Both the position numbers and the translations under genes were made by a program. From positions 371,261 to 435,260 of the forward strand of contig JAWLHY010000005.1 in NCBI GenBank assembly GCA_041690135.1: a stretch of DNA of 64,000 nt, given 5' to 3'. The notes beneath the pieces are model-generated. The model did not search any database and was not told where the DNA came from. It saw only the letters and a program-made list of their open reading frames with translations. Positions 1 through 64,000 of this stretch are shown one piece after another. This stretch comes from Armatimonadota bacterium. GTDB lineage: Bacteria; Armatimonadota; SYMT01. Numbering within the stretch: the stretch's first letter is position 1; the number at the start of each line of letters is the position of its first letter.

Positions 1-1335
1 ATCCAGTTCCGCCCGCCGGCGGGCTAAAACCTGCGCGATCTCTTCCGCAAGGGCGGGCCGCGCCAGCAGCACTTCGCGGAAGGCTGCTTTTTCCAGGCGA
101 AGGCACACGACGTCGGTGGCTGCGCGGACGGTGGCGCTGCGCGGCTCACCGGTCATCAGGCCCATTTCCCCAAAGAAACTGCCCGGAGCAAGCTCCGCCA
201 CACGACTGGCATCCCCTGCGACACTGGAGACCAGAACATCGGCAGTGCCGGAAACCAGGATAAACAGACAGTCCGCCGTCTCTCCTTGCCGGGCGATGAT
301 TTCCCCACTTCGGAAGGGAGAGGATTGGAGCCGCGCGGCCAGCCCCTGCAGTTCTTCGAGATGTAGACCAGTGAAGAGCTCCACGGAGCGGAGGGCGTGG
401 AGACGTTCCTCGATTTCCTTCGCCGCCTTATCGCTCTTCCGTTCCGGGGTCTCCTGTGTCAGAAAGACGGCCTGGGCGGGGATGGAGAGCCCAATACCCG
501 CCCGCCGCAGCGCGAAGTAGACGTGGGTGCGGACCTCCGAGTCGACCGCGTCGTCCCCGGTGAGGTCCGTGAGCCAGTAGCGGGCGGCGTAACACCCGAA
601 GCTATGTTCGAAGCTCAGGAGAAGGCAGTTGGGCGGAGGCTCGGTGGCCACGGCCCGGATGCGCGCGTTTTGTAGAGCCCTGCTCACGACCTCCATCACC
701 TGGCTGGGCGGAACGCGGTAATCGACGTTGAACCGGACGGTCCTTCGCAACTGCACGGGTTGTCCCTGGCGCCGGCCCAGCACCAGGAAACGGTTCTTGA
801 CCAGTACGCCGTTCGGGATGACCACCGTTTCCCAATCGCGCGTCTCCAGCGAGGTATGGCGCCAGCGGATCTCGACAACGCGGCCCACGAGATCGTCCAC
901 CTGGATCCAGTCTCCCACCCGGATCGACTGGTCGAACTGAATGGCTACTCCGCCCAGGATGTTGCCGAGAGTGTCCTGGAGGGAGAGCCCGATGACGGCG
1001 GTGACCACCGCGGAGGTAGCGACCAAGCCGGCAACATTGACCCCGTTTTCCCGGAGCCAGATGAAGGACCACACGACGGCCGCGGTGGCGACGACCACCT
1101 CTTCCACGATCCGGGGTAGGGTCATCCGCGCCGCCGGAAGGGTCACGCGGAATATGGCCACTCCCAGCAGCCGAATGATGCAGAACCCTTCCAGGAAGAC
1201 GCAGGTCCAGCGCAGATAGCGAGCCGTGGACGATCCGGACCCGAAGAGGGGGTTCGCGGCCTCCAAACCGGCAATTGCCAGCAAGAATGCAGCCGCGATC
1301 ATGGGCAGGGTGCGGTCGCCGGACTTTCGAGTCAT
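1..1335 (-). CDS. MscS-family mechanosensitive channel with C-terminal cyclic-nucleotide-binding domain (3'-partial, runs off the window)
   Basis: Manual translation from ATG 1335 (absent from the ORF track because there is no stop in the window). TM helices, IGLSLQDTLGNILGG..IRVGDWI (MscS), and FFGEMGLMTGEPRSATVRA (cNMP-binding). Confidence 0.9.
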   Translation of the reverse strand, partial: MTRKSGDRTLPMIAAAFLLAIAGLEAANPLFGSGSSTARYLRWTCVFLEGFCIIRLLGVAIFRVTLPAARMTLPRIVEEVVVATAAVVWSFIWLRENGVNVAGLVATSAVVTAVIGLSLQDTLGNILGGVAIQFDQSIRVGDWIQVDDLVGRVVEIRWRHTSLETRDWETVVIPNGVLVKNRFLVLGRRQGQPVQLRRTVRFNVDYRVPPSQVMEVVSRALQNARIRAVATEPPPNCLLLSFEHSFGCYAARYWLTDLTGDDAVDSEVRTHVYFALRRAGIGLSIPAQAVFLTQETPERKSDKAAKEIEERLHALRSVELFTGLHLEELQGLAARLQSSPFRSGEIIARQGETADCLFILVSGTADVLVSSVAGDASRVAELAPGSFFGEMGLMTGEPRSATVRAATDVVCLRLEKAAFREVLLARPALAEEIAQVLARRRAELD

Positions 1336-1632
1336 CCCCCACAGCAGGGCCGCCAGAAGCAGGACGCCGACCACCATCGGCAGCCGGCCATCGGACAGCG
1401 CACCAGGGACACCATTTGCGGCGGCGAGTGGCATCGGTTACCTTTGCTATGGAAGAGGACGAGGGGCTGCTCTGCCCCGCGAGCGGTGTCCGTGTAGTGC
1501 GCGATCGCGGCGCCGGTGGAGGTTGAGGGACGCTCCCTCCGGGTACAGCCAGGAGGAAATTGCCACAAACAGAAGGGCAGACCACGGGTTAATACGATGG
1601 GAACTCACAGGGAGTATGCGCGGTCGGGAGTG

Positions 1633-2400
1633 ATGGAGCAAACGGAGGCCGCAGAGCTTTCGCAAGACTGTCCGGACACGGAGAGGCTTCCCGGGCGCGA
1701 GGGGGCATTGGGACCAAGCCTACCCTCCAGGGAACTCTATCTCCCTGGAGCGCCGGAGGTCGAGGAGTGGGTACGCTGGGCGCTTGACAGTCGCTCTCCT
1801 GGGCTGATGGTGGGCCGGTTCCGGCAGTCGGGAGCGATCGCCGAATATCCGGAGATCGCGGCCCTCATTGACGTGCCGCAGGACCCGGAGTGGCACCCGG
1901 AGGGTCCGGTCGACGTGCATACCTGCCATGTCCTCAATGCCGCCGCGGAGATCGCGTCGCGCGAGGGCCTGGAGCGTGAGGAGCGCCTCATCCTGGTTCT
2001 TTCCGCCTTGAGCCACGATTTCGGCAAGGCACACACCACCCAGCTTCGGCGCAAGGGACACCAGATGCGCTGGACCTCCTACGGTCACGAAGCCGTAGGT
2101 GGACCCATCGCCGCGCGTTTCCTGCGCCGCATCGGGTTCACCGAGGAATTAATCGGGATCATCGTGCCGCTGGTCAAGAACCACATGGCCTACCGGGACT
2201 ACCGGGAAACGCATACGGGCGCCAGGACGGTGCGGCGGCTAGCGCAGCGGTTGGCACCCGCCACACTGCGCCAGTTGGGTTACCTGATCGAGGCCGACCA
2301 TTCGGGGCGCCCTCCCCTGCCCAAGCAGCTTCCGGATGCGGCGAAACGGATGTTGAAGTTGGCGGAGAAGAGCGGCGTTCTGGACGGGGTTGGGAGTTAA
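1633..2400 (+). CDS. HD-domain phosphohydrolase resembling the HD region of multifunctional CCA enzymes
   Basis: Motifs VPQDPEWHPEGPVDVHT, LSHDFGK, GHEAVG, VKNHM, EADHSGR. Start moved to ATG 1633 after GGGAG. Confidence 0.8.
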   Translation: MEQTEAAELSQDCPDTERLPGREGALGPSLPSRELYLPGAPEVEEWVRWALDSRSPGLMVGRFRQSGAIAEYPEIAALIDVPQDPEWHPEGPVDVHTCHVLNAAAEIASREGLEREERLILVLSALSHDFGKAHTTQLRRKGHQMRWTSYGHEAVGGPIAARFLRRIGFTEELIGIIVPLVKNHMAYRDYRETHTGARTVRRLAQRLAPATLRQLGYLIEADHSGRPPLPKQLPDAAKRMLKLAEKSGVLDGVGS

Positions 2401-2795
2401 AGGGTTGCATTCGGCAAGTATGGTTCAAATTTCGTGTGCGGCATCGCAGACAGCGCTGGAATGGTTCGGATCCAAGACGAACATCTGAAGACCCGGATGG
2501 TAGGGAATGCGACGTACACCCGGCGCAGCTAGGGCCGCTTCATTCCGCAGTCGACAAATAAGACCCCGTCCTGCCAAACCGGAACCACATCGGAGTTCGT
2601 GCCACCACGATTTGGCAGAACGGGATTAGCCACAGGGCGGCGGAACGCTACGGCGAGACGTTCCCTACCGATATACGGGCGCCCGTGAGTTCTCAACCAC
2701 GCACCCCGTGTTTGCTCGTTATCGAAAAAGCGTCAAATCACGGCCCGGCTGAGCGGGCACGCTGAAGCAAAGACACCACGAATGTGGAGGGAACC

Positions 2796-3017
2796 ATGGA
2801 ACAGCGTATCGTTCAGCCTACACCTGTCGTCGTTTCCGGGCGCACCGCCGTGCCCACGAAGGAAGAAGCTCGGGCCGCACATCAGTCCCACGTGATGGAC
2901 TGGATACTCGGAATTGCCGCCATCGTTACCGGGTGGGTCATCGTCGTCAGTTGGCTCGTCTTGTTCCTCTGGGCCTGTGGCGGCTGGAGAATCCTGACCG
3001 GCTCCTGGCTTCGCTAA
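2796..3017 (+). CDS. small membrane protein
   Basis: GGAGG RBS before the ATG and one long hydrophobic segment (WILGIAAIVTGWVIVVSWLVLFLW). Confidence 0.6.
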   Translation: MEQRIVQPTPVVVSGRTAVPTKEEARAAHQSHVMDWILGIAAIVTGWVIVVSWLVLFLWACGGWRILTGSWLR

Positions 3018-3113
3018 GTGCTTCGGAGCCGGCGCTTGGGGTACAGTGCGCCTAACGCCGGCTCCGAACCCGGCTCGGCAGGCGGGTTCCCGTCTGCCTG
3101 TTGTATGGAGCGT

Positions 3114-3707
3114 TTACCGCGCCGGTTGGCCGTCCGTTGCCGGCTTCCGCATGCGTGGCGTGGTACCCATCCTTTCCACCATGAGAACGGGCTTGCCCTC
3201 CCAGGCCACGAACTCCGTGCCGGTCAGGTTCGCCGCCGGTACGTCCTGGGCGAAGTCCATCCGGACCAGCCGGCGGACCGTTCCCGTAACCTGCACGATG
3301 TCGTCATCGACGAGGTACTCGTTCTCCGGCCGGTTCGGCATACTCGGAAAGCCCTTGGGGCTGATGACCAGTAGTTCTCCCGGTGGCAGGAACTCCTCGC
3401 CGCCGAGGGTGAAGGCGTGCGCATTGATCACGTCGTTGACTTCGCCGGCGATCGTCACTACTCGCCCCTCGTACTGCTCGGGATTATCGAGCAACTCGCC
3501 CAGACCCACGCTCAGCGGCGCAGTACCCGGAGGCGCCTGACCGATCTGGCTCTCGGCCTCGACGGGGGTTTCGCGGGGCTGGCAGGCACTCAGCATGAGG
3601 GGGCACAGGGCCAGTGCCGTTGTAACCAGCCCACGGTGGAGCCACGTCCCGCGTACGCCTCGTTTTCGGTAACCCAACCGCTCTCCGCCCCTCATCCTCG
3701 ACAACAT
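3114..3707 (-). CDS. hypothetical lipoprotein (OB-fold-like)
   Basis: AGGAGG RBS, lipobox LSAC, and ELLDNPEQYEGRVVTIAGEV..VQVTGTV. Confidence 0.7.
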   Translation of the reverse strand: MLSRMRGGERLGYRKRGVRGTWLHRGLVTTALALCPLMLSACQPRETPVEAESQIGQAPPGTAPLSVGLGELLDNPEQYEGRVVTIAGEVNDVINAHAFTLGGEEFLPPGELLVISPKGFPSMPNRPENEYLVDDDIVQVTGTVRRLVRMDFAQDVPAANLTGTEFVAWEGKPVLMVERMGTTPRMRKPATDGQPAR

Positions 3708-3758
3708 CTCTTCACTTCCTCCTGCTTCGCGTGGTTTGCCCTTTGCTTTTCTGCACCG

Positions 3759-4748
3759 CTATTCCGTGAGTGTGATGACCTCGTCCGCGACGTAGTTGCC
3801 GTTTTCGAGCGCCGTGACGAACATTCCCCGCACCACGTAGCGTCCCGGTTGGACCGGCTGCCCCGCGTTGTTCCGCATGTTCCAGAGCGCGGTGTAGATG
3901 ATCTCCTCGTCCGGCTCCAGCGTGCGCTGCTGCAGGATCTGGATAAATGCCTTCTCGTGCGCCCAGTTCCAGACCAGTTCGCCGTTGCGATAGATGCGGA
4001 AGTCGAACTGCTGGCCGCCCATGGGGATCTGCAGCGTTCGGTTACTCGTGTTCCGCACCACGACCCGCAGTGGAATGCCGCGGCCGCGGTCCAGGTCGTA
4101 AGTGTCGCTGCGCAGCTCCGTCTCCACCTGGATAGCCTGGGCCAACTGGCGCGAGGTCAGCGGAGCGTTCGCGTTCGGCTGCGGTTCTGCCTGGGGTTGG
4201 CGCGGCTGTGCGGGCTGCGGCGTCTCCGGGGTTTCCGGGGCCGCAGGCTGCGTTTGCTCCTGTCGCGTGCCCGCGACCCGCTCCGATTGGATATAGACCG
4301 CCGGTGTGGTGGCAGAATAGCGGACGTCCGCCTTGAGCGCTTCGGAGGCGAAACGCAGCGGCACGAACACGCGCCCGTCCGCGATGAGCGAAGGTACGTC
4401 GAGCGTGTAGGTGCCTGTTATGCTTCCCCAGTTTCCGGGGCCCGGCGCGGCGCTCATATCCATGGTCTGCGCGCGGGCAGCCCCCACGGGAAGCCGGACT
4501 CCGGTGCCGTCGGGTTGCCATGCATAGACGGCGCGCTGTTCGGGGTCCCACTCCACTCGCGCGCCGATCGACTCGAAGAGGGCGCGCATCGGTACCACCG
4601 TGCGGGCGACTTCGTTGACCATCTGGGCGTTCGTCGAGAGCCGCTCTCCGTTTACGAAGACCGGAATGGTTTGCGCGCTGGAGGCCTGTCCGCTCCCCAG
4701 GGCCAGCGCGACACCAGCGGCGAGGGCCCATTGCGTTTGCGTTTGCAT
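3759..4748 (-). CDS. secreted protein: copper amine oxidase N-terminal (stalk) domain plus BsuPI-like proteinase-inhibitor domain
   Basis: Signal peptide; VPMRALFESIGARVEWD and GRVFVPLRFASEAL (stalk domain); GQQFDF..WNWAHEKAFIQ..WN..PGRY (BsuPI-like). GGAG RBS before ATG 4748. Confidence 0.8.
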   Translation of the reverse strand: MQTQTQWALAAGVALALGSGQASSAQTIPVFVNGERLSTNAQMVNEVARTVVPMRALFESIGARVEWDPEQRAVYAWQPDGTGVRLPVGAARAQTMDMSAAPGPGNWGSITGTYTLDVPSLIADGRVFVPLRFASEALKADVRYSATTPAVYIQSERVAGTRQEQTQPAAPETPETPQPAQPRQPQAEPQPNANAPLTSRQLAQAIQVETELRSDTYDLDRGRGIPLRVVVRNTSNRTLQIPMGGQQFDFRIYRNGELVWNWAHEKAFIQILQQRTLEPDEEIIYTALWNMRNNAGQPVQPGRYVVRGMFVTALENGNYVADEVITLTE

Positions 4749-5014
4749 CACTTTCACTCCCTGCGCCGCTTCGCTGCTTCCGAGCAGTAACAACCTTCTC
4801 GGATGGACGGCGCTCCGGTCCCGTTTACCCAGGAGTGTCCCGACCGAAGCTTCGCCGACTTTTAGACCCATCGGTAGACGGCATAGGGCCTGGAGGATTG
4901 GCGGCCAGGAGGCGGGAAGTGTATGAAACGACAGGTTGAGGGTTCCGGTCCGCACCGGCGCGGGCCGAGGCGATTCGGTGGGCGTCCGTTGACGCCGGAC
5001 ACAGGAGAGCACGG

Positions 5015-6418
5015 ATGAGTGAGCGAGTGACGCGGCGGGAGTTGCTGGGCCAGGCGGGTCGCTCCGCGGCGACCGTGGGTGTGGTGGGTGTGGCGGGCGC
5101 GGTTACGGCCTCCGCGGCGCATGCCCAGGGTGCGGGCGGCGCACGTGAAGTGAAGAACGGCAAGCTCCAGGCGGCCCTGATTGGGTGCGGCGGCATGGGG
5201 CGCGGCAACATGAACAACTTGATCTCCCACAGGGGCGAGATCGTGGCCGTGTGCGACGTCGACTCCGAGAACATGGCGCGAGCCGCCGCCGATGCGGAGA
5301 AGCGCCAGGGACGCCGGCCGGCGGAGATCAAGGACTTCCGGAAGCTGCTGGAGCGGAAGGACATCGACGCGGTGATCATCGCCACGCCGGACCACTGGCA
5401 CGCGCTGCCCTTTATCTATGCGTGCGAGGCCGGCAAGGACATCCTGTGCGAAAAGCCGATCTCCCACAACATCGAGGAAGGGCGCGCCATGGTGGCCGCG
5501 GCCCGGAAGTACGGCCGGATCTGCCAGGTGAACACCTGGCAGCGCAGCAACAAGGACTTCGTGGACGCCGTCCACTACATCCGCTCCGGCAAGCTGGGCA
5601 AAGTGACCACGGTCCGCGCCTGGAAGACCGACTGGTTTTCGATGGGCAAGAACACGCCCCAACCGGTTCCCTCCAACCTGGACTGGGACTTCTACCTCGG
5701 TCCGGCGGAAAAGGTCCCCTATACCGGCAAGAACGGCCACTTTAACTGGCGCTGGTACTTCAACACCGCGGGCGGCAATACCGGCGACTGGGGCGTGCAT
5801 ATGATCGACATCGGGCTCCTCGCCATGAGCCCGGATACCGACCTGGTGATGCCGACGCACGTCTCCAGCTTCGGCGGCAAGTTCACCTCCGGGGCGGATG
5901 ACGACCGCACAACGCCCGACACCCAGGTGGCCATTTTCCAGTTCCCGGAGTTCGTGCTGCACTGGCAGACCGGTCGCCGCGGCCTGGAGTACGGCTACGG
6001 AAAGCACGTCCCGGCGGGGGATGGCGGTCCGAAGCGAGACGCCCAGGACATCCTGGATAACGGCACGGCCTTCATCGCCGCCGACGGGAAGAGCCTGGTC
6101 GTCTGGCGCGGCGGCTGGATGGTCCGGGACGCGCAGGGCAACGAGCTGCCGAAGGTTTACGACGAGAGCTTCCCCCACCACGACCACATGCGCGACTGGA
6201 TGGAGTGCATCCAATCCCGGAAGCAACCACGCAGCAACATCTACTCCATGTACCAGACCACGGCGGTCTGCCACCTGGCGAACGCCGCCTTCGTCTCCGG
6301 CGAAGTCGTCCGCTGGGACAAGGCCAAGGACGACATCGTCGGCAAAGCCGGCAAGAATACCCTCCCCTACGCCCGCGAATACCGCAAACCCTGGAAACTC
6401 CCCCTGCATCGGGGTTAG
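5015..6418 (+). CDS. Tat-exported Gfo/Idh/MocA oxidoreductase
   Basis: TRRELL Tat motif, IGCGGMG, IATPDHWH, CEKP, DWGVHMID. Confidence 0.92.
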   Translation: MSERVTRRELLGQAGRSAATVGVVGVAGAVTASAAHAQGAGGAREVKNGKLQAALIGCGGMGRGNMNNLISHRGEIVAVCDVDSENMARAAADAEKRQGRRPAEIKDFRKLLERKDIDAVIIATPDHWHALPFIYACEAGKDILCEKPISHNIEEGRAMVAAARKYGRICQVNTWQRSNKDFVDAVHYIRSGKLGKVTTVRAWKTDWFSMGKNTPQPVPSNLDWDFYLGPAEKVPYTGKNGHFNWRWYFNTAGGNTGDWGVHMIDIGLLAMSPDTDLVMPTHVSSFGGKFTSGADDDRTTPDTQVAIFQFPEFVLHWQTGRRGLEYGYGKHVPAGDGGPKRDAQDILDNGTAFIAADGKSLVVWRGGWMVRDAQGNELPKVYDESFPHHDHMRDWMECIQSRKQPRSNIYSMYQTTAVCHLANAAFVSGEVVRWDKAKDDIVGKAGKNTLPYAREYRKPWKLPLHRG

Positions 6419-6429
6419 GGGACACGGAT

Positions 6430-6876
6430 TCACCGCGGAGATGGCCCAAAGGGCACCCCAGGACGCAGAGCCGACGCAGAGGGGCGGAGAGGTTCTCGGG
6501 GCGGAGAATAGCAAGTTAGGTTCGCTGGGTCCAGTTCTGACTGAACGCTAAACTCAAGACGCCTTCTGCTCGCAACTGGCACCCTGAACAAACAGAGTGG
6601 GAAGCCGCTGGCGGCCACGCTCCAAGCGCAAGTAACGCTGGTGGCGTGGCCGCTTTCGTGCTTGGTCCCAAACTGGCGTGGACATGTTCACTAGGCAGCA
6701 CGTCGAAAAACTCCACCCCCTGAATTACTCGCGCTCCTCCGTCTTCTCAAGTCGCTTTCCGCGTGTTCTCACGCGGAAATAGAAGGTTCCTCAATTCCGC
6801 GATCTTGTGCAGCGCTCAGCCAATTCCCTCAATTTCCCCTCTGCGTCCCCTCTGCGCACTCTGCGTCTCTGCGGTT
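6430..6876. repeat. MITE/REP-like element with imperfect inverted ends of the ACCGCAGAGACGCAGAG family
   Basis: Left end caccgcggag..gacgcagag..gacgcagagggg. Right end ctctgcgtc..ctctgcgtctctgcggtt is the reverse complement of the same family. Confidence 0.55.
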
Positions 6877-7042
6877 GAGACTGCCGGGAGCCCACAGCGA
6901 GTTTCATTGCCGAGGGGGGCCGGGAACAGTGGAACGACGGACGCACTGACTACGGCTGCCCACGCTGTCGCCGGCCTGATTGCCGGAGAAGAAGACTCGC
7001 GTCCGCTCTTTCCATCCGGCGCGGGCGAAGGAGTGGAGATAC

Positions 7043-7549
7043 GTGCGGTACCAGCGATTCGGCAACCAGTACGTGCTGCGACTGATGCCTGGTGAAGAGG
7101 TGATGGCCACGTTGTGCGACTTCGTGGAGCGCGAAGAGATCCCCGGCGGCTACTTCGTGGCGTTCGGCGCGTTCGAGCGGGTCTGCCTGCAGTACTTCGA
7201 CATCCAGCAGAAGCAGTACCACGATAACCCCATCGATCGGCAGGTCGAGGTGGTGAGCCTGATGGGCAATATCGCCTGGCAGGACGCTCGCCCGAAGCTC
7301 CATATCCACGGAGCGTTTGGTGACGGACAGGCCAATACCTGTAGCGGACACGTTGCCTCGGGGATCGTCCGGCCCACCCTGGAGGTCTTCCTGACCCGGT
7401 TCGACGGCCAGGTGCGGCGTGAGAAGGATCGGGAGACCGGGCTGGACCTCCTCGCCCTGCCGCGCGATACCTCGGAACGCGACGGTCAGGAAACGGATGA
7501 GGAAAGCGAGTCGATCACCCTGACCGGCCTGGGGCCCTACAGCCCATAG
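7043..7549 (+). CDS. PPC/DUF296 domain protein
   Basis: LRLMPGEEV, EVVSLMGNI, LHIHG, SGHV, PTLEVF. AAGGAG precedes GTG 7043. Confidence 0.88.
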   Translation: MRYQRFGNQYVLRLMPGEEVMATLCDFVEREEIPGGYFVAFGAFERVCLQYFDIQQKQYHDNPIDRQVEVVSLMGNIAWQDARPKLHIHGAFGDGQANTCSGHVASGIVRPTLEVFLTRFDGQVRREKDRETGLDLLALPRDTSERDGQETDEESESITLTGLGPYSP

Positions 7550-7661
7550 GGGGTGTGGGGGTGTGGAAGTTCGGATGTAGGGGCAAGGGGTGGATGGAGC
7601 CATCCGATCGGGGTGAGCCGGTGGCGGACGCGTGGTGAGAGTTTTTGCAAAGGAGAGAGAG

Positions 7662-9416
7662 ATGGCGAAGACGGCGGCGGATGTGATGGTCGAGGCCCTC
7701 CACGATTGGGGAGTGGAAGTGATTTTCGGGCTTCCGGGGGACGGGATCAACGGGCTCATGGAGGCGCTGCGCACGCGTCAGGACAAGATTCGGTTCGTCC
7801 AGGTGCGGCATGAAGAGTCGGCGGCGTTCATGGCGTGCGGGTACGCCAAGTACACCGGGAAGCTGGGCTGCTGCCTGGCGACCTCCGGTCCCGGCGGCAT
7901 CCACCTGATGAACGGCCTTTATGATGCCAAGATGGACGGGCAGCCGGTGCTGGCGATCACCGGGCATCACTACCACGACCTGATCGACACGCATGCGCAG
8001 CAGGATATCAACCTCGACCAGGTGCTTCAGGACTGTTGTGTCTACAGCACCCGGGTGATGGGTCCGGCCCATGTACCGCACGTGACCGACATCGCCTGCC
8101 GGGCTGCGCTCACGAAGCGGCAGCCTGCCCATATCAACTTCCCGGTCGACTTCCAGGACATGGCGTGCGACCAGGGCGAGCCATCCAAGCGCGGCAAGCA
8201 GTACCAGACCTCGGACGTGCTGGCGTGCAAGGCGGGCCAGCCCGCGGATGAGGACTTGAAGCGCGCCGCCGAGATCATCAACAAGGGCAAGAAGATTGTG
8301 ATCCTGGCGGGGCGTGGGGCGCTCGGGGCGGGCGATGAGCTGGAGCGCCTGGCGGACCTGCTGGCGGCCCCGATCGTAAAGGCGCTGCTGGGAAAGAACG
8401 TGGTCCCGGACGACAGCGAGTACACGACCGGCGGTCTCGGCTTGCTCGGCACGGCCCCCTCCCAGGAAGCCATCGAGAAATGCGATCTGCTCCTGATGGT
8501 GGGCACGTCGTTCCCGTACATCGAGTACTACCCGAAGCCCGACCAGGCCAAGGCGGTCCAGATCGACATCGATCCGCTCCGGATCGGCCTCCGGTACCCC
8601 GTGGATGCCGGCCTGGTGGGCGACGCCAAGATAACGCTCCAGAGGCTCATTCCGCTCCTCAAGCGCAACCGCAACCGGCGCTTCCTGGAGGAAGCCCAGG
8701 ACGGCATGGCGCAGTGGTGGAAGCTGATGGACGAGCGCGCCAGCCACATGGGCAAGCCGATGAAGCCGCAGGTGGTGGCGGCCGAATTGAGCAAGCGCCT
8801 GCGAGACGACGCCATCGTCTCCTCGGACAGCGGCACCATCGCCACCTGGTTCGCGCGCCACATCAAAGCCCGCAAGGGGCAGATGTATTCCCTATCGGGA
8901 ACCCTGGCCTCGATGGCGAACGGGCTTCCCTACACGATCGCCGCGCAGATCGCCTATCCCGAGCGGCAGTGCGTGGCCTTCGTGGGAGACGGCGGCTTCT
9001 CCATGCTGATGGCCGACTTCGTGACGGCGGTGAAGTACCAGCTCCCGATCAAGGTCGTCATCATCAAGAACAATAGCCTGGGCCAGATCAAGTGGGAGCA
9101 GATGGTCTTCCTGGGCAACCCGGAGTACGGCTGCGAGCTCCAGCCGATCGACTTCGCCGGCTTTGCCCGGGTGTGCGGCGGCAGCGGATTCACGATCGAG
9201 GATCCCAAGCAGTGCGGCGATATTCTCGATCAGGCTCTCGCCGTACCGGGCCCGGTGGTGATCGAGGCGGTAGTCGACCCGTTCGAGCCGCCGATGCCCG
9301 GAAAGATCGAGCCGGAGCAGGCGCTCAAGTTCGGCCAGTCGCTCCTGCGGGGCGAGCCCAACCGCGAGAAGATCGCGATGACCGTCCTCGCGGACAAGGT
9401 GCGCGAGCTGGTCTAG
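7662..9416 (+). CDS. thiamine-diphosphate-dependent pyruvate oxidase/dehydrogenase (PoxB-like)
   Basis: FGLPGDGIN, VRHEESAAFMA, TSGPGGIHLMNGLYDA, and the TPP motif GDGGFSM..NN. Confidence 0.9.
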   Translation: MAKTAADVMVEALHDWGVEVIFGLPGDGINGLMEALRTRQDKIRFVQVRHEESAAFMACGYAKYTGKLGCCLATSGPGGIHLMNGLYDAKMDGQPVLAITGHHYHDLIDTHAQQDINLDQVLQDCCVYSTRVMGPAHVPHVTDIACRAALTKRQPAHINFPVDFQDMACDQGEPSKRGKQYQTSDVLACKAGQPADEDLKRAAEIINKGKKIVILAGRGALGAGDELERLADLLAAPIVKALLGKNVVPDDSEYTTGGLGLLGTAPSQEAIEKCDLLLMVGTSFPYIEYYPKPDQAKAVQIDIDPLRIGLRYPVDAGLVGDAKITLQRLIPLLKRNRNRRFLEEAQDGMAQWWKLMDERASHMGKPMKPQVVAAELSKRLRDDAIVSSDSGTIATWFARHIKARKGQMYSLSGTLASMANGLPYTIAAQIAYPERQCVAFVGDGGFSMLMADFVTAVKYQLPIKVVIIKNNSLGQIKWEQMVFLGNPEYGCELQPIDFAGFARVCGGSGFTIEDPKQCGDILDQALAVPGPVVIEAVVDPFEPPMPGKIEPEQALKFGQSLLRGEPNREKIAMTVLADKVRELV

Positions 9417-9790
9417 GGATTGCGGAAGTTAAGGGAACCGTGTTTTGCCCGCGGAACACGCGGAATTACGCGGAAAAAGACGCAGGAAGGTCGGTTGGCA
9501 TCGAGGGGGGAGTATCCGGCAAACTCCTTGGCGGATACTCCCTCCCTCTCCCCTTCGAACGGGTAAGGTCAGTCAGTGGTCAGCACCAGTTCTGGATGGA
9601 CCGCAGAGCGAAGGGGTCATTACGGAGTCCCGCTGCGAGGCGGGCCTTCGCGATGGGGGTGTGCGGATCCCGTGAGGGTGAGTGGATTAACGCTTGGCCC
9701 TATTCAGGGTGTAGTTTTAACGGTCAGCCTGGGGGGCGCATCGCATTGGTGGCGCGGAGGCCCACACGGCCCTGTCCCGTACTCCGTCAA

Positions 9791-10130
9791 CGGGATCCGG
9801 ACGCGGTGGGCGCGAAGGCCCGCCTCCCAGCGGGACTCCGTCAGGGGGCGCGACTGGTCACCAACGGCAAGACGGGCAGCGGGTTCAGGTATCGCCAGTG
9901 GGGGAGCCGGTGTTGGGTCGCTGGTGGTGCTTGGGAGGCAGGACGGGATCCGGAGTATAGGTTCGCGAGGGCCCGCCTCCCAGCGGGACTCCGTTAGGGG
10001 GCGCGACAAGGCACCAACGGCCAAACGGGCAGCGGGTTTGGGTAGCGCCGCTTGGGGATCCGGTGGCAGTTTGTTGGTGGCGGTCGGGAGGCAGGACCTG
10101 ATCCGGGGCGATGGGCGCGAAGGCCCACGT
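9791..10130. repeat. 153-bp degenerate tandem repeat (~2.2 copies)
   Basis: Units start at 9791, 9944 and 10097. The first two share gcccgcctcccagcgggactccgt(c/t)agggggcgcgac. Confidence 0.85.
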
Positions 10131-10268
10131 CCACATTCAGGGGTACCCGGCACCCGGCAGCGAGACTCCGCAACAGGGCACCAACTGTCGGGACTGGTGC
10201 AGGCGCCCACCGTCGCAAACCGGAAGGCGGGCGCTTGACGTGCTCTGAACGCGGACAGAGGATCTGTC

Positions 10269-10397
10269 CTAAAAGATGACCGTGAGCAGGTAAATCAAAC
10301 CGAAGAGGACCACCGCGGCCAGCAGGCCGAGGAGGGCGATCCGGTAGCCGATTCCGCGGCCCGGCATCTGGTCTTCCGGCGGTCGTATCTGGCTCAT
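10269..10397 (-). CDS. 42-aa single-TM small protein
   Basis: Manual translation MSQIRPPEDQMPGRGIGYRIALLGLLAAVVLFGLIYLLTVIF, with a purine-rich AAGGAAGGA RBS. Confidence 0.6.
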   Translation of the reverse strand: MSQIRPPEDQMPGRGIGYRIALLGLLAAVVLFGLIYLLTVIF

Positions 10398-10522
10398 AGG
10401 TGTTCCTTCCTTTCCCTCTTGACCCCGTGGTGGGGTCCATTGCGTTCGGGACTCCCCTCACGGGAGCCCCGTTGTTTCCGGTGGGTTTTCCCCGGCGCGG
10501 GAGGACCGCAAACGGAGGGCGG

Positions 10523-13500
10523 TTACTTCCTGCGCCGTTGTAGGGCCCATACCAGCCCCGCGCCCAATACGGCGCCGGTTCCCACGATGGCGGCGGTGCG
10601 GAGGGTAGCGGCCGCCTTGTCCGCCGCGTCCTCTTCGAGGCGGTCGAATGCGCTTTCCGGGTAGTCGCGGGGCACCGGCTCGTCCTGGCGCAACGCCATC
10701 CGGAGCACCTGGGCCAGGTGGAGGGCCTCGCGATCCGTGGTCTGCCGGATCTGCTCGTGGCAACTGAATCCGTCGGTGATGATCAGCGCGTCCTTGGGGG
10801 CTTCCCGGACCGCCGGTAACAGTACCCGCTCGCCGCATTGCATGGAGACCTCGTACTTGTCGCCCGGTTCGAAACCGAAGGCGCCGGCCATCCCGCAGCA
10901 GCCGGAGTTGAGGACCTGGAAATCGAGGCCCATCGCCTCGAACAGCTCCCGGTCTGCATCCAATCCGGCCGTGGCCTTGTGGTGGCAATGGCCATGCACG
11001 ACCGCCTGGCGCGTCAGGTCCGGCAGCTCGAAGTCGGGAGCCCTCTCGCGCAGGAACTCACCGAGGAGGAAGGTCTGCCGCTGCAGTCGCATGGCGTCCT
11101 CGTGGTTCGGGAACAGGTTCGTCAGCTCTTCGCGGAAGACGGACATGCAGCTCGGTTCCAGGCAGACCACGGGGACACCGGCCTGGATCTCGGGCTGCAG
11201 CTCCGTGAGGATCTGTCGCAGCCACTGCTTGGCGGTGTCGAGGAACCCCCAGTCGTAGAGGGGCCGGCCGCAGCAGAAATCGCGCTGCGGCACGCGGACC
11301 TCGAACCCGGCCGCCTCCAGTACCTCCACGGCGGCCTGTGCGATCTCCGGGTGGAAGTGGTTGTTGAAGGTGTCCGGCCAGAGGATGACGGGACCGCGCC
11401 TGGAGTCTCGGCCCCGGGCCGACGCCTGGTTCCTGGCCCCAGCGCGTTTCTGGAACCACTGCTTGAACGTTTGGGGCGCGAAGGCGGGCAGTTCCCGGTC
11501 CGGGGCGATGCCGCCGGCGCGTTTCATCAGGTCGCGGAGACCGGGCGCGTGAGCGACGAAGTTGGCCATTCCCGGAAGCAGCGAAGCGAGACGCGCCCAC
11601 CAGTGGATGAACCCGAAGATATAGGCCTGGCGGGGGCGCCGCTTGCCCTCGAAGTAGTGGGCGAGGAATTCCGCCTTGTAGGTCGCCATGTCCACCTGCA
11701 CGGGACACTCCTGCTTGCAGCCTTTACAGGAGAGGCAGAGCTCCAGCGATTCCTTGACGTGCTCGCTCTGCCAGCCGTGCTCAAGCGGATCGCCCTGCAG
11801 CATCTCGAAGAGCAGCCGCGCCCGTCCGCGGGTGGTGTGCATCTCCTCGCGGGTGGCCATGTAGCTGGGGCACATCGTCCCCACATCTTCCTTGCGGCAC
11901 TTCCCCACCCCCACGCAGCGCTCCATGGCGTAGCCGAAACTGAAGTGATCGCTGGGGAACTGGAAGTGGGTTTTCAACTCCGGCTGTAGGTAGGCGGCTC
12001 CGTAGCGCAGGTTGGTCGTGATGGGGTCGGCGTTGATGACCTTGCCGGGGTTCATCTTTCCCTCGGGGTCCCAGATCGCCTTGAACTCCCGGAACGCCTC
12101 CATCAATTCCTCGCCGAAGAGCTTCGGCAGCAGCTCGCCGCGCGCCTGGCCGTCGCCGTGCTCTCCCGAAAGGGAGCCGCCATACCCAATGACCAGGTCC
12201 GAGGCTTCGTCCAGGAAGCTGCGCCATTTGCGGATGCCCTCCGCTGTTTTCAGGTCGAAGTCGATGCGGGCGTGGATGCAGCCGTCGCCGAAATGCCCGT
12301 ACACGGAGGTGTGATAGTCGTATCTCTCCAGGAGCTTGTGCAAATCCCGGAGGTAGTGGCCGACCCTCTCCGGAGGGACCGCTGAGTCCTCCCAACCTTC
12401 CCAGTTTTCCCTTTCGCCCGGAACGTGGGAGGTTGCACCCAGGCCGTTCTCCCGGACATCCCAGATCATCTCCTGCTGTTCCGGGTCGTCGAACAGCTTT
12501 ACACTGGGAGCATCCTCCCGGTCGCGCAGCTTCTCCATCAGGCGGCAGGCGCGTTCCCGGGCCTCCTCCACGGTATTCCCGCCGAACTCCGCAAGCAGCC
12601 AGCCGTTGCCTTCCGGAAAAAGGCAGATCTCCTTCCGGTTGAGGTCCTTCTTCCGCAGGTCCTCGATGAACTTGCCGTCGATCCCTTCCAGGCCCGTCGG
12701 CTGAAACTCCAGCACCTCCGTGACGTGGTCCGCGGCCTGGTACACGTCCGGATAGCCCAGGAGCAGCAGCACCCGCTCGCGAGGGAGCGGAATGAGGTGG
12801 GTGGTGACCTCCAGCACGACCACGCAGGTGCTTTCCGTGCCGGTCAGCGCCCGCGCCACGTTGAAGCCGTTTTCCGGGAGCAGTTCGTCCAGGTTGTAGC
12901 CGGAGACCCGGCGCGGGAGCTTCGGAAATCGCTCGCGGATGAGGTCCGCGTAGCGGTCGCGGAGCGCCTTCAGGCGTCCGTAGATCTCCCCTTTTCGACC
13001 GCCCTCACGGATGATCCGCTCCAACTCCTCTTCCGAGGTGGGGCCGACCCGCATCCGGACGCCGTCGTAGGTGAGGATCTCCATCTCGTGGATGTTGTCG
13101 CTGGTCCGCGAGCCCAGTCCCGCCATCCGCGCCATCACGGAGTGCACCCCGCAGGAGTTGTTCCCGACCATCCCTCCAAGCGTGCACCAGCGGTGCGTGG
13201 CCGGGTCCGGCCCGAACGTAAGGTCGTGCTCCCGCGCCGCCTTGCGCAGGGTATCGAGTACGCAACCTGCCTGGACCCGCGCCAGGCGCCGCTCCGGATC
13301 GATCTCCAGTACCCCGTTCAGGTACTTGGAGAAGTCCATCAGCACGGCCACGTTGCAGCACTGGCCGGCGATGCTGGTTCCCCCGCCCCGCGCCAGGAGC
13401 GGCGCCCCGTACCTGCGGGCCGCGCCCACGGTCGCCACGACATCCTCCACGTTGCGGGGAATCACCACGCCGATGGGCACCTGGCGGTAGTTCGAGGCGT

Positions 13501-13696
13501 CCGTGGCGTAGAGCGCGCGGCTGCCCGGATCGAACCGCAATTCTCCGTCCAGCAGCGATTCCAACTCTTGCTCCAGGCGGTCGGCGGCGATCTCACGCCG
13601 GCTCGAGCGATTGGCGGGGGCCGTGGAAGCGTTCGGCAGGACGGGAAGCGGTTCCGGAGCGGTGGTTCCGGATTCCTGGCGGGTGGTGGCGGACAT
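10523..13696 (-). CDS. FAD-binding and Fe-S-binding oxidoreductase (GlcD/GlcF-type fusion, D-lactate-dehydrogenase-like)
   Basis: ARGGGTSIAGQ, GHFGDGCIH, SGEHGDG, CVGVGKC, CLSCKGCKQECP and two CCG motifs. Start ATG 13696 follows GGGAG. Confidence 0.92.
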   Translation of the reverse strand: MSATTRQESGTTAPEPLPVLPNASTAPANRSSRREIAADRLEQELESLLDGELRFDPGSRALYATDASNYRQVPIGVVIPRNVEDVVATVGAARRYGAPLLARGGGTSIAGQCCNVAVLMDFSKYLNGVLEIDPERRLARVQAGCVLDTLRKAAREHDLTFGPDPATHRWCTLGGMVGNNSCGVHSVMARMAGLGSRTSDNIHEMEILTYDGVRMRVGPTSEEELERIIREGGRKGEIYGRLKALRDRYADLIRERFPKLPRRVSGYNLDELLPENGFNVARALTGTESTCVVVLEVTTHLIPLPRERVLLLLGYPDVYQAADHVTEVLEFQPTGLEGIDGKFIEDLRKKDLNRKEICLFPEGNGWLLAEFGGNTVEEARERACRLMEKLRDREDAPSVKLFDDPEQQEMIWDVRENGLGATSHVPGERENWEGWEDSAVPPERVGHYLRDLHKLLERYDYHTSVYGHFGDGCIHARIDFDLKTAEGIRKWRSFLDEASDLVIGYGGSLSGEHGDGQARGELLPKLFGEELMEAFREFKAIWDPEGKMNPGKVINADPITTNLRYGAAYLQPELKTHFQFPSDHFSFGYAMERCVGVGKCRKEDVGTMCPSYMATREEMHTTRGRARLLFEMLQGDPLEHGWQSEHVKESLELCLSCKGCKQECPVQVDMATYKAEFLAHYFEGKRRPRQAYIFGFIHWWARLASLLPGMANFVAHAPGLRDLMKRAGGIAPDRELPAFAPQTFKQWFQKRAGARNQASARGRDSRRGPVILWPDTFNNHFHPEIAQAAVEVLEAAGFEVRVPQRDFCCGRPLYDWGFLDTAKQWLRQILTELQPEIQAGVPVVCLEPSCMSVFREELTNLFPNHEDAMRLQRQTFLLGEFLRERAPDFELPDLTRQAVVHGHCHHKATAGLDADRELFEAMGLDFQVLNSGCCGMAGAFGFEPGDKYEVSMQCGERVLLPAVREAPKDALIITDGFSCHEQIRQTTDREALHLAQVLRMALRQDEPVPRDYPESAFDRLEEDAADKAAATLRTAAIVGTGAVLGAGLVWALQRRRK

Positions 13697-14552
13697 GCTC
13701 TCTCCCTTCGCGCGCGCCAGCCACTCGCCCGGGCGGACCCGTCGCGGTGGCCGGCGGTGGTTCGTCACACGGCGAGCGTGCTACTACGCGCATTCCCGTC
13801 GAGCCGGAGGGCCAAACCCGGGCGGGTGAGGAGGGCATGTGCGTGAACTACGGCGGGGACGGTGCCCAGGGTGCCCTCACCTCCCTTGCCCTATGTGCGT
13901 TTACTTTGGCGAGTGCGGCGACCAGGGTGAACCCGGCCGCAAGTACGTTACCCTCGGCGGGTACGGTGACCAGGGTAACCTCACCCCCCTGCCCCCTCTC
14001 CGACACAGAGAGGGGGAGCCGACGCTCAAACCAAGGTGGTGGACATAGATCGCGTTCGACGCAGCGGAGGTTGTAGCGCCGCAAAGTTTACGCGCATGCC
14101 CCTATCCCACCGCCTCGGGGCGCAAGCACCCCCTCGGGGCCTAAACCTCTCGCACGCAGAGAGCGGGAAACCACGCGCGAAAGCACAGGGGAGTACGGTT
14201 CTGAACTACCGATCCACGCTCAGGTCGAGGCAAGGTAGCGGTTGTGGGATGGGCGGGTGAAGGTGAATCGTTGAGGGTCACTCTCCAGGGGCTTATGCCG
14301 TTGCGGCAACCGCCGTGAAAATTGGCGGTCCGCAGGCGAATCGATGGCGGACGGATGCGATAGAATTCGCACTTGGAGAGCGACGACGGTTCCCTACCTC
14401 GCACGGGCCGACGGCGGGCTTGCCCTGCGTTGTCCGAAGGGTAGAGGGAACGGCGTTTCTGCCGTAGAATTAGGGACGGGTTGCCGGGTGTTCGTCCTGG
14501 CGCCTCCCTGTTGGTTGAACTACCCCTTGCCGCAAGTACGGAGATCCCCTGG

Positions 14553-15350
14553 ATGAGTCTGGAGATCATGCGCGACCCGCGCATCCGCTCGGTCGAGTGG
14601 AAGGACCTCCTGGAGCTGAGCACCTGGGAAGTGGTTAAAGAACTGCTTCTGGTGTTCCCCTGGTTGATCACCTCCCTCGTTCTTGCCTATCACGGTCATT
14701 ATATTTTCGCCCTGGGATTCTCGTTCATCTTCTTCCTCACCGGCCTTCGGGTGGTCCACAACGCGTATCATTACGCGATGGGAATCCCGCGCTGGGCCAC
14801 CGAGTGGGTGATGTACGTTCTCAGCGTGTTGATGCTGAGCGCCATGCACGCGCTGCAGCAGACCCACCTGCACCACCACAAGCACTGCATGGGCGACGAC
14901 GACGCGGAAGCCGCCAGCGCCCAGATGCCGGGCTGGAAGGCCATTGTGTTCGGGCCGCGCTTCTACATCCTGATCCAGACCAAGGGGATCGAGCTGGCGA
15001 ACGCCCGGCAGAAGCGGTGGATCATCGGCGAGTACATCTCCATGGCCATCTGGGTGCCGCTGGCGCTGTTCGTGCTCGACATCCCGCTGCTGAAGTACCA
15101 CATCGTGGCGATGCTCATCGGCCAGTGCCTCACCGCGTTCTTCGCCGTGTGGACGGTCCACCACGACTGCGACCGCTCGCACTTCATCGCCCGGACGCTG
15201 CGCAGCCCGCTGAAGAGCTTCATCGCCTTCGACATGTTCTTCCACGTGGAGCACCACCTGTTCCCCAAGGTGCCCACCTGCAAGCTCTCCACCCTGTCGA
15301 AGCGCCTGGACGCCGCCGCCCCCGAGCTCCAGCAGTATCAGGTGTACTGA
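14553..15350 (+). CDS. membrane fatty acid desaturase family protein
   Basis: His boxes HNAYH, HLHHH and HVEHHLFP, plus TM segments. Confidence 0.88.
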   Translation: MSLEIMRDPRIRSVEWKDLLELSTWEVVKELLLVFPWLITSLVLAYHGHYIFALGFSFIFFLTGLRVVHNAYHYAMGIPRWATEWVMYVLSVLMLSAMHALQQTHLHHHKHCMGDDDAEAASAQMPGWKAIVFGPRFYILIQTKGIELANARQKRWIIGEYISMAIWVPLALFVLDIPLLKYHIVAMLIGQCLTAFFAVWTVHHDCDRSHFIARTLRSPLKSFIAFDMFFHVEHHLFPKVPTCKLSTLSKRLDAAAPELQQYQVY

Positions 15351-15408
15351 TCCGGCTCTCACCACGGAGACACAGAGGGCGTACGGAGGGGAAGGAACCG
15401 AACGTGAC

Positions 15409-15710
15409 TCACCGCAGAGACGCAGAGCACGCTGAGGTAACGCAGAGAGGAAAATGAGGTTGGGTGGGTGCGTGAAGTCACGGGAAGGTGCTTTCTGACA
15501 GGGTTGCCAACTCGGAAACTGCTCTTCACGCAACGCCCAACTCGGTACTCAATTCATTCTCGCGGCGCCCCTCGTGGCAAGCGAGTTTCTGTGTATGGGG
15601 ATCGAAGTCCAAGGCGACTGCAGATCGAATCGGCAGTCAGGACTTTATTTCCCTAATTCCGCTCTTTCTCTCTCTGCGCCGGCTCAGCGTCCTCAGCGTC
15701 TCTGCGGTGA
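15409..15710. repeat. MITE-like element with ~39-bp terminal inverted repeats
   Basis: Left tcaccgcagagacgcagagcacgctgaggtaacgcagag; reverse complement of the right end tcaccgcagagacgctgaggacgctgagccggcgcagag. Confidence 0.75.
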
Positions 15711-15744
15711 ATCCGGTCGGTCCGGTTCGGGGTTCGGAATCACG

Positions 15745-16626
15745 ATGAGTAGTAAGCTGGTTCTGGTGGGTGGGGCGAGTGGTCGGCTGGGGGTGGAGGT
15801 TTGCCGGGAGCTGCGGGAGCGCGGGAACCGGGTGCGGGCGATGGTCCGCAGTCCCCGGAAGGCGGCGGCGCTGCGGGGAGTGGCGGACGAGATCTGCGTG
15901 GCGGACGCGATGGACCCGCGCACGCTGCCGAGCGCGCTGGAGGGGGTGGACCGTGTCTTCTCGTGCCTCGGGGCCAGCGTGATCCCGATGCCGAAGTATG
16001 GGGGGAAGACGTTTACCCAGATCGACTACCCCGCCAACCGGAACCTGGTGGATGCGGCCGTGGCGGCGAAGGTGGAGAAGTTCGTCTACGTCTCCGTCTA
16101 CGGCGCGCACAAGCTGCCCAAGGCCGACTTCATCCGCGGGCATGAACTGGTGGTGGAAGCGCTGCGGAAGAGCGGCCTTAGCTACTCCGTCCTGCGCCCG
16201 ACCGGCTTCTTCTCCGCGATGGACGAGATCCTGCTGGTTGCCAGCCGCGGCCTGCTGCCGGAGTTCAACGGCGGAACGGCCCGGACCAACCCGATCCACG
16301 AGGCCGACCTGGCCGTGGTTTGCGCGGACGCCTTCGACCAGCCCTCCGGCTGGGAGCAGGACGTGGGCGGCCCGGATCCCCTCACCCGCAAGGAGATCGC
16401 CGCGCTCGCCTGGCAGGCGCTCGGGAAAGAAGCCCGCGCCGTCCGCGTGCCGGTGACGGTGCTGAAAACGGCCGGCTACCTCTTCCGCCCCTTCTATCCC
16501 CGCGTCGGGCACCTGTTCGACTTCATCGCCGATATCCTGGTCGACGACTTCGTGGCCCCCTGCTACGGCACCCGGCACATCGCGGACTACTTCAAGGAGC
16601 GCTACGCCGAAATGCGAACCGGTTAG
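15745..16626 (+). CDS. NAD(P)-binding SDR/NmrA-like oxidoreductase
   Basis: VLVGGASGRLG Rossmann motif, LRPTGFF, NPIHEADLA, VGGPD. Confidence 0.88.
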   Translation: MSSKLVLVGGASGRLGVEVCRELRERGNRVRAMVRSPRKAAALRGVADEICVADAMDPRTLPSALEGVDRVFSCLGASVIPMPKYGGKTFTQIDYPANRNLVDAAVAAKVEKFVYVSVYGAHKLPKADFIRGHELVVEALRKSGLSYSVLRPTGFFSAMDEILLVASRGLLPEFNGGTARTNPIHEADLAVVCADAFDQPSGWEQDVGGPDPLTRKEIAALAWQALGKEARAVRVPVTVLKTAGYLFRPFYPRVGHLFDFIADILVDDFVAPCYGTRHIADYFKERYAEMRTG

Positions 16627-16846
16627 GGATCGCTTTAACCGCAGAGGCACAGAGGACGCAGAGGGCGCGCAGAGAGGAAAAGAGGGGGAGAGGGTAGCGG
16701 TCACCGGGCGCTTGCAGGAATCTCCATGGCGCGTGGGCCGTTCGCGACATTTGCAATCGAACCTTGTACCGGGAAACCCGGACAACGTGCTGGATCCTGC
16801 CCGGAGTCCGCGAGATATCTCGGCACGGCGGTCGTCAGGGTCGCTG

Positions 16847-17082
16847 CAGGGTGCGTTCTTCTACCCTTTCGGCCCCCGGGCTGCGCGGATAAGGATAACG
16901 ATAAGGATTCGGAAGCTGAAGCCATAAACGAGCATCCATTCGCCTTGTCAGGGTGCGGGCTTCGGCCTTCTCGGCCCCCCAAGCTGCGCGGATAAGGATA
17001 ATGATAAGGATTAGGATGCTGAAGCCATAAACGGGCATCCGTTTACCTTGTTTGGGTGCGTGCTTCTGCCCTTTGGGACTCC
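16847..17082. repeat. ~103-bp degenerate tandem repeat (~2.3 copies)
   Basis: gctgcgcggataaggataa(c/t)gataaggatt..gctgaagccataaacg occurs at 16880 and 16983. Confidence 0.85.
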
Positions 17083-17566
17083 AATCATCCCACCCAGGAG
17101 GTATCTGTAAGCCCAGGACTGAGGGCTTTGTCCAGCAATGTGCGCCGGCAACTGCCCTCGTCAGCCCTGATCTCTGCAGACTCGCAGGGCGCTGGCGCCG
17201 CTTTCAGCGATTTCGCGTCTCGCAACTCCGTACGTTCTCGCGAATAGGGCAGCACCTGCTCGGGGGACGCGGTGCGTATACTCATGCGTCCCCTCACCCC
17301 CAACCCCATGCCCCACGTCTTTCCTACTCCTACTCCTACTCCTACTCCCCTCCCCATGCCCGCAGCCCCAACCCCAACCCTCTGCGTCCCCACTCCCCTA
17401 CTTCGCTAACATCCACATCCTCATCGGCGAAGCCTGGGCAGGCAGAACGGGCACTTGCGCTGAATAGGTAATCAGAACGGGCGGAGACGGGCCCCTCCCG
17501 GGCGATCCCTCCCCCACTTCCGTTTTCATATCCGAGATCGAGAGAGTCCGAGGCAAAGGAACGAAG

Positions 17567-18847
17567 ATGAACCGACGAGAGTTCGTGAAGAATACGGCAG
17601 TCGGTGCCGGGATCATGTCGCTGGGCGCGGAGGCGTTCCAGCCGAGGTCGGTCCGCGGCGCCAACGAGAAGGTGGTGATGGCGGTCGTGGGGCTCAACAT
17701 CCGCGGCGGCCAGCTCTGCTCCAGCCTGGTGAAGCTGGACCAGGCGGAGATCGGCTACCTCTGCGAGGTGGACGAGAAGGTCCTGGGCCGGGTGACCGGG
17801 CAGGTCGAGAAGAGCGGTCGCCGCCGGCCCGAGGGGGTCCGTGATATCCGCAAGCTGCTGGAGATCCCCGGCCTGGACGCCATCCTCGTGGCGATGCCGA
17901 ACCACTGGCACGGCCCCGCCACCATTATGGGGGTGCAGGCCGGGAAGCATGTCTACTGCGAAAAGCCCGCCTGCCAGACCCCCGAGGAAGGCGAGATGAT
18001 GATCGCCGCGGCCCGGAAGTACAATAAGGTGGTCCAGATCGGCATGCAGCGCCGCAGCATGCCGGGCGTGCAGGAGGCGGTCCAGAAGCTGCGGGAGGGC
18101 GTGATCGGGAACGTCACCTTCGCCCGCGGCTGGTACAACAACCTGCGCTCCACCATCGGCAACGGCAAGGTCGCGCCCGTGCCCTCGCACCTCGACTTCT
18201 CCCTCTGGCAGGGACCCGCGCCCGAGCGGCCGTATAAGGACAACCTGGTCCACTACAACTGGCACTGGTTCTGGCACTGGGGCAACGGCGAGCTCGGCAA
18301 CAACGGCATCCACGCGCTGGACGTCTGCCGCTGGGGCCTCGGCGTGGACTACCCCACCCGCGTCACTTCCGGCGGCGGCAAGTACCGCTTCCCCACCGAC
18401 GACCAGGAAACGCCGGACACCCACACCGCCACCTTCGACTTCGACGGGAAGTCGATCACCTGGGAAGGCCGCAGCTTCCACAAGCGCGGCTTCGAGGGCA
18501 ACGGCTTCGGCATGGCGTTCTACGGCGACGGCGGCACCCTGCTGATCGACGGCGGCGGCTACCGGGTCCTGGACATGAAGGACAAGGAAGTGGCGAAGGT
18601 CCCCGGATCCGGCGCCCAGGAGCCGCACCTGCAGAACTTCATGGACTGCATCAAGAGCGGGAAGCGCCCGAACGCGGACGTGGAGGACGGCCATAAGAGC
18701 ACCCTGCTCTGCCACCTGGGCAACATCGCGTGGCGGACCGAGAGCACGCTCAAGATCGACCCGAAGACCGGCCACATCCTGAAGAACAAGCCCGCGGCCG
18801 CCCTGTGGGGGCGCGAGTACCGCAAGGGCTGGGAGCCGAAGGTCTGA
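17567..18847 (+). CDS. Tat-exported Gfo/Idh/MocA oxidoreductase
   Basis: NRREFV, MPNHWH, YCEKP, HYNWHWFWHWGNGELGNNGIH. Confidence 0.92.
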   Translation: MNRREFVKNTAVGAGIMSLGAEAFQPRSVRGANEKVVMAVVGLNIRGGQLCSSLVKLDQAEIGYLCEVDEKVLGRVTGQVEKSGRRRPEGVRDIRKLLEIPGLDAILVAMPNHWHGPATIMGVQAGKHVYCEKPACQTPEEGEMMIAAARKYNKVVQIGMQRRSMPGVQEAVQKLREGVIGNVTFARGWYNNLRSTIGNGKVAPVPSHLDFSLWQGPAPERPYKDNLVHYNWHWFWHWGNGELGNNGIHALDVCRWGLGVDYPTRVTSGGGKYRFPTDDQETPDTHTATFDFDGKSITWEGRSFHKRGFEGNGFGMAFYGDGGTLLIDGGGYRVLDMKDKEVAKVPGSGAQEPHLQNFMDCIKSGKRPNADVEDGHKSTLLCHLGNIAWRTESTLKIDPKTGHILKNKPAAALWGREYRKGWEPKV

Positions 18848-19019
18848 TCGGCTCCGGACGAGAGTCCACAGATTACGCAGCGCATGCGTCCGAATGGAAT
18901 GGGAAAGATGGGAAAGATGGGGCTCCGCGGGTGCGCGGGGCCCCGCCTTTATCCCGTTCGGGTGCGTTCAGGCCGGTAGCTTTCGCAGAGTGGCCGCGTC
19001 GTGGGGAGTGGAGCAGGAC

Positions 19020-19196
19020 ATGAAGAGTGACCGTCGCTATCCGACGCCGATAGAGACCGGTGAAAAAGTGCTGCGGAAACTTCGGGAGATGTCCCGAGAG
19101 GAGATCGAGGAGGCGATTGACCGGGAAGGTCGCCGCCTACAGGAAGCGGCGGCGCGGGGGTGTGCCCAACGCCGCGAAGAGCTCGCCCGCCGCTGA
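19020..19196 (+). CDS. small charged hypothetical protein
   Basis: GGAGCAGGA precedes ATG 19020; helical-looking MKSDRRYPTP..LREMSREEIEEAIDRE. Confidence 0.35.
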   Translation: MKSDRRYPTPIETGEKVLRKLREMSREEIEEAIDREGRRLQEAAARGCAQRREELARR

Positions 19197-19263
19197 GTGC
19201 CACTCGGATTCCCAAGCCGTAGCCGGCCCCAAGCGCTTTGTGCTCAAGAATGACTGGGCGGCG

Positions 19264-19514
19264 GCGAAGCTCGTGGGCTGCTTTGCCCACGAGTCGCACC
19301 TGGAGAACTTCACGGATGCATCAAGAGCGGCAAGCGCCCGAACGCGGGCGTCGAAGACGGCCACAAGTGCACGCTCCTGTGTTTATTAGGAAACATCGCT
19401 TACCGCCCCGAGAGCACGCTGAAGATCGACCCGAAGACCGGTCACCTCCTGAAGAGCAAGCCCGCCGCCCTCTGGGGGGCGCGAGGACCCTAAGGGCTGT
19501 GCGCCCAAGGGCTA
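19264..19514 (+). pseudogene. frameshifted copy of the 3' end of the upstream Gfo/Idh/MocA gene
   Basis: Aligns by eye to ~18593-18847 (e.g. tgcatcaagagcgg.aagcgcccgaacgcgg, aagatcgacccgaagaccgg), with indels. Confidence 0.85.
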
Positions 19515-19817
19515 AGCAGCAAGGCCGCCTAGTCAACCAAGTAAGCCTATTAATAGCCACTTGCTGCCAGGTCTTTGCATTGGAATGAAGCCTTCGGGGA
19601 TTTCGTTGGACACGATCATCCGCCAATCCATTTCTACACAAGTGCAGGCCAGATGACGCGTACTGCACAGGGTCGATGATCCAAATGATAGTCCGCAAGG
19701 AATACATTACTTATTCACCCCGGTCGGTATCTGGCCCTGCTGACGTTAGGTAGGCGCCTCCATTGACTTGGCGTGCATCGAGCCGCCGTGTATTTCAGGC
19801 GCGGGTTTTGCAACAGA

Positions 19818-22622
19818 TCATGTGGGCAATGCGCCCGGCGCGAGAAGCCAATTCCAGTCCGTCTGGGTGAAGGAACCAGTGCGGAACCGTTCTCGCAGAG
19901 CGTGGACGTCGGGAGCGAGGTTGGGGACCGCTTCCTCTGCGGCGACCGCTTCGGCGTGGGGCATGGCGTCGGCGGCGAGGTCTGCGAGCGTCAGCACAGG
20001 AAGGCTACAGGTACCGCTGCGTACGAGCTGCTGCACGGCAGTGATGACTGCAATCTCCTGGGGCAGCTCGGCATGGAGGTTGCGTGCGAGGAAACGGCCG
20101 CCGACCTCAGGAGCGTTTACGGCGCCAGCGGAGCGGAGCGGAACCGTGCCGTCTCCGCGAGTGTTGGCGGTGCCAAATAGGTTGGCGACGGTGGGGTGCC
20201 GTTGGCTGACGACCAGGTAGGCACGCGTCAGCAGCGGACTGCCGCTGATCTTGCCCTTCAGCGCGCGGCTGCGCTTGAGGTGCAACTCGGAGGGCGCCAA
20301 CTGTGGATCCGGCCAGCCGTTGGTGCGGTAGAGGGGGTGCGCGTCCCCGAAAACGGCGGGGTCTGGCAGCATGTCGAGCAGGCCGGAGAGCGAGCAGGCC
20401 ATCAGCTGGAAATCGCGAACGGTATCGTTCCGTGATAGGAACGCGAGCTTCTTGAGGGTATCGTAGGTGCCGAGCACGGCCTGCATCGACGCATAGCTCC
20501 CGTGCAGGGGGGAGCCCAGCAGCACTGCGCTCTCCACCCGATCGCTCCATTCCCGGTGCCGGGCCGCGTAGAGGCAGGCCACCAGACCACCCATCGAGTG
20601 GGCGACGAGCGCGAACCTTTTGTGCGGACGCTGGGCGGCGAGTTCCTCGATGAACCGGTGGAGACTGTCCGCCAGTGCTTCGATCGGCTTGCGCCAATCG
20701 TAGGAGAACTCGTTGACTACGAACCCGGCGTTGCGCCAAGTTCGGGAGGCGCGGGCGTAGGTGAGCCGGAGCATGCCGTCCGGCTTGAGCACCTGCCCCG
20801 AGGTGGCTTCGCGCACGCCGTCCGGATCGAGCGAGAGGCGCTCGGCCAGATCGCCCGCGAAGAACGCCAGGGGGTTGATCCAGAGCCGCCCGCCCATGCC
20901 GGCGGTGCGGGCTAGGTGCCCGCCGAGGATGCCGTGGATGAAGACGATCTCCGGCAGCGCGGGATCGGCGCGGCGCCCGAAGAGCCCTGACAGGAACGAT
21001 TCCTCCAGGGCGACGGACTCCACCGTGGGCTCCCCGAGCGATACCAGGGTCAGTTCCCGGATGAGGGCATCAGCCTCCGCGGGCGGCAGCACCGCGTAGA
21101 GGCGCCGGGCCGTTTCGGCGGGATGGTCCTGCAGCTCGGCGGCGATGGCCGCATCATCGGTCTGCTCGTACCAGGCGGTGGGCGAGACCGCTTCCGGCGC
21201 TGCTGCCGGGGTCAGCCCGAGGGACGCCGGCGCGGGCAACGGAGGACCGGGCGCTGCTGGGGCCGGCGTGCCAGTCTCGCTCGCCGCCGGGTTGGAGCGG
21301 GCCGCGCGCCGCGTGTAGACGGTGGGACCGGAGCCGCGGTAGGTGTCCCAGTAACGGAGCCATTCCGGATCCGGCTGCTCCGGCGCGTCTTCCGGCACAG
21401 GGCTGAACCGGAAGCCCAGCGCCCGCAGGTAGGGATCTCGAGCCAGCTCCCAGGCGGGCACCGCCCAGTTGGTGAGCAGGTACTGCCCCGCGAAGTGGAG
21501 GCCGATCACCTCTCCCGTGAGCAGATCGAGGATCGCAGAGCCGGAGTTACCGGTTAGAGTGGAGCAGTCGTGCGTGAGCGCCTCCACCTCCGGGCGATTG
21601 AGGGGCGCAAAGCGGGAGAGCGGCTCCCGGCCGCCGTTCCGCACCATGCCCAGGAGCCCGGGGAGGAGCCGCTTGCGGCCGTAGATTCCCCGGAACTCCC
21701 GGTCCTGGACCTCTACGTTGGAGAAGGGGTTCCGGTGCGGATAGCCCACGGTGACCACGTAGCGGCTCTCCAGCGGGCCGGCGGGGCGGACGGAGGCGAG
21801 GGTCAACGGGCGGGGCATCGCAGCCCCTAGCGGCGCCCGCACGGCCAGGACCGCGGCGTCCCAGTATGGGTGGATAAGGGCGACGTCTTCCACCTCCAGC
21901 AGCACTGGCGCCGGCTCCGGGGTGCCGGACGGGTGGACCTCACGGCGGGTGTCCAGAGCCGCCGCTCCGGGCCGGTAGGAGAGCGTACCGCTGCCGGGGT
22001 GCCCATGACCCGACGCGAACAGCTGCGCGACGTGCCGATTCGTCAGCAGCAGCCCCTCCCCCACGAAGAAGGCGGTGCCGCCGAACGGACGGAGCGGGTC
22101 CTGCGGCAGTTCCACGCGGCCAATGGCGGGGAGGGCGGCCTCCAGCAGTTCCCGCTCCCGGGGGCGGCCGAGGAATTCGAAAGGGAAGGCCGGCGTCTGG
22201 TACGTACCGCCGGTGACGTCGATGACGGGGCGCTCTCCGGGCAGGATCACCTCTTCCAGCACTAACGCTTCCCGGGCGGTGAGTGGGTCCCCGTTCACCA
22301 GCTTGGTGACTACGTTCTGCGCGGTGCGGATCGTCTCGTCGGTAAGCCCTGGCGATGGGAGGGTGAAGGACTCGAAGGCCGCTTCCTCCCGGGCAGCCTG
22401 CTGCTGCCGGGACGTCAGCATCCGGGCGACGCTTTCCTCATTGATCGGCCGCGCGGGTGGGAGCAGAGCCGGCGCGCTTCCTTCCGCCGGGATCCCCTCT
22501 TCTTCTCCCCGCTGGAATCGCTCGTGGAAGGCCTGCGCGGGCCGATCCGAAGGGATTTTGCGTACCTGCTCGAAGTAGCGCAGGAGACGCTGCTGGTGGG
22601 CAGGAGAGTACGGATCGCTCAT
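19818..22622 (-). CDS. trypsin-like serine protease fused to an alpha/beta-hydrolase (lipase/acyltransferase-like)
   Basis: Protease triad LLTNRHVA, WDAAVL, HDCSTLTGNSGS. Pro/Ala linker. Hydrolase motifs FIHGILG, FSYDWRK, VAHSMGG, GDGTVP. AAAGGA RBS before ATG 22622. Confidence 0.85.
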   Translation of the reverse strand: MSDPYSPAHQQRLLRYFEQVRKIPSDRPAQAFHERFQRGEEEGIPAEGSAPALLPPARPINEESVARMLTSRQQQAAREEAAFESFTLPSPGLTDETIRTAQNVVTKLVNGDPLTAREALVLEEVILPGERPVIDVTGGTYQTPAFPFEFLGRPRERELLEAALPAIGRVELPQDPLRPFGGTAFFVGEGLLLTNRHVAQLFASGHGHPGSGTLSYRPGAAALDTRREVHPSGTPEPAPVLLEVEDVALIHPYWDAAVLAVRAPLGAAMPRPLTLASVRPAGPLESRYVVTVGYPHRNPFSNVEVQDREFRGIYGRKRLLPGLLGMVRNGGREPLSRFAPLNRPEVEALTHDCSTLTGNSGSAILDLLTGEVIGLHFAGQYLLTNWAVPAWELARDPYLRALGFRFSPVPEDAPEQPDPEWLRYWDTYRGSGPTVYTRRAARSNPAASETGTPAPAAPGPPLPAPASLGLTPAAAPEAVSPTAWYEQTDDAAIAAELQDHPAETARRLYAVLPPAEADALIRELTLVSLGEPTVESVALEESFLSGLFGRRADPALPEIVFIHGILGGHLARTAGMGGRLWINPLAFFAGDLAERLSLDPDGVREATSGQVLKPDGMLRLTYARASRTWRNAGFVVNEFSYDWRKPIEALADSLHRFIEELAAQRPHKRFALVAHSMGGLVACLYAARHREWSDRVESAVLLGSPLHGSYASMQAVLGTYDTLKKLAFLSRNDTVRDFQLMACSLSGLLDMLPDPAVFGDAHPLYRTNGWPDPQLAPSELHLKRSRALKGKISGSPLLTRAYLVVSQRHPTVANLFGTANTRGDGTVPLRSAGAVNAPEVGGRFLARNLHAELPQEIAVITAVQQLVRSGTCSLPVLTLADLAADAMPHAEAVAAEEAVPNLAPDVHALRERFRTGSFTQTDWNWLLAPGALPT

Positions 22623-23186
22623 GGATCTATCCTTTAAGTTACAGGCGAACCGGCGACCGGGCGTGGGGACGGCCTGAGGCGACCGGCAATGCAGGGAACT
22701 TTCTACCGGATGGTTGAACAATAGAGGGTGTCATTCCTCGCTCTGGGGGTAACGAGGCTGCCCGTATTGAGATGAGTGCCGGTTGAGCCTGCGCCTGGTG
22801 AGCGAGCTAGGGGCTACAGGGGGCAAAGCCTGCCTGCGCAGGCTGGGAGTTCCGGCACTCAACCAACGGTCTTCCCGAGAGGCGGGTACAAGCATGGTCT
22901 ATTTGTGCTCGCCAGGACCCCGGACGAGAGATCCAATCGGGAGGCAGGTACCGGTCTGGCCTGGTGCCGAGATCCCTCCTGCAGTTAGGATGACTCCTTA
23001 TGGGGGGCGACAATGCCCGGGTACGGTATTTTGTAAGTGGAAGCCGTTCAGTAGTGTTGCGTTCAGGATAACTGGTCCCGCAAGGTGTGAAATGCGTGAA
23101 TGCCGTTGTTTGAGACCCACTACGACGAACCGGTTTCTGCTTTCGGTCAGCAATAGGTCAGCATTCGAACTACCTGACTACCGACT

Positions 23187-24371
23187 ATGCCCACACTCAC
23201 GCGAGCTCAAGAAGATAACCTGATCCGGATCCTCTCCCGGCATCCGGATTTCCAGACGGCGGAGGACCGGCTGCGGTTGCTGCTGCAGATCATCCCAACC
23301 GCGGCGGACGGGGACGAGACCGCGTACCACGTGAACCTGGGAAAGGATGCCATCCGGGTCGCGGAGGGATTGCTCGCGCAGCTCAAGTTCGAGGGGGTGG
23401 GCCCGGACGGGGTCCACCGCCTGCGGCACATGGTAGCCGGTCTGCGGGAGAAGGTGCGAGACGAGCGGGACCGGGGACGGCTAGCGGGGATGCTCACCTA
23501 CCTGGACCAGCACACCCCGGCGGTGGCGCCGCCCCCGCCGCCCCCGGCGCCGCTCCGCCCGGACCCGCAGCCGCGGCTGGACCCCGCGGACTGGCGGGGC
23601 AAGAATTCCGACGCACCGCCGTATGAGAAGGTGGTGCGGGTAAATACGCTGCGGCAGTTCTATCTGCTGGAGCGTGCGGTGCCTGCTTCACGCGGGGTGT
23701 TCCGCATCGAGGGACGTCCACCCGGCACGGAAGGCGAGCCGGCGGCTTCCACCGGCTTCCTCATCGCCCGCGGTGTGGAGACGGCCCCCGGCGGACCAAG
23801 GGTGGCGCTAGCGATGACGAACCACCACGTGATCGCCACTCTGGAAGAGTTCCCCGGTTATGAGTGCTGGTTCAATTACCGGCTTGACCTGGACGGCCGC
23901 GAGCCGGTGCCCTCGCCGCAAGGGTTCTGCAAGCTGCAGCCGCTGCCGCTGGCCGAGTGGTTCTTTACGGACGCGGGGCTGGACGTAACGGTGTTTGCGC
24001 TCGACGATGCGGTGGTGCCGGCGAATGCGGTGGCTCTGGGGGTGCGAGAGGCCCGCCCACTGGAGGGGGCGCGGGTGCCGATCATTCAGCACCCGAACGG
24101 GGAGTACCTGCAGATCTCGTTCCAGAGCAACTTCATCGCGTACGCGAACGACGAGATCCTGCAATACACCACTACTACCCTGCCCGGCTCTTCGGGCTCC
24201 CCTGTGTTCAATGAGCGGTTCGAGGTGATCGGGATCCACTCAATGGGCGGGGACCTGCCCCACCCCGGTCAGCCAGGACTGACTACCCTAATCAACCAGG
24301 GCACTTCAATCAAGGCGATCCTGGCGGTTCTGCCGGGGGCTATCCGTGGGCGGGTTATGGTGCTGGGGTAA
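23187..24371 (+). CDS. effector-associated-domain (EAD8-like) trypsin-like peptidase
   Basis: ~100-aa helical N-domain, poly-Pro linker, then STGFLI, MTNHHVI, LDVTVF, IIQHPNG, TLPGSSGSPVFN. Confidence 0.82.
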   Translation: MPTLTRAQEDNLIRILSRHPDFQTAEDRLRLLLQIIPTAADGDETAYHVNLGKDAIRVAEGLLAQLKFEGVGPDGVHRLRHMVAGLREKVRDERDRGRLAGMLTYLDQHTPAVAPPPPPPAPLRPDPQPRLDPADWRGKNSDAPPYEKVVRVNTLRQFYLLERAVPASRGVFRIEGRPPGTEGEPAASTGFLIARGVETAPGGPRVALAMTNHHVIATLEEFPGYECWFNYRLDLDGREPVPSPQGFCKLQPLPLAEWFFTDAGLDVTVFALDDAVVPANAVALGVREARPLEGARVPIIQHPNGEYLQISFQSNFIAYANDEILQYTTTTLPGSSGSPVFNERFEVIGIHSMGGDLPHPGQPGLTTLINQGTSIKAILAVLPGAIRGRVMVLG

Positions 24372-24693
24372 GGTTGTGGGCTCGGGCAGAGCGGCCCGAC
24401 GGTCGTAGTCTTGGCGCCGAACTTCGCGAATCGCTCGGATGTCATACCGTTCGTATGGCAGAGGGACAGGAAGCCAGGAAGCCAAGAGTGATGCCAAGCG
24501 ACTGAACTCGCGGCTATAAAACGCGAAGCGAGCCTTCGCAGGGTGTAGCACCGACCTATCCACCCGCTCGCCCTTGAGTGGAGGGGGAGGTGTTAGCCCG
24601 GCTGACGGACAATTAACACTTGGGAGACAGCGGCTAATCCGAATAAGCCGCGACGAGGCACTGTCGTCTCCGGTACTGGTCTTGAGTTCGAAC

Positions 24694-26253
24694 GTGCTCT
24701 TTCCACTGTTACAACCGGCCGACGAACGGCTGCTCCGCGACTATCTGCTCTCCGTGCTGGCACGAACCGGAGACGAGCCGGAGCGGCGCCGGGCCTTGTG
24801 CAAATACTTGCCGGACTCGGTAGCCCAGCTGCCGGCGGAGGCGTGGCTGACCGAGAGGCGGCTGCGACTGGACCGATCCCACGCTGAGATCCTGGAGCAG
24901 TTCTTCGAAGCGCTTCAGAGCCATCCGCCGGCGCTGTTGGCGCACTTGGAAGTGCTGAGCCAGAGCGTGAAGGACGGGCCGACACGCGAGGAGTTCGCGC
25001 GGATGCGGGACGGGCTGCGGTTGGCCCTCGATCCGCTGACGGAGGCGCAGCGCCTTCTGGACGCCGCCGCTTCGGCGGACCCGGACGTCCTTCCGGACGC
25101 ACTGGCCGCCGGTCTCTGGAAGGCGCTGGGGAAGCGCGAGTCGGGTACGTTCTGGCAGGCGGTGGCGCTGCTGGTGCCGCATCCCGCCCGCACTTACCAG
25201 GAGTCGGGACAGGAAGTGCTGCGCCTGCCGCTAGTGGTGGCGCTGGAGCGAACCGCGGCCCGGGTGGGCTTGTCCGGGCCAGACCGGACCCAGTATGGCG
25301 AACTCGTCCAGCAGGCGGTGGAGCGTCTTTACCCGCCGCCTCCCAAAGCCCCGGAGGCAGACCAAACAGCGCCGGGGCCTACCGCGCCGGCCTTCGATCC
25401 GATCACCGTGTACGTGCTGGCACTCGGCTCTAACACCCTGAGCACGGCGGACACGCGCTACCGGCTGTGGTACACGGATCCGCAGGGAGACCGCGGCGCC
25501 CGAGACCTGACCGGCACCCTGAAGGAACTGCAGGCCGGCTTCTCCGCCTGGATCAGTGACGTCCTGTTCGAGTGGTCCGGCGATACCCCACTGGTGGAGT
25601 TTGTGCTGCCCGAGGAGTGCCTGGAGTGGGACGTGGAGCGTTGGGAAGTGGCCCTCAACCCGCGCAACCCAGCCACCGGAAAGCCGATTGGCACGGCGTT
25701 TCCGGTGGTGCTGCGGAACTGGGGGCGGTACGAAGCTCGGCCGCACATCAAGCGCCTGGAGCGCCGCTGCAAGGAGTTGAAGGGCACCGGCACCCTGTAC
25801 TGGTGCCACGAGCCGGCTCATGAGCCGGGCTTGCCGGTCTACCTGGACCACTCGGACTGCCGGACGGTGCTCTACCTGGGCGCGGGCTACCCCTTGCAGC
25901 GGACCGGCGGTAGAAACCTCTGGCTGGCGGTACTCCGGAACGGGGTTCCAGTAGTGATCTGGCGCCGCACCGCCGGCAGCGGAGCGGTGCCCATCCCGGA
26001 CCAACTGGAGAAGCTACTCCATCAGGCACAGCGTCTCCACCCGTTCAACGAGCTGCCAAGTAAGATCAAGGACTGGCGCAGCCTGGTGATCCAGGAGCCA
26101 CCGCAGTACGACGACACGGCGGATGAGGTCTCCCTGCTCTGGGAGAACCCCTACCGGCTCCCCGCCGCCCCACCCCTGCCCGAGGGGGCACCCACCGCAC
26201 CCGACGAAGCTCGCCCGGCGCCGGCGCCCACCAGCACGGGGCGGATCGATTGA
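24694..26253 (+). CDS. vWA-MoxR-associated protein (VMAP, C-terminal VMAP-C domain)
   Basis: PLVEFVLP..WDVERWE, IGTAFPVVLR, GVPVVIWRR, SLLWENPYRLP; lies directly upstream of MoxR. Start uncertain (ORF open from 24574; GTG 24694 chosen). Confidence 0.8.
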   Translation: MLFPLLQPADERLLRDYLLSVLARTGDEPERRRALCKYLPDSVAQLPAEAWLTERRLRLDRSHAEILEQFFEALQSHPPALLAHLEVLSQSVKDGPTREEFARMRDGLRLALDPLTEAQRLLDAAASADPDVLPDALAAGLWKALGKRESGTFWQAVALLVPHPARTYQESGQEVLRLPLVVALERTAARVGLSGPDRTQYGELVQQAVERLYPPPPKAPEADQTAPGPTAPAFDPITVYVLALGSNTLSTADTRYRLWYTDPQGDRGARDLTGTLKELQAGFSAWISDVLFEWSGDTPLVEFVLPEECLEWDVERWEVALNPRNPATGKPIGTAFPVVLRNWGRYEARPHIKRLERRCKELKGTGTLYWCHEPAHEPGLPVYLDHSDCRTVLYLGAGYPLQRTGGRNLWLAVLRNGVPVVIWRRTAGSGAVPIPDQLEKLLHQAQRLHPFNELPSKIKDWRSLVIQEPPQYDDTADEVSLLWENPYRLPAAPPLPEGAPTAPDEARPAPAPTSTGRID

Positions 26254-27419
26254 AAACACAGGTATCTCCCATGCAGCTCGAGCCCCCTACAGCTACTCCC
26301 AATCCGGACGTGCCCGCCGACTGGTGGGCATTCCACGGTGACCGCAACGCCGATGAGAAGATCGCGGCGGAGCGACGGTCCCGGCTGGGCCCCGCCCCGC
26401 CCTGGCGGCCGTCCCGGGCCGTGCCGGACAACACCCTCTACACGCCCCGTCCGGAGCCGCTGGGAGAGACCTATCGCTGCGGGAAGGCGGTGATCGAGAT
26501 GGTCAACGCCGCTCTCGTGCTGCGGCGGCCGCTGTTGATCACCGGTGAGCCGGGCAGCGGGAAGTCGTCCCTGGCGTATGCCGTGGCGCGGGAACTGGGC
26601 CTGGGCCGCGTGCTGCGGTGGAACATTACCAGCCGCACCACCCTGCGGGACGGTCTGTACAGCTACGATGCCCTCGGGCGGTTGCAGGCTTCCGACCTGG
26701 GCGGCGACAGTGACCAGGTGGCGGAGATCGGGCAGTTCATCACCCTGGGGCCGCTGGGCACCGCGCTGCTGCCCTGGTCCACACCGCGGGTGCTGCTGAT
26801 CGATGAGATCGATAAGAGCGACGTGGACCTCCCGAACGACCTGCTGCATGTGTTCGAAGAGGGCGAGTTCGAGATCCCGGAACTGGTGCGGCATCCGGAT
26901 CCGGACGACCGGGGCGTGCGGGTGTGGCCGGACAAGGCGGACCGTCCGCCCCTGGACCGAACGAACCCGGTGCCGCCGGAGCAGTACCAGGTAACGGTGC
27001 ACCGGGGCCGGGTGCAGTGCAGCCAGTTCCCCTTCGTGGTGCTGACCAGCAACGCCGAGCGAGAGTTTCCGCCGGCGTTCCTGCGCCGGTGCCTGCGCCT
27101 GCGGCTGCCCCGACCCGGCCGCGACCAACTGAAGGAGATCGTGCGGGCCCACTTCTCCAATCCGGAGCGGCCGGTGCCCTCCGAGACGCAGCTCGACGAG
27201 CTGATCAGCCGGTTTCTCAAGCGGCGGGACGTGGGCGCCCTGGCCAACGACCAGCTGCTGCAGGCGCTGTTCCTGCGGCTGCGGGGCGGGGAGGCGATCG
27301 ACAGCAACCCGGAAGATGACCTCCGGAACCTGATCAACCGGCTGCTCCATCCCCTGAACCAGCCGGAGGCGGCGGTGGAGCCGGACGAGGACGCGGATGA
27401 CGGCTGCGGGCGCGGATAA
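26250..27419 (+). CDS. MoxR-family AAA+ ATPase of the ternary conflict system
   Basis: RRPLLITGEPGSGKSS (Walker A), LLIDEIDKSDVDLPNDLL (Walker B), LTSNAEREFPPAFLRRC. Overlaps the VMAP stop codon. Confidence 0.92.
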   Translation: MKTQVSPMQLEPPTATPNPDVPADWWAFHGDRNADEKIAAERRSRLGPAPPWRPSRAVPDNTLYTPRPEPLGETYRCGKAVIEMVNAALVLRRPLLITGEPGSGKSSLAYAVARELGLGRVLRWNITSRTTLRDGLYSYDALGRLQASDLGGDSDQVAEIGQFITLGPLGTALLPWSTPRVLLIDEIDKSDVDLPNDLLHVFEEGEFEIPELVRHPDPDDRGVRVWPDKADRPPLDRTNPVPPEQYQVTVHRGRVQCSQFPFVVLTSNAEREFPPAFLRRCLRLRLPRPGRDQLKEIVRAHFSNPERPVPSETQLDELISRFLKRRDVGALANDQLLQALFLRLRGGEAIDSNPEDDLRNLINRLLHPLNQPEAAVEPDEDADDGCGRG

Positions 27420-30400
27420 GTCGCCATCGGCGCCGGAATCCCTGATCCAGTTGCTCGACTGCCTGAGCGGGCTGGAAACCCGCCTGCTCGCCGCGGAATT
27501 GGCGGACGTGCTCTGGCTGGCCCAGCGGCTGCCGGAGCGGCAGGCACCTTCCCGGTCCGGGGAGGCGGCCGAGGCACCGGCAACGGAGGAGACGGAGAGC
27601 CCCCGGGATTCGGCCCGGTCCGAGGCCGGATCGCCCGACGGCACGCCTGCCCACACGGACGCCGACTCGGGTACTAACGCGGAGGTCGGACAGGAGAGGG
27701 AACGTCCACCGGGATCTGTCCCACCGACGGACGCCGGGCAGCCGGAGGACGAGCGGATCCGACTATTTCCAGGCCGTCCCAACTCCCCCGAGCAGACGGG
27801 CGCGGGCGAGATGCCTTCTTCCTCATTCCAGGGCACGGCAGCCCGCGCCCTCCCCCGGACCCGGCAGATCCTGCGGGCCCTCCGCCCACTCGCGGGCCGG
27901 GTCCCCTCGCCCCGGCGGGACGAGCTGGAGGTGGACGTCGAGGCAACGCTCGAGCGGATTACGGAGGGGCTGCTGGCTGCCCGCGCTCGTTCGGAAGCCA
28001 GTGGGGCGGCGCGCCGCAACCGTCCCATTCCCCGCACGCCCGTGTTGCGGCCGGCCGAGGTGCGGCCCTACGAGCTGCACCTGGTGGTGGATACCAGCGC
28101 CAGCATGGCGGTGTGGGAGGAGGCTGCGGGAGAGCTGGCACAGCTGCTGGTGGGCCTGGGCAGCTTCTCGGACGTGCGGGTCTGGTACCTAGACACCCAG
28201 TCTGGCGGGGAGCCGCCGCTCTACGCGGGAGTCCGGTGCGGCGGGGGGACCCAACGCGGGGAGCGGCGGTCCGGTGCCGAGCTGCGGGGCGGGGGCGGCA
28301 GCATTCCGGGTGCCGGGGCGCGGCTGGTGCTGGTGCTGACTGACGGCCTGGGGCCAGCATGGTGGGATGGCCGGGCGCTGGACCTGCTGGCCTCCTGGGC
28401 GGACACGGGCCGGGTAACGCTGCTCCAGACGCTGCCGGAGCGGCTCTGGGGCCGCGCGGTGCACGGTGTACCTCGCTGGCTGGTGGGCGCCCACGAGGCC
28501 GGTGTCCCGAACCGGCGGCTGCTCACGGCTCCCCGGCCGGGCGTCCGCAGCGCGGCGCCGGCGAACGCCCCCCGGTATGATCGAGACCCGGAACGAGTTT
28601 ACGTTCCGGTGGTCGCGCTAGACCCGGACCCGCTGCACACCTGGGCGCGACTGATGACCGGACGCGGCGGGGTGTGGCTGCCGGCGTTTCGCATGCGCCT
28701 GAAGTCCTCACCGGCCCAAACCGTCGCGCCTCTCGAGCCCGTAGACCCGGAGGAGCCGGAAACCGAGGCGGCGCGGGCAGCCCGGATGGTACGCGAGTTC
28801 CGGGCTGGCGCCCCCTGGGAGGCACGCCGCCTGGCGGAACTGTTCGCGGCCGTGGGCACCCTCACCATACCGGTGATGCGCGCCATCCAGGATGCGATGG
28901 TGGCCGGCTCCGGGCTGGAGGCACTGGCGGAGGTGCTGGCCAGCGGCCTGCTGGAAGCCCGCGAAGCTGCGGGCGGGACGGTCTACGCTTTCCGTGGAGA
29001 GCAGCACGGGATAGCCCTGCGCCAGCGGCTGTGGCAGCGCGCAAGCGTTCCGGACACGCTGCGGGCCATGCAGACGGCACTGAACGAGCTCCAGCGGAGC
29101 GTGGGGGATTTTCTGGCCGGAATGAACGCCGAAGGTGCAGCCCAGCCGCTCCAGGTGCTTGATCCACAGGGCCTCCAGCGGCTGTCGGCGGACCACGCCC
29201 TGGCGCCGTTCGCGGCGGTGGCGGCGGAGTACCTGGAGTCGCTGGGCGGGCAGTACGTGCGGAGCGCCCGGACGTGGCAGACAGGCATCGCGTTACCGCC
29301 GCATCAAGGAGACGCCGGCGATCCCACGTCGTATTCGCTGAACGATCTGATCGCGTTGTCCCGGAACCTGGACGGACAGGGCCCGTGGCTGCAGGGGAAG
29401 GTACCGCCCATCCATCTCCTCACCGCAGCGGAGAAGCTCGGGGAGCCGATCAGCGCGGTAATGCACCGGCTGGGCCGGTTTGAAGCCCGGTTCGAGCTGG
29501 AGCTGCCGGTGCTCGACGACCTCGAGCTGACGGCACTTGATGAGCCGCTGCCTAACGAAGCCGATCGGATCGTGCTGTCCCACGGTCTGGACGGCCAGAC
29601 GCCCTGGCTGCACGGGCGGGTCGGGAAAGAACACCTCCTGGCAGCGGCCGTCCAACTGCGAGAGCCCGTGGTGACCGTGCGGCAGCGACTGGAGCGGTTC
29701 GCGGCCCTGTTCGAGCTAGAGCTCCCGGCACCCGGCGACCCCTCCCCCACCCAACCCCTGCGGGTCTTCGTCTCGGCGTCGTTCCGGTATTGCCACCAGG
29801 AACGGCGGGCGATCTTGGCGGAGTTGGCCCGGCGCCCGGAGATCGTGGACACCAGTTGGGAAGCACTGCCGGCGGACCAGCGGGACCGGCAGCACCGGCT
29901 GCCGGTGGTGGCCGCATGCGATCTCTTCCTGCTGCTCCCGGGGGAGGGGCCCAGCGCGGGGCTGGAGGCGGAATACGCCGCAGCATTGGAGCACGGGAAG
30001 ACCTGCCTCGCATACTTCCACCGGGACGCGGCACCGCTGGACGAAACCACGCGGGAGTTCTGGAAGAGACTCCGGGACCGGCACGGCGTTCGGACTTATG
30101 GCAGCTCGGAAGAACTGATCCGGCAGGTCTCACTCGACCTCGATTTTGAGCTGGCGCGGCTGACCGGGAAAGTTCAGGAGCACCCGATGGAGGTGGTGGT
30201 CCTGTTCTCGGATGGGCAATGCGCGGCTCTGCCGGTAGGCGTCGGCGTGTTGGACGCGGCGTTCCACGTGGACCCCGAGCTAGGGCTGCGGATGAACGGC
30301 GCGCGCGTGAACGGCGAGGCGGTGCCGCTGAGCTATCAACTCCGTCAACGGGATCAGGTGGAGCTGGTCACGACCCCCCACAGTTATCCGTCCCGGGAGT

Positions 30401-33400
30401 GGCTCGACTGGGTTCAGACCGAGCGGGCGCGGCACGCCATCCGGGACTGGCTGCGCCGCTACCAGGTGTATGTGGCTGCCGGCGAGATTCCCGACATCCC
30501 GGGCCTACAGTTTGAGTGGGCGGTCCGGTCAGACATCCCCGAGAGAGAGCGAGCAGCAGTCCTCCGCGAATGCGGCCTCTTCATAGCCACATTCCGGCCG
30601 CCTGGGTTTGACTACTGGGAAGGGATCCGGGACGGAGATGTGTCGGTGGTCCGTGGCGCAGTAGGACAGCACCTTCCAGAGTTCGCTCTGGCCCGGCGGT
30701 TGGGACTCCGCTGCCTCATCTACCTGTATGACGATGTGGACGGCCGCAAACCCGCGGGAATGCTCACAGCGGAAACACTCTATCGCTGCGCTAATGTCTC
30801 AGAGTTGCGTGAGGCCATGCGCGGCGACTTCCAGGCGGCTGTGGCAAACCAATGGCCGCTAGAGGGGATTCGAGACGGACGAGAGCCCTTGCTCCGCGAC
30901 CTGTACCAAATGCTAGGGCTACCCCCACTACGCAGTGATCTGGAGACCTTCGAGCTCTCGAGGTTCGCTGGCGAGCGAGGATGGTTAGTCCAGGACTTGA
31001 ACCGTCCAAATCTGGCGATGCTGGTGTCCGCCGTGCGGGGTTTGCAGAAGGCACCCGCGGCCGTATGGGCGTTGCCACTGCCGCGAACGAACGTCGAGAA
31101 TGAACTTCTAAACCGCCTGGCAGGCTGGCTGCGCCAGGAACCGGCAAGCTCTCTGCGCGCGCTGCAGCGTTTTTGGGGAATGTGCGGTCGGGCGGCGCAG
31201 CAACCCACTGACGGGCGGGCGGTGGCGGGTTACCTTCTAGCGTTGGTGTGGTTGGGGCAACTAGTAGAGGGGAACTTTGGGAGGGCCGATCCCGCTCTGG
31301 TACTGTCCCCGCTGAATCCCCCCAACCTGCGCGATTTCCTCGTTCTCGTGGGGGGACGGCAGCCGGCGGCGCTCGATTTCCGCATTGCCGTGGATGGTGT
31401 GACAGTGGCGCACCTCCCCCGCCTTCGTCTCGACACACCCGAATCGGAGGTGAGGCGGCAGGCGCTGGAGGTTCCCGAGGTCGTTGAGCGTATCGTGAAC
31501 CGAAACGTCCGCTCTGTCGAGGTGAGCTTCGGGACTGGGGTGACAATTTCCACCGAGCCGGCATCCCACCCATCATTGACTGGATGCCGTGTCCTCTGGT
31601 GTGATCCCAAGCAAGACCGTGTCAATAGCAGGGAGATAAGCTGGCTCCAGCAACACGGCGCCGTGATTGCCCGCGTACCGCCCAGCCACGTTCAGCTAGC
31701 ATTAGGGAGTGGGCTTCCATACGACGCGCTGATTACGAGCATGGGCGGCGTGTTGCCAGAGGAAGATAGTCTGGGCCTTCATGTGGTTAGGATCGCGAGG
31801 CGGCTACGGCCGGAACTCCCGGTGATCCTGTTTACCCACCGCACCGTGCCATCGGTTCAGGAGGCCAGAGAGGCGGGAGTTGCGCTGATCACCCCCAAAG
31901 TTGAGGTGATCCTGCGGGAACTCCAAACGCTGGTCGACCGCCGAACCCCGACCCTGCCCGAGGATTCGGAGGGGTTCTACACGGAGCGCGGTCTTTGCGA
32001 CGTGATCGACCGGTACCAACTCCGGAGTGGGCGCCAGGAAGCCGACGCGGTGCTCACCCTGCTGCTGCTGTTCCGGACGGAGACGCAGCGGACGTGGTTG
32101 GCAACCACCCACCGGCATCTCTACATCTTGCTGGATGATGCGGAGACGCGCGCTACGGGACCGGATACGGAGCGCGTGATCCAGGAAGAACTGACGCTGA
32201 AGGAGGCCCAGCCCGTCTTCAGCAGCGAAGCACGGGAGTGGCTGGAAACGCGTCTTCTCCACATCGGCCGGGCGCGGAACTGGCATTACACGCTCTCCCT
32301 CCACCCGCGTGCGCAGGACCTCGAGGTGACTGTCCGCGAGTTGATTCTTAATGCGAGACACGGTGATCTTAACCCAACATACCGGCAGCTCTTGCTGCTG
32401 GCTGCCGAATACGAGGCCATCCAAGCGACACAAGAGGCCGGTGGCGAGCGCTCACGCCGTTCGGTATCGGTCTACAAGAGGATGCAGCGATCCAGCCAGG
32501 CAGCTGACAGGGCACTGCTTTCCCGCCTAGCTACCAGCGAGAGCCCGGGCGAACGGTTGGCGGCGGTAGCCATCCTTCAGGAGAAGCCAGCTTCGGAGTA
32601 TCTGCACTGGCTAGCTGCCCGCGTGCATGAGGACCAGGCGTTTATCGGGTATCAGGCCGCGCTGGCCCTAACCACGGCGGCCGAGGAACTCAATTCGGTC
32701 TACCTGGAAGAGGTAGGCACAAGCATCCGCTCGGCTCGGGATACACTGACCTCAGAGGTGAAGGCCGGCACTGACACGGATCGCTACCGCGTACTCGAGC
32801 GAGGACTCGAGGTCCTCGTACAGCGCGAGCGGCAGGATGAGGCGCGACAGCGAGAAGCGGACCTCTCGGACCTCGAACAGAAGCTGTGGAGCAGTGATCC
32901 CGAAGAGTGTCTGCGCATCGCGCGGATCCTGCTGGAGACGGAGCGTGCCGAGTCCGGCCGTTCGGCGTTGGTGTACCTGTTGGCGGCCAGCGACGAAACC
33001 ATTCGGCTCGAGGCGGCGCGCCTGCTTCTGCCTGGGCAGCACCAACCGGTAGCGCTGGAGGCGCTGGCGAGTTTGGCAGGGAGCGAGCAGGAGACGGTCC
33101 GCTATTACGCGGCGCAGCTCTTGTTAGAGACGAAGCTCGCCCCACTCGCAGTGGAGACACTCGGCTCGCTGCTCTCGAGCGAGAACACAAAGAACCGCCT
33201 GGAAGCCGCACGACTGTTGCTGAAGACCGATCTGGGTGCGGCGGCCCAGGACGTGCTGCGGAGAGTGTTTGACAGCGACGATGACTCCCTTCGCTTTGAG
33301 GCGGCGCGTCTGTTGGTGGAGACGGGGCATCACAACGCGGCGCTGAAAACGCTGCGTGGGCTGACAACGAGCGACCTCGCGTCGCTGCGCTCGGAAGCGG

Positions 33401-35712
33401 CGCAACTACTGGAGCGGTATCGCCCCGTACCGGCGCGAGAGGGCATGCGGAGAGCGCTGTGCGTGGGGATCGATGATTACCCCACCGCCCCGCTGGGGGG
33501 CTGCGTGGCCGACGCCCGGCTCTGGAGGGAGACGCTCGCCCGGCACCGCTTCACGGAGATCCAGACCCTCTTCAACGGTGAGGCCACCCGCGGCGCGATC
33601 CTGGACCGGCTCCGCGCGCTGATCGCCGTCAGTCGTCCGGGCGATACGGTAGTGTTCCAATTCGCCGGCCGTGGCACCCGGGTGCGTGCCCCGCACAACG
33701 ACGATGTCGACGTGCCGGCGGTAGACGAGGCACTGTGTGCTTACGATTGCGACACCGGCGGGCTACTGACTGACGAGGACCTGGATGAGGTGTTTCGAGC
33801 AGCTCCGGAAGGCATCAACATTACCTGCTTTTGGGACTGCAGCCACTCCGGAACGATTAGCCGCTTTGCTAGCGGAATTGCCCGGGTCACGGCGGCTGAG
33901 TCCAGCCGCTCCCTGGCGCTGACCCCCCAGGGGCAGGTAGCTCATCATAAGGTGCGTCTGGGGCGGATGGAAGCGCCCAGAGCCCCTGGTTGGAGGTCAC
34001 CGATCATATTCTCCGCATGCAGGTCGGATGAAGTGGCGCTCGAGAGCGGTGGGCAAGGGCACTTCACTCTGCGCGCTACCCGGGTGCTTTGGGACGGCAT
34101 CCGCGGGTTAACAAACGCAGGGCTGCACGAGGCGATCATTCGGAGCTTTGGGCCGGCCGCCCGCCAGCATCCGGTGCTCGATTGTGACCCTGAAGTGGTG
34201 AACCAGCCGCTGTTCGCACCGCCCACCGGACGCTCGGCGGGCGATGAGCACCCGTCATATGGTGCAGTTGACAGCAATGTAGTTCAGAAAACGTTGCTTG
34301 CCGTCGGGACCTACGACGCCTTCGTCAGTTACAGTTGCCACGACACGGCCTGGGTTACCGGCGAACTCTTGCCGCGTCTGAAGCTCGCCGGCCTGGATGT
34401 ATGGAGTTTCGCCGAGCGGACGACGGAGCCGGAGTTCACCGACCATGTGCGCCAGGGAGCGATCGCCGCTTCCCGGTGGCACCTGGTGGTGGTCACCCCA
34501 CGGCTGCGCGAAAGCCCGGGGGCGAACGCAGAGATCACCTATCGCCTGGAAGCCGGCCAGCAGCCCGCGCTAGTTCCGCTGCTGGTGGAAGAGTCCGAAC
34601 TGCCTCCGGCATTGGCTGGGTTGGAGTTCATCGACCTGCGTCACCCCCCGGAGTGGGGCCGACAGTTCGAGTTTCTCGCCACCCGCCTGCGGGGCGAACC
34701 TGGAGGGGTGATTTCGGAAGAGATTCTGGCTGCTCCGCACACCGAGGCTGGGGCCGTGCCGGAGAGCCAGGAGCCGCTGGGAGAGGCCTTCCAACGGGCC
34801 GAGGCCCTGGCACGAGAGTATACCGAGACACGCCGGAGAATGAAGGTTGGGGCAGATCGCACCCGAGCGATGTCTCGCATTGCGCAAGACATGCGAGCAC
34901 TTCCGCCCATCCTCCAGCCGTTGGTGTTCAACTGGAGCCGCAGCTCGAATGCCGGGGAACGGCTGCTGGCCATCGAACTGCTGGCTCAGTATCCGAACGC
35001 CGAGTTCCTGGACTGGCTCGCGGCACGCTCGGCGGAGGAGAAGCACTTCCCCGGTTACCGCGGCACGCTTGCCCTGGCGCGCGCAGCGGAACTCCTTCCA
35101 CCGGAACATGCAGCGCAACTGCGCGAAACGCTGGCCGTGGCGCGCGGAAATGCGGAGCGCTCCGGAGACCCCAACCAGGTGTCGGCGGTGGCAACGGCCG
35201 AGAGAGTGCTGGCGGTGCGGCTGAACCCAAGCCCGGACCCTCGGCTCGAGACCCCAGAGCACCAGTCGCAACCGCAACTCCCGGAGCTCACGAACGATCT
35301 CCCCGGCTACCGATCCGAAGCCACCGAATCGGTGCCAGATGCCATCGCGGACTCGCTGGTCGAGGACCTAGCCTACGAGCTCATTAACGAGGACCCGGAC
35401 GTGACCAGCGACATCGCGGAGTCGGGCGCAGTCGCTTTCGGCCCGGACGTCTGGCGCATTTCGGACGCCGGCTTCACCAATTCCGAGGGGACCGAGTTGA
35501 GCTTTCAGTTGAAGCTGTACCTCGAAGGCGAGGCGGAGGACCGTATGGTCGTCAGCACTACATTATTTGTGCAGCTAGACGTCTCCGCGGTCGTTGTCGG
35601 TGACAAATGGGAAGTCACGAACTGGTTCGTACTGGACCACCGCTTGGTCACTGAAGGCCCCATCGAGACATTCGGCGAGCCCGTAGAGGGCCCCTATCAC
35701 TCCGAAGAGTAG
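27397..35712 (+). CDS. 2771-aa vWA (SAV_2336-type N-terminus) multi-effector protein: vWA, 2x wHTH, DUF4062, TGS, receiver, HEAT repeats, caspase-like, TIR
   Basis: ELADVLWLA, DVEATLERI, LVVDTSASMAVW, LVLTDG (vWA); LSRNLDGQGPWL and LSHGLDGQTPWL; RVFVSAS..EAEY; GARVNGEAVPLSYQL..PSREWL; RALCVGIDDY; YDAFVSYS. Confidence 0.88.
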   Translation: MTAAGADKSPSAPESLIQLLDCLSGLETRLLAAELADVLWLAQRLPERQAPSRSGEAAEAPATEETESPRDSARSEAGSPDGTPAHTDADSGTNAEVGQERERPPGSVPPTDAGQPEDERIRLFPGRPNSPEQTGAGEMPSSSFQGTAARALPRTRQILRALRPLAGRVPSPRRDELEVDVEATLERITEGLLAARARSEASGAARRNRPIPRTPVLRPAEVRPYELHLVVDTSASMAVWEEAAGELAQLLVGLGSFSDVRVWYLDTQSGGEPPLYAGVRCGGGTQRGERRSGAELRGGGGSIPGAGARLVLVLTDGLGPAWWDGRALDLLASWADTGRVTLLQTLPERLWGRAVHGVPRWLVGAHEAGVPNRRLLTAPRPGVRSAAPANAPRYDRDPERVYVPVVALDPDPLHTWARLMTGRGGVWLPAFRMRLKSSPAQTVAPLEPVDPEEPETEAARAARMVREFRAGAPWEARRLAELFAAVGTLTIPVMRAIQDAMVAGSGLEALAEVLASGLLEAREAAGGTVYAFRGEQHGIALRQRLWQRASVPDTLRAMQTALNELQRSVGDFLAGMNAEGAAQPLQVLDPQGLQRLSADHALAPFAAVAAEYLESLGGQYVRSARTWQTGIALPPHQGDAGDPTSYSLNDLIALSRNLDGQGPWLQGKVPPIHLLTAAEKLGEPISAVMHRLGRFEARFELELPVLDDLELTALDEPLPNEADRIVLSHGLDGQTPWLHGRVGKEHLLAAAVQLREPVVTVRQRLERFAALFELELPAPGDPSPTQPLRVFVSASFRYCHQERRAILAELARRPEIVDTSWEALPADQRDRQHRLPVVAACDLFLLLPGEGPSAGLEAEYAAALEHGKTCLAYFHRDAAPLDETTREFWKRLRDRHGVRTYGSSEELIRQVSLDLDFELARLTGKVQEHPMEVVVLFSDGQCAALPVGVGVLDAAFHVDPELGLRMNGARVNGEAVPLSYQLRQRDQVELVTTPHSYPSREWLDWVQTERARHAIRDWLRRYQVYVAAGEIPDIPGLQFEWAVRSDIPERERAAVLRECGLFIATFRPPGFDYWEGIRDGDVSVVRGAVGQHLPEFALARRLGLRCLIYLYDDVDGRKPAGMLTAETLYRCANVSELREAMRGDFQAAVANQWPLEGIRDGREPLLRDLYQMLGLPPLRSDLETFELSRFAGERGWLVQDLNRPNLAMLVSAVRGLQKAPAAVWALPLPRTNVENELLNRLAGWLRQEPASSLRALQRFWGMCGRAAQQPTDGRAVAGYLLALVWLGQLVEGNFGRADPALVLSPLNPPNLRDFLVLVGGRQPAALDFRIAVDGVTVAHLPRLRLDTPESEVRRQALEVPEVVERIVNRNVRSVEVSFGTGVTISTEPASHPSLTGCRVLWCDPKQDRVNSREISWLQQHGAVIARVPPSHVQLALGSGLPYDALITSMGGVLPEEDSLGLHVVRIARRLRPELPVILFTHRTVPSVQEAREAGVALITPKVEVILRELQTLVDRRTPTLPEDSEGFYTERGLCDVIDRYQLRSGRQEADAVLTLLLLFRTETQRTWLATTHRHLYILLDDAETRATGPDTERVIQEELTLKEAQPVFSSEAREWLETRLLHIGRARNWHYTLSLHPRAQDLEVTVRELILNARHGDLNPTYRQLLLLAAEYEAIQATQEAGGERSRRSVSVYKRMQRSSQAADRALLSRLATSESPGERLAAVAILQEKPASEYLHWLAARVHEDQAFIGYQAALALTTAAEELNSVYLEEVGTSIRSARDTLTSEVKAGTDTDRYRVLERGLEVLVQRERQDEARQREADLSDLEQKLWSSDPEECLRIARILLETERAESGRSALVYLLAASDETIRLEAARLLLPGQHQPVALEALASLAGSEQETVRYYAAQLLLETKLAPLAVETLGSLLSSENTKNRLEAARLLLKTDLGAAAQDVLRRVFDSDDDSLRFEAARLLVETGHHNAALKTLRGLTTSDLASLRSEAAQLLERYRPVPAREGMRRALCVGIDDYPTAPLGGCVADARLWRETLARHRFTEIQTLFNGEATRGAILDRLRALIAVSRPGDTVVFQFAGRGTRVRAPHNDDVDVPAVDEALCAYDCDTGGLLTDEDLDEVFRAAPEGINITCFWDCSHSGTISRFASGIARVTAAESSRSLALTPQGQVAHHKVRLGRMEAPRAPGWRSPIIFSACRSDEVALESGGQGHFTLRATRVLWDGIRGLTNAGLHEAIIRSFGPAARQHPVLDCDPEVVNQPLFAPPTGRSAGDEHPSYGAVDSNVVQKTLLAVGTYDAFVSYSCHDTAWVTGELLPRLKLAGLDVWSFAERTTEPEFTDHVRQGAIAASRWHLVVVTPRLRESPGANAEITYRLEAGQQPALVPLLVEESELPPALAGLEFIDLRHPPEWGRQFEFLATRLRGEPGGVISEEILAAPHTEAGAVPESQEPLGEAFQRAEALAREYTETRRRMKVGADRTRAMSRIAQDMRALPPILQPLVFNWSRSSNAGERLLAIELLAQYPNAEFLDWLAARSAEEKHFPGYRGTLALARAAELLPPEHAAQLRETLAVARGNAERSGDPNQVSAVATAERVLAVRLNPSPDPRLETPEHQSQPQLPELTNDLPGYRSEATESVPDAIADSLVEDLAYELINEDPDVTSDIAESGAVAFGPDVWRISDAGFTNSEGTELSFQLKLYLEGEAEDRMVVSTTLFVQLDVSAVVVGDKWEVTNWFVLDHRLVTEGPIETFGEPVEGPYHSEE

Positions 35713-35759
35713 GTGGGCGGACGCAGTGCATACTGAACGAAAGGAGAGGTCGCAAAGAA

Positions 35760-36340
35760 TTATACCACTAGTAGTGCGTAAACCTCTGGCAAGGGGTAAA
35801 GCCGTCTCAAACGAATGTGTGCGTCCTCGGTTGTGAACCGCCAGACAGTACCGTTTCTCGGCCTGATTGCGTTCCTGCTGCCAGGCCGAGACTTCCCGCT
35901 GGTTGCCAGACCGAGACTTCCCGCTGGAGATGCTCCGGGACTGAGGTCCGCCGGTTCAGGCACTATTGGGACAGGATCGCCAATTCGCTCTCCGTTGTTG
36001 AGCCAACTGCCTTGGTTGGGCGTATAGTGGATCTCCAACTTCTGGTCCAGTCGCCACGCCTCGGTGGGCGCAAAGGCCTCGTAGAGCGACTCCACACTAT
36101 GCGTGTTCAGGTTGTCCATGTCTGCCACGAACTCACCGCTGTGCTCCGGCGGGGTGCACCACGGTTCATTCAACCAGAGTATTGGTTGGTTTCTTAGAAA
36201 CCTGACCTACGGCTTCTTGGGGGATATTGTCCAAATGCCTGAGGTAGACCATCCGCTCGGGCAACTACCGCAACGTCCATCGGGTGTACCTGTCCAGAAC
36301 TTCGCTACAGGCCGACGTGAGGGGTTACGCTTCCAGTTCG
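35760..36340 (-). mobile_element. degenerate IS630-family transposase remnant
   Basis: DNLNTHSVESLYEAFAPTEAWRL..EIHYTP..SWLN and WRFTTEDA..L.RLYP, plus an upstream RWTLR..VSKK-like piece. Deletions and frameshifts present. Confidence 0.82.
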
Positions 36341-36414
36341 TGACGGCCCGCTCTCTTAACCTCCCGTCAGATTCCGGTACGCTACAACAGAAGTGCCCGA
36401 GAAGGAGGCACAGA

Positions 36415-37212
36415 ATGCGCTGGTGGACCGTCTTCGCCCTGGTAGCGGCCTGGATTCCTGCGACCGCCGCCGCGCCCGCCCGCGGGGAAGTGACCCCGCT
36501 GGTCAACGCCCACGCCCATAACGACTACCTCCACCCTCGGCCGCTGGCGGACGCGCTGGACCAGGGCTTTTGCAGCGTGGAGGCGGACATCTTTCTGGTG
36601 GAGGGCCGGCTGCTGGTTGCCCACGAGCCCGCGCAGTTGCGTCCGGAGCGCACCCTGGAGGCGTTGTACCTGGAGCCGCTCCGCCGCCGGGTGCGCGAGC
36701 ACGGGGGCCGGGTCTATCCGGGCGGGCCGTCGCTGACCCTGCTGGTCGATATCAAGGGGGATGCGGACCGCACCTACGCCGTGCTGCGGCCCCTGCTGGC
36801 CCGGTACGCCGCCATGCTCACGCGGTTCGAGAACGGGAAGACGGTCGAAGGCGCCGTCACCGTGGTGCTCTCCGGCAACCGCCCCCGCCGGACCCTGGAG
36901 GCCGAAGCCCTCCGCTACGCCGCGATGGACGGGCGGCTGGAGGATCTCGGCAGCGGTGCGTCCCCCTCCCTGGTCCCGCTGGTGAGCGCCAACTGGCGGC
37001 TGCTCTTCACCTGGCGCGGCGACGGCGAGATCCCGGCGCCGGAGCGGGAGAAGCTGCGCGCCTACGTGGCCAGAGCCCACGCGGACCGGTACCGCCTGCG
37101 GTTCTGGGCTACGCCGGACACGACGGCCGCGTGGAAGGAGCTGGGGGACGCCGGCGTGGACCTGGTGAACACGGACGACCTGAAAGGCCTGGCCGAGTTC
37201 CTCCGCCGGTAG
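36415..37212 (+). CDS. secreted PLC-like/glycerophosphodiester phosphodiesterase family protein (AIM6-like)
   Basis: AAGGAGG RBS, signal peptide, AHAHNDY, SVEADI, LLVAH, LLVDIK, RFWATPD, VDLVNTD. Confidence 0.85.
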   Translation: MRWWTVFALVAAWIPATAAAPARGEVTPLVNAHAHNDYLHPRPLADALDQGFCSVEADIFLVEGRLLVAHEPAQLRPERTLEALYLEPLRRRVREHGGRVYPGGPSLTLLVDIKGDADRTYAVLRPLLARYAAMLTRFENGKTVEGAVTVVLSGNRPRRTLEAEALRYAAMDGRLEDLGSGASPSLVPLVSANWRLLFTWRGDGEIPAPEREKLRAYVARAHADRYRLRFWATPDTTAAWKELGDAGVDLVNTDDLKGLAEFLRR

Positions 37213-37546
37213 TCTTTCCGGAGGAGGAGCCACAGATTACACAGCGCGGCGGAGCCGCAATGGAGGGGACCTTCACCACGGAGCCACGGAGACACGGAGT
37301 AGATCACGGAGAGAAACGAGAAGGGGGCGGAGTTCGGCACCCAGTTGTCTACGAGAGGGATTGATCACGGTGCAGCACGGCTGATCCGGCGATGCAGTTT
37401 CACATGCGACGGCACCGAGACCGTCAGCCGGTTCTGTCTTGATCGAGTGGCGCGCCACCTCGATCTCTACCCGTGCTCGGGTAGGCCTCGGTTTCCTGAT
37501 GGGCGGACCTCTTGATCCGGCTCTGGGGAGGCGGCACGCAGGGGAA

Positions 37547-38200
37547 TCACGGCGCGGGGGCCACGAAGTACAACATCAAGACGTAGTGGCAGGCGCTGCC
37601 GCCGAGAACAAAGAGATGCCAGAGTTCGTGGGAACTGAACCTTCCCGGCCAGAGGCGAGGCCGCTGCGTGGCGAAGACCACCGTGCCGAGCGTGTAAACC
37701 ACACCGCCGGCGAGGAGCCAGTTAAGCGCGCCGGCGGGTAGGGTACGGGCCAAGGGCTCCCATGCCGTGACGGAGAGCCAGCCCATCACGAGGTAGAGCG
37801 CGACCGGCACCCACTGGGGGCACCCCCGCCACCCAACTCGCAGAGCGATGCCGAAGAGAGCGATGCCCCAGATGACCGCAAGGAGGGTCCAGCCCCACGG
37901 CCCGCGCAGCGGCACCAGGCAAAGCGGGGTGTAGGTGCCCGCAATCAACAGGTAGATGGCAACCTGATCGAACATCTGGAGGCGTTCCAGGCGCTGTGGA
38001 GTGCAGGGAAGCGAGTGGTAGAGGGTGCTGGCCGCATACAGGGTGATCATGCTGGTCCCGTAGATCAGAAAACCGATCAGGTGCCAGGGCTTGTTCCAGG
38101 AAAGAGCGGTCAGGATCAATAATCCGGCAATGGACAGCACCACCCCGCAGAAATGCGACCAGCCGCAGAACGGCTCTCTCACCCGCCAGCAACTCGCCAT
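37547..38200 (-). CDS. hemolysin III / PAQR family membrane protein
   Basis: EPFCGWSH, ASTLYHS, FDQVAIYLLIAGTYTP, HELWHLFVLGGSACHY. Confidence 0.9.
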   Translation of the reverse strand: MASCWRVREPFCGWSHFCGVVLSIAGLLILTALSWNKPWHLIGFLIYGTSMITLYAASTLYHSLPCTPQRLERLQMFDQVAIYLLIAGTYTPLCLVPLRGPWGWTLLAVIWGIALFGIALRVGWRGCPQWVPVALYLVMGWLSVTAWEPLARTLPAGALNWLLAGGVVYTLGTVVFATQRPRLWPGRFSSHELWHLFVLGGSACHYVLMLYFVAPAP

Positions 38201-38462
38201 CTTCCGACTCCTCCGCGACCGGCCACCCCCAACTTGTCCTCCCTCCTCTCGGAGGATTTGGGCCGGCTCCCGCACCTCTTACCCGACCGGGTTGTCAAGA
38301 AAACGGCACGGAATCGCTTTCCGCAATGAGCCATCGGCCGGCTCCGGGGTATAAAGGCGGTAAGGCTTCCGCTGGATCGGGTGGGATGCAGACCCCGTCT
38401 ACGGGGTATCCGAGGCTCCGCCAGAGCACGATCGCCTTCACAGCCCGACGAAAGCCTGATTC

Positions 38463-39692
38463 ATGAGCGCTGATCCATTGTTTACGGCCAACTATCTCCT
38501 CCAACACGCCACCGACATCATTCGACGGTGGGCCGTGCGCGTCCGTGCCGAAATCCCGGCTTCGCGCGATCAGCAGCCTCTGGTCCTCCAGAACAACCTC
38601 GAACAGTTTCTCGGCGAGGTGGCGTGGGCCCTCGCTCCTAACGCGGAGCCCCGGACGTTGATCGCCGGCCGAACGCTCTCCGAAGACCACGGCGGCCACC
38701 GGGCACGGCTGTCCGAGTACGACATCGGCGCGGTTTTCCTGGAGTACCGGGTGCTGCGCCAGACGATCCTGGAAGTGCTGGACGAAGAGCGTCCGCTGTC
38801 GCCGGAGGAGCGGGAAACCGTCAACACGGCCCTGGAGCGCGCGGTACAAGACGCGGTGAGCCAGTTCGCCCAGGTGCATCAAGACGCGGAGCGGGACCGG
38901 GCCGACCAGACCCAACGCGTGGCCGCGGAGCTACGCTCTGCCTATGAGCGGGAGCGCCGGATTGCGCAGGTGCTGCAGCGCCCCCTGCGGGTCGAGGTCG
39001 CCGAAGATGCCGTGGAGGGGCTTTCCCTCGCCACGTGTTACGAACCCGCCCGGGAAGAAGCCGAGGTCGGCGGCGACTTCTTCGACGTCGTTCCCTTGGC
39101 CGGTGGCCGGGTCGCGCTGGCGGTGGGCGACACGTGCGGAAAGGGCCTTGAAGCGGCCGTCCACAATACCCATGTGAAGGACGTGCTCCGCGCCTTTCTG
39201 AGAGAGAGCCCGGAGGCCCCGGGCGCCGTTCTGACCCGCCTCAATAACGTGGTCTGCGACGTGTTGGCCGAGGACGCGGAGATGGAAGCCCGGTTCGTCG
39301 TGCTGGCGCTGCTGATCCTGGAGCCCGCTTCCGGTGAGGGCCTCTACAGTGCGGCGGGAGCCGAGCCGCTCCTCCTGGTACGGTCCGAAGGGGAGACGGA
39401 AGTCGTGGAATTACCCGCCCTCCCGCTGGGTATCCAACCCGACGTGGGCTACGAAAGTACGCCTGTGCGCCTGGAACGGGGAGATACGGCTGTTCTCGTC
39501 ACCGACGGGCTCACCGAGGCGCGAAACGGCCGCGAGCTGTTGGGGTATCCGGCAATGACGGAACTCGCGAGGCAGGCACTGCGGGCGCCGACGGTGCACG
39601 AAGCCAGCCGGAAGCTTCTGGCCGGAGTCCGTGCGTTCGCCGACGGTCGGCTGTCCGACGACGCCTGTTTGATCCTGGCGCGTCGCCGGTAA
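38463..39692 (+). CDS. SpoIIE/RsbU-type PP2C phosphatase with RsbRD-N-like sensor domain
   Basis: HGGHR..EYRVLRQTI (N-domain); VGGDFFD, VGDTCGKG, VTDGLTEAR, SDDAC. Confidence 0.88.
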   Translation: MSADPLFTANYLLQHATDIIRRWAVRVRAEIPASRDQQPLVLQNNLEQFLGEVAWALAPNAEPRTLIAGRTLSEDHGGHRARLSEYDIGAVFLEYRVLRQTILEVLDEERPLSPEERETVNTALERAVQDAVSQFAQVHQDAERDRADQTQRVAAELRSAYERERRIAQVLQRPLRVEVAEDAVEGLSLATCYEPAREEAEVGGDFFDVVPLAGGRVALAVGDTCGKGLEAAVHNTHVKDVLRAFLRESPEAPGAVLTRLNNVVCDVLAEDAEMEARFVVLALLILEPASGEGLYSAAGAEPLLLVRSEGETEVVELPALPLGIQPDVGYESTPVRLERGDTAVLVTDGLTEARNGRELLGYPAMTELARQALRAPTVHEASRKLLAGVRAFADGRLSDDACLILARRR

Positions 39693-39729
39693 CGCGGCGT
39701 GAGCATTCTTTGGCTGGTGCGAAAAGCAC

Positions 39730-40030
39730 TGATTGCCGCTGAGAAAGTCGAGTCGGTGTACGTCTCCGCCTACGTCAAGAGTCGGACCACAAGCGACGAT
39801 TCGACTTGGCGCCTCTCGAGGACATCGATGCAGCAGCACATGTTGCCCTGCGGATGATGTTCAGTTGCCTCGCGGATGAAGGTGTCGTCGGCTACAATCC
39901 CGCTCGTGAGGTCAAGACTGAGAAGGTGCGCCGGCTGGTGGGCATCACGCCATCTTTCGAAGACGATGTCGATGTAGTGCGTCTGCTGGAGAGCTTCGAC
40001 ACCTCGCACCCCAAGGGTGTGGAGGTCCTG
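39730..40030 (+). pseudogene. tyrosine recombinase N-terminal fragment
   Basis: YVSAYV and H.ALRMMFSCL..NPAREVKTEK..GITP..RLLESFDTS resemble an integrase core-binding region. No catalytic domain follows. Confidence 0.6.
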
Positions 40031-40214
40031 CCGGTTAACGGGATCCCCTCTCATTCGCTGCGCCTTGGAATGCTTCCGCTGCTACTCCGCCCAGCGCACG
40101 GAAGATGTCAGCCCATCAAGTCAGGGACAGTCCCTCGGGACCAGGTAAACGGTTTTCGGAACGAGGAAGATCCGCACTGCATCGAGGCGGAGTAACCGCC
40201 TCCGGTAAGCTGGT

Positions 40215-40487
40215 TCAGTTCCGGTCGGTGAACCAGCCGTCGCTGCCGCCGTCCTGGTCCGGGCGGGCGTATAGGTCGTCCTCGTCGTCCCAGAGCCGGT
40301 CGCGCTCCGCGTCGAACTCTTCCTGGGTGCGGCAGTGCCAGAGGTGGACGTTCACGCGGTCCGGGTGGAAGCGCTGGTCCAGGCTTTCGAGGAAGGCGTC
40401 CGACTCGTATGGGAACGGTGCGGCTTCCCGGTTCCGCGCCTCCTGGGCGGCGCGGATCTCCGGTTTCAGTTCGCGAGTGGGGTCCAC
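40215..40487 (-). CDS. small acidic hypothetical protein
   Basis: Strong AAGGAG RBS before GTG; 90 aa with coding-like composition. Confidence 0.55.
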   Translation of the reverse strand: MDPTRELKPEIRAAQEARNREAAPFPYESDAFLESLDQRFHPDRVNVHLWHCRTQEEFDAERDRLWDDEDDLYARPDQDGGSDGWFTDRN

Positions 40488-40693
40488 GGCGGTCTCCTTC
40501 TCTCCTCTCCACTTCGGCCACTATAGTCCGAGGGTCCGGGGTTGTCCATTGCGGTGCTGATTGGCAGGCACCGCGACGCGGGCCTGGCGCAGAGCAGGCA
40601 GTCGGACACGAATTGCTTGCATCCCCCACTTCCCGCTGCGGGTGCGATGCCGGCGCAGCGGGAAGTGGAGAAATGCGGATTCCGTGGCGGCTC

Positions 40694-42994
40694 TCACCTC
40701 TTGCCATTGTGGGGAGTGTCCCGCAACTTCAGTACGAAGGCATCCGGTTCCCCCTGGATCATGGGGTCCGTTACCCCATTGAAGGTCGTATCGAACGCGT
40801 TCCCGGTCGTCGGGAAATCGCTCGAGTTGGTGCGCCCCGTCACGTAGATGCCGCGGACATGATCCACGGCGATGGCAAGCCCCTCTTCGTTGTTGTTCCC
40901 CCCGAAAAAGCTCGAGTGGAGCAGCGCGGAGCCGTTGGCGTTCAGGCTCGTGACGTAGGCATCGCTGTGATCGCCGTTGAAGCTGGGGTCCACAGCGTTT
41001 GGCGTCGTCGGGAAATTCTCGGAATCGGTCCATCCCGTCATGTGAGCTCGACCGAGACGATCCACCGCAATCGCCAGGCCCAGTTCGCTGCCGCTGCTGC
41101 CTACATAGGTGGAATACACCAACGCCGTCCCGGCGAAGTTCAGTTTCGTCACGAACGCGTCGTTGGACCCGCCGTTGTAGACGGCATCGAAGGCGCCCGG
41201 AGTTGTCGGAAACGCCGCGCTGGCCCACCCGGTGACGTAGGCGTGTCCCAGTGGGTCGACCGCGATCCCGAAGCCCTGATCGAAGAACGGTCCGCCCAAA
41301 AAGGTCGAGTAAACGAGGGCCGTGCCGGTCGCATTCAGCTTCGTCACGAACGCATCCTGCTCAGATCCGTTGAGGCTCGTGGCAAAGGCGCCCGGGGTAA
41401 CGGGGAAGTCGGGGGATCGGGTGAACCCCGTAACAAAAGCCTGCTCGTTCCCGTCGAGGGCAATGCTCGTACCCGCTTCGGTCAGTTCGCCTACCAGGCT
41501 GCTGTCGGTGCCGCCCAGGTAAGTAGAGTAGACGAGCGCAGATCCGGTCGCATTCAACCGGGCGACGAATCCGTCGGTGATACCGGTGAGACTCGTGTCG
41601 AAGGCCCCGGTGGTCGTGGGGAAGTCCACGGACCCGGTGAACCCCGTCAAATACGCGTTCCCGGACCGATCCACGGCAATTCCCCGGCCTTCATCGGCAA
41701 CGCTGCCGCCCAGGTAAGTGGAATAGAGCAGGGCCGAGCCGTTCGCATTCAGCTTCGCAACGAATGCATCGTTGAGGCCGTTGAGGCTTTGATCGAACGC
41801 GCCCGGGGTGGTAGGGAAGTCGGCGGATCCGGTAAACCCCGTCACGTAGGCCCGGCCCGTGAAATCCACCGCAATCTCCAGCCCTTCTTCAGAGGCGCTG
41901 CCGCCCAGGTAAGTGGAGTAAAGCAGGGTCGAGCCGGCGGTGTTCAACTTACTCACAAACACCTCGGATCCCGCGTTGTATCCTGGGTCGAAAGCTCCCG
42001 GCGTGGCGGGGAAGTCTACCGAGTTGGTCGCGCCGGTCATATAGGCCCGTCCGGCCCGATCGACCGCGATCCCCTCCCCTTTATCCAGAGTGGTTCCACC
42101 CAGGAAAGTGGAGTAGCTCAGTACCGGGTCGATGACCAGGGGTCGGCCGGCATCATACTGCGCAACTTCGAACCCCACGTTCGGCTGGCTCTCCCGCGTG
42201 GCGGCTTCCGGGACGTGGTTATCGGCGGACGCGGCCGTCCCGGCGGGAAGCAGGAGGTAGCGGCCGGCCACCTCGCGGCGCACCCCCGCCACTTCCTGGT
42301 AGAGGCACGGCTTGCGCTGGCGGACCTTGCCGTCCGGAGTGTGCAGCACCAGATCGCCGCCGGGTTCCACTTCCAGCTTTTCCGCGCCGGCGAAAGAAAG
42401 CCGGATCTGCCCCGGATCGGCGCCGGGCGCGACCACGAAGTCATATTCCAGCTCGCGCTGGTTGCCGTAGTAGACCAGGTCCACGCCGGGATAGACGCCG
42501 GAGTAGCGCACCCGGCCATACGTCGGAATGTCGGTCCGCCACTGCTGCGGATCTCGACCCGTGAAGTAGTGGACTCGACCGGGCAGGGGCTCCGCCCCCG
42601 TGACCTGCGCTCGGGGCCGGGCTCCCTCCAGCTTCATGCGCAGGACGGTGGGCGGCTGAGTCGCCGTCGCGGCGCGGGGACGCTTCCCGCCGTGGCGCCG
42701 GCGAGCGCTCGCCGGGCGGCGGCGCGGCTGCAGGGCGAGCACGGCTTCGGTGTCGGTCAGGAACAGCGTATAACCGGGCCCGCGCGAGAGGAAGTGCACC
42801 TGCACGTCCGTCTGCCCCCGGTTGGCTTCGAAGCAGAGGGGCAGGCGTCCGTAGGCGGCCTCCATCTCTTCTCCGGTTGCCGTTCCCCGAGGGTGCGAGG
42901 TAGCGGGCTGGCCGGAGCCGGCGAGGGCACTCCCCAAGGCCAGGCCGGATAGTAGAACGACGGTGAGAGACGGGCTCCAACTGTGGGTCAGCAT
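40694..42994 (-). CDS. secreted SBBP-repeat (beta-propeller) protein
   Basis: Signal peptide, FEANRGQ, YPGVDLVYYG..LEYDFVVAPGADP, and repeated YSTYLGG..IAVD..AYVTG..DFPTT..DAFV.KLN. Confidence 0.9.
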   Translation of the reverse strand: MLTHSWSPSLTVVLLSGLALGSALAGSGQPATSHPRGTATGEEMEAAYGRLPLCFEANRGQTDVQVHFLSRGPGYTLFLTDTEAVLALQPRRRPASARRRHGGKRPRAATATQPPTVLRMKLEGARPRAQVTGAEPLPGRVHYFTGRDPQQWRTDIPTYGRVRYSGVYPGVDLVYYGNQRELEYDFVVAPGADPGQIRLSFAGAEKLEVEPGGDLVLHTPDGKVRQRKPCLYQEVAGVRREVAGRYLLLPAGTAASADNHVPEAATRESQPNVGFEVAQYDAGRPLVIDPVLSYSTFLGGTTLDKGEGIAVDRAGRAYMTGATNSVDFPATPGAFDPGYNAGSEVFVSKLNTAGSTLLYSTYLGGSASEEGLEIAVDFTGRAYVTGFTGSADFPTTPGAFDQSLNGLNDAFVAKLNANGSALLYSTYLGGSVADEGRGIAVDRSGNAYLTGFTGSVDFPTTTGAFDTSLTGITDGFVARLNATGSALVYSTYLGGTDSSLVGELTEAGTSIALDGNEQAFVTGFTRSPDFPVTPGAFATSLNGSEQDAFVTKLNATGTALVYSTFLGGPFFDQGFGIAVDPLGHAYVTGWASAAFPTTPGAFDAVYNGGSNDAFVTKLNFAGTALVYSTYVGSSGSELGLAIAVDRLGRAHMTGWTDSENFPTTPNAVDPSFNGDHSDAYVTSLNANGSALLHSSFFGGNNNEEGLAIAVDHVRGIYVTGRTNSSDFPTTGNAFDTTFNGVTDPMIQGEPDAFVLKLRDTPHNGKR

Positions 42995-43159
42995 AACTGG
43001 CCTCCCATTCTTCGCGAGAGAGGAGGGAGGCTGCGCGGGGCAGGACCAGCAAACCCGCCGGTTCTCGCCCGAACACCGGCTCCCCGTGCGCCCTGTTCCC
43101 GTTCGGAGGGGAGATGACACTCGTTTTGTTAGCCTGAGATGCTTTACAGGCGATGCTAC

Positions 43160-43560
43160 GAGCTGGCAGGCGGTGCTGATCGTCCACCACCGGCGTCGCC
43201 TCGGCGAAGGAGCGGCCCTTCACGCCGTCCACCTGCACCCGGATCTCGCCCACGCGCTGGGTGACGGCGTTGATGAGCAGTTTGCGCCCCCGGGGTACGA
43301 TCGCCACCACCGTGAACTCGCCGCGGTCCGGGGCTTCCAGCGCTACCAGGCGGTCCTTCGGCCAGACGGCCTAGCCTTCATCCGCCTTCCGCTGGCCAGG
43401 CGGGTACTTGTGGGGAACGTTGTCTCCCCGGTACGGGAGTGCAAAGCTGCCGTCCGGAAGCTCCAGAAGCTGTGGCGATACCCACACACAGCTGCCGTCC
43501 CACTGGCCGAACGCCTGCGTCTCCAGGAGAATCCCTCTGCAGGAGCGATTGCACGGGTTC
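43160..43560 (-). pseudogene. fragment of a glycoside-hydrolase-like (beta-propeller plus beta-sandwich) gene
   Basis: GQWDGSCV..LPYRG..PHKYP, an in-frame stop, then WPKDRLVALEA..GEFT..LLINA..GEIRV. Family assignment is tentative. Confidence 0.5.
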
Positions 43561-44824
43561 AACGCACATAGATTGGGTTGGAAAAGATCCAGGGTCGTAT
43601 TGTTGCGGCTGGGTTCTTGAGGAGATCCGAGAGACGCCGCACCTGCCCGCGGCGCAATCGTTCCAGGCGGCTGGGGGGATTCTCCTGGGCGTAGACTTCA
43701 ATCCGGTACGCGCCGGGGGTGGTCACCGTCCACTCCAGGCGTTGCCCTTCCGCAACCGTTACTTCCTGGCCGTTGCGGAGTAGACGGATAATCGGGCGAG
43801 GGTGATCCGGGGCCTCCACCTGGAAACGCGCACGCTGTTCCAGGCGCAAGGGTTGCCCCATGATCGCTTGGCGCGCGCCCTCCGTCGCCGTGAAGCGGAA
43901 CCCCGGAGCGGGGGCCACGCGGGGGTAGACGGCGTAGACCCGGCCGTTGCGATACGCATCGTAGATCAGGCGCCGATCCGTTTCGAGGTTCCCCGTCAGC
44001 GCCTGCGGTGTGATGGCATAGGTGCTCACCGACTCAAAGCTCTCCCCGTAGGTGGGTACGCGCAGCACTCGGCCGGCAAGGGGCACCCGCTCGTGGGCGT
44101 CCACGCCGCCGATGCCGACGATCTGTCGTCCGGAGGCCAGCAAGCGGTCCCACTGCTTCCTCTCGCGCTCGACGTCATTGTTGGTGAGGGTCTTCATCAC
44201 ACTGTCGGGGTTGGAGGCGTACCGCTGCGCGAGTTGCAAGAGCCGACGCACGCTCCGGTCCTGGAGCCGCAGTCCGTGCTGCGCGGCCATCAGATCGTCA
44301 TCGACGAGGCTGGCGAGATTGATGATCTCCATGCCCGCGTAACCCTTCACGGACCAGTCTTGCCAGAGCCAGCGTGGCGCCATGGGGTGGGCCAGCAAGG
44401 TGAAGCCGCCCGCGGCGCTGACGCGATCGATCACCTGTTGGGCCTGGTCCGTCTCGAAGGAGAAGCTTTCGGGCAGATCCAGCGCGAGCACATGTCCGGC
44501 ATCCGTGCTGATCTCCGTGCCGACCAGGACCAACAGGTCGCCCCAATAACGCTGATGTCCGTCCTTGAGAGGCTCCAGCGTATTATGGTCCGTGACGATG
44601 ATGTAACTCAGTCCCGCGGCGCGGGCGGCTTCTACGACCTGGGGGAAGGTGCCGCTGCCGTCGGAATACTGGGTGTGAATGTGGACCGCTCCTCGATAGT
44701 GATAGTACTGGGGCGCAACCTGGTTTTGCCCGGCGGCATGCGTGCCGGTGAGGGTAAGAGCGCCGGTAAGCCCCAGGGCCACCACTGAAAGCCGGAAGCG
44801 GAACCGATTGTAGAGAGAATTCAT
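43559..44824 (-). CDS. secreted PHP-family (CehA/McbA-like) metallohydrolase
   Basis: HIHTQYSDG, VTDHN, GTEIS..GH, LAHP, GGVDAH, FSNPIYV. Confidence 0.87.
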   Translation of the reverse strand: MNSLYNRFRFRLSVVALGLTGALTLTGTHAAGQNQVAPQYYHYRGAVHIHTQYSDGSGTFPQVVEAARAAGLSYIIVTDHNTLEPLKDGHQRYWGDLLVLVGTEISTDAGHVLALDLPESFSFETDQAQQVIDRVSAAGGFTLLAHPMAPRWLWQDWSVKGYAGMEIINLASLVDDDLMAAQHGLRLQDRSVRRLLQLAQRYASNPDSVMKTLTNNDVERERKQWDRLLASGRQIVGIGGVDAHERVPLAGRVLRVPTYGESFESVSTYAITPQALTGNLETDRRLIYDAYRNGRVYAVYPRVAPAPGFRFTATEGARQAIMGQPLRLEQRARFQVEAPDHPRPIIRLLRNGQEVTVAEGQRLEWTVTTPGAYRIEVYAQENPPSRLERLRRGQVRRLSDLLKNPAATIRPWIFSNPIYVR

Positions 44825-45357
44825 GCGAGTGCCCGCCGGCAGCGTCGAGAGGAATTGTCCGCTCAGTTTGTCGTATTCCCCATGCTCCTCCAGGTAAACC
44901 CCTCCGGCCGGTGCGGCGGTCTTAGAAACAAACACCGCAAAAGACCCTCTCGACAGGCACCGTATAGGACCGGGGGTGTGCGGTATAGGGGCAAGCAGCG
45001 CCAACGTTGCCACGCCGTGGACCCTCTTGCCTCGCGCCTTCGCTGCACGGGCGGTCGATATCCACGTCTACCAGGGCGACGTTCTTGTGTTGTGGGGCGT
45101 GAACTATGACCAGGGCACGCCAGAACCGCTCCGAGAGTCCCTCCGGGCCGGTTTGGAGGTGGCGGACAACTCGCGGATTGCGATCGATCCGCAGGATCCC
45201 CGGCACGCTAGTCTCAAGGAGAACCTCCGGATTGAGGTGGAGTACCTGGGCGCCGTGAAGACCGATCAACTCCGGTTGACCCGGAATCGCCATCCGATCG
45301 GGAGTGGTTCCTGGCGCCGGGCGGGTGTTGTATGTGTGGGACCTCCACCCGGGATTA

Positions 45358-45525
45358 CTACACGAACTCTAGCCCGAAGAGCTTCGCCCGGGCCATCCGG
45401 AACCGCAGGACGAGCGGCCCTCCGGGGCGTGGCCCAGATCGTTGTTGCCGCTCCAGTCCAGTCGCAGGCGGTGCTGGTCGCCGACCACCGGCGTCGCCTC
45501 GGCGATGGAGCGGCCCTTGAGTGCC
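45358..45525 (-). pseudogene. C-terminal fragment of the same gene family as 43160-43560
   Basis: KGRSIAEATPVVGDQHRL..W, a frameshift, then LRFRMARAKLFGLEFV-stop. Shares 51/55 nt with 43166-43220. Confidence 0.55.
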
Positions 45526-45755
45526 GGAACGCCTCTGCCCCACACGCAGGGACCTTGGTCAAGTTTTCTCCGCGCGTGTGCCGCTTCCTAATCTGCCGGT
45601 GCCGGTCAAAGCTGCTCTTCCTTCCTGCGACTAAACGGCAATGCAGCGGACTCGCCCCATAGGTGAATCGGCGCTCATTCGGCTTCCCACGGCTCCTGCC
45701 CTTTCGTTCCGCGTCCTTCCGTGTGTTCCGCGGGCAAGAGGTTCTGGGATTCGGT

Positions 45756-47141
45756 TTATGGTTCCCAGACCATCCGGAAGCGTGGCCCCTGCTCGCCTTC
45801 CTGCCGAAAGCCAAGGCGTTCGTAGAAAGCACAGGCCGGGTTCACTTTCAGCACCTGGGTGGTCACGCGGCGGTGGCTGGCCCGGGCCCGGCTCTGAAGC
45901 TCCCGGACGATTGCCGTGCCCAGGCCGCGACCCTGGAAGGCCGGGAGGAGGTGCAGGTTCGCCAGGTGCAGCTCCGCTTCGCGCTCCAGCACGCTCACCG
46001 CCCCCGCGAGCTCCGGGCCGGTGGTGATGAGCCGGTGGCGCATCACGTCGAAGCGCGCCAGGAAAGGGCTTTGCTCTTCCGCCGGCATCTCAAGCGCGTC
46101 GAGTGAGCCCTGCAAGGTCTCGCGGCGGAGGCGATAGATGAACCCATAGTCCCGCATCGCGGCCGGTCGGAAGTGAAACTCCAGCGTGCCGGCGCTCCGG
46201 ATCTCCGGCGCGAACGAGGTCTCCCGGTGCTCCAGCAGCCGATAGCTCGTCACCGGTTTCGCTTCCGGCGTGCCGCAGGTGAGCCCGCGCAGCCCCTCCA
46301 ACTCCACCGGCTCCACCCGCAGGGTGTGAAGCGTGTCCTCCCCATCCGCCCCATCCGCCAGGAACGCAGCTTCGGTCACCGTGCCCCGCCGGCGGTGGGA
46401 CCAGAGCCGGTACGCGGCGACGCGGGTTTCTGCCTGGGCCTGCCGCAAGTAATGCTCGGCTGCCTGTGAGGGCGGTGGATAGCAGGCGCGCCCGCGCCAC
46501 CGGGACGGGTACAGCCGCCCCGTCGTCGCGCACTCCAGAAACGCCGCGTGTTCTTCCGGTTCCACGTGCCCGTAGTAGAGCCCCTCCGGAAGACAGACGA
46601 CGTTGGCGGCGAAGCGGTCGCCCCCCACGTGGGACGACTGCCACACGCGGTTCGACTCACTCCGCGCCAGGCTGAGGTAGGTGGGATAGCCGAACTTCGC
46701 GCAGCAGCGGTCGTGCGTGCCGTGGGTGCAGACCAGGAAGAGCGGGCGCGGGTCGCGGTAAGCCTCGTAGCGCTCCTCTTCCGCCAGCACGCCGAACAGG
46801 TCGATCCCCAGCAGGGCCTCGTAGCTCTCCAGTTCGAAGTGGTAGAGGCGCGAGGCGACCTCGTCGGTGACCGCTACGTAGAAGGCGAGCGTCTCCCGCT
46901 GTCCACGCGGCGCTCCCTTGATGAACAACAGGCGGGAGCGAGGTACCGCCTGGAGCACGGGCTGCAGGGCTCGCCCCAGGGTACTGCCGGCCTCGATCGT
47001 GGCCTCCACCTCGTGCGCCCAGGCCCCCCGTACTTCCAGCACCAGCCACAGGTCCACCCGCGAGGCGGTCCCGAACAGGGGCTCCCCCACCCGGCGCGCC
47101 CCGGAAGCGCAAAGCTCCAGTGGTTGCGGTCGGCTAGGCAT
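45756..47141 (-). CDS. sucrase/ferredoxin-like (thioredoxin-fold 2Fe-2S) protein fused to a GNAT acetyltransferase
   Basis: EPLFGTA..WLVLE..GAW, LVCTHGTHDRCCA, WQSSHVGGDRFAAN..LP.G.YYG, WRGR; C-terminal LHLLPAFQGRGLGT..NPACAFYERLGF. Start overlaps the JmjC stop. Confidence 0.88.
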   Translation of the reverse strand: MPSRPQPLELCASGARRVGEPLFGTASRVDLWLVLEVRGAWAHEVEATIEAGSTLGRALQPVLQAVPRSRLLFIKGAPRGQRETLAFYVAVTDEVASRLYHFELESYEALLGIDLFGVLAEEERYEAYRDPRPLFLVCTHGTHDRCCAKFGYPTYLSLARSESNRVWQSSHVGGDRFAANVVCLPEGLYYGHVEPEEHAAFLECATTGRLYPSRWRGRACYPPPSQAAEHYLRQAQAETRVAAYRLWSHRRRGTVTEAAFLADGADGEDTLHTLRVEPVELEGLRGLTCGTPEAKPVTSYRLLEHRETSFAPEIRSAGTLEFHFRPAAMRDYGFIYRLRRETLQGSLDALEMPAEEQSPFLARFDVMRHRLITTGPELAGAVSVLEREAELHLANLHLLPAFQGRGLGTAIVRELQSRARASHRRVTTQVLKVNPACAFYERLGFRQEGEQGPRFRMVWEP

Positions 47142-48339
47142 AACCGAGGAGCCCTTCCCGCAGCAGGCGCCGGACCAGGACCAGCTTTCCGGGTGTATCC
47201 AGCTCATCGGGAAGGTCGGCGGCGCGGAAGGGCTCGGTCCGGGTGCAGAAGGCCACGGAAGCGGCGGCGTAGCCCGGCAACTCCACGGCCTTGCCCTGGA
47301 AAGTGAGCCGCACGCGCTCCCCCTCCGCGCGCAGGCGGAAGAGCACCTCGGGCCGGCGTCGTACCGGGGTGCCGAGATCCAGCTCCGCGAGCTTTTCCGC
47401 GACAAACAGCCGCTCGCCGCTGATCGGCCGGCGCGTGTTGATGAACCGGTCGATCATCCGGTCTACGGCGCGGAGGGCCGCTTCGGGCTGGGTGAGCTCC
47501 GCCGCCAGTTCCGCCAGTTCGGCAGCCAGGGCGGTGCGGTGCTCTTCCGAGGCGGCAAACCCGGGCGGCAGGTTTCGGCGGAACCGCGCGTCGTCCCGGC
47601 ATCCGGCGATTGCCTCGGCGAGCAGGTCCAGCCAGGTGAAGCCGGTCATTCCCAGCGTGACGTGGATCGACCGCTGCCGGGAAGTGAGCGCCTCGTGGAT
47701 GAAGCCGCGCGGCAGGTAGAGGAGGTCGCCCGGTCCCAGGTCCAGCTCGCACAGCAACTGCCCCGCGGGAGCGCCTTCGGACCGGTACCCCTGGGTGCGG
47801 TCCGGCAGCGGGACGGGAGAGTCATACAGGCGCCAGTGCTTGGAGCCGTCGATCTGCAAGATGAACACGTCGTGCGTGTCGTAGTGCGGTGCGAAGCCCT
47901 GCGACTCCGGGGGCGTGACGTAGATGTTGGTCTGGGTGGGATGCGTGAGGACCGCCTCCAGGCTGCGGCACAGCGTGGCGAGCGGAGGCCAACTGCGGTG
48001 CAGACCCTGAAGGATCACGGTCGCGCCGTTCCGGTACTGCTCCACGATGCGGTCCGGGTCCGCCACGCGGCGGCAGGCGCTCCCCGTGCCGGCGGTGGTC
48101 TTCGTGTAATCTGAGAGCGGGAGCGGTTCCCCGGAACGGACGAGCCGGAACTCCGGGTAAGTCATGTCCGAGGTAGTGACCAGCCGGTCGACATCGCCCG
48201 GGGTGAGTAGTGCCTGGTAGTGGTCGGGAACTCCCCGCTGGAGCACGAGTGGCTGCGTCTCCCAGTACTCCTGTAGGAATACCGGGAGCGGCACCGGCGC
48301 CAGCAATCGCTCCAGCGTGAACGCATCGGATGAGGTCAT
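47134..48339 (-). CDS. JmjC/cupin_4 Fe(II)/2-oxoglutarate-dependent hydroxylase (ROX-like)
   Basis: FLQEYWETQPL, NIYVTPP..QGFAPHYDTHDVFILQIDGSKHW, LGPGDLLYLPRGFIHEA (HxD..H triad), C-terminal LVRRLLREGLL. Confidence 0.92.
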   Translation of the reverse strand: MTSSDAFTLERLLAPVPLPVFLQEYWETQPLVLQRGVPDHYQALLTPGDVDRLVTTSDMTYPEFRLVRSGEPLPLSDYTKTTAGTGSACRRVADPDRIVEQYRNGATVILQGLHRSWPPLATLCRSLEAVLTHPTQTNIYVTPPESQGFAPHYDTHDVFILQIDGSKHWRLYDSPVPLPDRTQGYRSEGAPAGQLLCELDLGPGDLLYLPRGFIHEALTSRQRSIHVTLGMTGFTWLDLLAEAIAGCRDDARFRRNLPPGFAASEEHRTALAAELAELAAELTQPEAALRAVDRMIDRFINTRRPISGERLFVAEKLAELDLGTPVRRRPEVLFRLRAEGERVRLTFQGKAVELPGYAAASVAFCTRTEPFRAADLPDELDTPGKLVLVRRLLREGLLGYA

Positions 48340-48350
48340 GGCAGGGTGAC

Positions 48351-48387
48351 AAATAGAAAGCCGCGAGAGCCCGGTGGGCGCCCGCGG
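48351..48387 (-). terminator. GC-rich hairpin plus U-rich tail between the peptide gene and the JmjC gene
   Basis: Minus strand reads ccgcgggcgccc-acc-gggctctcgcgg followed by ctttctattt. Confidence 0.6.
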
Positions 48388-48414
48388 TCTGGGTGTGGTA
48401 GTGAACGGGCGGGG

Positions 48415-48630
48415 CTACTGGTCCCCTTTGCTATCCGTGGTGTCCGCGTCGCCCGAGCCGTCCGTGCCGTCCGCGTCCGTCCCGTCCGCGTCGCTACCGT
48501 CCTTACCGTCAGTGCTGTCCGCATCGGTGCCGTCCGCATCCCACGCCGCGTACGGCCGGGCGCCGGGAAGCACCGCGCTGTTCACGCGCGTCACGATGAT
48601 GTCGTCGTCGGTGAGAGTATGAGAGGGCAT
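48415..48630 (-). CDS. 71-aa Asp/Gly-rich repeat peptide, putative RiPP precursor
   Basis: GGAG RBS. 30-aa leader-like part with LTDDDI, then a 41-aa core containing 15 Asp and five DADxT units. First gene of the operon. Confidence 0.8.
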   Translation of the reverse strand: MPSHTLTDDDIIVTRVNSAVLPGARPYAAWDADGTDADSTDGKDGSDADGTDADGTDGSGDADTTDSKGDQ

Positions 48631-48978
48631 CCGAGGTTCTCCTGGGCTTGAGCGTTCAACCGCCCGTGTGTCTCTTGTAGACTACCCCGGCTAACTGGGT
48701 CCATAAAAGCGACTTTTCGCGCCGCGAGACCCGACTCGTCGTTTCATCGGGCACTCCAACGTAGGGCATGAGACAGACCCGACTAGGGCCACCCCCACCC
48801 GGTCATCGGAGTTTGGCGCATCGCCGCGGCGGGGAACTACGCCCTGGAACCGGAGCAGGTTTCCGCACAACCGCGGAGTTGAGTCGGATCCAAATGGGTT
48901 CAGGGGCTGAAGACAACACGTTTCCCTGTTAGGCCTCGCACCAGCCGTCTCCACTACTTGCACGAAAGAGGGCGAACC

Positions 48979-49923
48979 ATGGTCTGGGTTCCCGGCGGCA
49001 CGTTCGTGATGGGATCGAACGATTTCTATCCCGAAGAGCGGCCTGCCCACCGGGTGACCGTGGACGGCTTCTGGATGGATGAGCATCCGGTGACGAACGC
49101 CGAGTTTCGACGGTTTATCGCCGCCACCGGATACGTCACCGTGGCGGAAAGGCCACCGGACCCCGAACATTATCCAAGCGCCGACCCGGCATTGTTAGTG
49201 GCCGGCTCTCTCGTTTTCCGGCGACCGCCCGCGCGTGTCGGCCTGCGAGATTTCCGCAACTGGTGGGTCTACGTGCCCGATGCTTGCTGGAGACACCCGC
49301 AGGGGCCCGGAAGCACCCTGGAAGGTTACGACCTCCACCCCGTAACGCAGGTGGCTTACGAAGACGCGGAGGCCTACGCGTACTGGGCCGGCAAGGCCCT
49401 GCCGACGGAGGCGGAGTGGGAATTCGCGGCCCGAGGGGGGCTGGAAGAGGCGGATTTCGTCTGGGGGCATGAGCATGCGCCGGAAGGTCGCATGCTTGCC
49501 AACACATGGCAGGGCGAGTTTCCCTGGCAGAACCTCAACCTCGACGGGTACGCGGGCACCTCGCCGGCCGGCGCTTTCCCCCCGAACGGGTACGGGCTGT
49601 ACGACATGGCCGGCAACGTGTGGGAGTGGACCAGCGACATTTTCACGCCGCGCCACCCGGCGGAAGTCTCGAAGCCGTGCTGCATCCCCCGCAACCCGCG
49701 GGTCGAGGCGGCGGAGCGGGACCCGGCGCCGGGGGCGACCGGGGGCGCCGTCCTGCGCCGGGTGCTTAAGGGTGGATCGCATCTCTGCTCGCCCAACTAC
49801 TGTCTGCGCTACCGGCCGGCGGCGCGTCAGGGAGAAGCGGTGGATACCTCGGCATGCCACATCGGCTTCCGCTGCATCGTGCGATCGGACGTGGCAGCAG
49901 CCAGGAGCGGAGGTGCGAGCTGA
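48979..49923 (+). CDS. formylglycine-generating enzyme (sulfatase-modifying factor)
   Basis: FVMGS..YPEE.PAH, LPTEAEWEFAARGG, DMAGNVWEW, KGGSHLCSPNYCLRYRPAAR, IGFRC. Confidence 0.92.
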   Translation: MVWVPGGTFVMGSNDFYPEERPAHRVTVDGFWMDEHPVTNAEFRRFIAATGYVTVAERPPDPEHYPSADPALLVAGSLVFRRPPARVGLRDFRNWWVYVPDACWRHPQGPGSTLEGYDLHPVTQVAYEDAEAYAYWAGKALPTEAEWEFAARGGLEEADFVWGHEHAPEGRMLANTWQGEFPWQNLNLDGYAGTSPAGAFPPNGYGLYDMAGNVWEWTSDIFTPRHPAEVSKPCCIPRNPRVEAAERDPAPGATGGAVLRRVLKGGSHLCSPNYCLRYRPAARQGEAVDTSACHIGFRCIVRSDVAAARSGGAS

Positions 49924-49927
49924 ACCC

Positions 49928-50830
49928 ATGGTTGAGCTTCTGGCCCCTCTGCTGAACCTCTCGATCCAGGTCTTCGCCGTGAGCAGCATGCTGGCGGTCG
50001 GCCTCAACTACACGGTCCGCCAGATCATCGACCCCCTTCGGGACGTGCGCGGGGTGATCCTGGCGCTTTTCGCCAACTTCGTGGCGGTTCCGCTGCTGGC
50101 GTACGCGGTGGCGCGCTGGCTCTCGCTCGACCGGTCCATGGAACTGGGCCTGGTCCTGGTGGCGTTTGCCGCGGGAGCGCCGTTCGTGATCAAACTGGTG
50201 CAGTTGGCCGGTGGCACCGTGGCGTTCAGTTCCGGCCTGCTCGTCCTCCTGCTGCTGGTCACCATCCCCTATCTGCCCCTGGTAATGCCGCTAGCCATCC
50301 CGGACGCTACGGTCCACCCGGCCGGCATCGCCCGGCCGCTCCTACTAACGATGCTTCTGCCGCTCGGCGCCGGCCTGCTCGTCAAGGCGATGTCCCCCGG
50401 CTGGGCCGGGCGCCTGCAGCCGCTTCTGGGGAAGATCGCCAACGTGACGCTGGTGTTACTGCTGGCTCTGACCTTCATTGTCCATCTCCCTGCCATCCTG
50501 AGCGTCTTCGGGACCGGCGCCATCCTGGCCGCGCTGCTCGTCCTCGCCGGCTCCTTCGCCCTGGGCTACCTGTTCGGAGGCTTCGGAGAGCACCTACGCG
50601 ACGAGATGGCCCTGGTCACCGCCCAGCGCAACTTTGCGGCGGCCCTGGTCGTGGCGGAGAGCCTCAACGACCCGGAGACGGTGGTGATGGTCGCGGTGGT
50701 CTCGGCGGTTTCGATCGCGCTCCTTTTTCCGCTGGCGGGAGCCATGGGCAGGCGGGTCGCAACCACGTCCGCACCAGAGAAGGAAAGTTCGAGAGCACCG
50801 CGACTGGGGCGTAGACGAGCGGCCTCGTGA
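49928..50830 (+). CDS. bile acid:sodium symporter family transporter
   Basis: SSMLAVGL, LFANFVAVPLLA, AAGAPF, AQRNFAAALVVA; multiple TM segments. Confidence 0.85.
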   Translation: MVELLAPLLNLSIQVFAVSSMLAVGLNYTVRQIIDPLRDVRGVILALFANFVAVPLLAYAVARWLSLDRSMELGLVLVAFAAGAPFVIKLVQLAGGTVAFSSGLLVLLLLVTIPYLPLVMPLAIPDATVHPAGIARPLLLTMLLPLGAGLLVKAMSPGWAGRLQPLLGKIANVTLVLLLALTFIVHLPAILSVFGTGAILAALLVLAGSFALGYLFGGFGEHLRDEMALVTAQRNFAAALVVAESLNDPETVVMVAVVSAVSIALLFPLAGAMGRRVATTSAPEKESSRAPRLGRRRAAS

Positions 50831-50866
50831 CCCAGACGCCGACTCTTCCCAAGACACGCAACTCAA

Positions 50867-52579
50867 ATGGAGGACCCGATGGCCAACCATCAGAACGGCA
50901 CACCCGCCGCGGAGCGGCCGAACATCCTGATCCTGTGCATGGACCAGTGGGATACCCACATGCAGGTGCCCGAGGAAGTGCGGTTTCCCGCAATGGAGCG
51001 GCTGGAGGCGCAGGGGGTCTCCTTCGACCGGCACTACTGCACCGTCCCGATCTGCACTCCTTCGCGGGCGGCGATGTGGACGGGAGTCCATGCCCGGCAC
51101 ACCGGGCTTTGGGATAACACCAACTACGCCTGGATCGACGAGCTGTCCCACGAGTTCCCCACCCTCGGACAGATGCTCCGCGAGCAGGGTTACTACACCG
51201 CCTTCAAGGGCAAATGGCACCTGTCGGCGGTCCCCCGCAGTGAGGACGCACTGGAGCGCTACGGCTTCGCGGACTTTCAACAGTGGGGCGAGATGTTCGG
51301 GGCACCGCTCCAGGGAGAGCAACTCGACGGCGTCGCCGCGTTTGAGACGATCGACTGGCTCGAGCACCGGGCGCAGCAACTCGACCAGCCGTGGCTATTG
51401 GTGTGCAGCCTGGTGAATCCGCACGACGTGATGTTCCTGCAAACCGACCCGATGCAGGAGCCCCATCCAAATGGTATGATCACGGGCCTCCATTCAACCG
51501 TCCAGCAGTTAGGCTGGTTTCAGCAGGAGTGGGAGGTGACGCTGCCGGGCAACTTCGCGGACGACTACCGGTTGCAGGCGCCGGGCGTGCGGCACTTCAA
51601 AGACTATGTGGACCTCCATTTCGGGCGCATTCCCGACGAGCGCGCGGACCTCTGGCTCAAGCACCGCAACTACCTCATCAACTGCATGCGCCTGGTGGAC
51701 GCGCAGTTCGCGAAGGTGCTGGACGCGCTGGATCGCCTGGACCTCTGGGAAAACACCGTCGTCATCTTTACCAGCGACCACGGAGAGATGAACGGCGCCC
51801 ACCGAATGACCCAGAAGGGCGGCATTCCCTTTGACGAAGCGGCCGTCGTTAACCTGTCCGTCTGCGCGCCGGGTGGCCCGCGGGGCCGGCGCACCGGTGC
51901 AGTGGGCTCCCACCTCGACCTCGCGCCAACCTTACTGGAGTTTGCCGGCCTCGGCGAGCAGGAGATCCGGGAGCGCTACCCGCACCTGAAGGGCCGCAGT
52001 CTGAAAAGCGTGATCCTCGCCCCGGACCAGGACGGTCCCCGCGGAAGCATGACATCACCCGGCGATGGAGCGTTGCTCTGCTGGGACGGGCTGCACGCGC
52101 TGGACCACGAATGGGCGGTCACCGGCGCGCTCCGGGAGCTCACGGACATGAGCCTGCAAGAAGCCGAGCCCGCAGTCCACCGGGAGGCGCACCGACGAGA
52201 CCGGCTGCAGGCGGCCGGGAAGAAGTATGGCGCCCCCGACTTCCGCAAACGCACGTTCTTCCGCGCCGTGGTGGACGGGCAGTACAAGCTGGTCCGTTGG
52301 TTTAGCCCGGAGGAATACGGCAACCCCTCCACCCTGGAAGAGTTGTTCGCGCGGGGGGATGTAACGCTCCACGATTTGGAAACCGACCCCGGCGAGTTGG
52401 AGAACCTGGGGCATCCCGATCACCCGGCTTACGACCCGGTGCTGGTAGAGCGGATGCTGGCCAAACTGCACGCCCTCGTCCAGGAAGAGCTCGGTGAAGA
52501 CCGTGCACCCTTTGACCTGGACCTGTTCGGCACCCGTGAAGTGAAGTACCGCCAGGGGGAACGGCGCCGGGCAGCGTGA
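50867..52579 (+). CDS. Cys-type sulfatase
   Basis: RPNILILCMDQ, CTPSRAAMWTG, KGKWHLS, NPHD, FTSDHGEM. The start may be ATG 50879. Confidence 0.92.
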   Translation: MEDPMANHQNGTPAAERPNILILCMDQWDTHMQVPEEVRFPAMERLEAQGVSFDRHYCTVPICTPSRAAMWTGVHARHTGLWDNTNYAWIDELSHEFPTLGQMLREQGYYTAFKGKWHLSAVPRSEDALERYGFADFQQWGEMFGAPLQGEQLDGVAAFETIDWLEHRAQQLDQPWLLVCSLVNPHDVMFLQTDPMQEPHPNGMITGLHSTVQQLGWFQQEWEVTLPGNFADDYRLQAPGVRHFKDYVDLHFGRIPDERADLWLKHRNYLINCMRLVDAQFAKVLDALDRLDLWENTVVIFTSDHGEMNGAHRMTQKGGIPFDEAAVVNLSVCAPGGPRGRRTGAVGSHLDLAPTLLEFAGLGEQEIRERYPHLKGRSLKSVILAPDQDGPRGSMTSPGDGALLCWDGLHALDHEWAVTGALRELTDMSLQEAEPAVHREAHRRDRLQAAGKKYGAPDFRKRTFFRAVVDGQYKLVRWFSPEEYGNPSTLEELFARGDVTLHDLETDPGELENLGHPDHPAYDPVLVERMLAKLHALVQEELGEDRAPFDLDLFGTREVKYRQGERRRAA

Positions 52580-52656
52580 GGCCGGAGGACACCGATGGAC
52601 CTGGACAACAAGCCCACTCCCCCTTAAGCCAATGATGGGCGCGGAAAAGCCGTTGC

Positions 52657-54501
52657 ATGGAGAGGACGCAAACATCTGAGGAAGCGCCCGAGGTCAACCA
52701 GCCGGGCCTGGGCGAACTGCGCGCGGCCGTGGCGACCCAACTGCGGCGGAGCCTGCCCAGCCAGGCCACCCTCGTACAGGACGGGATCGCCGGGTTGAAC
52801 AGCGCCATCAGCAACGTACCCGACGGTATGGCGAATGCGGTCGTGGTGGGCGTCAGTCCGGCTTACGGGTTGTACGCCACCATGCTGGGGCCGGCGGTGG
52901 GCGGCATTTTCTCCAGCACCCGGCTGATGATGATTACTACCACCGCTGCAGCCTCATTGGCGACCAGCCAGGCGCTGGCCGGCCGCACGGGGGAGGCGCG
53001 CGCCGAGGCGCTGTTCCTGCTCGTGGTGCTGATCGGCGCGTTGCAGATCCTGTTCGGGTTACTGCGGCTGGGGCGGCTGATCCGGTTCGTCTCGTACTCG
53101 GTAATGACCGGCTTTCTCACCGGCGTTTCGGTGCTGTTGATCCTGAGCCAACTCCCCACGATCACCGGCTACACGGCGGTCGGGAGCACCCGTATCGCGC
53201 AGACGCTCGACCTGTTGGCAAACCTGGACGAGGTTAATCTCCCGACCGTGGGGCTAGCAACCCTAACGCTGGCGCTCGCCATCGTCCTCCCCCGGACACG
53301 GCTGGGCAACCTGGGGAGGCTTGTAGCTGTCGTGGTCCCATCGGTCCTCGTGGCACTGTTGGGCCTGCGGAACGTCGAGACCGTCCGAGACGCGGGAGAG
53401 GTCCCGCAGGGTTTCCCACTGCCGGCCCTACCGGTGCTGTCGAACGTAACGTTCGACCTGCTCACCGGGGCGCTGGCCGTCGCCACGATCATCCTGGTGC
53501 AGGGCGCGGGGGTCAGCCAGAGCGTGCCGAACCCGGACGGTTCTCGCAGCAGCATCTCTCGCGACTTTCTCGCGGAAGGCGCGGCGAACGTCGCGTCGGG
53601 GCTCTTCCGGGGCCTGCCCGTGGGAGGCTCACTCAGCGCGACGGCGCTGAACGTGCTCTACGGAGCAGGCAGCTGTTGGGCCGTCATCCTTGCGGGAGTG
53701 TGGATGGCGCTGATCGTGGTGGCGCTGCCCGGCCTGGTTTCCTATACGGCGATGCCTGCCCTGGGAGCGCTGCTTATCCTGGCCGGAGCGAGCAGCATCA
53801 AACCGGGCGAACTACTCGCCATCTGGTACGTCGGCTGGGCGTCTCGGGTAGCTGCCGTCACCACGTTCCTCGCGATGCTCTTCCTGCCGATCCAGGCGGC
53901 GGTAGGCATCGGGGTCGCGCTCTCCGCCCTGCTCTACCTCTATGCGTCCTCTACTGATATCTCACTGGTGGAGTTGGTGGAGCGTCCCGATGGGCGGGTC
54001 GAGGAGCGCCCGCCGCCCCGGCAACTGCCGTCACGGCAAGTAACGGTGCTCGATGTCTACGGGCATCTGTTTTACGCGGGCGCCCGGACGCTGGAGCGGC
54101 TACTGCCGAGGCCCCAGGGTGCGGAGAGCCCGGTGGTGGTGCTGCGGCTGCGAGGCCGGACCGCCTTCGGAGCCACCCTGATCGATGCACTGGCCGAGTA
54201 TGCGGAGCGGCTCGAGGAGGTGGAGGGTCGATTGTACCTCACCGGGCTCAGCGAAGAGGCCGACGAGCAGCTCGTCCGCACGGGCAAACTGAGCCTGACC
54301 GGTCCCGTCCGCGACTTCCGAGCCACCCCGATCGTGGGCGAGTCGACCCGCGAGGCGGTCGCCGAGGCGCGAATGTGGCTGGTCGACCAGAACCCAGCGG
54401 ACCTCGAAGCAGATGTTCGGTCCGTCCAGCCTCAACCCGGAGCCGCTCCTGCGGTTGAGGGGGAGCAGGACAGGTCACGCAGTGGAGAGGTGGGACCATG
54501 A
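52657..54501 (+). CDS. SulP family anion transporter with STAS domain
   Basis: PDGMANA..PAYGLYA, LGRLIRFVSYSVMTGF, GAANVASG..PVGGSLS, DVYGHLFYAGA. Confidence 0.9.
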   Translation: MERTQTSEEAPEVNQPGLGELRAAVATQLRRSLPSQATLVQDGIAGLNSAISNVPDGMANAVVVGVSPAYGLYATMLGPAVGGIFSSTRLMMITTTAAASLATSQALAGRTGEARAEALFLLVVLIGALQILFGLLRLGRLIRFVSYSVMTGFLTGVSVLLILSQLPTITGYTAVGSTRIAQTLDLLANLDEVNLPTVGLATLTLALAIVLPRTRLGNLGRLVAVVVPSVLVALLGLRNVETVRDAGEVPQGFPLPALPVLSNVTFDLLTGALAVATIILVQGAGVSQSVPNPDGSRSSISRDFLAEGAANVASGLFRGLPVGGSLSATALNVLYGAGSCWAVILAGVWMALIVVALPGLVSYTAMPALGALLILAGASSIKPGELLAIWYVGWASRVAAVTTFLAMLFLPIQAAVGIGVALSALLYLYASSTDISLVELVERPDGRVEERPPPRQLPSRQVTVLDVYGHLFYAGARTLERLLPRPQGAESPVVVLRLRGRTAFGATLIDALAEYAERLEEVEGRLYLTGLSEEADEQLVRTGKLSLTGPVRDFRATPIVGESTREAVAEARMWLVDQNPADLEADVRSVQPQPGAAPAVEGEQDRSRSGEVGP

Positions 54502-54519
54502 GCGGGCCGCAGCCCGGCA

Positions 54520-54915
54520 CCAGGCCCGCAGGCCGGGGTGCTCGGCGGGGTCTGGATGCTCCTGTTTGTCCTGCTGGTGCCCGGTTTGGTGGCCCAGGTG
54601 CCGATCTCGGTGCTCGCGGCGCTGATGATCGTGGCCGGCGTCAGCGCCATCGATGTGGGCGAAGCTCGCGCCATCTGGAACACGGGCTGGCCCTCCCGCC
54701 TCGCCATCGGCATCACCTTCCTGGCCACGCTGTTCCTCCCGATCCAGGCGGCGGTAGGCCTCGGGGTCGTCCTCTCCGCTCTCCTCTACCTGTACACGGC
54801 CTCCTCCGAGGTCTCGCTGGTCCGGTTGCGGGAGCGGCCCGACGGGCAGATCGAAGTGGTCCCCCCGCCGGAGAGGCTACCCTCCGATGCGGTAACGGTG
54901 CTCGAAATCCACGGC
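54520..54915 (+). pseudogene. internal fragment of a second SulP paralog
   Basis: FLATLFLPIQAAVGLGVVLSALLYLY..ERPDG..VTVLEIHG parallels the upstream SulP. Both ends are missing. Confidence 0.8.
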
Positions 54916-55084
54916 CCCAAGCCAGAGCGAGTAGGGGCAGGTGGGTCCGGTTCAACCCGTGTTCTGTCGTTTGAGCCGGGATTCCACAGGGTATGGGGAG
55001 CTGGATTACATCTCGCGGTGCTGCCCCGAGACCCCTGGTGTTCGGCGGTCTCCGGCGGAAGCCGGTCGCCCGGAGGAGTTCGAC

Positions 55085-56320
55085 ATGCGTTCCTCTCTCC
55101 CACACTTCATCGCTGTCGCCGCCGCGGTTCCCCTCACCCTACTCACGCTGCTTCCGGCGGCGCACGGGCAAAGACGAGATCCTGCACCGCCCGTTGTGAT
55201 TGCTTCCAGCGCCGGCGACCTCCGCGTAGAGCGCCTGGCGACCCTTGAATATCCCTGGGGAATGGCCCGCCTGCCGGACGGAAGGCTGCTGATCACCGAG
55301 AAACCCGGGCGGCTGCGGATCTGGGAGGAAGGCCGGCTGTCCCAGCCCGTCCAGGGGGTGCCGCAGGTCGTCTACCGCGGCACCCGGGCGGAACAGGGCG
55401 GCCTGCTGGACGTCGAGATCGACCCCGACTTTCCGCGGAACCGGCTTGTCTATCTCTCTTACTCGGAGGCGGCGGAGAGGCAGCCCTCGGGCGCCGCGGA
55501 GACGGGCGATGTGCGGTTCGGCGATGCGCTGGACATGTCGGACAACCTCGTGAGAGGCGGGGCCGTTGCACGAGGCCGATTGGAGGGAAACCGGCTGCGC
55601 GACGTACGGGTGATTTGGCGTCAGGTGCCCAAGACGCTGGGCCGGGGCCACTTCGGAAATCGCCTGATCTTCGCGCCGGATGGTAAGCTGTTCATCACCT
55701 CCGGCGAGCGGATGCGCTTCGACCCGGCGCAGAGTCTCGATTCTAACCTGGGCAAGGTCGTCCGGATCAACCCGGACGGTTCGACTCCAATGGACAACCC
55801 CTTCGTCGGTCGGGAGGGGGCGCGAGGCGACATCTGGAGCTATGGCCATCGCAATATCCTCTCCGCCGCCTTCGATCCTTCCGGCCGGCTTTGGGCCTTC
55901 GAGATGGGGCCACTTGGCGGCGACGAGGTCAACCTAGTCCAGCGCGGTCGCAACTACGGCTGGCCCCTGGTCAGCAACGGCGACAACTACGCCGGCCCCT
56001 CCATCCCGGATCACCCTACGCGAAAGGAGTTCCAGGAGCCGGTGCGCTCGTGGACCCCGGTGGTTTCCCCCTCCGGTGCCGCCTTCTATCGCGGCTCACT
56101 CTTTCCCGGGTGGCGCGGCAGTGTGCTGGTCGGTGGCCTGTCCTCCCAGGCCCTGGTTCGCGTTGCTCTAGCCGGCGACCGTGTGGCCGTGGAAGAGCGG
56201 ATAGACTTGCGGCGGCGAATCCGGGACGTGCTTGAGACGCCGGACGGTGCTATTCTGCTCATCGTGGATGATCGCAGCGGCGACCTGTTGCGCTTGACTC
56301 CGGCCCGGTCGCGGCGCTGA
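55085..56320 (+). CDS. PQQ-dependent soluble aldose sugar dehydrogenase family protein
   Basis: LEYPWGMA.LPDG.LLITEKPGRL, QGGLLDV, HFGNR, WSYGHRN, GGDEVN..GRNYGWP, RIRDV. Confidence 0.9.
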   Translation: MRSSLPHFIAVAAAVPLTLLTLLPAAHGQRRDPAPPVVIASSAGDLRVERLATLEYPWGMARLPDGRLLITEKPGRLRIWEEGRLSQPVQGVPQVVYRGTRAEQGGLLDVEIDPDFPRNRLVYLSYSEAAERQPSGAAETGDVRFGDALDMSDNLVRGGAVARGRLEGNRLRDVRVIWRQVPKTLGRGHFGNRLIFAPDGKLFITSGERMRFDPAQSLDSNLGKVVRINPDGSTPMDNPFVGREGARGDIWSYGHRNILSAAFDPSGRLWAFEMGPLGGDEVNLVQRGRNYGWPLVSNGDNYAGPSIPDHPTRKEFQEPVRSWTPVVSPSGAAFYRGSLFPGWRGSVLVGGLSSQALVRVALAGDRVAVEERIDLRRRIRDVLETPDGAILLIVDDRSGDLLRLTPARSRR

Positions 56321-56356
56321 GCCCCGCGCCCCCTGCAGTGGAGGTGGACACGGAGC

Positions 56357-56938
56357 ATGGTCCAACTGGTCTGGGATTCGCTGGGCGCCTTGCTGGGCCT
56401 CACCGGCGAGATCGAGGACGTTAACGCCCTCCAGATGGCGCTGCGAGCCGTCACGATCTATGCCTTTACCCTGACGATCGTGCGCCTCGGCAGCAAGCGG
56501 TTCCTGGGCAAGGCGACGGCCTTTGACATCATCGTAGGGATCATGATCGGTTCCGTCATGAGCCGGGCGATCAACGGTTCGGCCCCCTTCTTCCCCACCC
56601 TAGCCGCCGGCGCGGCGATGATCGGGCTCCACTGGATCTTCGCGGGACTGGCGTTCCACACGAGTTGGTTCGGCACGCTCGTTAAGGGAAACCCGGTCTT
56701 ACTGATCCGGGATGGCGAAATACAGCAGGAGGGGATGCAACGGGCGAACCTCTCCGAAAACGATTTGGCGGAGGCACTTCGGTTGCAAGCCAATCTCACG
56801 GACCCATCGAAAGTCCGCCTTGCCTACCTGGAGCGAGACGGCAGCATTAGCGTCATCCCGGCCGGGCGGGAGCTACATGTCCTCGATGTGTCCGTCGAGG
56901 AAGGGGTACAAACGGTAAGGGTCGAGTTCGAGCGATGA
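56357..56938 (+). CDS. DUF421 (YetF) membrane protein
   Basis: RLGSKR..TAFD..IMIGS, LVKGNPVLLIRDG, AYLERDGSISVIP. Confidence 0.88.
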   Translation: MVQLVWDSLGALLGLTGEIEDVNALQMALRAVTIYAFTLTIVRLGSKRFLGKATAFDIIVGIMIGSVMSRAINGSAPFFPTLAAGAAMIGLHWIFAGLAFHTSWFGTLVKGNPVLLIRDGEIQQEGMQRANLSENDLAEALRLQANLTDPSKVRLAYLERDGSISVIPAGRELHVLDVSVEEGVQTVRVEFER

Positions 56939-57110
56939 ATCCCTATCAGTGTTGGGCAATGCAGCTTGGCCGCCCTATCCCTATCCGTGAGTGGAAAGTG
57001 AAGCGAGCCAAACAGGCGATGGATGCGCGGGCAGCGATCAAAAGCAGCCTGGAGCCGGAACGTGCCGCCAGGACCCGGACTATTCTCTCACAAACCGTGC
57101 ACGTCTCCGT

Positions 57111-57809
57111 TCAGAGATCCCTCGGTCCCGTCGGGAGGTCCGGGATTGGGGATGAAGCTTCCGCCTCGTGGAACAGCGCTCGCAGGTCTAATGGCTTGGT
57201 GAACATCGCGATCCTGCCTTCCGGCGACCGCGGCCATTGCTCCCGAGGGCGGTCCCAGTAGAGCTCGATGCCGTTGCCGTCCGGATCGCTGAGGTAGAGA
57301 GCCTCGCTGACGCCGTGGTCGCTGGCGCCGTGCAGCGGGATGCCCGCGGCGAGGAGCCGCCGCAGCGCATAGGCCAGTTCGGTCCGCGAGGGGTAAAGGA
57401 TGGCGAAATGATAGAGGCCGGTGGTACCCGGTGGAGGCGGCGAGCCGCCCGCGCTCTCCCAGGTGTTCAACCCGATGTGGTGGTGATAGCCACCGGCGGA
57501 CACGAATGCAGCCTGCGAGCCGTACCGCTGGGTCAACTCGAAACCGAGCACGCCACAGTAGAAGGCGATCGCCCGCTCCAGGTCAGCCACTTTGAGGTGA
57601 ACGTGCCCGATGCAAACGCCCTTCGTGATCGGGCGCCGGACGGGGTCCTCACCGATCTCGCTCTTCCGGGCGACGGCCGGCGGATCCTTCGTTCCCAGCG
57701 TCCAACCCGGCGGGTCGCTCGCCGGAAAGGTTTCTTCCAGCGTCCGGTCGATCTCATCTTCCGTCGAATAAGTGTGGGGGGTGCCTGATGTGCTCATTGG
57801 GTTGCTCAT
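57111..57809 (-). CDS. VOC/glyoxalase family protein with N-terminal LEETFPASDPP extension
   Basis: IGHVHLKVADLERA, SAGGYHHHIGLNTW, DHGVSEALYLSDPDGNGIELY. Start is ATG 57809 or 57797. Confidence 0.85.
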   Translation of the reverse strand: MSNPMSTSGTPHTYSTEDEIDRTLEETFPASDPPGWTLGTKDPPAVARKSEIGEDPVRRPITKGVCIGHVHLKVADLERAIAFYCGVLGFELTQRYGSQAAFVSAGGYHHHIGLNTWESAGGSPPPPGTTGLYHFAILYPSRTELAYALRRLLAAGIPLHGASDHGVSEALYLSDPDGNGIELYWDRPREQWPRSPEGRIAMFTKPLDLRALFHEAEASSPIPDLPTGPRDL

Positions 57810-58489
57810 GGGGTCCGCATGGTGCCGGACGGAATGCAGATTCAGTACCCCGCTGCTTCCGGCCGCAAACTGCCCGCGTGCTTGGGGATCTTCCCTGGAC
57901 CCGCTCGAAAGGGATATGCGGAACTGTCTCACCGGACTGCAGGAGCACCGGTAATCCAGCGGGCGACCCCCCATCATCCCAGCAGGCCTCCAGTAAACCC
58001 ATGATGCTCCCGGTGAGCGCCGCCGCCCGATACCGGCGCGGATGCGACGGACTCCCATGTCCGCGACCTTGAATGTTGGCTGGGGTCTTTGTAGTGCGAA
58101 GGGGAAAGAGCCAGAACGCCAGCGCGACACGCAGCACGGACGGCGTCAGCAGCCAGGAGCGTTTAACTCCTCCGCACCAGGGGAAGAGGTCCCCGTCATT
58201 GCGCGGGAGCAGCCGGGTGAATTAAAGGCTCCCATGAGATCGAGAGCCGCGTTGACGACCGGGCTGCTTGCGGGAGTTGTGCTGAGGCCGCTCCAGCCCA
58301 GGTATTGCGTCAGATCCTGAAAGGCGGCGGCGTTGTAGCGGTGGCGGACCGGCTCGGACCGCAGATCGACGGAGCGCACAATCAGCTGATCGGGCCGCGG
58401 CTTCGCGTACTTCTTCGGCTCCATCGCCGGCGAAGGGAGTGGTATCCCTCGCTCCCTGGTATGGACCGGTCGCCAAGAAGGAGAATCCC

Positions 58490-58797
58490 ATGACCACGTA
58501 CCGGGTCGGCTACTTCATCGGAAGCATCGCCAGGGCGTCGATCAACCGCACGCTCTCAAAAGCGCTCATTCGTCTTGCGCCAGCCGGTCTGGAGTTTGTG
58601 GAAATCCCCATTAAGGATCTTCCGCTCTACAGCTACGACTACGACGAGGATTATCCGCCGGAGGGAAGGGCGCTCAAAGAGGCCATCGCCCGCGTCGACG
58701 CGGTCCTGTTCGTGACCCCGGAATACAATCGCTCCATCCCAGGCGGACTCAAGAACGCCATCGACTGGGCGAGTCGCCCCTGGGGAACGAATTCCTT
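58490..58797 (+). pseudogene. 3'-truncated NADPH-dependent FMN reductase
   Basis: AAGGAG RBS, GSIARASINR, FVTPEYNRSIPGGLKNAIDWASRPWG; similarity stops abruptly after about 100 aa. Confidence 0.82.
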
Positions 58798-59508
58798 GTG
58801 CGTCGACGGCAAAGCCAGGCAGGGGGGCGGCTTCCTCTTCGCCCGCCCAGGGCGTTCGTGCGGGCGCTGCATTTCGCGGTTCTTGCTTCCTCGTCTTCAT
58901 GGTTTTCGCTCATTGGGCCGCGCAACGGGTCCGCGTTGTTTCATCCGGAGCGCCCGGAATGTGAGTTCTTCCCCGCGATCAGGTCCGCCGTGTGCTCTTC
59001 CACCGCCTCCAGAAATCCCTGGGCCGGGTGCCGCTCTCGGAACTCGGACACCGGAAGCAGCGCTCGTCCCACTCTGACCTGCACGTGCGCCTCCGAAAAC
59101 TAGAGGCGCCTGTCCACTCGGTTCCGCGACACGCGCCGCAGCACGTGGTCTTTGACGCTGCCGAAGGTCATACACGGATCCTCGCGCGTCCCCAATCTTT
59201 GACTTCCCAACCCAAGCAGATCATAACCGCTCGCAGTCGCTTCCATCCTCATCACGCACTGTGGCATACCCACAAGAAGCCGGGCCGGACCTCGATCCCG
59301 GAGAAGCCCGGAGCGACGGCCGGCGCCTTCCGCACTGTGCGCGGAAACTTGGGCCCCGGTGTCTTCCTGCAGGCCGCCCACCGTACTCATGCGCGCCAGG
59401 ATGCCGGACGCCCTTCCCGTTCCAGGTAGTGCTCGGCGTCCAGGAAGATCATGCACGGCGAACTCGACCCCGCCCGGCCCGGCTGCACCCACACAGTCCG
59501 CTCCGAGC

Positions 59509-60354
59509 TCAGCAGGTCACAGCTGAAGGCGGTACTCTCGAATGGATCCATGCTTGCCTGACATCCAACGCTAACTGCACGGCGGGACTGGTCGAGTTGG
59601 GGTAAGCGATGGTGGTCCGTTTGCCCGCCGGGATCAAGGTTCCTAGCCTCCGTGGGGGCTCTTTGGAGGAGTGGCATCGTTCCAGGAGTGAAATCACCTG
59701 GTCGTAGCGCCTGAGAAATTCGCGCTCCGACGGCTGCGGACTCCTACCGTAGAGCTCCTGTGCCCGAGCTTTATGCGCTCGCACATAGGAATGCACGGAA
59801 AACCTGCACCCTTTCCACTGGGAGTCTTCGCCTTCCACAAAGGTCGCCTTCGGATCGGCGCCATGCTTCAGCAGCAGGCGCACCAGTTCGACGTTCCCCC
59901 CACTGCCGGCGAGGGCCAGGACAGTCGGCGCATCGCCCTCTCGGCGCTCCACATCGATTCCACGGTCAACCAGGTTTCTTACCGCAGCGTTGTAGTCGTA
60001 CGCGACTGCGATCGGAAGCAAACGGTGGCAGAGCGTGTCGTTCGGATTTGGACGACTTTCGATGACGGCCAGCATCATGCCGGCAGCCTTTGCATGGTTG
60101 TATTCGTTGATGAACTCCGGGTGAACGACTTCCATCAGCGCATCATAGAGAGCCTCCTGGTGCCACCTTTCGTCCTGGGTGGCGCGGTTATCCGCCAGCC
60201 ACTGCCGCAGTGCGCCTATGTCGCCAGATCGGAATACGGAAAACAAATGCCGATTCGAAGCAGATGCCATCCATCCGGCATGCACCCGGTCCACTGCTGC
60301 CAGGATTGTCAGCAGGCAGATGCCCAGCACCAGCACGTGTCTTGAGAAGTTCAT
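59509..60354 (-). CDS. secreted ankyrin-repeat protein
   Basis: Signal peptide, AVRNLVDRGIDV, TVLALAGSGGNVELVRLLLKHGADP. Confidence 0.72.
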   Translation of the reverse strand: MNFSRHVLVLGICLLTILAAVDRVHAGWMASASNRHLFSVFRSGDIGALRQWLADNRATQDERWHQEALYDALMEVVHPEFINEYNHAKAAGMMLAVIESRPNPNDTLCHRLLPIAVAYDYNAAVRNLVDRGIDVERREGDAPTVLALAGSGGNVELVRLLLKHGADPKATFVEGEDSQWKGCRFSVHSYVRAHKARAQELYGRSPQPSEREFLRRYDQVISLLERCHSSKEPPRRLGTLIPAGKRTTIAYPNSTSPAVQLALDVRQAWIHSRVPPSAVTC

Positions 60355-60581
60355 CGCAGATAGATCCGACCTATCCCGTCGTGAGCCCAAGCCGATCGAA
60401 CTACCCCATCCTCGAAATGCGGTGGGAACACCCGCCGCATGGGGATGATCCGGCTCAAGCACCAAATTGCCGCCCCGTGCAGACAGACTCCACCTTCGGC
60501 CAACAGGGAATTCCGGGTTGTTCTATCGAACATCCATGACAACACGGGCCCGCGCGTGGGGTCCTCTCGGAGGTTTTCAGG

Positions 60582-61862
60582 ATGAGTGAATCGATCGATC
60601 GGCGCCGGCTACTTGGCGTCGCGGCCGGTGCAGCGGTAGGGCTGGGCGCGCGCCCGGCCCGGGCTCTCGGTTCGAATAACCGGATCGTCGTGGGGGTGAT
60701 GGGCATGGGCGGACGCGGGACCGCCCTGGCGAAGGGCTTCCAGCAGCAGCCGAACGTGGAGGTCGCTTACACCTGCGATGTCGATCAGGCGCGGGCCGAG
60801 AAGGCCGCCGCGGAGGTCGCGAAGGTATCCGGGGGACGCGCTCCCGCCGCAATCACCGATTTCCGCCGTATCCTTGAGGACAAGGCGGTGGACGTCCTTG
60901 TGGTGGCCACCAGCAACCACTGGCACGCCCCGGCCGCCATCCTGGGCGCCACCGCCGGCAAGCATGTCTACGTGGAGAAGCCGTGCAGCCATAACGCCCG
61001 CGAGGGGGAGTTGATGGTCGAGGCCGCCCGGAAGTACGACCGTCGCATGCAGATGGGCAACCAGCGCCGCACCTGGCCGAAGGTCCGCGAGGGGATCGAG
61101 CTGGTCCGGAATGGCGAGATCGGCCGGGTCACCTTCGCGGAGTGCTGGTACACCAACTCCCGTGGGAGCATTGGTAAGGGGAAGTCCGCACCGGTGCCCG
61201 CGGGGTTGGACTACGATCTGTGGCAGGGTCCCGCGCCGCGCAAGGCGTTCCGCGACAATTACCTGCACTACAACTGGCACTGGTTCTGGCACTGGGGCAA
61301 CGGCGAGCTGGGCAACAACGGCATCCACACGCTCGACCTCTGCCGCTGGGGCCTGGGCGTGGACTACCCGGTCCAGGTAACCTCCCTGGGCGGCCGCTAC
61401 CGCTTCCAGGACGACCAGGAAACGCCGGACACTAACATGGTCACCTACACCTTTCCGGACGGCAAGATGGCGACCTGGCATGGCCTGAGCTGCAACCGGC
61501 ATCCGGACGGCCAGAAGGCCGATGCGGTCTTCTACGGGGAGAACGGCAGCCTGGCAATCCGGGGCGGTGGTTATGCGCTCTACGATGCTGCGGGCAAGGA
61601 AGTGAAGAAGGTGACCGGCCCCGCCGGCGATGCCAGCCACATTGCCAACTTCCTCGACGCGGTTCGCGGCGAGGGGAAGCTGAACAGCGAGATCGAGGAA
61701 GGTCACAAGAGCACCCTGATGTGCCACGTCGGCAACATCGCCTACCGGGCCGGCAAGGTGCTCCGGTGCAACCCCAAAGACGGCCACCTCGTCGGCGAGA
61801 AGGGCCTGATGAACGAGCACTGGAGCCGCGAGTACGCGAAGGGCTGGGAGCCCAAGGTCTAG
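60582..61862 (+). CDS. Tat-exported Gfo/Idh/MocA oxidoreductase
   Basis: DRRRLL, GMGGRG, NHWH, YVEKP, HYNWHWFWHWGNGELGNNGIH. Paralog of 17567-18847. Confidence 0.92.
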   Translation: MSESIDRRRLLGVAAGAAVGLGARPARALGSNNRIVVGVMGMGGRGTALAKGFQQQPNVEVAYTCDVDQARAEKAAAEVAKVSGGRAPAAITDFRRILEDKAVDVLVVATSNHWHAPAAILGATAGKHVYVEKPCSHNAREGELMVEAARKYDRRMQMGNQRRTWPKVREGIELVRNGEIGRVTFAECWYTNSRGSIGKGKSAPVPAGLDYDLWQGPAPRKAFRDNYLHYNWHWFWHWGNGELGNNGIHTLDLCRWGLGVDYPVQVTSLGGRYRFQDDQETPDTNMVTYTFPDGKMATWHGLSCNRHPDGQKADAVFYGENGSLAIRGGGYALYDAAGKEVKKVTGPAGDASHIANFLDAVRGEGKLNSEIEEGHKSTLMCHVGNIAYRAGKVLRCNPKDGHLVGEKGLMNEHWSREYAKGWEPKV

Positions 61863-62174
61863 CGCATCCCCCGTGGCCGCTTACGAATCGAAAGCCACAG
61901 ATTGCACAGATTGAGGAAATGATGGAGGGGCTCCGCGAGTGTGCGGAGCCCCTTCTGCGCAGGCGCCATTCGCAGTTCCGGGAGCAACTCCGGTAATCAC
62001 ATAGCGTCCCCGAATGGCCATAAATGTGCGAAAGGCATGGATTGGTTCTCCACACGACTGGAGCGGGGAAGGGTGCTTGACGAACTCTCTACCGGTACGC
62101 TTCTAGGAGCTATTCAGTAGTTCATCCATGCTCCAGGCAGATGTAGGCCAACCGGGAACAGTCTTTTGTAAGGT

Positions 62175-63905
62175 CTAAACTCTCCGCAGGGGCTGGGAGA
62201 ACAGCATATCCACGATGGGAATGGGTGCGGGGAACTGCTGACCACCGCCGAAGAACTCCGGTCCGGTGGTCGCCTTCCGGTCGTGGAGCTGCGCGATGGT
62301 GGAGACGTCCATTCTCCCCAGGATCACGGGGGTGAGCGGCTCCCCCATCCGGTGGGTGGATGGGTAAGCAAAAGCCTCGATCCGCACGAAGAGCGGGCGC
62401 AGGGTGCCGTCGCCGTTCCGTTCCAGCGGGAATTCCGCCTCGGTGCGATCCACGATCTTCTCGATGCCCCGGTCCGTGACGAACCGGATCTGGACGTTCG
62501 GCCTGCGGGTACGGTCGTGTCCCGTCACCGAAACCCGTACTGCGGTAGGTCGGCCTTCACGGTCGCGCCGGACCGTGATCTCCCGAAAGCGGAAGTTGCT
62601 CTGGTCGTAGGGGGGTGCCACCTCCCCTTTCTCGTTCGTCGCCAGGGAACCGATGAGCCCAAAAAACGCTCCCCGGCGATAGGCCACCAGGGCATCCCGC
62701 TCTCGCTGCTCCCGAGTGCGGCCTTGTGGGTTGGGGACGAGCAGGACGTTTCGACCCCTGGCGAAGGTGCGGTGGTCCTTGACGAAGAACCCCCAGCAGC
62801 GGCGCCCGGTCCGCAAGATCTCATCCCAGAGTTGATAGAAGTGGAGGTGAGGACCCGGGTTCGCGTTGTAGAAGCCACCGGGCGCGCCGAAGCCGGTCGT
62901 CAGTTCGTTCCATACCTCGATGCCGAGGACGCGCGGATCGAAGTCCAGCATCGGGAGGTAGTCGCTCACTTTCCCGGTGGGATGGTTCAGGGTGATCCCG
63001 CCGCCGTCCGGAAAGAGCAATCCTCCCTCTTCCCCCTCTCCATCCAGCGCGGCCCGGAAGACGTCGCGCCAGGGCCGGTTGGTCCCCTGCATCAAGCGGA
63101 ACTGGGTTACGGCGGTGCGATCCGGATCGTAACGGAGCAGGGTCTCCAGGGCGGTGGAGGTCGTGCGCAGGTAGATCGAGCCACCAGTCACCGGCCGGTC
63201 CCGGACCGGCCCCTTCGGCGCGAAGGAAGCGCGCGGATCGCATTCCACCGCGCCGTCTATCGTGAGGGTGGCGCCGGGATTTCCAGCTTGTCCGGGCCTC
63301 GAGGTGAGCCGGACGTCCAGTCGGTAGACACCGAGCCAGGGACGCCGCTCCGCGTTGAACAGGTTGAGGCCTTCGAAGCGATGTCGCAGGGGAGAGGCGG
63401 AGAGTTCCTTGCTGCTCAGGCTGCTTCCGTGCCCGGTGGATAGCCGGCTGCCCAGGCCGTTGAAGTGCAGCCCGCTGTCCACGAACGAGTGCTGTTCCGC
63501 ATTCGGGGCGCCAATCACGTCCGGGTGCGTCCGGAGGTAGGCGTCGGGGACGGGAGTGGGCGCCGATGGGTAGTAGTTGCTGAACGCGAAGTGCCGGTAG
63601 CCCATCGCGTAGAACACGTCGCGTGAGCTGTCGTTCTGGCCCTGGTGCTGGTGCGACATGGAGTGCAGGTAGGTGTGATTCCCCCATTCCACTCCAGAAT
63701 ACGGGTTGTCGAGGTCTCGGCCCGGAGCGGCTGCGTGTGTCGCTTTTTCGACACCTCTACACTCCTCGGCGCCCACCGCGCCCAATCCGCCGGCAGCGCC
63801 CGATAGACCCAGCACCGATACTACAAAGTTTCTTCGGTCCACTCCTCTACTCCTGAAGAATCGCCTCACCAGTTCTCCCAGTCGATTGTCGGTCCCTTCA
63901 CGCAT
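62175..63905 (-). CDS. Tat-exported divergent PHP-like metallohydrolase
   Basis: DRRNFV, SHQH, PNAEQH..LHFNG, TLNHPT, LGIEVWN, WGFFVKDH, FSQP. Start uncertain. Confidence 0.65.
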   Translation of the reverse strand: MREGTDNRLGELVRRFFRSRGVDRRNFVVSVLGLSGAAGGLGAVGAEECRGVEKATHAAAPGRDLDNPYSGVEWGNHTYLHSMSHQHQGQNDSSRDVFYAMGYRHFAFSNYYPSAPTPVPDAYLRTHPDVIGAPNAEQHSFVDSGLHFNGLGSRLSTGHGSSLSSKELSASPLRHRFEGLNLFNAERRPWLGVYRLDVRLTSRPGQAGNPGATLTIDGAVECDPRASFAPKGPVRDRPVTGGSIYLRTTSTALETLLRYDPDRTAVTQFRLMQGTNRPWRDVFRAALDGEGEEGGLLFPDGGGITLNHPTGKVSDYLPMLDFDPRVLGIEVWNELTTGFGAPGGFYNANPGPHLHFYQLWDEILRTGRRCWGFFVKDHRTFARGRNVLLVPNPQGRTREQRERDALVAYRRGAFFGLIGSLATNEKGEVAPPYDQSNFRFREITVRRDREGRPTAVRVSVTGHDRTRRPNVQIRFVTDRGIEKIVDRTEAEFPLERNGDGTLRPLFVRIEAFAYPSTHRMGEPLTPVILGRMDVSTIAQLHDRKATTGPEFFGGGQQFPAPIPIVDMLFSQPLRRV

Positions 63906-64000
63906 TGGTGGGTAACTTATGAGACGGGTGCTACGGGCGACGCGTTCCGGACCCTCGGGTGGCAAAGTTGTCAGTAGATCCCGTCAGGGCTATACTATGG

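What the first reader, a model, noticed from the sequence alone, without database searches (positions are those of the whole stretch)
23187..35712. Complete vWA-MoxR-VMAP ternary conflict system with an unusually rich effector load
Seen: EAD-trypsin, VMAP, MoxR and a giant vWA protein in order, the last three with overlapping stop/start. Known: this order defines the NTP-dependent ternary conflict systems predicted computationally, mainly in multicellular actinobacteria and cyanobacteria and largely untested. Inference: an anti-phage, apoptosis-like system in a probably different phylum. The core is described; this effector combination may not be.
Basis: partly seen in the sequence, partly recalled or inferred. 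Interest (0 to 1): 0.75.

Follow-up and report, generated by a model that had tools for sequence, protein, structure and literature searches.

The report
Giant-effector VMAP-MoxR-vWA conflict system
This is a complete copy of a computationally predicted and still untested bacterial immune or suicide gene cluster, unusual mainly because its effector protein is 2771 residues long and built from about a dozen modules; modelling also suggests that the cluster's signature protein has the fold of a dead caspase.

Summary
Four co-directional genes lie at 23187-35712. They encode an EAD8-like domain plus an active-looking trypsin, a VMAP protein (VMAP-C 93 bits, cut-off 27), a MoxR-type AAA+ ATPase, and a 2771-residue vWA protein (SAV_2336 N-terminal domain 311 bits, cut-off 200). 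The last three genes are translationally coupled. [quoted passage not shown] 2020, eLife).

The vWA protein is the longest found among its relatives. The other 149 of the best 150 relatives are at most 2475 residues, and the longest in 61 named loci is 1915. No full-length relative was found. It is a mosaic of about twelve modules.

Its caspase domain has lost both catalytic residues. The TIR domain keeps its glutamate and is the only module I checked that keeps a catalytic residue.

The matching EAD8 expected on the VMAP was not detected.

The system is rare in the host phylum (VMAP-C over cut-off in 4 of 401 genomes). An earlier unchecked scan note calls the phylum Armatimonadota.

Function remains inferred. 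The scan has noted VMAP systems on other DNA before. Verdict: a new member of a known kind.

The parts
19818..22622 (-). Possible accessory effector (P0005): a trypsin-like peptidase fused to a PGAP1/LCAT-like alpha/beta hydrolase, transcribed divergently. The ORF runs to 22721, but the likely start is the Met at 22622.
   Evidence: Trypsin_2 47.9 bits, LCAT 40.5, PGAP1 32.1. H230/D288/S393 and lipase S709 motifs are present by eye. Membership of the system is inferred from adjacency only.
23187..24371 (+). EAD8-like adaptor (residues 10-97) plus trypsin-like serine peptidase (residues 189-350), P0001.
   Evidence: The Ser in GSSGSP (S336) aligns with the nucleophile motif of V8 protease. H213/H214 and D266 are assigned by eye.
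24574..26253 (+). VMAP (P0002). The N-terminal and middle regions match no Pfam family. VMAP-C covers residues 296-526 (25459-26151). The database gene call starts at the GTG at 24694.
   Evidence: Model and fold matches of VMAP-C.
26250..27419 (+). MoxR-type AAA+ ATPase (P0003): Walker A GEPGSGKS (K105), Walker B LLIDE (D185/E186), sensor-1 N268, Arg R279/R280.
   Evidence: It is 43-56% identical (best segment) to the MoxR genes of the 80 best related loci.
27397..35712 (+). Giant vWA component (P0004, 2771 aa).
   Evidence: The database gene call has the same length.
27490..29079 (+). SAV_2336-type N-terminal module with the vWA domain. MIDAS motif D232-x-S234-x-S236, plus D316.
   Evidence: NCBIfam 311 bits. 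Alignment A1 has consensus VVDxSxSM and an invariant D316.
29344..29736 (+). Two wHTH-HSP90_Na-associated winged helix domains.
   Evidence: PF24410, 94.4 bits, 2 stretches.
29761..30171 (+). DUF4062-like domain (weak match).
   Evidence: PF13271 at 17.1 bits, under its cut-off of 24.7. 37% identical to a module of relative P0008.
30199..30372 (+). TGS domain.
   Evidence: PF02824, 36.7 bits. RelA/SpoT TGS region in NCBIfam.
30394..31584 (+). About 400 residues of unknown nature.
   Evidence: No Pfam hit, no Atlas hit, no shorter homologue. The single-sequence model has pLDDT 43.
31585..32343 (+). Receiver-like domain plus a following unknown domain (residues 1397-1649).
   Evidence: Response_reg at 14.1 bits only. 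However, residues 1399-1649 are 32% identical (E 4e-21) to relative P0015, and the matched region of P0015 starts with its receiver domain, which scores 39.4 bits.
32398..32658 (+). HEAT-like helical module, copy 1 (residues 1668-1754).
   Evidence: Internal repeat with copy 2: 33% identity over 87 residues, E 1e-10. Weak HEAT_2 match.
33154..33411 (+). HEAT repeats (residues 1920-2005).
   Evidence: HEAT_2, 35.5-38.6 bits.
33448..34185 (+). Caspase-like (Peptidase_C14) domain lacking the catalytic dyad: R2092 in place of His and S2149 in place of Cys.
   Evidence: PF00656, 54.4 bits. Alignments to metacaspase MCA2 and GSU0716. Positions.
34321..34671 (+). TIR domain with candidate catalytic Glu E2379.
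   Evidence: TIR_2, 53-58 bits. E2379 lies in a column that is Glu in 4 of the 6 aligned TIR domains, this one included.
34807..35064 (+). HEAT-like helical module, copy 2 (residues 2471-2556).
35260..35655 (+). C-terminal domain of unknown family.
   Evidence: 28% identical (E 8e-5) to residues 1329-1460 of relative P0011, another vWA component. No Pfam hit.
35760..36173 (-). DDE_3 transposase fragment at the 3' edge of the locus. It is context, not part of the system.
   Evidence: PF13358 at 26.1 bits, under its cut-off of 28.6.

Best explanation
The locus is an intact VMAP-type vWA-MoxR ternary conflict system, most likely an NTP-gated, protease-triggered abortive-infection or suicide device.

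Shown here: all three core proteins are present in the canonical order. They have an intact Walker A/B ATPase, an intact MIDAS motif and a full VMAP-C domain. A separate active-looking trypsin carries an EAD8-like adaptor. The vWA protein carries about twelve further modules.

Inferred, following Kaur et al. 2020:
1. In the resting state the MoxR ATPase and the vWA MIDAS site hold the complex inactive.
2. An invader is recognised, either by the variable helical part of the VMAP or by the non-catalytic modules of the giant protein acting as baits. These modules are the dead caspase, the HEAT modules, the winged helices, TGS and the receiver-like domain.
3. ATP-driven remodelling then lets the trypsin act. 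The trypsin is recruited through its adaptor.
4. The trypsin cuts the giant protein between modules, freeing or activating the TIR domain.
5. By analogy with other bacterial TIR defence proteins, the TIR domain would destroy NAD+ or make an ADP-ribose-derived signal and stop the cell.
6. The neighbouring trypsin-lipase protein may be a second, membrane-directed effector.

VMAP-C, the constant part of the signature protein, is predicted to be a caspase/CHAT-fold domain without a catalytic dyad. It would therefore be a docking or regulatory pseudo-protease rather than an enzyme.
For: - VMAP-C 93.1 bits against a cut-off of 27. SAV_2336_NTERM 311.3 bits against 200.
- In the scan with the MoxR protein, 539 of 600 matched stretches encode a relative. 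The 80 loci kept come from cyanobacteria, actinomycetes, Planctomycetota, Chloroflexota and others.
- A VMAP-C ORF lies upstream of the MoxR gene in 77 of 80 of these loci. A vWA N-terminal ORF was found in 61 of 80.
- Motifs are intact. Stop and start codons are coupled.
- The trypsin Ser aligns with the V8 protease nucleophile motif.
- The TIR Glu E2379 lies in a column that is Glu in 4 of the 6 aligned TIR domains.
- The dead caspase fits the published statement that about 70% of caspases in the effector position are inactive (PMC7159879, passage seen).
- Modules are shared one at a time with other vWA components, which fits effector accretion.
- The 76-sequence VMAP-C alignment has no column with Cys in the majority at 60% or more. 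Its best His column reaches 68%.
Against: - No experiment on any VMAP-type system was found in the library, so every functional step is inference.
- The EAD rule requires a matching EAD8 on a core component. None was detected on the VMAP N-terminus: no Pfam hit at E<=1, hhalign probability 0.2%, and shuffle z 1.3.
- The EAD8 call on the trypsin itself is borderline (23.6-26.9 bits against 27).
- The trypsin gene is separated from the VMAP gene by 202-322 bases. The promoter and terminator scans found nothing above chance, so co-transcription is not shown.
- PADLOC-DB has no model for the system. It gives only a 'caspase' hit and weak ATPase hits.
- The published rule that a caspase on the vWA protein goes with a caspase on the VMAP is not met here.
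- About 700 residues of the giant protein remain uncharacterised.
Confidence: 0.72

Rival explanations
1. Same system with the information flow reversed (the proposal of Dore et al.). The giant vWA protein is the sensor: its many non-catalytic modules bind invader molecules. MoxR relays the signal. The output is the VMAP-associated trypsin, perhaps together with the trypsin-lipase, which attacks cellular targets.
For: - Dore et al. propose this order for VMAP systems whose vWA protein carries hypervariable lectin domains (10.1101/2023.09.22.558884, passage seen).
- Here most vWA-borne modules are non-enzymatic or inactive.
- Both free-standing peptidases look active.
Against: - The vWA protein still carries a TIR domain with its Glu. 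This looks like an output, not a sensor.
- No diversity-generating retroelement or lectin domain is present in the locus.
Confidence: 0.2
2. A MoxR-vWA threat- or stress-signalling pathway whose output is regulatory (transcription or a nucleotide signal) rather than cell death. It would be comparable to the Esr pathway of oral actinobacteria.
For: - The giant protein carries two winged-helix domains, a TGS domain and a receiver-like domain.
- A beta-propeller-type MoxR-vWA pathway was shown experimentally to switch on Esx secretion against epibionts (bioRxiv 10.64898/2026.09.08.750141, passages seen).
Against: - That pathway uses kinase and FHA partners and no VMAP. None of these was seen among the ORFs scanned here.
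- TIR, trypsin and lipase modules are typical of killing effectors.
Confidence: 0.06
3. A horizontally acquired relic that is no longer functional.
For: - It is the only VMAP-C gene in the genome.
- A transposase fragment lies next to it.
- G+C is 0.70-0.72 over the core, against 0.63-0.65 downstream.
- The VMAP differs from the family consensus at several conserved columns (W to C, H to D).
Against: An 8.3-kb frame without a stop, intact catalytic motifs in MoxR, vWA, trypsin and TIR, and preserved start/stop coupling argue for purifying selection.
Confidence: 0.03

Closest known systems
VMAP-type ('classical') vWA-MoxR ternary conflict systems (Kaur, Burroughs, Iyer, Aravind, eLife 2020; PMC7159879)
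   Same: - Same three core proteins in the same order: VMAP-C, MoxR and an SAV_2336-type vWA protein.
- A variable C-terminal effector array on the vWA protein.
- A trypsin as the associated peptidase.
- An inactive caspase in the effector position.
- TIR, TGS and receiver domains are all in the published repertoire.
   Different: - The vWA protein has 2771 residues and about 12 modules. The published length peaks are 850-1450 residues, with 1-11 domains and a mean of 3.
- The trypsin is a separate gene carrying an EAD8-like adaptor. In 45 of 75 related VMAPs the trypsin is fused to the VMAP.
- No cognate EAD was detected on the VMAP.
- The caspase on the vWA protein is not matched by a caspase on the VMAP.
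- The alpha/beta hydrolase neighbour is fused to a trypsin.
- The host phylum rarely carries the system.
Esr (beta-propeller-type MoxR-vWA) threat-sensing pathway of Schaalia odontolytica (bioRxiv 10.64898/2026.09.08.750141)
   Same: It has a MoxR-vWA pair at the centre of a conflict-response pathway. It is the only experimentally studied relative I found in the library.
   Different: It has no VMAP. It works through kinase and FHA phosphorelay to Esx secretion, and has no effector array on the vWA protein.
CHAT and separase-type clan CD peptidases (Csx29/TPR-CHAT of Craspase, separase, gingipains)
   Different: There is no detectable sequence similarity and no conserved His/Cys dyad. VMAP-C is therefore not a member of these peptidase families.
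Bacterial TIR-domain abortive-infection effectors (Thoeris-type and other TIR NADases; recalled, not searched here)
   Same: A TIR_2 domain with a Glu at the conserved position.
   Different: Here the TIR domain is one module inside a 2771-residue protein, and it is presumed to be controlled by proteolysis and an AAA+ chaperone rather than by a small-molecule signal.

Membership tests
VMAP-type vWA-MoxR ternary system | A protein with the VMAP-C domain | tested here: met
   PF20028 at 93.1 bits (cut-off 27), model positions 5-226 of 226. It is the only such gene in the genome.
VMAP-type vWA-MoxR ternary system | A MoxR-clade AAA+ ATPase with intact Walker A/B, encoded next to the VMAP gene | tested here: met
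   AAA_5 at 28.8 bits (cut-off 22). Motifs located. It is 43-56% identical (best segment) to the MoxR genes of the 80 best related loci, 77 of which have a VMAP-C ORF directly upstream. The Pfam bpMoxR model belongs to another subsystem and scores 26 bits, under its cut-off of 27.
VMAP-type vWA-MoxR ternary system | A vWA protein with the system-specific N-terminal module and a MIDAS motif | tested here: met
   NF041121 SAV_2336_NTERM at 311.3 bits (cut-off 200). DxSxS motif and D316 are conserved in alignment A1.
VMAP-type vWA-MoxR ternary system | Gene order VMAP, MoxR, vWA in one tightly packed operon | tested here: met
   The same order is seen in the related loci and in three genomes of the same phylum.
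VMAP-type vWA-MoxR ternary system | A variable array of effector domains C-terminal to the vWA domain | tested here: met
VMAP-type vWA-MoxR ternary system | The VMAP N-terminus bears a peptidase, a nucleotide-signal enzyme or an EAD. An EAD on a neighbouring effector is matched by the same EAD on the core protein. | tested here: inconclusive
   A stand-alone trypsin with a borderline EAD8 lies upstream. No EAD8 or any other family was detected on the VMAP N-terminal 300 residues. Profile and shuffle tests were negative. Stand-alone peptidase genes next to the VMAP gene are allowed by Kaur et al. (passage seen).
VMAP-type vWA-MoxR ternary system | Role in conflict with invaders (anti-phage or programmed death) | not testable with these tools
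   It is a prediction in the literature too. No experiment on a VMAP system was found.
Clan CD caspase-fold peptidases (CHAT, separase, gingipain), considered for VMAP-C | Caspase-hemoglobinase fold | tested here: met
   [not shown]
Clan CD caspase-fold peptidases (CHAT, separase, gingipain), considered for VMAP-C | Catalytic His-Cys dyad | tested here: not met
   The 76-sequence alignment has no column with Cys in the majority at 60% or more. The only His column reaches 68% and is Asp in this protein. The structural equivalence of positions could not be read, because no residue-level structural alignment was available.
Active caspase/metacaspase (Peptidase_C14), for the domain at residues 2018-2263 | Catalytic His and Cys | tested here: not met
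   Arg stands where MCA2 and GSU0716 have the His of the GHG motif. Ser stands where they have the catalytic Cys. The numbering of the MCA2 mutants is recalled.
TIR NADase-type effector | TIR fold with the conserved catalytic Glu | tested here: met
   TIR_2 at 58.4 bits. E2379 lies in a column that is Glu in 4 of the 6 aligned TIR domains, this one included. That this column is the catalytic one is recalled from the literature. Enzymatic activity was not tested.

The most novel reading that the evidence does not exclude
VMAP-C is the signature domain of about 1500 published ternary systems and was reported in 2020 as unrelated to any known fold. On this reading it is a caspase/CHAT-fold pseudo-protease.

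The core of these systems would then be a dead caspase scaffold that docks and gates an active protease, whether fused or recruited through an EAD, under the control of the MoxR-vWA chaperone pair. That would be a bacterial counterpart of the pseudo-protease/protease pairing in separase and of the regulated CHAT protease in Craspase.

In this locus the theme appears twice: a dead caspase fold in the VMAP and a second dead caspase in the giant vWA protein, which could pair with each other.
Probability: 0.4. Interest if true: 0.65.

Novelty: new member of a known kind. Interest (0 to 1): 0.45.

Why it matters
VMAP ternary systems are among the most elaborate predicted prokaryotic immune or apoptosis-like systems, yet I found no experiment on one in the library searched.

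This copy is complete and single in its genome. Its main enzymatic outputs can be tested by point mutation: the trypsin Ser, the TIR Glu and the lipase Ser. An 8.3-kb effector gene makes proteolytic processing easy to see. It is therefore a usable test case for the protease-release model.

The predicted caspase-like fold of VMAP-C, if confirmed, would give the whole class a mechanistic anchor and tighten the parallel with eukaryotic caspase platforms.

Tried and rejected
- Full-length search for relatives of the giant protein (1524-4850 aa): only itself. Search with the VMAP protein: only itself. Both searches depend on shared short words, so they do not prove absence.
- The VMAP protein was not found in 40 relatives with the protein query.
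I used the MoxR protein instead.
- EAD8 on the VMAP or on the divergent peptidase: hhalign probabilities 0.2% and 0.3%; shuffle z 1.3, 0.7 and 0.7; phmmer with the EAD8 region found only itself in the related loci. The earlier scan note of a shared N-terminal motif is therefore not supported statistically.
- Complex prediction of the EAD8 region with the VMAP N-terminal part: no verdict.
- Residues 1000-1400 of the giant protein: no Pfam hit, no Atlas hit, no shorter homologue. The single-sequence AlphaFold model has pLDDT 42.8, too poor for a fold search.
- Sequence link between VMAP-C and CHAT or caspases: none. The profile against PDB sequences gave a best E of 0.59 to unrelated proteins, and hhalign against small CHAT and caspase alignments, run in global mode, gave probability under 0.1%.
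- Naming the phylum: the Atlas look-up with SecY was uninformative.
- Island boundaries by synteny: the best-matching homologues of the two flanking genes lie on different contigs in the best relative, G005, so nothing can be concluded.
- The promoter and terminator scan gave nothing above shuffles.
- The divergent trypsin-lipase has no counterpart in the 80 related loci, apart from one weak hydrolase hit.
- The main source-data file of Kaur et al. (fig1-data1.pdf) could not be read. It may list architectures or phyla that bear on the uniqueness claims.
Full report
OBSERVATION

- P0001 has a Trypsin_2 domain (58.4 bits, cut-off 27.6). Its N-terminal EAD8 match is borderline: 23.6 bits for the whole protein, 25.9 for the N-terminus alone and 26.9 in the genome search, against a cut-off of 27.
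- P0002 matches VMAP-C over nearly the whole model (93.1 bits, cut-off 27).
- P0003 is an AAA+ ATPase (AAA and AAA_5 over their cut-offs).
- P0004 matches NCBIfam SAV_2336_NTERM at 311.3 bits (cut-off 200).

The VMAP stop overlaps a TTG start of MoxR (TTGA). Alternatively, an ATG lies 17 bases downstream. The MoxR stop lies 23 bases inside the vWA gene. The trypsin gene is not overlapped: 202 to 322 bases separate it from the VMAP start, depending on which start is used.

MEMBERSHIP

A scan of one genome per species with the MoxR protein matched 600 stretches, and 539 of them encode a relative. The 80 best loci are 43-56% identical in their best segment. They come from cyanobacteria, Streptomyces and other actinomycetes, Pirellulaceae, Chloroflexota, Gemmatimonadaceae, Blastocatellia, Desulfobacterales and Thiomargarita.

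- In 77 of these 80 loci a VMAP-C ORF lies directly upstream of the MoxR gene. The three misses are contigs cut just upstream of the match.
- In 61 of the 80 a vWA N-terminal ORF was found.

Motifs in this locus:
- MoxR has Walker A GEPGSGKS, Walker B LLIDE, a sensor-1 Asn and an Arg pair.
- The vWA domain has the MIDAS motif DxSxS and the invariant Asp of the family alignment.

The locus is therefore a member of the VMAP class of vWA-MoxR ternary systems defined by Kaur et al. 2020 (PMC7159879; passages seen). PADLOC-DB 2.0 has no model for it.

THE GIANT PROTEIN

After the N-terminal module (residues 32-561), Pfam finds:
- two wHTH-HSP90_Na-associated domains
- a weak DUF4062 match
- a TGS domain
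- a weak receiver match
- HEAT repeats
- a Peptidase_C14 (caspase) domain
- a TIR_2 domain

Further features:
- An internal repeat links residues 1668-1754 and 2471-2556 (33% identity, E 1e-10).
- About 400 residues (1000-1400) and the C-terminal 150 residues match no family.
- The 1000-1400 stretch had no homologue in any search and gave an unusable model.

The caspase domain has Arg where metacaspase MCA2 and GSU0716 have the catalytic His, and Ser where they have the catalytic Cys. It is predicted to be inactive, as Kaur et al. report for about 70% of caspases in this position. The TIR domain keeps a Glu (E2379) in a column that is Glu in 4 of the 6 aligned TIR domains, this one included. 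That this is the catalytic position is recalled.

HOW UNUSUAL IS IT?

- HMMER with residues 1-620 against 1.84 billion representatives found 2730 relatives at E<=0.001. The other 149 of the best 150 range from 305 to 2475 residues, with a median of 1084 and three over 2000.
- In the 61 named loci the longest vWA frame is 1915 residues, against 2784 here (stop to stop).
- Kaur et al. give length peaks at 850-1450 residues and 1-11 C-terminal domains with a mean of 3.
- A word-based search for proteins of 1524-4850 residues found only the protein itself.
- I picked 27 of the 150 for a Pfam scan: 21 of the best-scoring ones and the six that share the caspase module. None has the wHTH or TGS domains.
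- Single modules are shared with different vWA components: the DUF4062-like module with P0008, the receiver module with P0015, the C-terminal domain with P0011, and the caspase with six others.

The protein is thus a one-off mosaic at the extreme of a class in which one-off mosaics are normal. G+C is 0.70-0.72 over MoxR and the vWA N-terminus and 0.63-0.65 over the effector part. This hints at separate histories for the two parts.

THE PEPTIDASES

- In 45 of 75 related VMAPs a trypsin is fused to the VMAP N-terminus.
- 14 of the 75 carry EAD1, 2, 6, 7 or 9. Two carry TIR, one SIR2 and one CHAT. None carries EAD8.

Here the trypsin is a separate gene with an EAD8-like head, an arrangement that Kaur et al. 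allow. Its Ser aligns with the V8 protease nucleophile motif.

The EAD principle predicts the same EAD on a core protein. I could not detect it on the VMAP N-terminus, nor anywhere else in the genome above the cut-off. A genome of the same phylum (G018) does have an EAD8-like head on its VMAP (23.9 bits).

The divergently transcribed gene at 19818-22622 encodes a second trypsin fused to a PGAP1/LCAT-like hydrolase. Kaur et al. describe hydrolase neighbours for caspase-bearing VMAPs. Here a trypsin takes that place.

The link of this gene to the system rests on adjacency and on one correlation. Its trypsin part has three paralogue hits in G002, the only other member of the family with a VMAP system, and none in the other relatives. 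Only the hydrolase part has two weak hits in other genomes (4 of 41 genomes searched have any match, the own genome included).

HOST AND DISTRIBUTION

- The genome has 9.1 Mb and one VMAP-C gene.
- In a sample of 401 genomes of its phylum, VMAP-C is over the cut-off in 4 and EAD8 in 2. Both counts include this genome.
- The other three systems are ordinary: a trypsin or EAD8-like VMAP, MoxR, and a vWA protein. Two of the vWA proteins carry FGE-sulfatase and/or TIR domains. The third has only weak AAA-type hits and is cut by its contig end.
- In a quick MoxR tree the four do not group together, but their branches are long and support is weak.
- An earlier, unchecked scan note calls the genome Armatimonadota. 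I could not verify this.
- The main text of Kaur et al. and its species table do not contain that name.

VMAP-C FOLD

Kaur et al. could not unify VMAP-C with any known domain. An AlphaFold2 model built from 76 VMAP-C sequences has pLDDT 78.4 and pTM 0.78.

- Foldseek's best PDB matches are Csx29/TPR-CHAT and separase (E 2.4e-3, probability 0.98, TM about 0.4).
- The alignment has no column with Cys in the majority at 60% or more, and its one His column reaches 68%.
- Sequence profiles show no link.
- None of the papers found with 'VMAP-C', 'vWA-MoxR associated protein' or 'VMAP' plus 'CHAT domain' makes this link in the passages I saw.

I read VMAP-C as a caspase-fold pseudo-protease. This rests on a predicted model.

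MECHANISM

The steps are inferred from Kaur et al., with the alternative order from Dore et al.. The best-supported account is an ATP-gated complex of VMAP, MoxR and the vWA protein. After sensing an invader it lets the EAD8-trypsin act, releasing or activating the modules of the giant protein. The TIR domain is the likely killing enzyme, and the dead caspase, HEAT, wHTH, TGS and receiver-like modules act as baits, adaptors or regulators.

The library holds an experimental study of a beta-propeller-type MoxR-vWA pathway but none of a VMAP system.

VERDICT

This is a real, complete, single-copy VMAP ternary system: a new member of a known, untested kind. It is notable for the largest vWA effector protein found among its relatives and for its split EAD8-trypsin arrangement. 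The scan has noted VMAP systems on other DNA before.

Noticed in passing
[not shown]
   Followed up: yes
window 19818-22622 (-): One protein joins an active-looking trypsin to a PGAP1/LCAT-like lipase and is transcribed divergently from the operon. Its trypsin part has paralogue hits only in the one related genome that also has a VMAP system.
   Followed up: partly
window 32398-32658 and 34807-35064: A duplicated HEAT-like helical module lies inside the giant protein (33% identity). The second copy follows the TIR domain. The first follows the receiver-like module and the unknown domain after it.
   Followed up: partly
window 26000-30000 versus 30000-36000: G+C is 0.70-0.72 over MoxR and the vWA N-terminal module, but 0.63-0.65 over the effector part of the same gene. 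The core and the effector array may have separate origins.
   Followed up: no
window 35760-36173 (-): A short ORF with a sub-threshold DDE_3 transposase match lies directly after the giant gene.
   Followed up: no
L013 (G018:C119) 148-6699 (+) and 8673-13955 (-): A genome of the same phylum carries two MoxR-type systems back to back. Their large proteins both end in FGE-sulfatase (lectin-like) domains, the kind that diversity-generating retroelements target elsewhere.
   Followed up: no
window 17567-18847 (+) and related genomes: The GFO/IDH/MocA oxidoreductase next to the locus belongs to a family with 31 to 66 matches per genome in five relatives.
   Followed up: no
window 40694-43120 (-): An 808-residue protein has a DUF7948 domain and six SBBP beta-propeller repeats.
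   Followed up: no

Follow-up and report, generated by a model that had tools for sequence, protein, structure and literature searches.

Why would a bacterium gather into one giant chain several domains that resemble parts of its own cellular pathways and lack their defining residues? The question is raised by an open reading frame of 2771 codons in a 64,000-nucleotide stretch of an Armatimonadota genome (the window), whose product carries a TGS module, a receiver-like module and a caspase-like module, each without a key residue of its family. The locus belongs to the VMAP systems, a large predicted immune-like class whose oddest feature is its disabled copies of cellular enzymes. Our preferred reading, to which we give a probability of roughly 55%, is that the three dead modules would act as non-catalytic binders (decoy or dominant-negative) and two TIR folds as an NAD-consuming output, all within the vWA subunit of a VMAP system.

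The giant protein is the vWA subunit of a ternary system

The preliminary description had called the giant protein an effector. It does not stand alone and is the vWA subunit (27397..35712, + strand, 2771 aa) of the genome's single VMAP-type MoxR–vWA ternary conflict system, with its C-terminal domain array in an uninterrupted frame. The genes lie on the + strand in the published order: EAD8–trypsin peptidase, VMAP, MoxR ATPase, vWA. The first (23187..24371, 394 aa) joins an EAD8 adaptor in its N-terminal 110 residues (27.5 bits, cut-off 27) to a trypsin-like serine peptidase (Pfam Trypsin_2, E 1.7e-15), and its translation shows NHHV, DVTVF and GSSGSP motifs. VMAP, the signature third component (24574..26253, 559 aa), is the one match to Pfam VMAP-C (PF20028) in the whole genome (E 3.3e-26; 93 bits, cut-off 27). 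The MoxR-type AAA+ ATPase (26250..27419, 389 aa; Pfam AAA/AAA_5/bpMoxR) overlaps the VMAP gene by 4 nt and the vWA gene by 23 nt. It has Walker A (GEPGSGKS) and Walker B (LLIDEID) motifs, and its N-terminal WWAFHG and PPWRPS correspond to the WxhapG and PsWRxa motifs by which the MoxR clade was defined (Kaur, Burroughs, Iyer and Aravind 2020, eLife 9:e52696, PMC7159879). The giant vWA protein is likewise the single match in the genome to NCBIfam SAV_2336_NTERM (NF041121). An EAD8 was also considered at the N-terminus of VMAP and discarded; Pfam did not recover it (E up to 1), and BLASTP against the protease N-terminus gave E 0.67.

A divergent neighbour (19818..22721, − strand, 967 aa) combines a trypsin-like peptidase (Pfam Trypsin_2, E 3e-12) with an alpha/beta-hydrolase (LCAT/Abhydrolase_1, E 1e-9 to 1e-10) and is a possible accessory of the system; Pfam found no EAD in its first 200 residues. 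A search of the surroundings for a mobile-element context returned ordinary metabolic genes on the flanks. The system is a predicted immune system of a class described earlier and opens no new category. That VMAP systems act against invaders was put forward as a prediction by those who described them (PMC7159879), and our literature search retrieved no experiment on any of them.

A conserved vWA head is followed by a variable array

The head (residues 32–561, 27490..29079), comprising an N-terminal helical extension, a linker, the vWA domain and a C-terminal extension, scores 311 bits with SAV_2336_NTERM (cut-off 200) and carries the MIDAS motif DTSAS at residues 232–236. Behind it lies an array of at least 12 modules, encoded like the head on the + strand. 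It begins with two winged-HTH modules (residues about 645–775, 29329..29721; Pfam wHTH-HSP90_Na-assoc in two stretches, E 5e-27), a TIR-like DUF4062 module (residues 789 to about 925, 29761..30171; E 0.0019, with 18.8 bits falling under the cut-off of 24.7) and the TGS module. Among shorter proteins, a search for this wHTH–DUF4062–TGS cassette gave only four Rel proteins (E 1.6e-7). A region without assigned fold follows (residues 1023–1396, 30463..31584), with no Pfam match and covered by none of the 149 other matches listed; its single-sequence AF2 model is unusable (pLDDT 41.6), and Atlas leads to glycosyltransferases are weak (0.82). GC3 drops from the start of this region, falling from 0.81–0.86 to 0.69–0.80 beyond residue 1022.

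The receiver-like module is followed by a probable bacterial PH-like module (residues 1521–1655, 31957..32361), a lead resting on Atlas bPH_3 clusters (0.91–0.92), which accompanies the receiver-like module in the homologue P0016 as well. Next come a helical module, H1, and HEAT repeats (residues 1656–2010, 32362..33426; Pfam HEAT_2, E 1.4e-9), the caspase-like module and a TIR_2 module (residues 2309–2425, 34321..34671; Pfam TIR_2, E 1.3e-15; TLR1 TIR in the PDB, E 1.5e-4). A second copy of H1, the helical module H2 (residues 2459–2614, 34771..35238; 33% identity, E 4e-11), makes the pair a duplicated alpha-solenoid module; H2 is modelled by AF2 as eight helices with pLDDT above 90. When the C-terminal model was compared with the PDB by Foldseek, no match reached E ≤0.001, and what came back were generic HEAT/ARM repeats. 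The chain closes with an acidic linker and a small alpha+beta module (residues 2615–2771, 35239..35709; no Pfam match), predicted by AF2 as two helices and four strands (pLDDT 50–74).

No full-length relative of the giant was found at lengths of 1524–4850 aa among about 5.8 billion proteins, nor in 40 related genomes, whose matches each covered a single domain. The C-terminal array differs in both related systems examined: one (G018) reads vWA–TIR_2–FGE-sulfatase, and the other (G002) has a vWA and an AAA_16-like region interrupted by the contig end.

Three modules lack the residues of their families

According to the preliminary description, the TGS lacked the His of the RelA/SpoT AYxIH(S/T) motif, the receiver the second acid of its DD pair and the phospho-acceptor Asp, and the caspase-like domain both catalytic residues. 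Alignments made domain by domain bear out the substitutions in all three.

The TGS and the helical piece that follows it (residues 933–1022, 30193..30462) are of Rel type, with RelA/Rel as best matches; Pfam TGS covers residues 935–992 (E 4.4e-9, or 5.1e-11 for the segment alone). AFHVDP occupies residues 955–960, and its Asp959 (nt 30271–30273) falls at E. coli RelA His432 in a phmmer alignment to 5iqr_8. All seven Rel proteins compared from the same phylum, including the genome's own, read A[FY]R[IV]H[ST][ED] at this site. The giant lacks the conserved His by which a RelA/SpoT-type TGS stacks on the tRNA CCA end and reads it, described as H432 in E. coli RelA and H420 in B. subtilis Rel (PMC7797070). 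This His contacts the ligand and has no catalytic role. The TGS–helical piece is 35–40% identical to Rel, against 58–90% among Rel proteins, and it is a poor Rel mimic because 19 of 39 Rel-invariant positions differ; loss of the His may be no more than one aspect of this general divergence.

The receiver-like module (residues 1397–1520, 31585..31956) is assigned through one homologue, P0016. Pfam Response_reg reaches only E 0.037 on the giant (14.6 bits, under the cut-off of 30.2), and a PDB sequence search with the module returned nothing significant. Residues 1399–1650 align with P0016 at 32% identity (E 2e-25), over a stretch that in P0016 matches Response_reg (E 7.6e-10), placing ILWVDD...IISDMG of P0016 opposite VLWCDP...ITSMG of the giant. 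By this alignment Asp1403 is therefore kept, the second acidic residue is Pro1404 (nt 31606–31608) and the phospho-acceptor site is Ser1448 (nt 31738–31740), leaving neither a complete acidic pair after beta-1 nor an acceptor Asp after beta-3. The combination of receiver and bPH modules, sought in 400 other genomes of the phylum, gave two weak matches only.

In the caspase-like (Peptidase_C14) module (residues 2018–2263, 33448..34185; Pfam E 1.9e-14), Arg2092 (nt 33670–33672) and Ser2149 (nt 33841–33843) replace the His–Cys dyad of active C14 caspases and metacaspases. FAGRG aligns with ySGHG, and DCSHSG with DSCHSG/DCCHSG of solved (meta)caspases; at the codon level, the giant has CGT and AGC where two homologues have CAC and TGC. 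Both His and Cys are retained in 120 of the 120 closest caspase homologues, the giant alone of the 121 lacking both. That the modules might still be active through other residues is hard to credit. Cys2148, adjoining Ser2149, and Asp1403 are kept and could be named as substitutes, but the dyad His has become Arg, Asp2098 (numbered as in the giant), invariant in 120/120 homologues, is Ala, and the receiver acceptor site is Ser.

The caspase-like module is constrained and of host lineage

Selection on the caspase-like module was assessed by comparing it with the paralogue, by testing constraint across the family and by building a tree. Of the 71 positions conserved at ≥95% the giant retains 61, and of the 108 conserved at ≥80% it retains 89 (homologues: minimum 81, median 102). 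Compared with its own paralogue outside the conversion tract described below, 8 of 52 highly conserved columns differ as against 39 of 57 variable ones (Fisher p 2.6e-8), and pN is 0.33 against a pS of 0.72, with omega values rough because dS is saturated. Judged from these comparisons, the module is selectively disabled rather than decaying and is under fold-level constraint. Accretion of passenger domains that decay without a function of their own would fit the lack of a full-length relative at near length or in the related genomes, the GC3 drop after residue 1022, the long branch of the caspase and the strong divergence of the TGS. It is nevertheless highly improbable, given a frame open over 2771 codons, substitutions that avoid conserved sites of the caspase, a pN well below pS and the retention of core residues.

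An active amidase–hydrolase–caspase paralogue lies in the same genome on another contig (C1), away from any VMAP system. In the tree, the dead caspase falls into a clade with its own paralogue P0154, P0158 and P0160 (UFBoot 99 / SH-aLRT 93), a placement made less certain by its terminal branch of 1.58, about eightfold the median of 0.2. Its gene further has in common with the active paralogue a gene-conversion-like tract of 161 nt (33453..33613, + strand), of which 5 are mismatched compared with an overall identity of 68%, a contrast reached in 0 of 10,000 permutations. Synonymous differences amount to 6 of 58 over codons 1–60 and to 60 of 104 beyond them (p 1.8e-9). The giant shares 96% identity with P0154 and 93% with P0155 within the tract, and 51–54% elsewhere; the comparison pair P0154 and P0157 gives 77% and 79%. 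We infer that conversion probably ran from the active paralogue to the giant. One conversion event requires no selection. On sequence grounds, the dead caspase traces back to the lineage of the host's active amidase–caspase gene, and among the dead modules it is the only one for which a cellular (host) origin is established.

The presence of this paralogue also bears on whether the pseudo-caspase might pair with or compete against the active C1 amidase–caspase in an adaptor or dominant-negative role, recruiting or restraining that protease instead of trapping an invader. Catalytically dead caspase homologues in animals pair with or compete against active ones, and here the active paralogue belongs to the same genome and the same clade. 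Dominant-negative regulation is also named as an option by Kaur et al. (PMC7159879). We nonetheless regard such a specific partnership as improbable, the paralogue being on another contig with no VMAP system near.

In a bolder reading, the giant would be a multi-bait trap with baits modelled on the cell's own machinery. Its pseudo-caspase would mimic the active amidase–caspase and be updated by conversion from that gene while its catalytic residues stay disabled, and the two TIR-fold NADases would be fired when a bait is engaged by invader factors directed at the caspase, the stringent factor or a phosphorelay. If true, this would be a bacterial decoy that follows its guardee in a system without an NLR core; we hold it to be speculative and no more probable than the partnership above.

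Two TIR-fold modules are candidates for the output

Both TIR-fold domains keep a Glu, as the preliminary description had observed. Glu2379 of the TIR_2 module (nt 34531–34533) aligns with a Glu in all four other TIR_2 domains compared, and LEAEY of the DUF4062 module (residues 856–860; Glu857 and Glu859) aligns with TELEY of the sole DUF4062 comparator, P0052. DUF4062 has been described as a TIR-like NADase dependent on a conserved Glu (bioRxiv 10.64898/2026.05.01.722283). A PDB sequence search with the DUF4062 module gave nothing significant; a non-significant alignment led to an NDT-fold CMP N-glycosidase. The retained Glu residues would be the catalytic ones, an assignment made at the sequence level with the help of the literature, and DUF4062 and TIR_2 appear to be the only candidates in the giant for an enzymatic, NAD-consuming output.

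These residues return us to the integrated-decoy reading of the preliminary description, in which an invader factor that attacks Rel, a response regulator or a caspase would bind the bait and thereby switch on the TIR folds. Part of it is supported: in the caspase module, an active gene of host lineage has a copy that is disabled, still constrained and refreshed by conversion; both TIR folds retain their Glu, and an integrated-decoy principle has been suggested for an NLR-related sensor of bacteria (PMC11702601). Other observations count against it. The TGS resembles Rel too poorly for a mimic, Pfam finds no STAND/NLR core in the giant, the ATPase of the system being a MoxR AAA+, and the published model of the class assigns sensing to VMAP (VMAP-M) and the role of effectors to the fused domains (PMC7159879). 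As a sensor mechanism it seems to us doubtful, if somewhat more plausible than the partnership with the active caspase. It also restates a published hypothesis, because Kaur et al. (2020) had already proposed that inactive domains fused in VMAP systems are decoys or dominant-negative modules (PMC7159879). New here are the contrast with 120/120 homologues, the grouping with the cell's own paralogue, the retained conserved positions and the conversion tract.

A model for the giant subunit

The preferred reading, non-catalytic binding modules joined to a TIR-fold output, can be set out as a sequence of steps. Three modules come from cellular pathways (TGS, receiver, C14 caspase) in forms unable to do the parent job; the caspase module originated as a copy from the host lineage of the active amidase–hydrolase–caspase gene, evolved fast under constraint on its fold, and later had part of its sequence replaced by gene conversion. 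The disabled modules would act as non-catalytic binding modules, either decoy or dominant-negative, and the whole array would stay restrained until remodelling driven by MoxR deploys it. The upstream trypsin-like peptidase might cleave the giant during deployment.

One feature of the locus fits this model less well. The VMAP of this system has no caspase, although its vWA component has one, whereas Kaur et al. (2020) report that a vWA-fused caspase nearly always occurs together with a VMAP-fused caspase and an alpha/beta-hydrolase (PMC7159879). This apparent departure from the pairing rule counts against the preferred reading.

Comparison with known systems

The TGS–helical region has its closest counterpart in RelA/SpoT, whose TGS and next helix are the best matches of residues 933–1022; the giant lacks the Rel synthetase, hydrolase, ZFD and ACT domains. 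For the caspase-like module, we take cFLIP and Trypanosoma brucei MCA4 to be comparable catalytically dead caspase homologues. MCA4 has Ser at the catalytic Cys position. These proteins, like the giant, preserve the fold, have lost one or more catalytic residues to substitution and share their cell with an active paralogue. In the giant, by contrast, the substitutions affect the whole dyad, and the caspase-like domain is only one among many modules of a bacterial chain of 2771 aa.

The DUF4062-type module with its conserved Glu and auxiliary domains recalls the Swarozyc/DUF4062 TIR-like NADases (bioRxiv 10.64898/2026.05.01.722283). Swarozyc is a defence protein in its own right and includes a portal-sensing domain, whereas the module here is embedded in a vWA protein and its Pfam score lies below the cut-off. 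With the integrated decoys of plant NLR pairs (RRS1 WRKY domain; Cesari et al. 2014, via PMC11702601) the giant shares a host-derived domain fused in a non-working form. Unlike them, it has no NLR/STAND core and holds several different borrowed domains in one chain, and the fused domains of the VMAP class are modelled as effectors, not sensors.

As a whole, the system belongs with the VMAP-type ternary systems described by Kaur et al. (PMC7159879), whose paper names Planctomycetes among the phyla. Shared with them are the three core genes in order, the N-terminal motifs of MoxR, the vWA head with helical extensions, the adjoining EAD-linked trypsin peptidase, and a variable array including inactive caspase, TGS, receiver and TIR-type domains. 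The same paper lists TGS and receiver among vWA-fused domains and gives about 70% of effector-position caspases as inactive. The giant departs in scale, its 2771 aa lying well past published length peaks of 850–1450 aa and its 12 or more modules at or above a stated range of 1–11 domains, and in that the active counterpart of its dead caspase sits in an unrelated locus. The locus is an unusually clean case for the published decoy idea: active model and dead copy lie in one genome, the copy is the sole disabled member among 121, is constrained and bears recent sequence exchange with its model, and two assayable TIR folds lie in the same chain.

Organization of the locus and the giant protein

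The giant protein is encoded by 2771 uninterrupted codons in a single frame (27397–35712, +). Directly before it lies a gene for a MoxR-type AAA+ protein (26250–27419, +) with WWAFHG, PPWRPS and intact Walker motifs, and further upstream are those for a VMAP-C protein (24574–26253, +) and an EAD8-trypsin peptidase (23187–24371, +); a trypsin plus alpha/beta-hydrolase gene (19818–22721) is divergent to this operon. The genome contains exactly one VMAP-C match and one SAV_2336_NTERM match, and on both sides the locus borders on genes of ordinary metabolism; mobile-element genes are absent from the flanks. Within the N-terminal 150 residues of the VMAP protein (24574–25023), Pfam found no EAD8 at E ≤ 1, and BLASTP against the protease's EAD8 gave no significant match. 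A long ORF without family match (40409–42952, +) runs antisense to a DUF7948 and SBBP beta-propeller gene (40694–43120, −) and is probably a shadow frame of this high-GC gene. Elsewhere in the genome, DUF1559 genes carry an N-terminal methylation motif, a planctomycete hallmark.

Module order was read from whole-protein and piecewise profile scans. SAV_2336_NTERM (residues 32–561; 311 bits, cut-off 200), with a DTSAS MIDAS motif at 232–236, is followed by two wHTH modules (~645–775), a DUF4062-like module from residue 789 (E 0.0019, under the cut-off) and TGS (935–992). A weak receiver match lies between residues 1023–1396 and a stretch of HEAT repeats, which precedes Peptidase_C14 (2018–2263; E 1.9e-14) and TIR_2 (2309–2425; E 1.3e-15); domain scans found no module in the C-terminal tail. 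Residues 1023–1900 were queried against 1.84 billion representative proteins, giving 725 matches at E ≤ 0.001 (best 150 listed), and Pfam was then run on 27 of these. Neither this search, domain scans nor structure leads yielded a module for residues 1023–1396; the search and Pfam together disclosed two further recurrent modules, at residues ~1521–1655 and ~1656–1825. The former has a probable PH-like fold of the bacterial type (Atlas 0.92, no more than a lead), the latter is all-helical, and each is found in iSTAND, TIR_2, SLOG and DUF4062 proteins. Two copies of the helical one lie in the giant (33% identity, E 4e-11), and the second copy, predicted to form eight helices (pLDDT > 90), is HEAT/ARM-repeat-like, with no significant PDB match. 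In many proteins (P0002–P0150), homologues of the ~150-residue copies (32362–32871 and 34771–35238) sit beside TIR_2, SLOG, DUF4062 and iSTAND domains; the whole 1023–1900 query has 227 matches at E ≤ 1e-10, and most of those listed fall on this module. Pfam returned only weak HEAT_2 matches in the homologues, and the module may deserve its own family.

GC3 is 0.81–0.86 over residues 1–1022, like neighbouring genes, and drops to 0.69–0.80 from position 30463 (residue 1023), suggesting that the array gained its distal 1750 residues later or from a foreign source. Both readable related VMAP systems have arrays different from the giant's. In the planctomycete genome G018 (L014; G018:C119:3000-14928), the vWA protein reads vWA–TIR_2–FGE-sulfatase, and in G002, of the same family, vWA is joined by an AAA_16-like region that the end of the contig truncates. 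A reverse transcriptase and a second FGE-sulfatase protein (1232 aa) beside the G018 system indicate that it is probably of the diversity-generating-retroelement subtype. No full-length relative of the giant was found at 1524–4850 aa in a large protein collection or in 40 related genomes.

A constrained, specifically disabled caspase module

The preliminary description held that the caspase-like module has lost both catalytic residues. Alignment to solved (meta)caspases bears this out, placing FAGRG on the His motif and DCSHSG on the Cys motif; two homologues encode these residues by CAC and TGC, the giant its replacements by CGT and AGC. The nearest caspase relatives are widespread ~950–1000-aa proteins with an N-terminal Amidase_2 and a C-terminal caspase, an architecture spread across phyla (596 matches at E ≤ 1e-10, best 120 listed). 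The C1 gene of the same genome belongs to this family and has intact FAGHG and DCCHSG. His and Cys are both present in 120/120 listed homologues (of 596), the giant being the sole exception.

The giant retains 61 of the 71 positions that are ≥95% conserved among the listed homologues; the ten changed include H2092R, C2149S, D2098A and D2127E, each invariant in 120/120. Against the C1 paralogue, with the conversion tract excluded, 8/52 highly conserved and 39/57 poorly conserved columns differ (Fisher p 2.6e-8). Nei-Gojobori estimates for the diverged part gave pN 0.33 and pS 0.72, with an omega of ~0.2–0.3 that is rough because dS is saturated. In a tree of 61 rows with the tract left out, the module groups with the C1 protein (P0154) and two other caspase-family proteins, P0158 and P0160 (UFBoot 99/SH-aLRT 93), on a terminal branch of 1.58 versus a median of 0.2, and placement of such long branches is less certain. 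Simple decay, the alternative named at the outset, is at odds with the caspase data: changes shun conserved columns, most such positions are kept, and pN is below pS. Taken together, these sequence comparisons identify the module as a specifically disabled branch from the lineage of the cell's own caspase gene, evolving fast yet with its fold under constraint.

The C1 gene (contig C1:164786–167842; L013:7799–10843) adjoins a metallo-beta-lactamase-fold gene. Its ~1000-aa product comprises a peptidoglycan-amidase-like Amidase_2, a GHSAG nucleophile-elbow-like motif mid-region and a C14 caspase with a predicted active dyad; the searched passages of Kaur et al. contain no 'amidase' or 'PGRP' naming such an architecture.

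Over the entire caspase domain the giant and the C1 gene are 68% identical, and at 33453–33613 (codons 2–56 of the module) only 5/161 nt differ, a run reproduced in 0/10000 permutations. Synonymous differences at identical-residue codons number 6/58 in the first 60 codons and 60/104 in the rest (p 1.8e-9). This conversion tract stops 17 codons short of that for Arg2092. Inside it, identity of the giant to P0154 is 96% and to P0155, a C1-gene orthologue from elsewhere, 93%; outside it, both values fall to 51–54%. P0154 and P0157, another caspase-family protein, are about equally distant throughout (77% in the tract, 79% outside), which points to the giant as the likely recipient.

TGS, receiver and TIR-fold modules

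The substitutions described for the other two modules were also recovered. In TGS, AFHVDP spans residues 955–960 and Asp959 aligns to His432 of E. coli RelA; His occupies this position in 7/7 Rel proteins of the phylum, including the genome's own, and RelA H432E and B. subtilis Rel H420E are reported to abolish tRNA CCA end recognition (PMC7797070). Rel proteins are the best matches of the TGS-helical piece, at 35–40% identity versus 58–90% among themselves, and it departs from them at 19/39 Rel-invariant columns. The missing His is therefore one change among many, and, as judged from these alignments, the piece mimics Rel poorly.

The receiver-like module reads VLWCDP...ITSMG where P0016, a 1417-aa homologue, has ILWVDD...IISDMG. 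Direct Pfam support is weak (E 0.037), and a PDB sequence search gave nothing significant; residues 1399–1650 match P0016 (32% identity, E 2e-25) over its Response_reg (E 7.6e-10). This is the one informative relative, 400 further genomes of the phylum adding 2 weak matches and nothing more. Both modules are less telling than the caspase module. The TIR-fold modules keep their Glu as described: Glu2379 falls on the Glu of 4/4 other TIR_2 domains aligned, and in the DUF4062-like module Glu857 and Glu859 fall on the Glu pair of a single comparator.

Possible mechanisms

The data establish which system this is, which modules the giant contains, the substitutions in them, where the caspase module comes from and that it is under constraint. 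How these parts act can be framed by the model of Kaur et al. (PMC7159879), itself inferential. That model has MoxR and vWA jointly reshaping a VMAP-containing complex, with associated peptidases possibly setting the fused domains free; enzyme domains that have lost activity would only bind, serving as decoys or exerting dominant-negative control. Applied to this locus, MoxR/vWA would remodel the VMAP complex, the peptidases would perhaps free fused domains, the three dead modules would serve in binding, and the two TIR-fold modules would be the only plausible enzymatic output. By analogy with integrated decoys of plant NLRs, baits could possibly fire the TIR modules in cis, a reading against which stands the giant's lack of an NLR core. 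Equally possible is a dominant-negative role of the dead caspase toward the cell's own C1 caspase. The proposed decoy interpretation is thus supported in part: a disabled yet constrained caspase module favours it, whereas the TGS piece and the missing NLR core do not.

Comparison with known systems

Every sequence-level feature of a VMAP ternary system was found at the locus, whose gene order and content are the same as in those described by Kaur et al. (2020; PMC7159879). That paper already places TGS and receiver domains among those fused to vWA and proposes that inactive ones may act as decoys; the decoy interpretation is therefore already published as a hypothesis. Our literature search found no experiment on any VMAP system; a 2026 preprint tests a beta-propeller-type MoxR-vWA pathway. 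Particular to this locus are its size, the absence of a full-length relative and a dead module paired with its active model and a conversion tract, although the source data of Kaur et al. may list similar architectures. With its 2771 residues and 12 or more modules, the giant exceeds the published length peaks of 850–1450 aa and range of 1–11 domains, and the locus matters mainly as a well-defined test case for the published decoy hypothesis.

Follow-up and report, generated by a model that had tools for sequence, protein, structure and literature searches.

The three-gene locus

In the window, i.e. the whole 64,000-nucleotide stretch of Armatimonadota DNA that was analysed, the minus strand of positions 45756-48630 carries three genes, coding for an Asp-rich peptide, a JmjC_2 oxygenase and a fusion of Suc_Fer-like and GNAT domains. 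The initial annotation had described a compact minus-strand operon here, and all three genes were found at the positions claimed. The features, in the order of transcription, are as follows.

48639-48643, minus strand: Shine-Dalgarno-like AGGAG, located 8 nt ahead of the start codon of the peptide gene, read from the sequence
48415-48630, minus strand: peptide gene, ATG start, 71 aa, stop codon included
48589-48618, minus strand: leader-like motif, residues 5-14 (TLTDDDIIVT), motif HMM match with E 0.00069
48418-48540, minus strand: Asp-rich repeat tail, residues 31-71, with DADGT-like units and a Lys-containing C-terminus
48361-48387, minus strand: stem-loop in the peptide-JmjC intergenic region, with a U-rich run (48350-48360) behind it
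47134-48339, minus strand: JmjC gene, 401 aa
47137-47481, minus strand: C-terminal domain of the JmjC protein, about 115 residues, candidate peptide-binding winged-helix-like domain
45756-47405, minus strand: third gene as its longest ORF, TTG start, 549 aa
46491-47141, minus strand: 5' part of the third gene, encoding the Suc_Fer-like domain (a thioredoxin-like ferredoxin), Pfam Suc_Fer-like 1.4e-20
46242-46490, minus strand: conserved extension, residues 218-300, that follows the ferredoxin-like domain and aligns in each of the 16 homologues adjacent to a JmjC gene
45756-46241, minus strand: GNAT acetyltransferase domain at the C-terminus, stop codon included

The small ORF is a genuine gene and more than a chance reading frame, since it is preceded by a Shine-Dalgarno site, its codon-position GC resembles that of its neighbour (GC1/2/3 of 0.67/0.54/0.85 versus 0.72/0.49/0.86 in the JmjC gene), its codons show a synonymous excess (34 identical, 18 synonymous and 12 non-synonymous in comparison with G005, an Armatimonadota relative) and its N-terminus is conserved across phyla. 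The 71-aa (DADxT)n peptide proposed earlier was confirmed, together with a 15-nt tandem period (5.3 copies at 48459-48541, Tandem Repeats Finder) that corresponds to the DADGT-like repeats; Asp makes up 34 % of the tail. The peptide matched no Pfam or NCBIfam family and possesses neither an RR motif nor a hydrophobic stretch, i.e. no Tat signal.

The hairpin claimed between the peptide and JmjC genes is present at 48361-48387, with a centroid energy of -20.8 kcal/mol and a z of -0.89 versus shuffles, which is not statistically distinctive in GC-rich DNA. A stem-loop at the same place in G005 gave a centroid of -26 and a z of -1.49. Stem-loops also follow the peptide stop codon in loci L007, L014, L048 (z -2.71) and L065, and none does so in L066. 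The feature is recurrent among loci yet statistically weak.

All homologues of the third gene begin at the ATG equivalent to position 47141, which gives a protein of 461 aa here. This ATG (47139-47141) lies within ATGCCTAG, where the third gene and the JmjC stop overlap over 8 nt. The 8-nt overlap is common to the window genome (G000) and G005, which indicates that the third gene is coupled to the JmjC gene. The flanks of the module differ between the two genomes and it was present in only 2 of 41 related genomes, so it can be regarded as a self-contained unit. No Pfam or NCBIfam model, nor the literature searched, describes it. Neither a peptidase nor an exporter is adjacent in the window, as had been stated before, or in G005; the window as a whole lacks a peptidase, an exporter and a signal peptide.

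The JmjC protein matched Pfam JmjC_2 (PF08007) with 2.1e-28 (98.9 bits, cut-off 22) and Cupin_8 with 3.9e-06. Residues H152, D154, H215 and K167, the last of which we take to be the 2-oxoglutarate-binding Lys known from the family, are invariant across 65 homologues. The HxD...H triad is thus intact, in agreement with the initial annotation, and because both the triad and the Lys are invariant the enzyme looks active. Its relatives in PDB are MINA53 (6.5e-29), NO66 (4.4e-28) and, with a weak match limited to the core, YcfD (1.8e-9); 4csw aligns to residues 13-399. The C-terminal domain has no Pfam match, and a profile built from it (51 homologues) matched only the C-terminal domain of 4csw (301-400), weakly (E 0.076), so its winged-helix-like fold and peptide-binding function are put forward as predictions. 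The enzyme family comprises 1,931 cluster representatives at E <= 1e-30, and many databases label its members L16 Arg81 hydroxylase or cupin.

The Suc_Fer-like domain of the third gene (PF06999) scored 74.6 bits against a cut-off of 34.9. All 53 homologues share C138, C146, C147 and H171, and likewise C289 in the extension of residues 218-300, which matched no Pfam family. The [2Fe-2S] cluster motif of the Suc_Fer-like family is given as CX8C...HX3H in the accessible part of a published study (PMC8482512). C138-X8-C147 and H171 are kept, and position 175 is Asp in the window protein and in 39/53 homologues and His in 14/53; since the second His of the motif is replaced by Asp, cluster binding is not assured. 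No function was found for any bacterial Suc_Fer-like member in the literature searched. The GNAT domain matched Acetyltransf_1 (6.9e-10; 39.7 bits, cut-off 20.7), Acetyltransf_7 (9e-10; 39.2 bits, cut-off 27) and Acetyltransf_10 (35.9 bits, cut-off 23.6) in Pfam and the PA2271 acetyltransferase in PDB (2.2e-4). It reached no NCBIfam equivalog at cut-off and gave a weak RimI match.

Conservation of the peptide-JmjC pair and its clade variants

The genome neighbourhoods of JmjC homologues had been suggested as a check on the small peptide, and a tagged Asp-rich ORF was indeed found upstream in 45 of 81 JmjC loci from other genomes (at least eight phyla), directly upstream and on the same strand. 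The leader HMM by which these ORFs were recognised was built from 44 of the upstream ORFs. The 45 matches were better than the best off-target match (E 0.95) among 1.64 million six-frame residues, and two further loci gave weaker matches directly upstream. Among loci not used for its training the HMM also found L036 and L023 and, with a weak score, L063. A scan of the entire 9.1-Mb genome of the window gave the peptide described here as the sole match (E 0.0056). The remaining 34 loci showed no ORF with the motif; in 5 of them the upstream region was truncated. The initial annotation had named the lack of any conserved peptide near the homologues as an outcome that would speak against its proposal, and the opposite was observed.

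The shared N-terminal motif reads [ST]-L-x-D-[DE]-x-I-x-T, and its L6, D8 and I11 positions do not vary among 14 type-A peptides or among 20 peptides of the Armatimonadota lineage. The tails vary between clades, yet all 48 are Asp-rich and built of D-x-D units, with an Asp share of 25.6 % (median; minimum 8.6 %) that places Asp among the top four residues in each. The peptides thus have the anatomy of RiPP precursors, a leader-like conserved N-terminus joined to a variable Asp-rich tail, and, as in RiPP systems, the short gene that encodes this constant leader and varying core stands beside that of the putative modifying enzyme. For the type-A peptide 499 gene-called clusters are present in public data. 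On the JmjC tree the Tat-type peptides need 4 changes (shuffled mean 21) and the Suc_Fer-type 5 (shuffled mean 13), and this clustering of peptide types points to co-variation of enzyme and peptide. The occurrence of tag-sharing peptide-JmjC pairs in many phyla suggests a widespread, undescribed system for modified peptides.

The Suc_Fer-like gene was added in one clade, found in Actinomycetota, Chloroflexota and Armatimonadota. It adjoins the JmjC gene in 15/80 loci, all with a D/T/S-rich signal-less peptide or a truncated upstream region. Trios of peptide, cupin and sucrase-ferredoxin genes, mentioned in the initial annotation for actinobacteria, do exist: Gaiellaceae, Acidimicrobiia and Cellulomonas have them, as do Chloroflexota. 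The organism of the window is itself a member of Armatimonadota and no actinobacterium. As a unit the trio is conserved, but the peptide-JmjC pair is far wider and mostly occurs without the ferredoxin-like gene. The ferredoxin-GNAT fusion is likewise present as claimed but not general, being limited to the window's own lineage (G000, G005 and 17 related metagenome clusters). A Lys near the peptide C-terminus was found in 17/18 peptides of this lineage and a tail Lys in 0/12 other type-A peptides; the co-occurrence of tail Lys and fusion represents a single lineage event and hence does not constitute independent evidence.

Other clades carry different means of export. A twin-arginine pair is invariant in the type-B peptides (23/23), of which the Twin-arginine HMMs matched 3 and 4, and the Bacteroidota peptides have lipoprotein-like signals. 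ABC exporters are encoded in the Streptomycetaceae-clade loci, where ORFs with the leader motif were found in L038, L041 and L082, and an S9 peptidase is encoded in the pSCL4 locus of S. clavuligerus. That export is solved differently from clade to clade suggests that the peptide is not a subunit but a product. Peptide stop and JmjC start abut or overlap in the Gaiellaceae loci, and the roughly equal amounts of peptide and enzyme expected from this arrangement fit a partner protein as well as a product. Some clades have tails of DPDKK units, in which the modification could fall on Lys or Pro instead. A related JmjC clade is located behind TonB-dependent receptor genes.

Proposed mechanism and alternative explanations

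The RiPP-like interpretation of the initial annotation is supported in part, by the conserved module and the precursor-like peptide. The explanation that we favour, with moderate confidence, is that the 71-aa ORF encodes a ribosomally made, leader-guided substrate of the neighbouring JmjC hydroxylase, most likely modified at Asp. The N-terminal motif (residues 5-14) would serve as a recognition sequence docking the peptide on the JmjC protein, probably on its winged-helix-like C-terminal domain, while the Fe(II)/2-oxoglutarate JmjC core would hydroxylate several tail residues, most likely converting Asp of the D-x-D units to beta-hydroxy-Asp. Asp was chosen as the presumed target since it is the sole residue common to all tails. 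The result would be a peptide that is strongly acidic and chelates metal. The Suc_Fer-like domain, which is translationally coupled, may be a [2Fe-2S]-type redox partner that either keeps the oxygenase iron reduced or handles product-bound iron, and the fused GNAT domain could acetylate the peptide, a step confined to this lineage, with the conserved Lys close to the peptide C-terminus as the candidate site.

The peptide could be the JmjC substrate in a chemistry other than simple Asp beta-hydroxylation, which we judge unlikely: Thr or Ser might be the target here and Lys or Pro in the DPDKK-type tails, or the oxidation might go further and lead to cleavage, cross-linking or the conversion of Asp into a different residue, possibly with the Suc_Fer-like protein as a second enzyme. 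The strong dissimilarity of the tails between clades would fit such a chemistry, and so would the five invariant Cys/His residues and the conserved extra domain of the Suc_Fer-like protein. The RiPP JmjC enzymes CzlI (PMC11575548) and BipG (PMC12707348), in the available parts of these reports, hydroxylate Phe and ornithine, respectively, and not Asp, and a two-step conversion of Asp through hydroxy-Asp to aminomalonate is reported for another RiPP (PMC12186529). On the other hand, only Asp is enriched in all 48 tails, the type-A tails are nearly free of Lys and Pro, and the repeat unit of many type-B tails contains no Thr or Ser. Less likely again is a role of the acidic protein as a partner of the oxygenase (a regulator, an inhibitor, an iron-delivering chaperone or a substrate mimic), the enzyme itself modifying a ribosomal or other cellular protein in the manner of YcfD, NO66 and MINA53. 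The nearest solved structures are those of ribosomal oxygenases, the database label of L16 Arg81 hydroxylase points the same way, the overlapping or abutting genes of Gaiellaceae point to synthesis in equimolar amounts, and the window lacks a peptidase or exporter. Nevertheless, the gene is accessory (2/41 related genomes), unlike that of a housekeeping ribosome modifier, and the YcfD match is weak and core-limited. Export signals or nearby ABC exporters, found for the peptides of other clades, would be needless for a cytoplasmic regulator, and the N-terminal tag stays fixed while the tails evolve as variable repeats.

We give little credence to the possibility that the peptide stays unmodified and binds Ca2+ or another metal as a small acidic protein, the link with the oxygenase and the ferredoxin-like protein being one of co-regulation only, e.g. 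in a metal or oxygen stress response. The D-x-D-G-x-D units look similar to known calcium-binding loop motifs, and the position of the related JmjC clade behind TonB-dependent receptor genes hints at a metal link, but if the two proteins did not interact directly, it would be difficult to account for a conserved tag that occurs solely upstream of this enzyme family. Very unlikely, and the least probable of these explanations, is an ORF that happens to be open by chance across a GC-rich tandem repeat: several frames are open in the repeat region, on both strands, but the codon-position GC, the synonymous excess and the Shine-Dalgarno site speak against it, as do the protein-level conservation of the non-repetitive N-terminus across phyla and the 499 gene-called relatives.

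Hydroxylation of the leader-guided peptide at Asp, if true, would define a new widespread family of ribosomal enzyme-modified peptides with a simple two-gene core, and would give a function to an extensive bacterial branch among the JmjC ribosomal oxygenases. Bacterial sucrase/ferredoxin-like proteins would for the first time be placed in a functional context. Such a system would also suggest a new coupling of cytoplasmic peptide modification to Tat export. A bolder extension, which we regard as doubtful, would be a large undescribed peptide class in which a dedicated branch of ribosomal-oxygenase JmjC enzymes, guided by the universal N-terminal tag, turns Asp repeats into poly-beta-hydroxy-Asp chelators; in Gram-negatives the tag would lie in the twin-arginine n-region and the product would leave by Tat export, while in Actinomycetota, Chloroflexota and Armatimonadota it would stay intracellular and work with a dedicated [2Fe-2S] protein in iron handling. 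The fixed tag offers a handle for genome mining, and culturable carriers are available in Cellulomonas humilata (trio) and Streptomyces clavuligerus (pSCL4, the version with a peptidase and an exporter).

Comparison with known systems

The closest parallels are the JmjC hydroxylases of RiPP precursors, CzlI of curacozole (PMC11575548) and BipG of biphenomycin (PMC12707348), and PF08007 JmjC proteins with RRE-like domains have been noted in RiPP-like contexts in the available part of a further report (PMC12710340). As in the accessible descriptions of CzlI and BipG, a Fe(II)/2-oxoglutarate JmjC enzyme is encoded here beside a short precursor gene. Those enzymes are described as modifying a single residue, Phe or ornithine, in clusters of several enzymes, whereas the substrate proposed here is a repetitive tail rich in Asp and the module has only two or three genes. 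The leader motif is new relative to both systems.

With the ribosomal oxygenases (YcfD/RoxA, NO66, MINA53; PDB 4lit, 4ccm, 2xdv, 4csw) the JmjC protein shares the JmjC_2 domain, the HxD...H triad and the overall length. Ribosomal oxygenases hydroxylate Arg or His of ribosomal proteins, and to our knowledge no dedicated small ORF is encoded alongside them. Unlike them, the present clade is accessory (2/41 relatives) and linked to a tagged peptide gene, which argues against a ribosomal-protein substrate. Bufferins, reportedly described by Leprevost et al. in 2024, are said to be cytoplasmically modified ribosomal metallophores that are exported by a signal peptide with no dedicated transporter. 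The idea of a modified ribosomal metal-binding peptide is the same as in the system proposed here, but bufferins carry another type of signal and are said to be modified at Cys by an MNIO enzyme.

The Asp beta-hydroxylases of RiPP pathways, i.e. CinX, CanE, HEXXH enzymes and an MNIO domain, yield beta-hydroxy-Asp according to the available part of the source (PMC12636437), and beta-hydroxy-Asp in a ribosomal peptide is also the product proposed here. These enzymes belong to the canonical 2OG, HEXXH and MNIO families and modify a single Asp, and the available part of that source reports none acting on Asp repeats. The third gene resembles the thioredoxin-like [2Fe-2S] ferredoxins Aim32 and Apd1, as far as the accessible accounts of these describe them, in its Suc_Fer-like family and in the invariant CX8C and first His. 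It departs from them in the replacement of the second His by Asp, in the extra invariant C11, C146 and C289, in the extension of about 80 residues, and in its linkage to a JmjC gene and, in this lineage, its fusion to GNAT.

Gene organisation and distribution of the JmjC module

The set of three genes claimed in the initial annotation was borne out, the genes being closely packed at 45756-48630 on the minus strand in the following order:

48415-48630, minus strand, ORF of the 71-aa Asp-rich peptide, with AGGAG 8 nt before the ATG
47134-48339, minus strand, gene of the 401-aa JmjC protein (Pfam JmjC_2, 2.1e-28)
from ATG 47141, minus strand, gene of the 461-aa Suc_Fer-like/GNAT fusion protein

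The peptide gene is separated from the JmjC gene by a spacer of 75 nt. Residues 31-71 of the peptide contain 34% Asp, and the DADGT-like units of this tail mirror a 15-nt tandem period in the DNA. In the JmjC protein, which aligned over its full length with 4csw, a 'Cupin 4 family protein', residues H152, D154, H215 and K167 did not vary among 65 homologues. The longest ORF of the third gene starts at 47405, yet its homologues all begin at ATG 47141, which overlaps the JmjC stop codon by 8 nt. The 461-aa product comprises a Suc_Fer-like domain (1.4e-20), a conserved extension of about 80 residues and a GNAT domain. The C-terminal domains of JmjC proteins (about residues 287-401 in the window protein), searched in isolation, gave no match to Pfam.

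The small ORF is a real gene. Its GC content at the three codon positions (0.67/0.54/0.85) is like that of the JmjC gene (0.72/0.49/0.86), and the overlapping frames lack this pattern. Comparison with the ORF in G005, an Armatimonadota relative and the other carrier genome, gave 34 identical, 18 synonymous and 12 non-synonymous codons. In public data 499 related protein clusters, all called as genes, were found at E <= 0.01 among 8,000 candidates scored; every one bears the label hypothetical and lacks a Pfam domain. The window peptide itself is absent from the ESM Atlas.

The stem-loop reported in the initial annotation is present (48361-48387, with a U-rich run behind it), but it is not stronger than in shuffled sequences (z -0.89). 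G005 and six other loci were examined for a comparable stem-loop behind the peptide stop codon; G005 and four of the six have one. The stem-loop after the peptide gene is a recurring but statistically weak feature. The Rfam search of 43000-50000 gave no family, the promoter scan revealed no sigma-70-like promoter, and terminator-like sites did not exceed their frequency in shuffled sequences.

The nearest homologues carry the label Armatimonadota. The JmjC gene is present in 2 of 41 related genomes, the source genome included, and each of the two carriers has its own genes beside the module: in the source genome those for PHP, FGE-sulfatase and sulfatase proteins, in G005 those for a WD40 protein and a multihaem cytochrome. 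The trio therefore constitutes an accessory, self-contained module. The FGE-sulfatase (5e-81) and sulfatase (3.6e-44) genes at 48958-52579 on the plus strand are divergent from the trio and, since the flanking genes in G005 are others, were considered unrelated to it. A 55-nt direct repeat (43166-43220 and 45464-45518, 93% identical), limited to these two copies in the 9.1-Mb genome, brackets the PHP-domain gene (43559-45013), and the minus strand at 40694-43120 encodes a protein of 808 aa that contains DUF7948 and SBBP beta-propeller repeats.

The conserved peptide tag upstream of JmjC genes

A tblastn search with the window peptide recovered only the source genome and G005 because the tails are too divergent, so a motif HMM was needed to find the family. 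The JmjC family has about 1,900 representatives. A pattern scan using one genome per species gave 573 confirmed JmjC relatives, from which the best 80 loci were kept, and the DNA directly upstream of JmjC was inspected in these loci and in G005. A simple pattern uncovered upstream ORFs with a common N-terminal motif, roughly [ST]-L-x-D-[DE]-x-I-x-T. The Asp-rich ORFs which the initial annotation had suggested looking for next to JmjC homologues were found, as tagged ORFs, in the 45 loci given below.

A leader HMM of 14 columns was built from 44 of these ORFs and run against 1.64 million residues, made up of the six-frame ORFs of at least 20 aa in the window and the 81 loci. Matches better than E 0.95 were confined to one position, immediately before JmjC and in its orientation; they comprised the window peptide and ORFs of 45 loci, in a search that was partly circular, the training sequences making up most of the matches. 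There was no off-target match at E < 0.95, and two loci outside the training set, L036 and L023, were recovered; two more loci gave weaker matches at the same position. In the whole 9.1-Mb source genome the window peptide was the sole credible match. Pfam and NCBIfam gave no matches to these peptides except for twin-arginine signal models.

Types of peptide encoded upstream of JmjC genes
Type A: short linker and D/T/S-rich tail, no hydrophobic stretch; found in the window, G005, Chloroflexota (L007), six Gaiellaceae loci and seven loci of Acidimicrobiia and other Actinomycetota
Type B: RR (23/23), hydrophobic stretch and Ala-rich end, followed by repeats (DPDKK-type or TDSDTG-type); found in Acidobacteriota, Alpha- and Gammaproteobacteria and Myxococcota
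Bacteroidota peptides: lipoprotein-like signal
Streptomycetaceae peptides: short D-rich tails, ABC exporter genes near

The signal of the type B peptides is a putative Tat signal, an assignment resting mainly on the reading of the motif since the twin-arginine HMMs matched only 3 and 4 of the 23 peptides. In Acidobacteriota and relatives (L019, L021, L031, L036, L050, L060, L067, L076 and others) proteins of 90-170 aa join the leader motif to a twin-arginine-like signal of RRSFL type and to numerous DPDKK-type repeats; they are encoded about 100-650 nt upstream of JmjC and match no family model. In a FastTree phylogeny of the JmjC proteins the peptide types clustered far beyond shuffled labels; the charge of the JmjC proteins, compared across peptide types, showed no informative difference. 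Asp is the sole residue enriched across all 48 tails (median 25.6%, minimum 8.6%), mostly in D-x-D units. Upstream of JmjC in a Rubrobacter MAG and a related MAG (L005 1-161, L006 1-121) there is an ORF of Gly-rich repeats, every unit of which contains Asp; the ORF meets the contig end, placing its N-terminus outside the sequence.

Partner and neighbouring genes

The Suc_Fer-like gene is adjacent to JmjC in 15 of the 80 fetched loci and in G005, and its companions are always type A peptides, with the exception of one locus that is truncated upstream. Across clades, no further neighbour is conserved. In the Gaiellaceae (L010, L018, L023, L029, L042, L047) the Suc_Fer-like gene is convergent with JmjC, not co-directional, and the peptide stop codon abuts or overlaps the JmjC start; the three genes lie side by side here too, in a different operon layout. 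Cellulomonas humilata BE332, which can be cultured, carries the peptide, JmjC and Suc_Fer-like genes.

In the JmjC-linked Suc_Fer-like proteins C138, C146, C147, H171 and C289 are invariant and C11 is found in 51 of 53. The published cluster motif of the family is CX8C...HX3H (PMC8482512); its last His is Asp in the window protein, the 53 homologues having Asp in 39 cases and His in 14. The GNAT fusion is limited to the source genome, G005 and 17 related metagenome clusters. Several of these clusters are on contigs equal in length to those of the JmjC and peptide hits, which suggests, short of proof, that the contigs carry all three genes. A Lys-containing peptide C-terminus is conserved in the GNAT-fusion lineage (17/18), whereas Lys is absent from the tails of the 12 other type A peptides. 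The tail Lys is for this reason a candidate acetylation site, its co-occurrence with GNAT amounting to one evolutionary event.

On plasmid pSCL4 of S. clavuligerus (L084 3704-11242) RefSeq places a 48-aa hypothetical protein, bearing the tag and a D-P-rich tail, directly before a cupin/JmjC gene, which is followed by a convergent S9 peptidase gene and an ABC transporter; an HTH regulator is also encoded. The arrangement resembles a small biosynthetic cluster with all its parts, and in a culturable organism it offers a practical test system. The S9 peptidase and the HTH regulator were rejected as core parts since they are absent from the other 81 loci.

In a proteobacterial clade (L020, L026, L027, L028, L035, L055, L075) the JmjC gene, at about 6001-7190 in most loci, lies directly behind a TonB-dependent receptor gene, and no ORF with the leader motif is present, which hints at a link to metal uptake via a different substrate.

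Putative role of the peptide and known systems

The fixed N-terminal tag, the variable repetitive tail and the exclusive place beside one enzyme family argue for a leader-guided substrate. There are also precedents: CzlI (PMC11575548) and BipG (PMC12707348) are JmjC hydroxylases that modify RiPP precursors, and a recent survey (PMC12710340) records RRE-like domains in PF08007 JmjC proteins as well as RiPP-like contexts for bacterial homologues. The peptide is accordingly regarded as a putative substrate on which the JmjC protein would act. Judged from the tail sequences, Asp is most likely the target because it is the sole residue common to all of them; a different modification of the peptide by JmjC is one of the two main rivals. 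The other takes the peptide for a partner or regulator of a ribosomal oxygenase, and the nearest solved structures of the JmjC protein are indeed those of the ribosomal oxygenases MINA53 and NO66 (about 1e-28).

If the peptide is a substrate modified at Asp, the product would be a polyanionic chelator. A released product would agree with the export signals or exporters of other clades; the window version may act inside the cell, as it has no export signal or exporter and a ferredoxin-like partner instead.

Neither the main texts of the literature searched nor the Pfam and NCBIfam libraries describe the peptide family, the JmjC-peptide pair or the JmjC-Suc_Fer-like link. The system is read as RiPP-like with a putative JmjC tailoring enzyme, a kind already known, and the weight of the finding lies in its breadth and in its simple, testable core.
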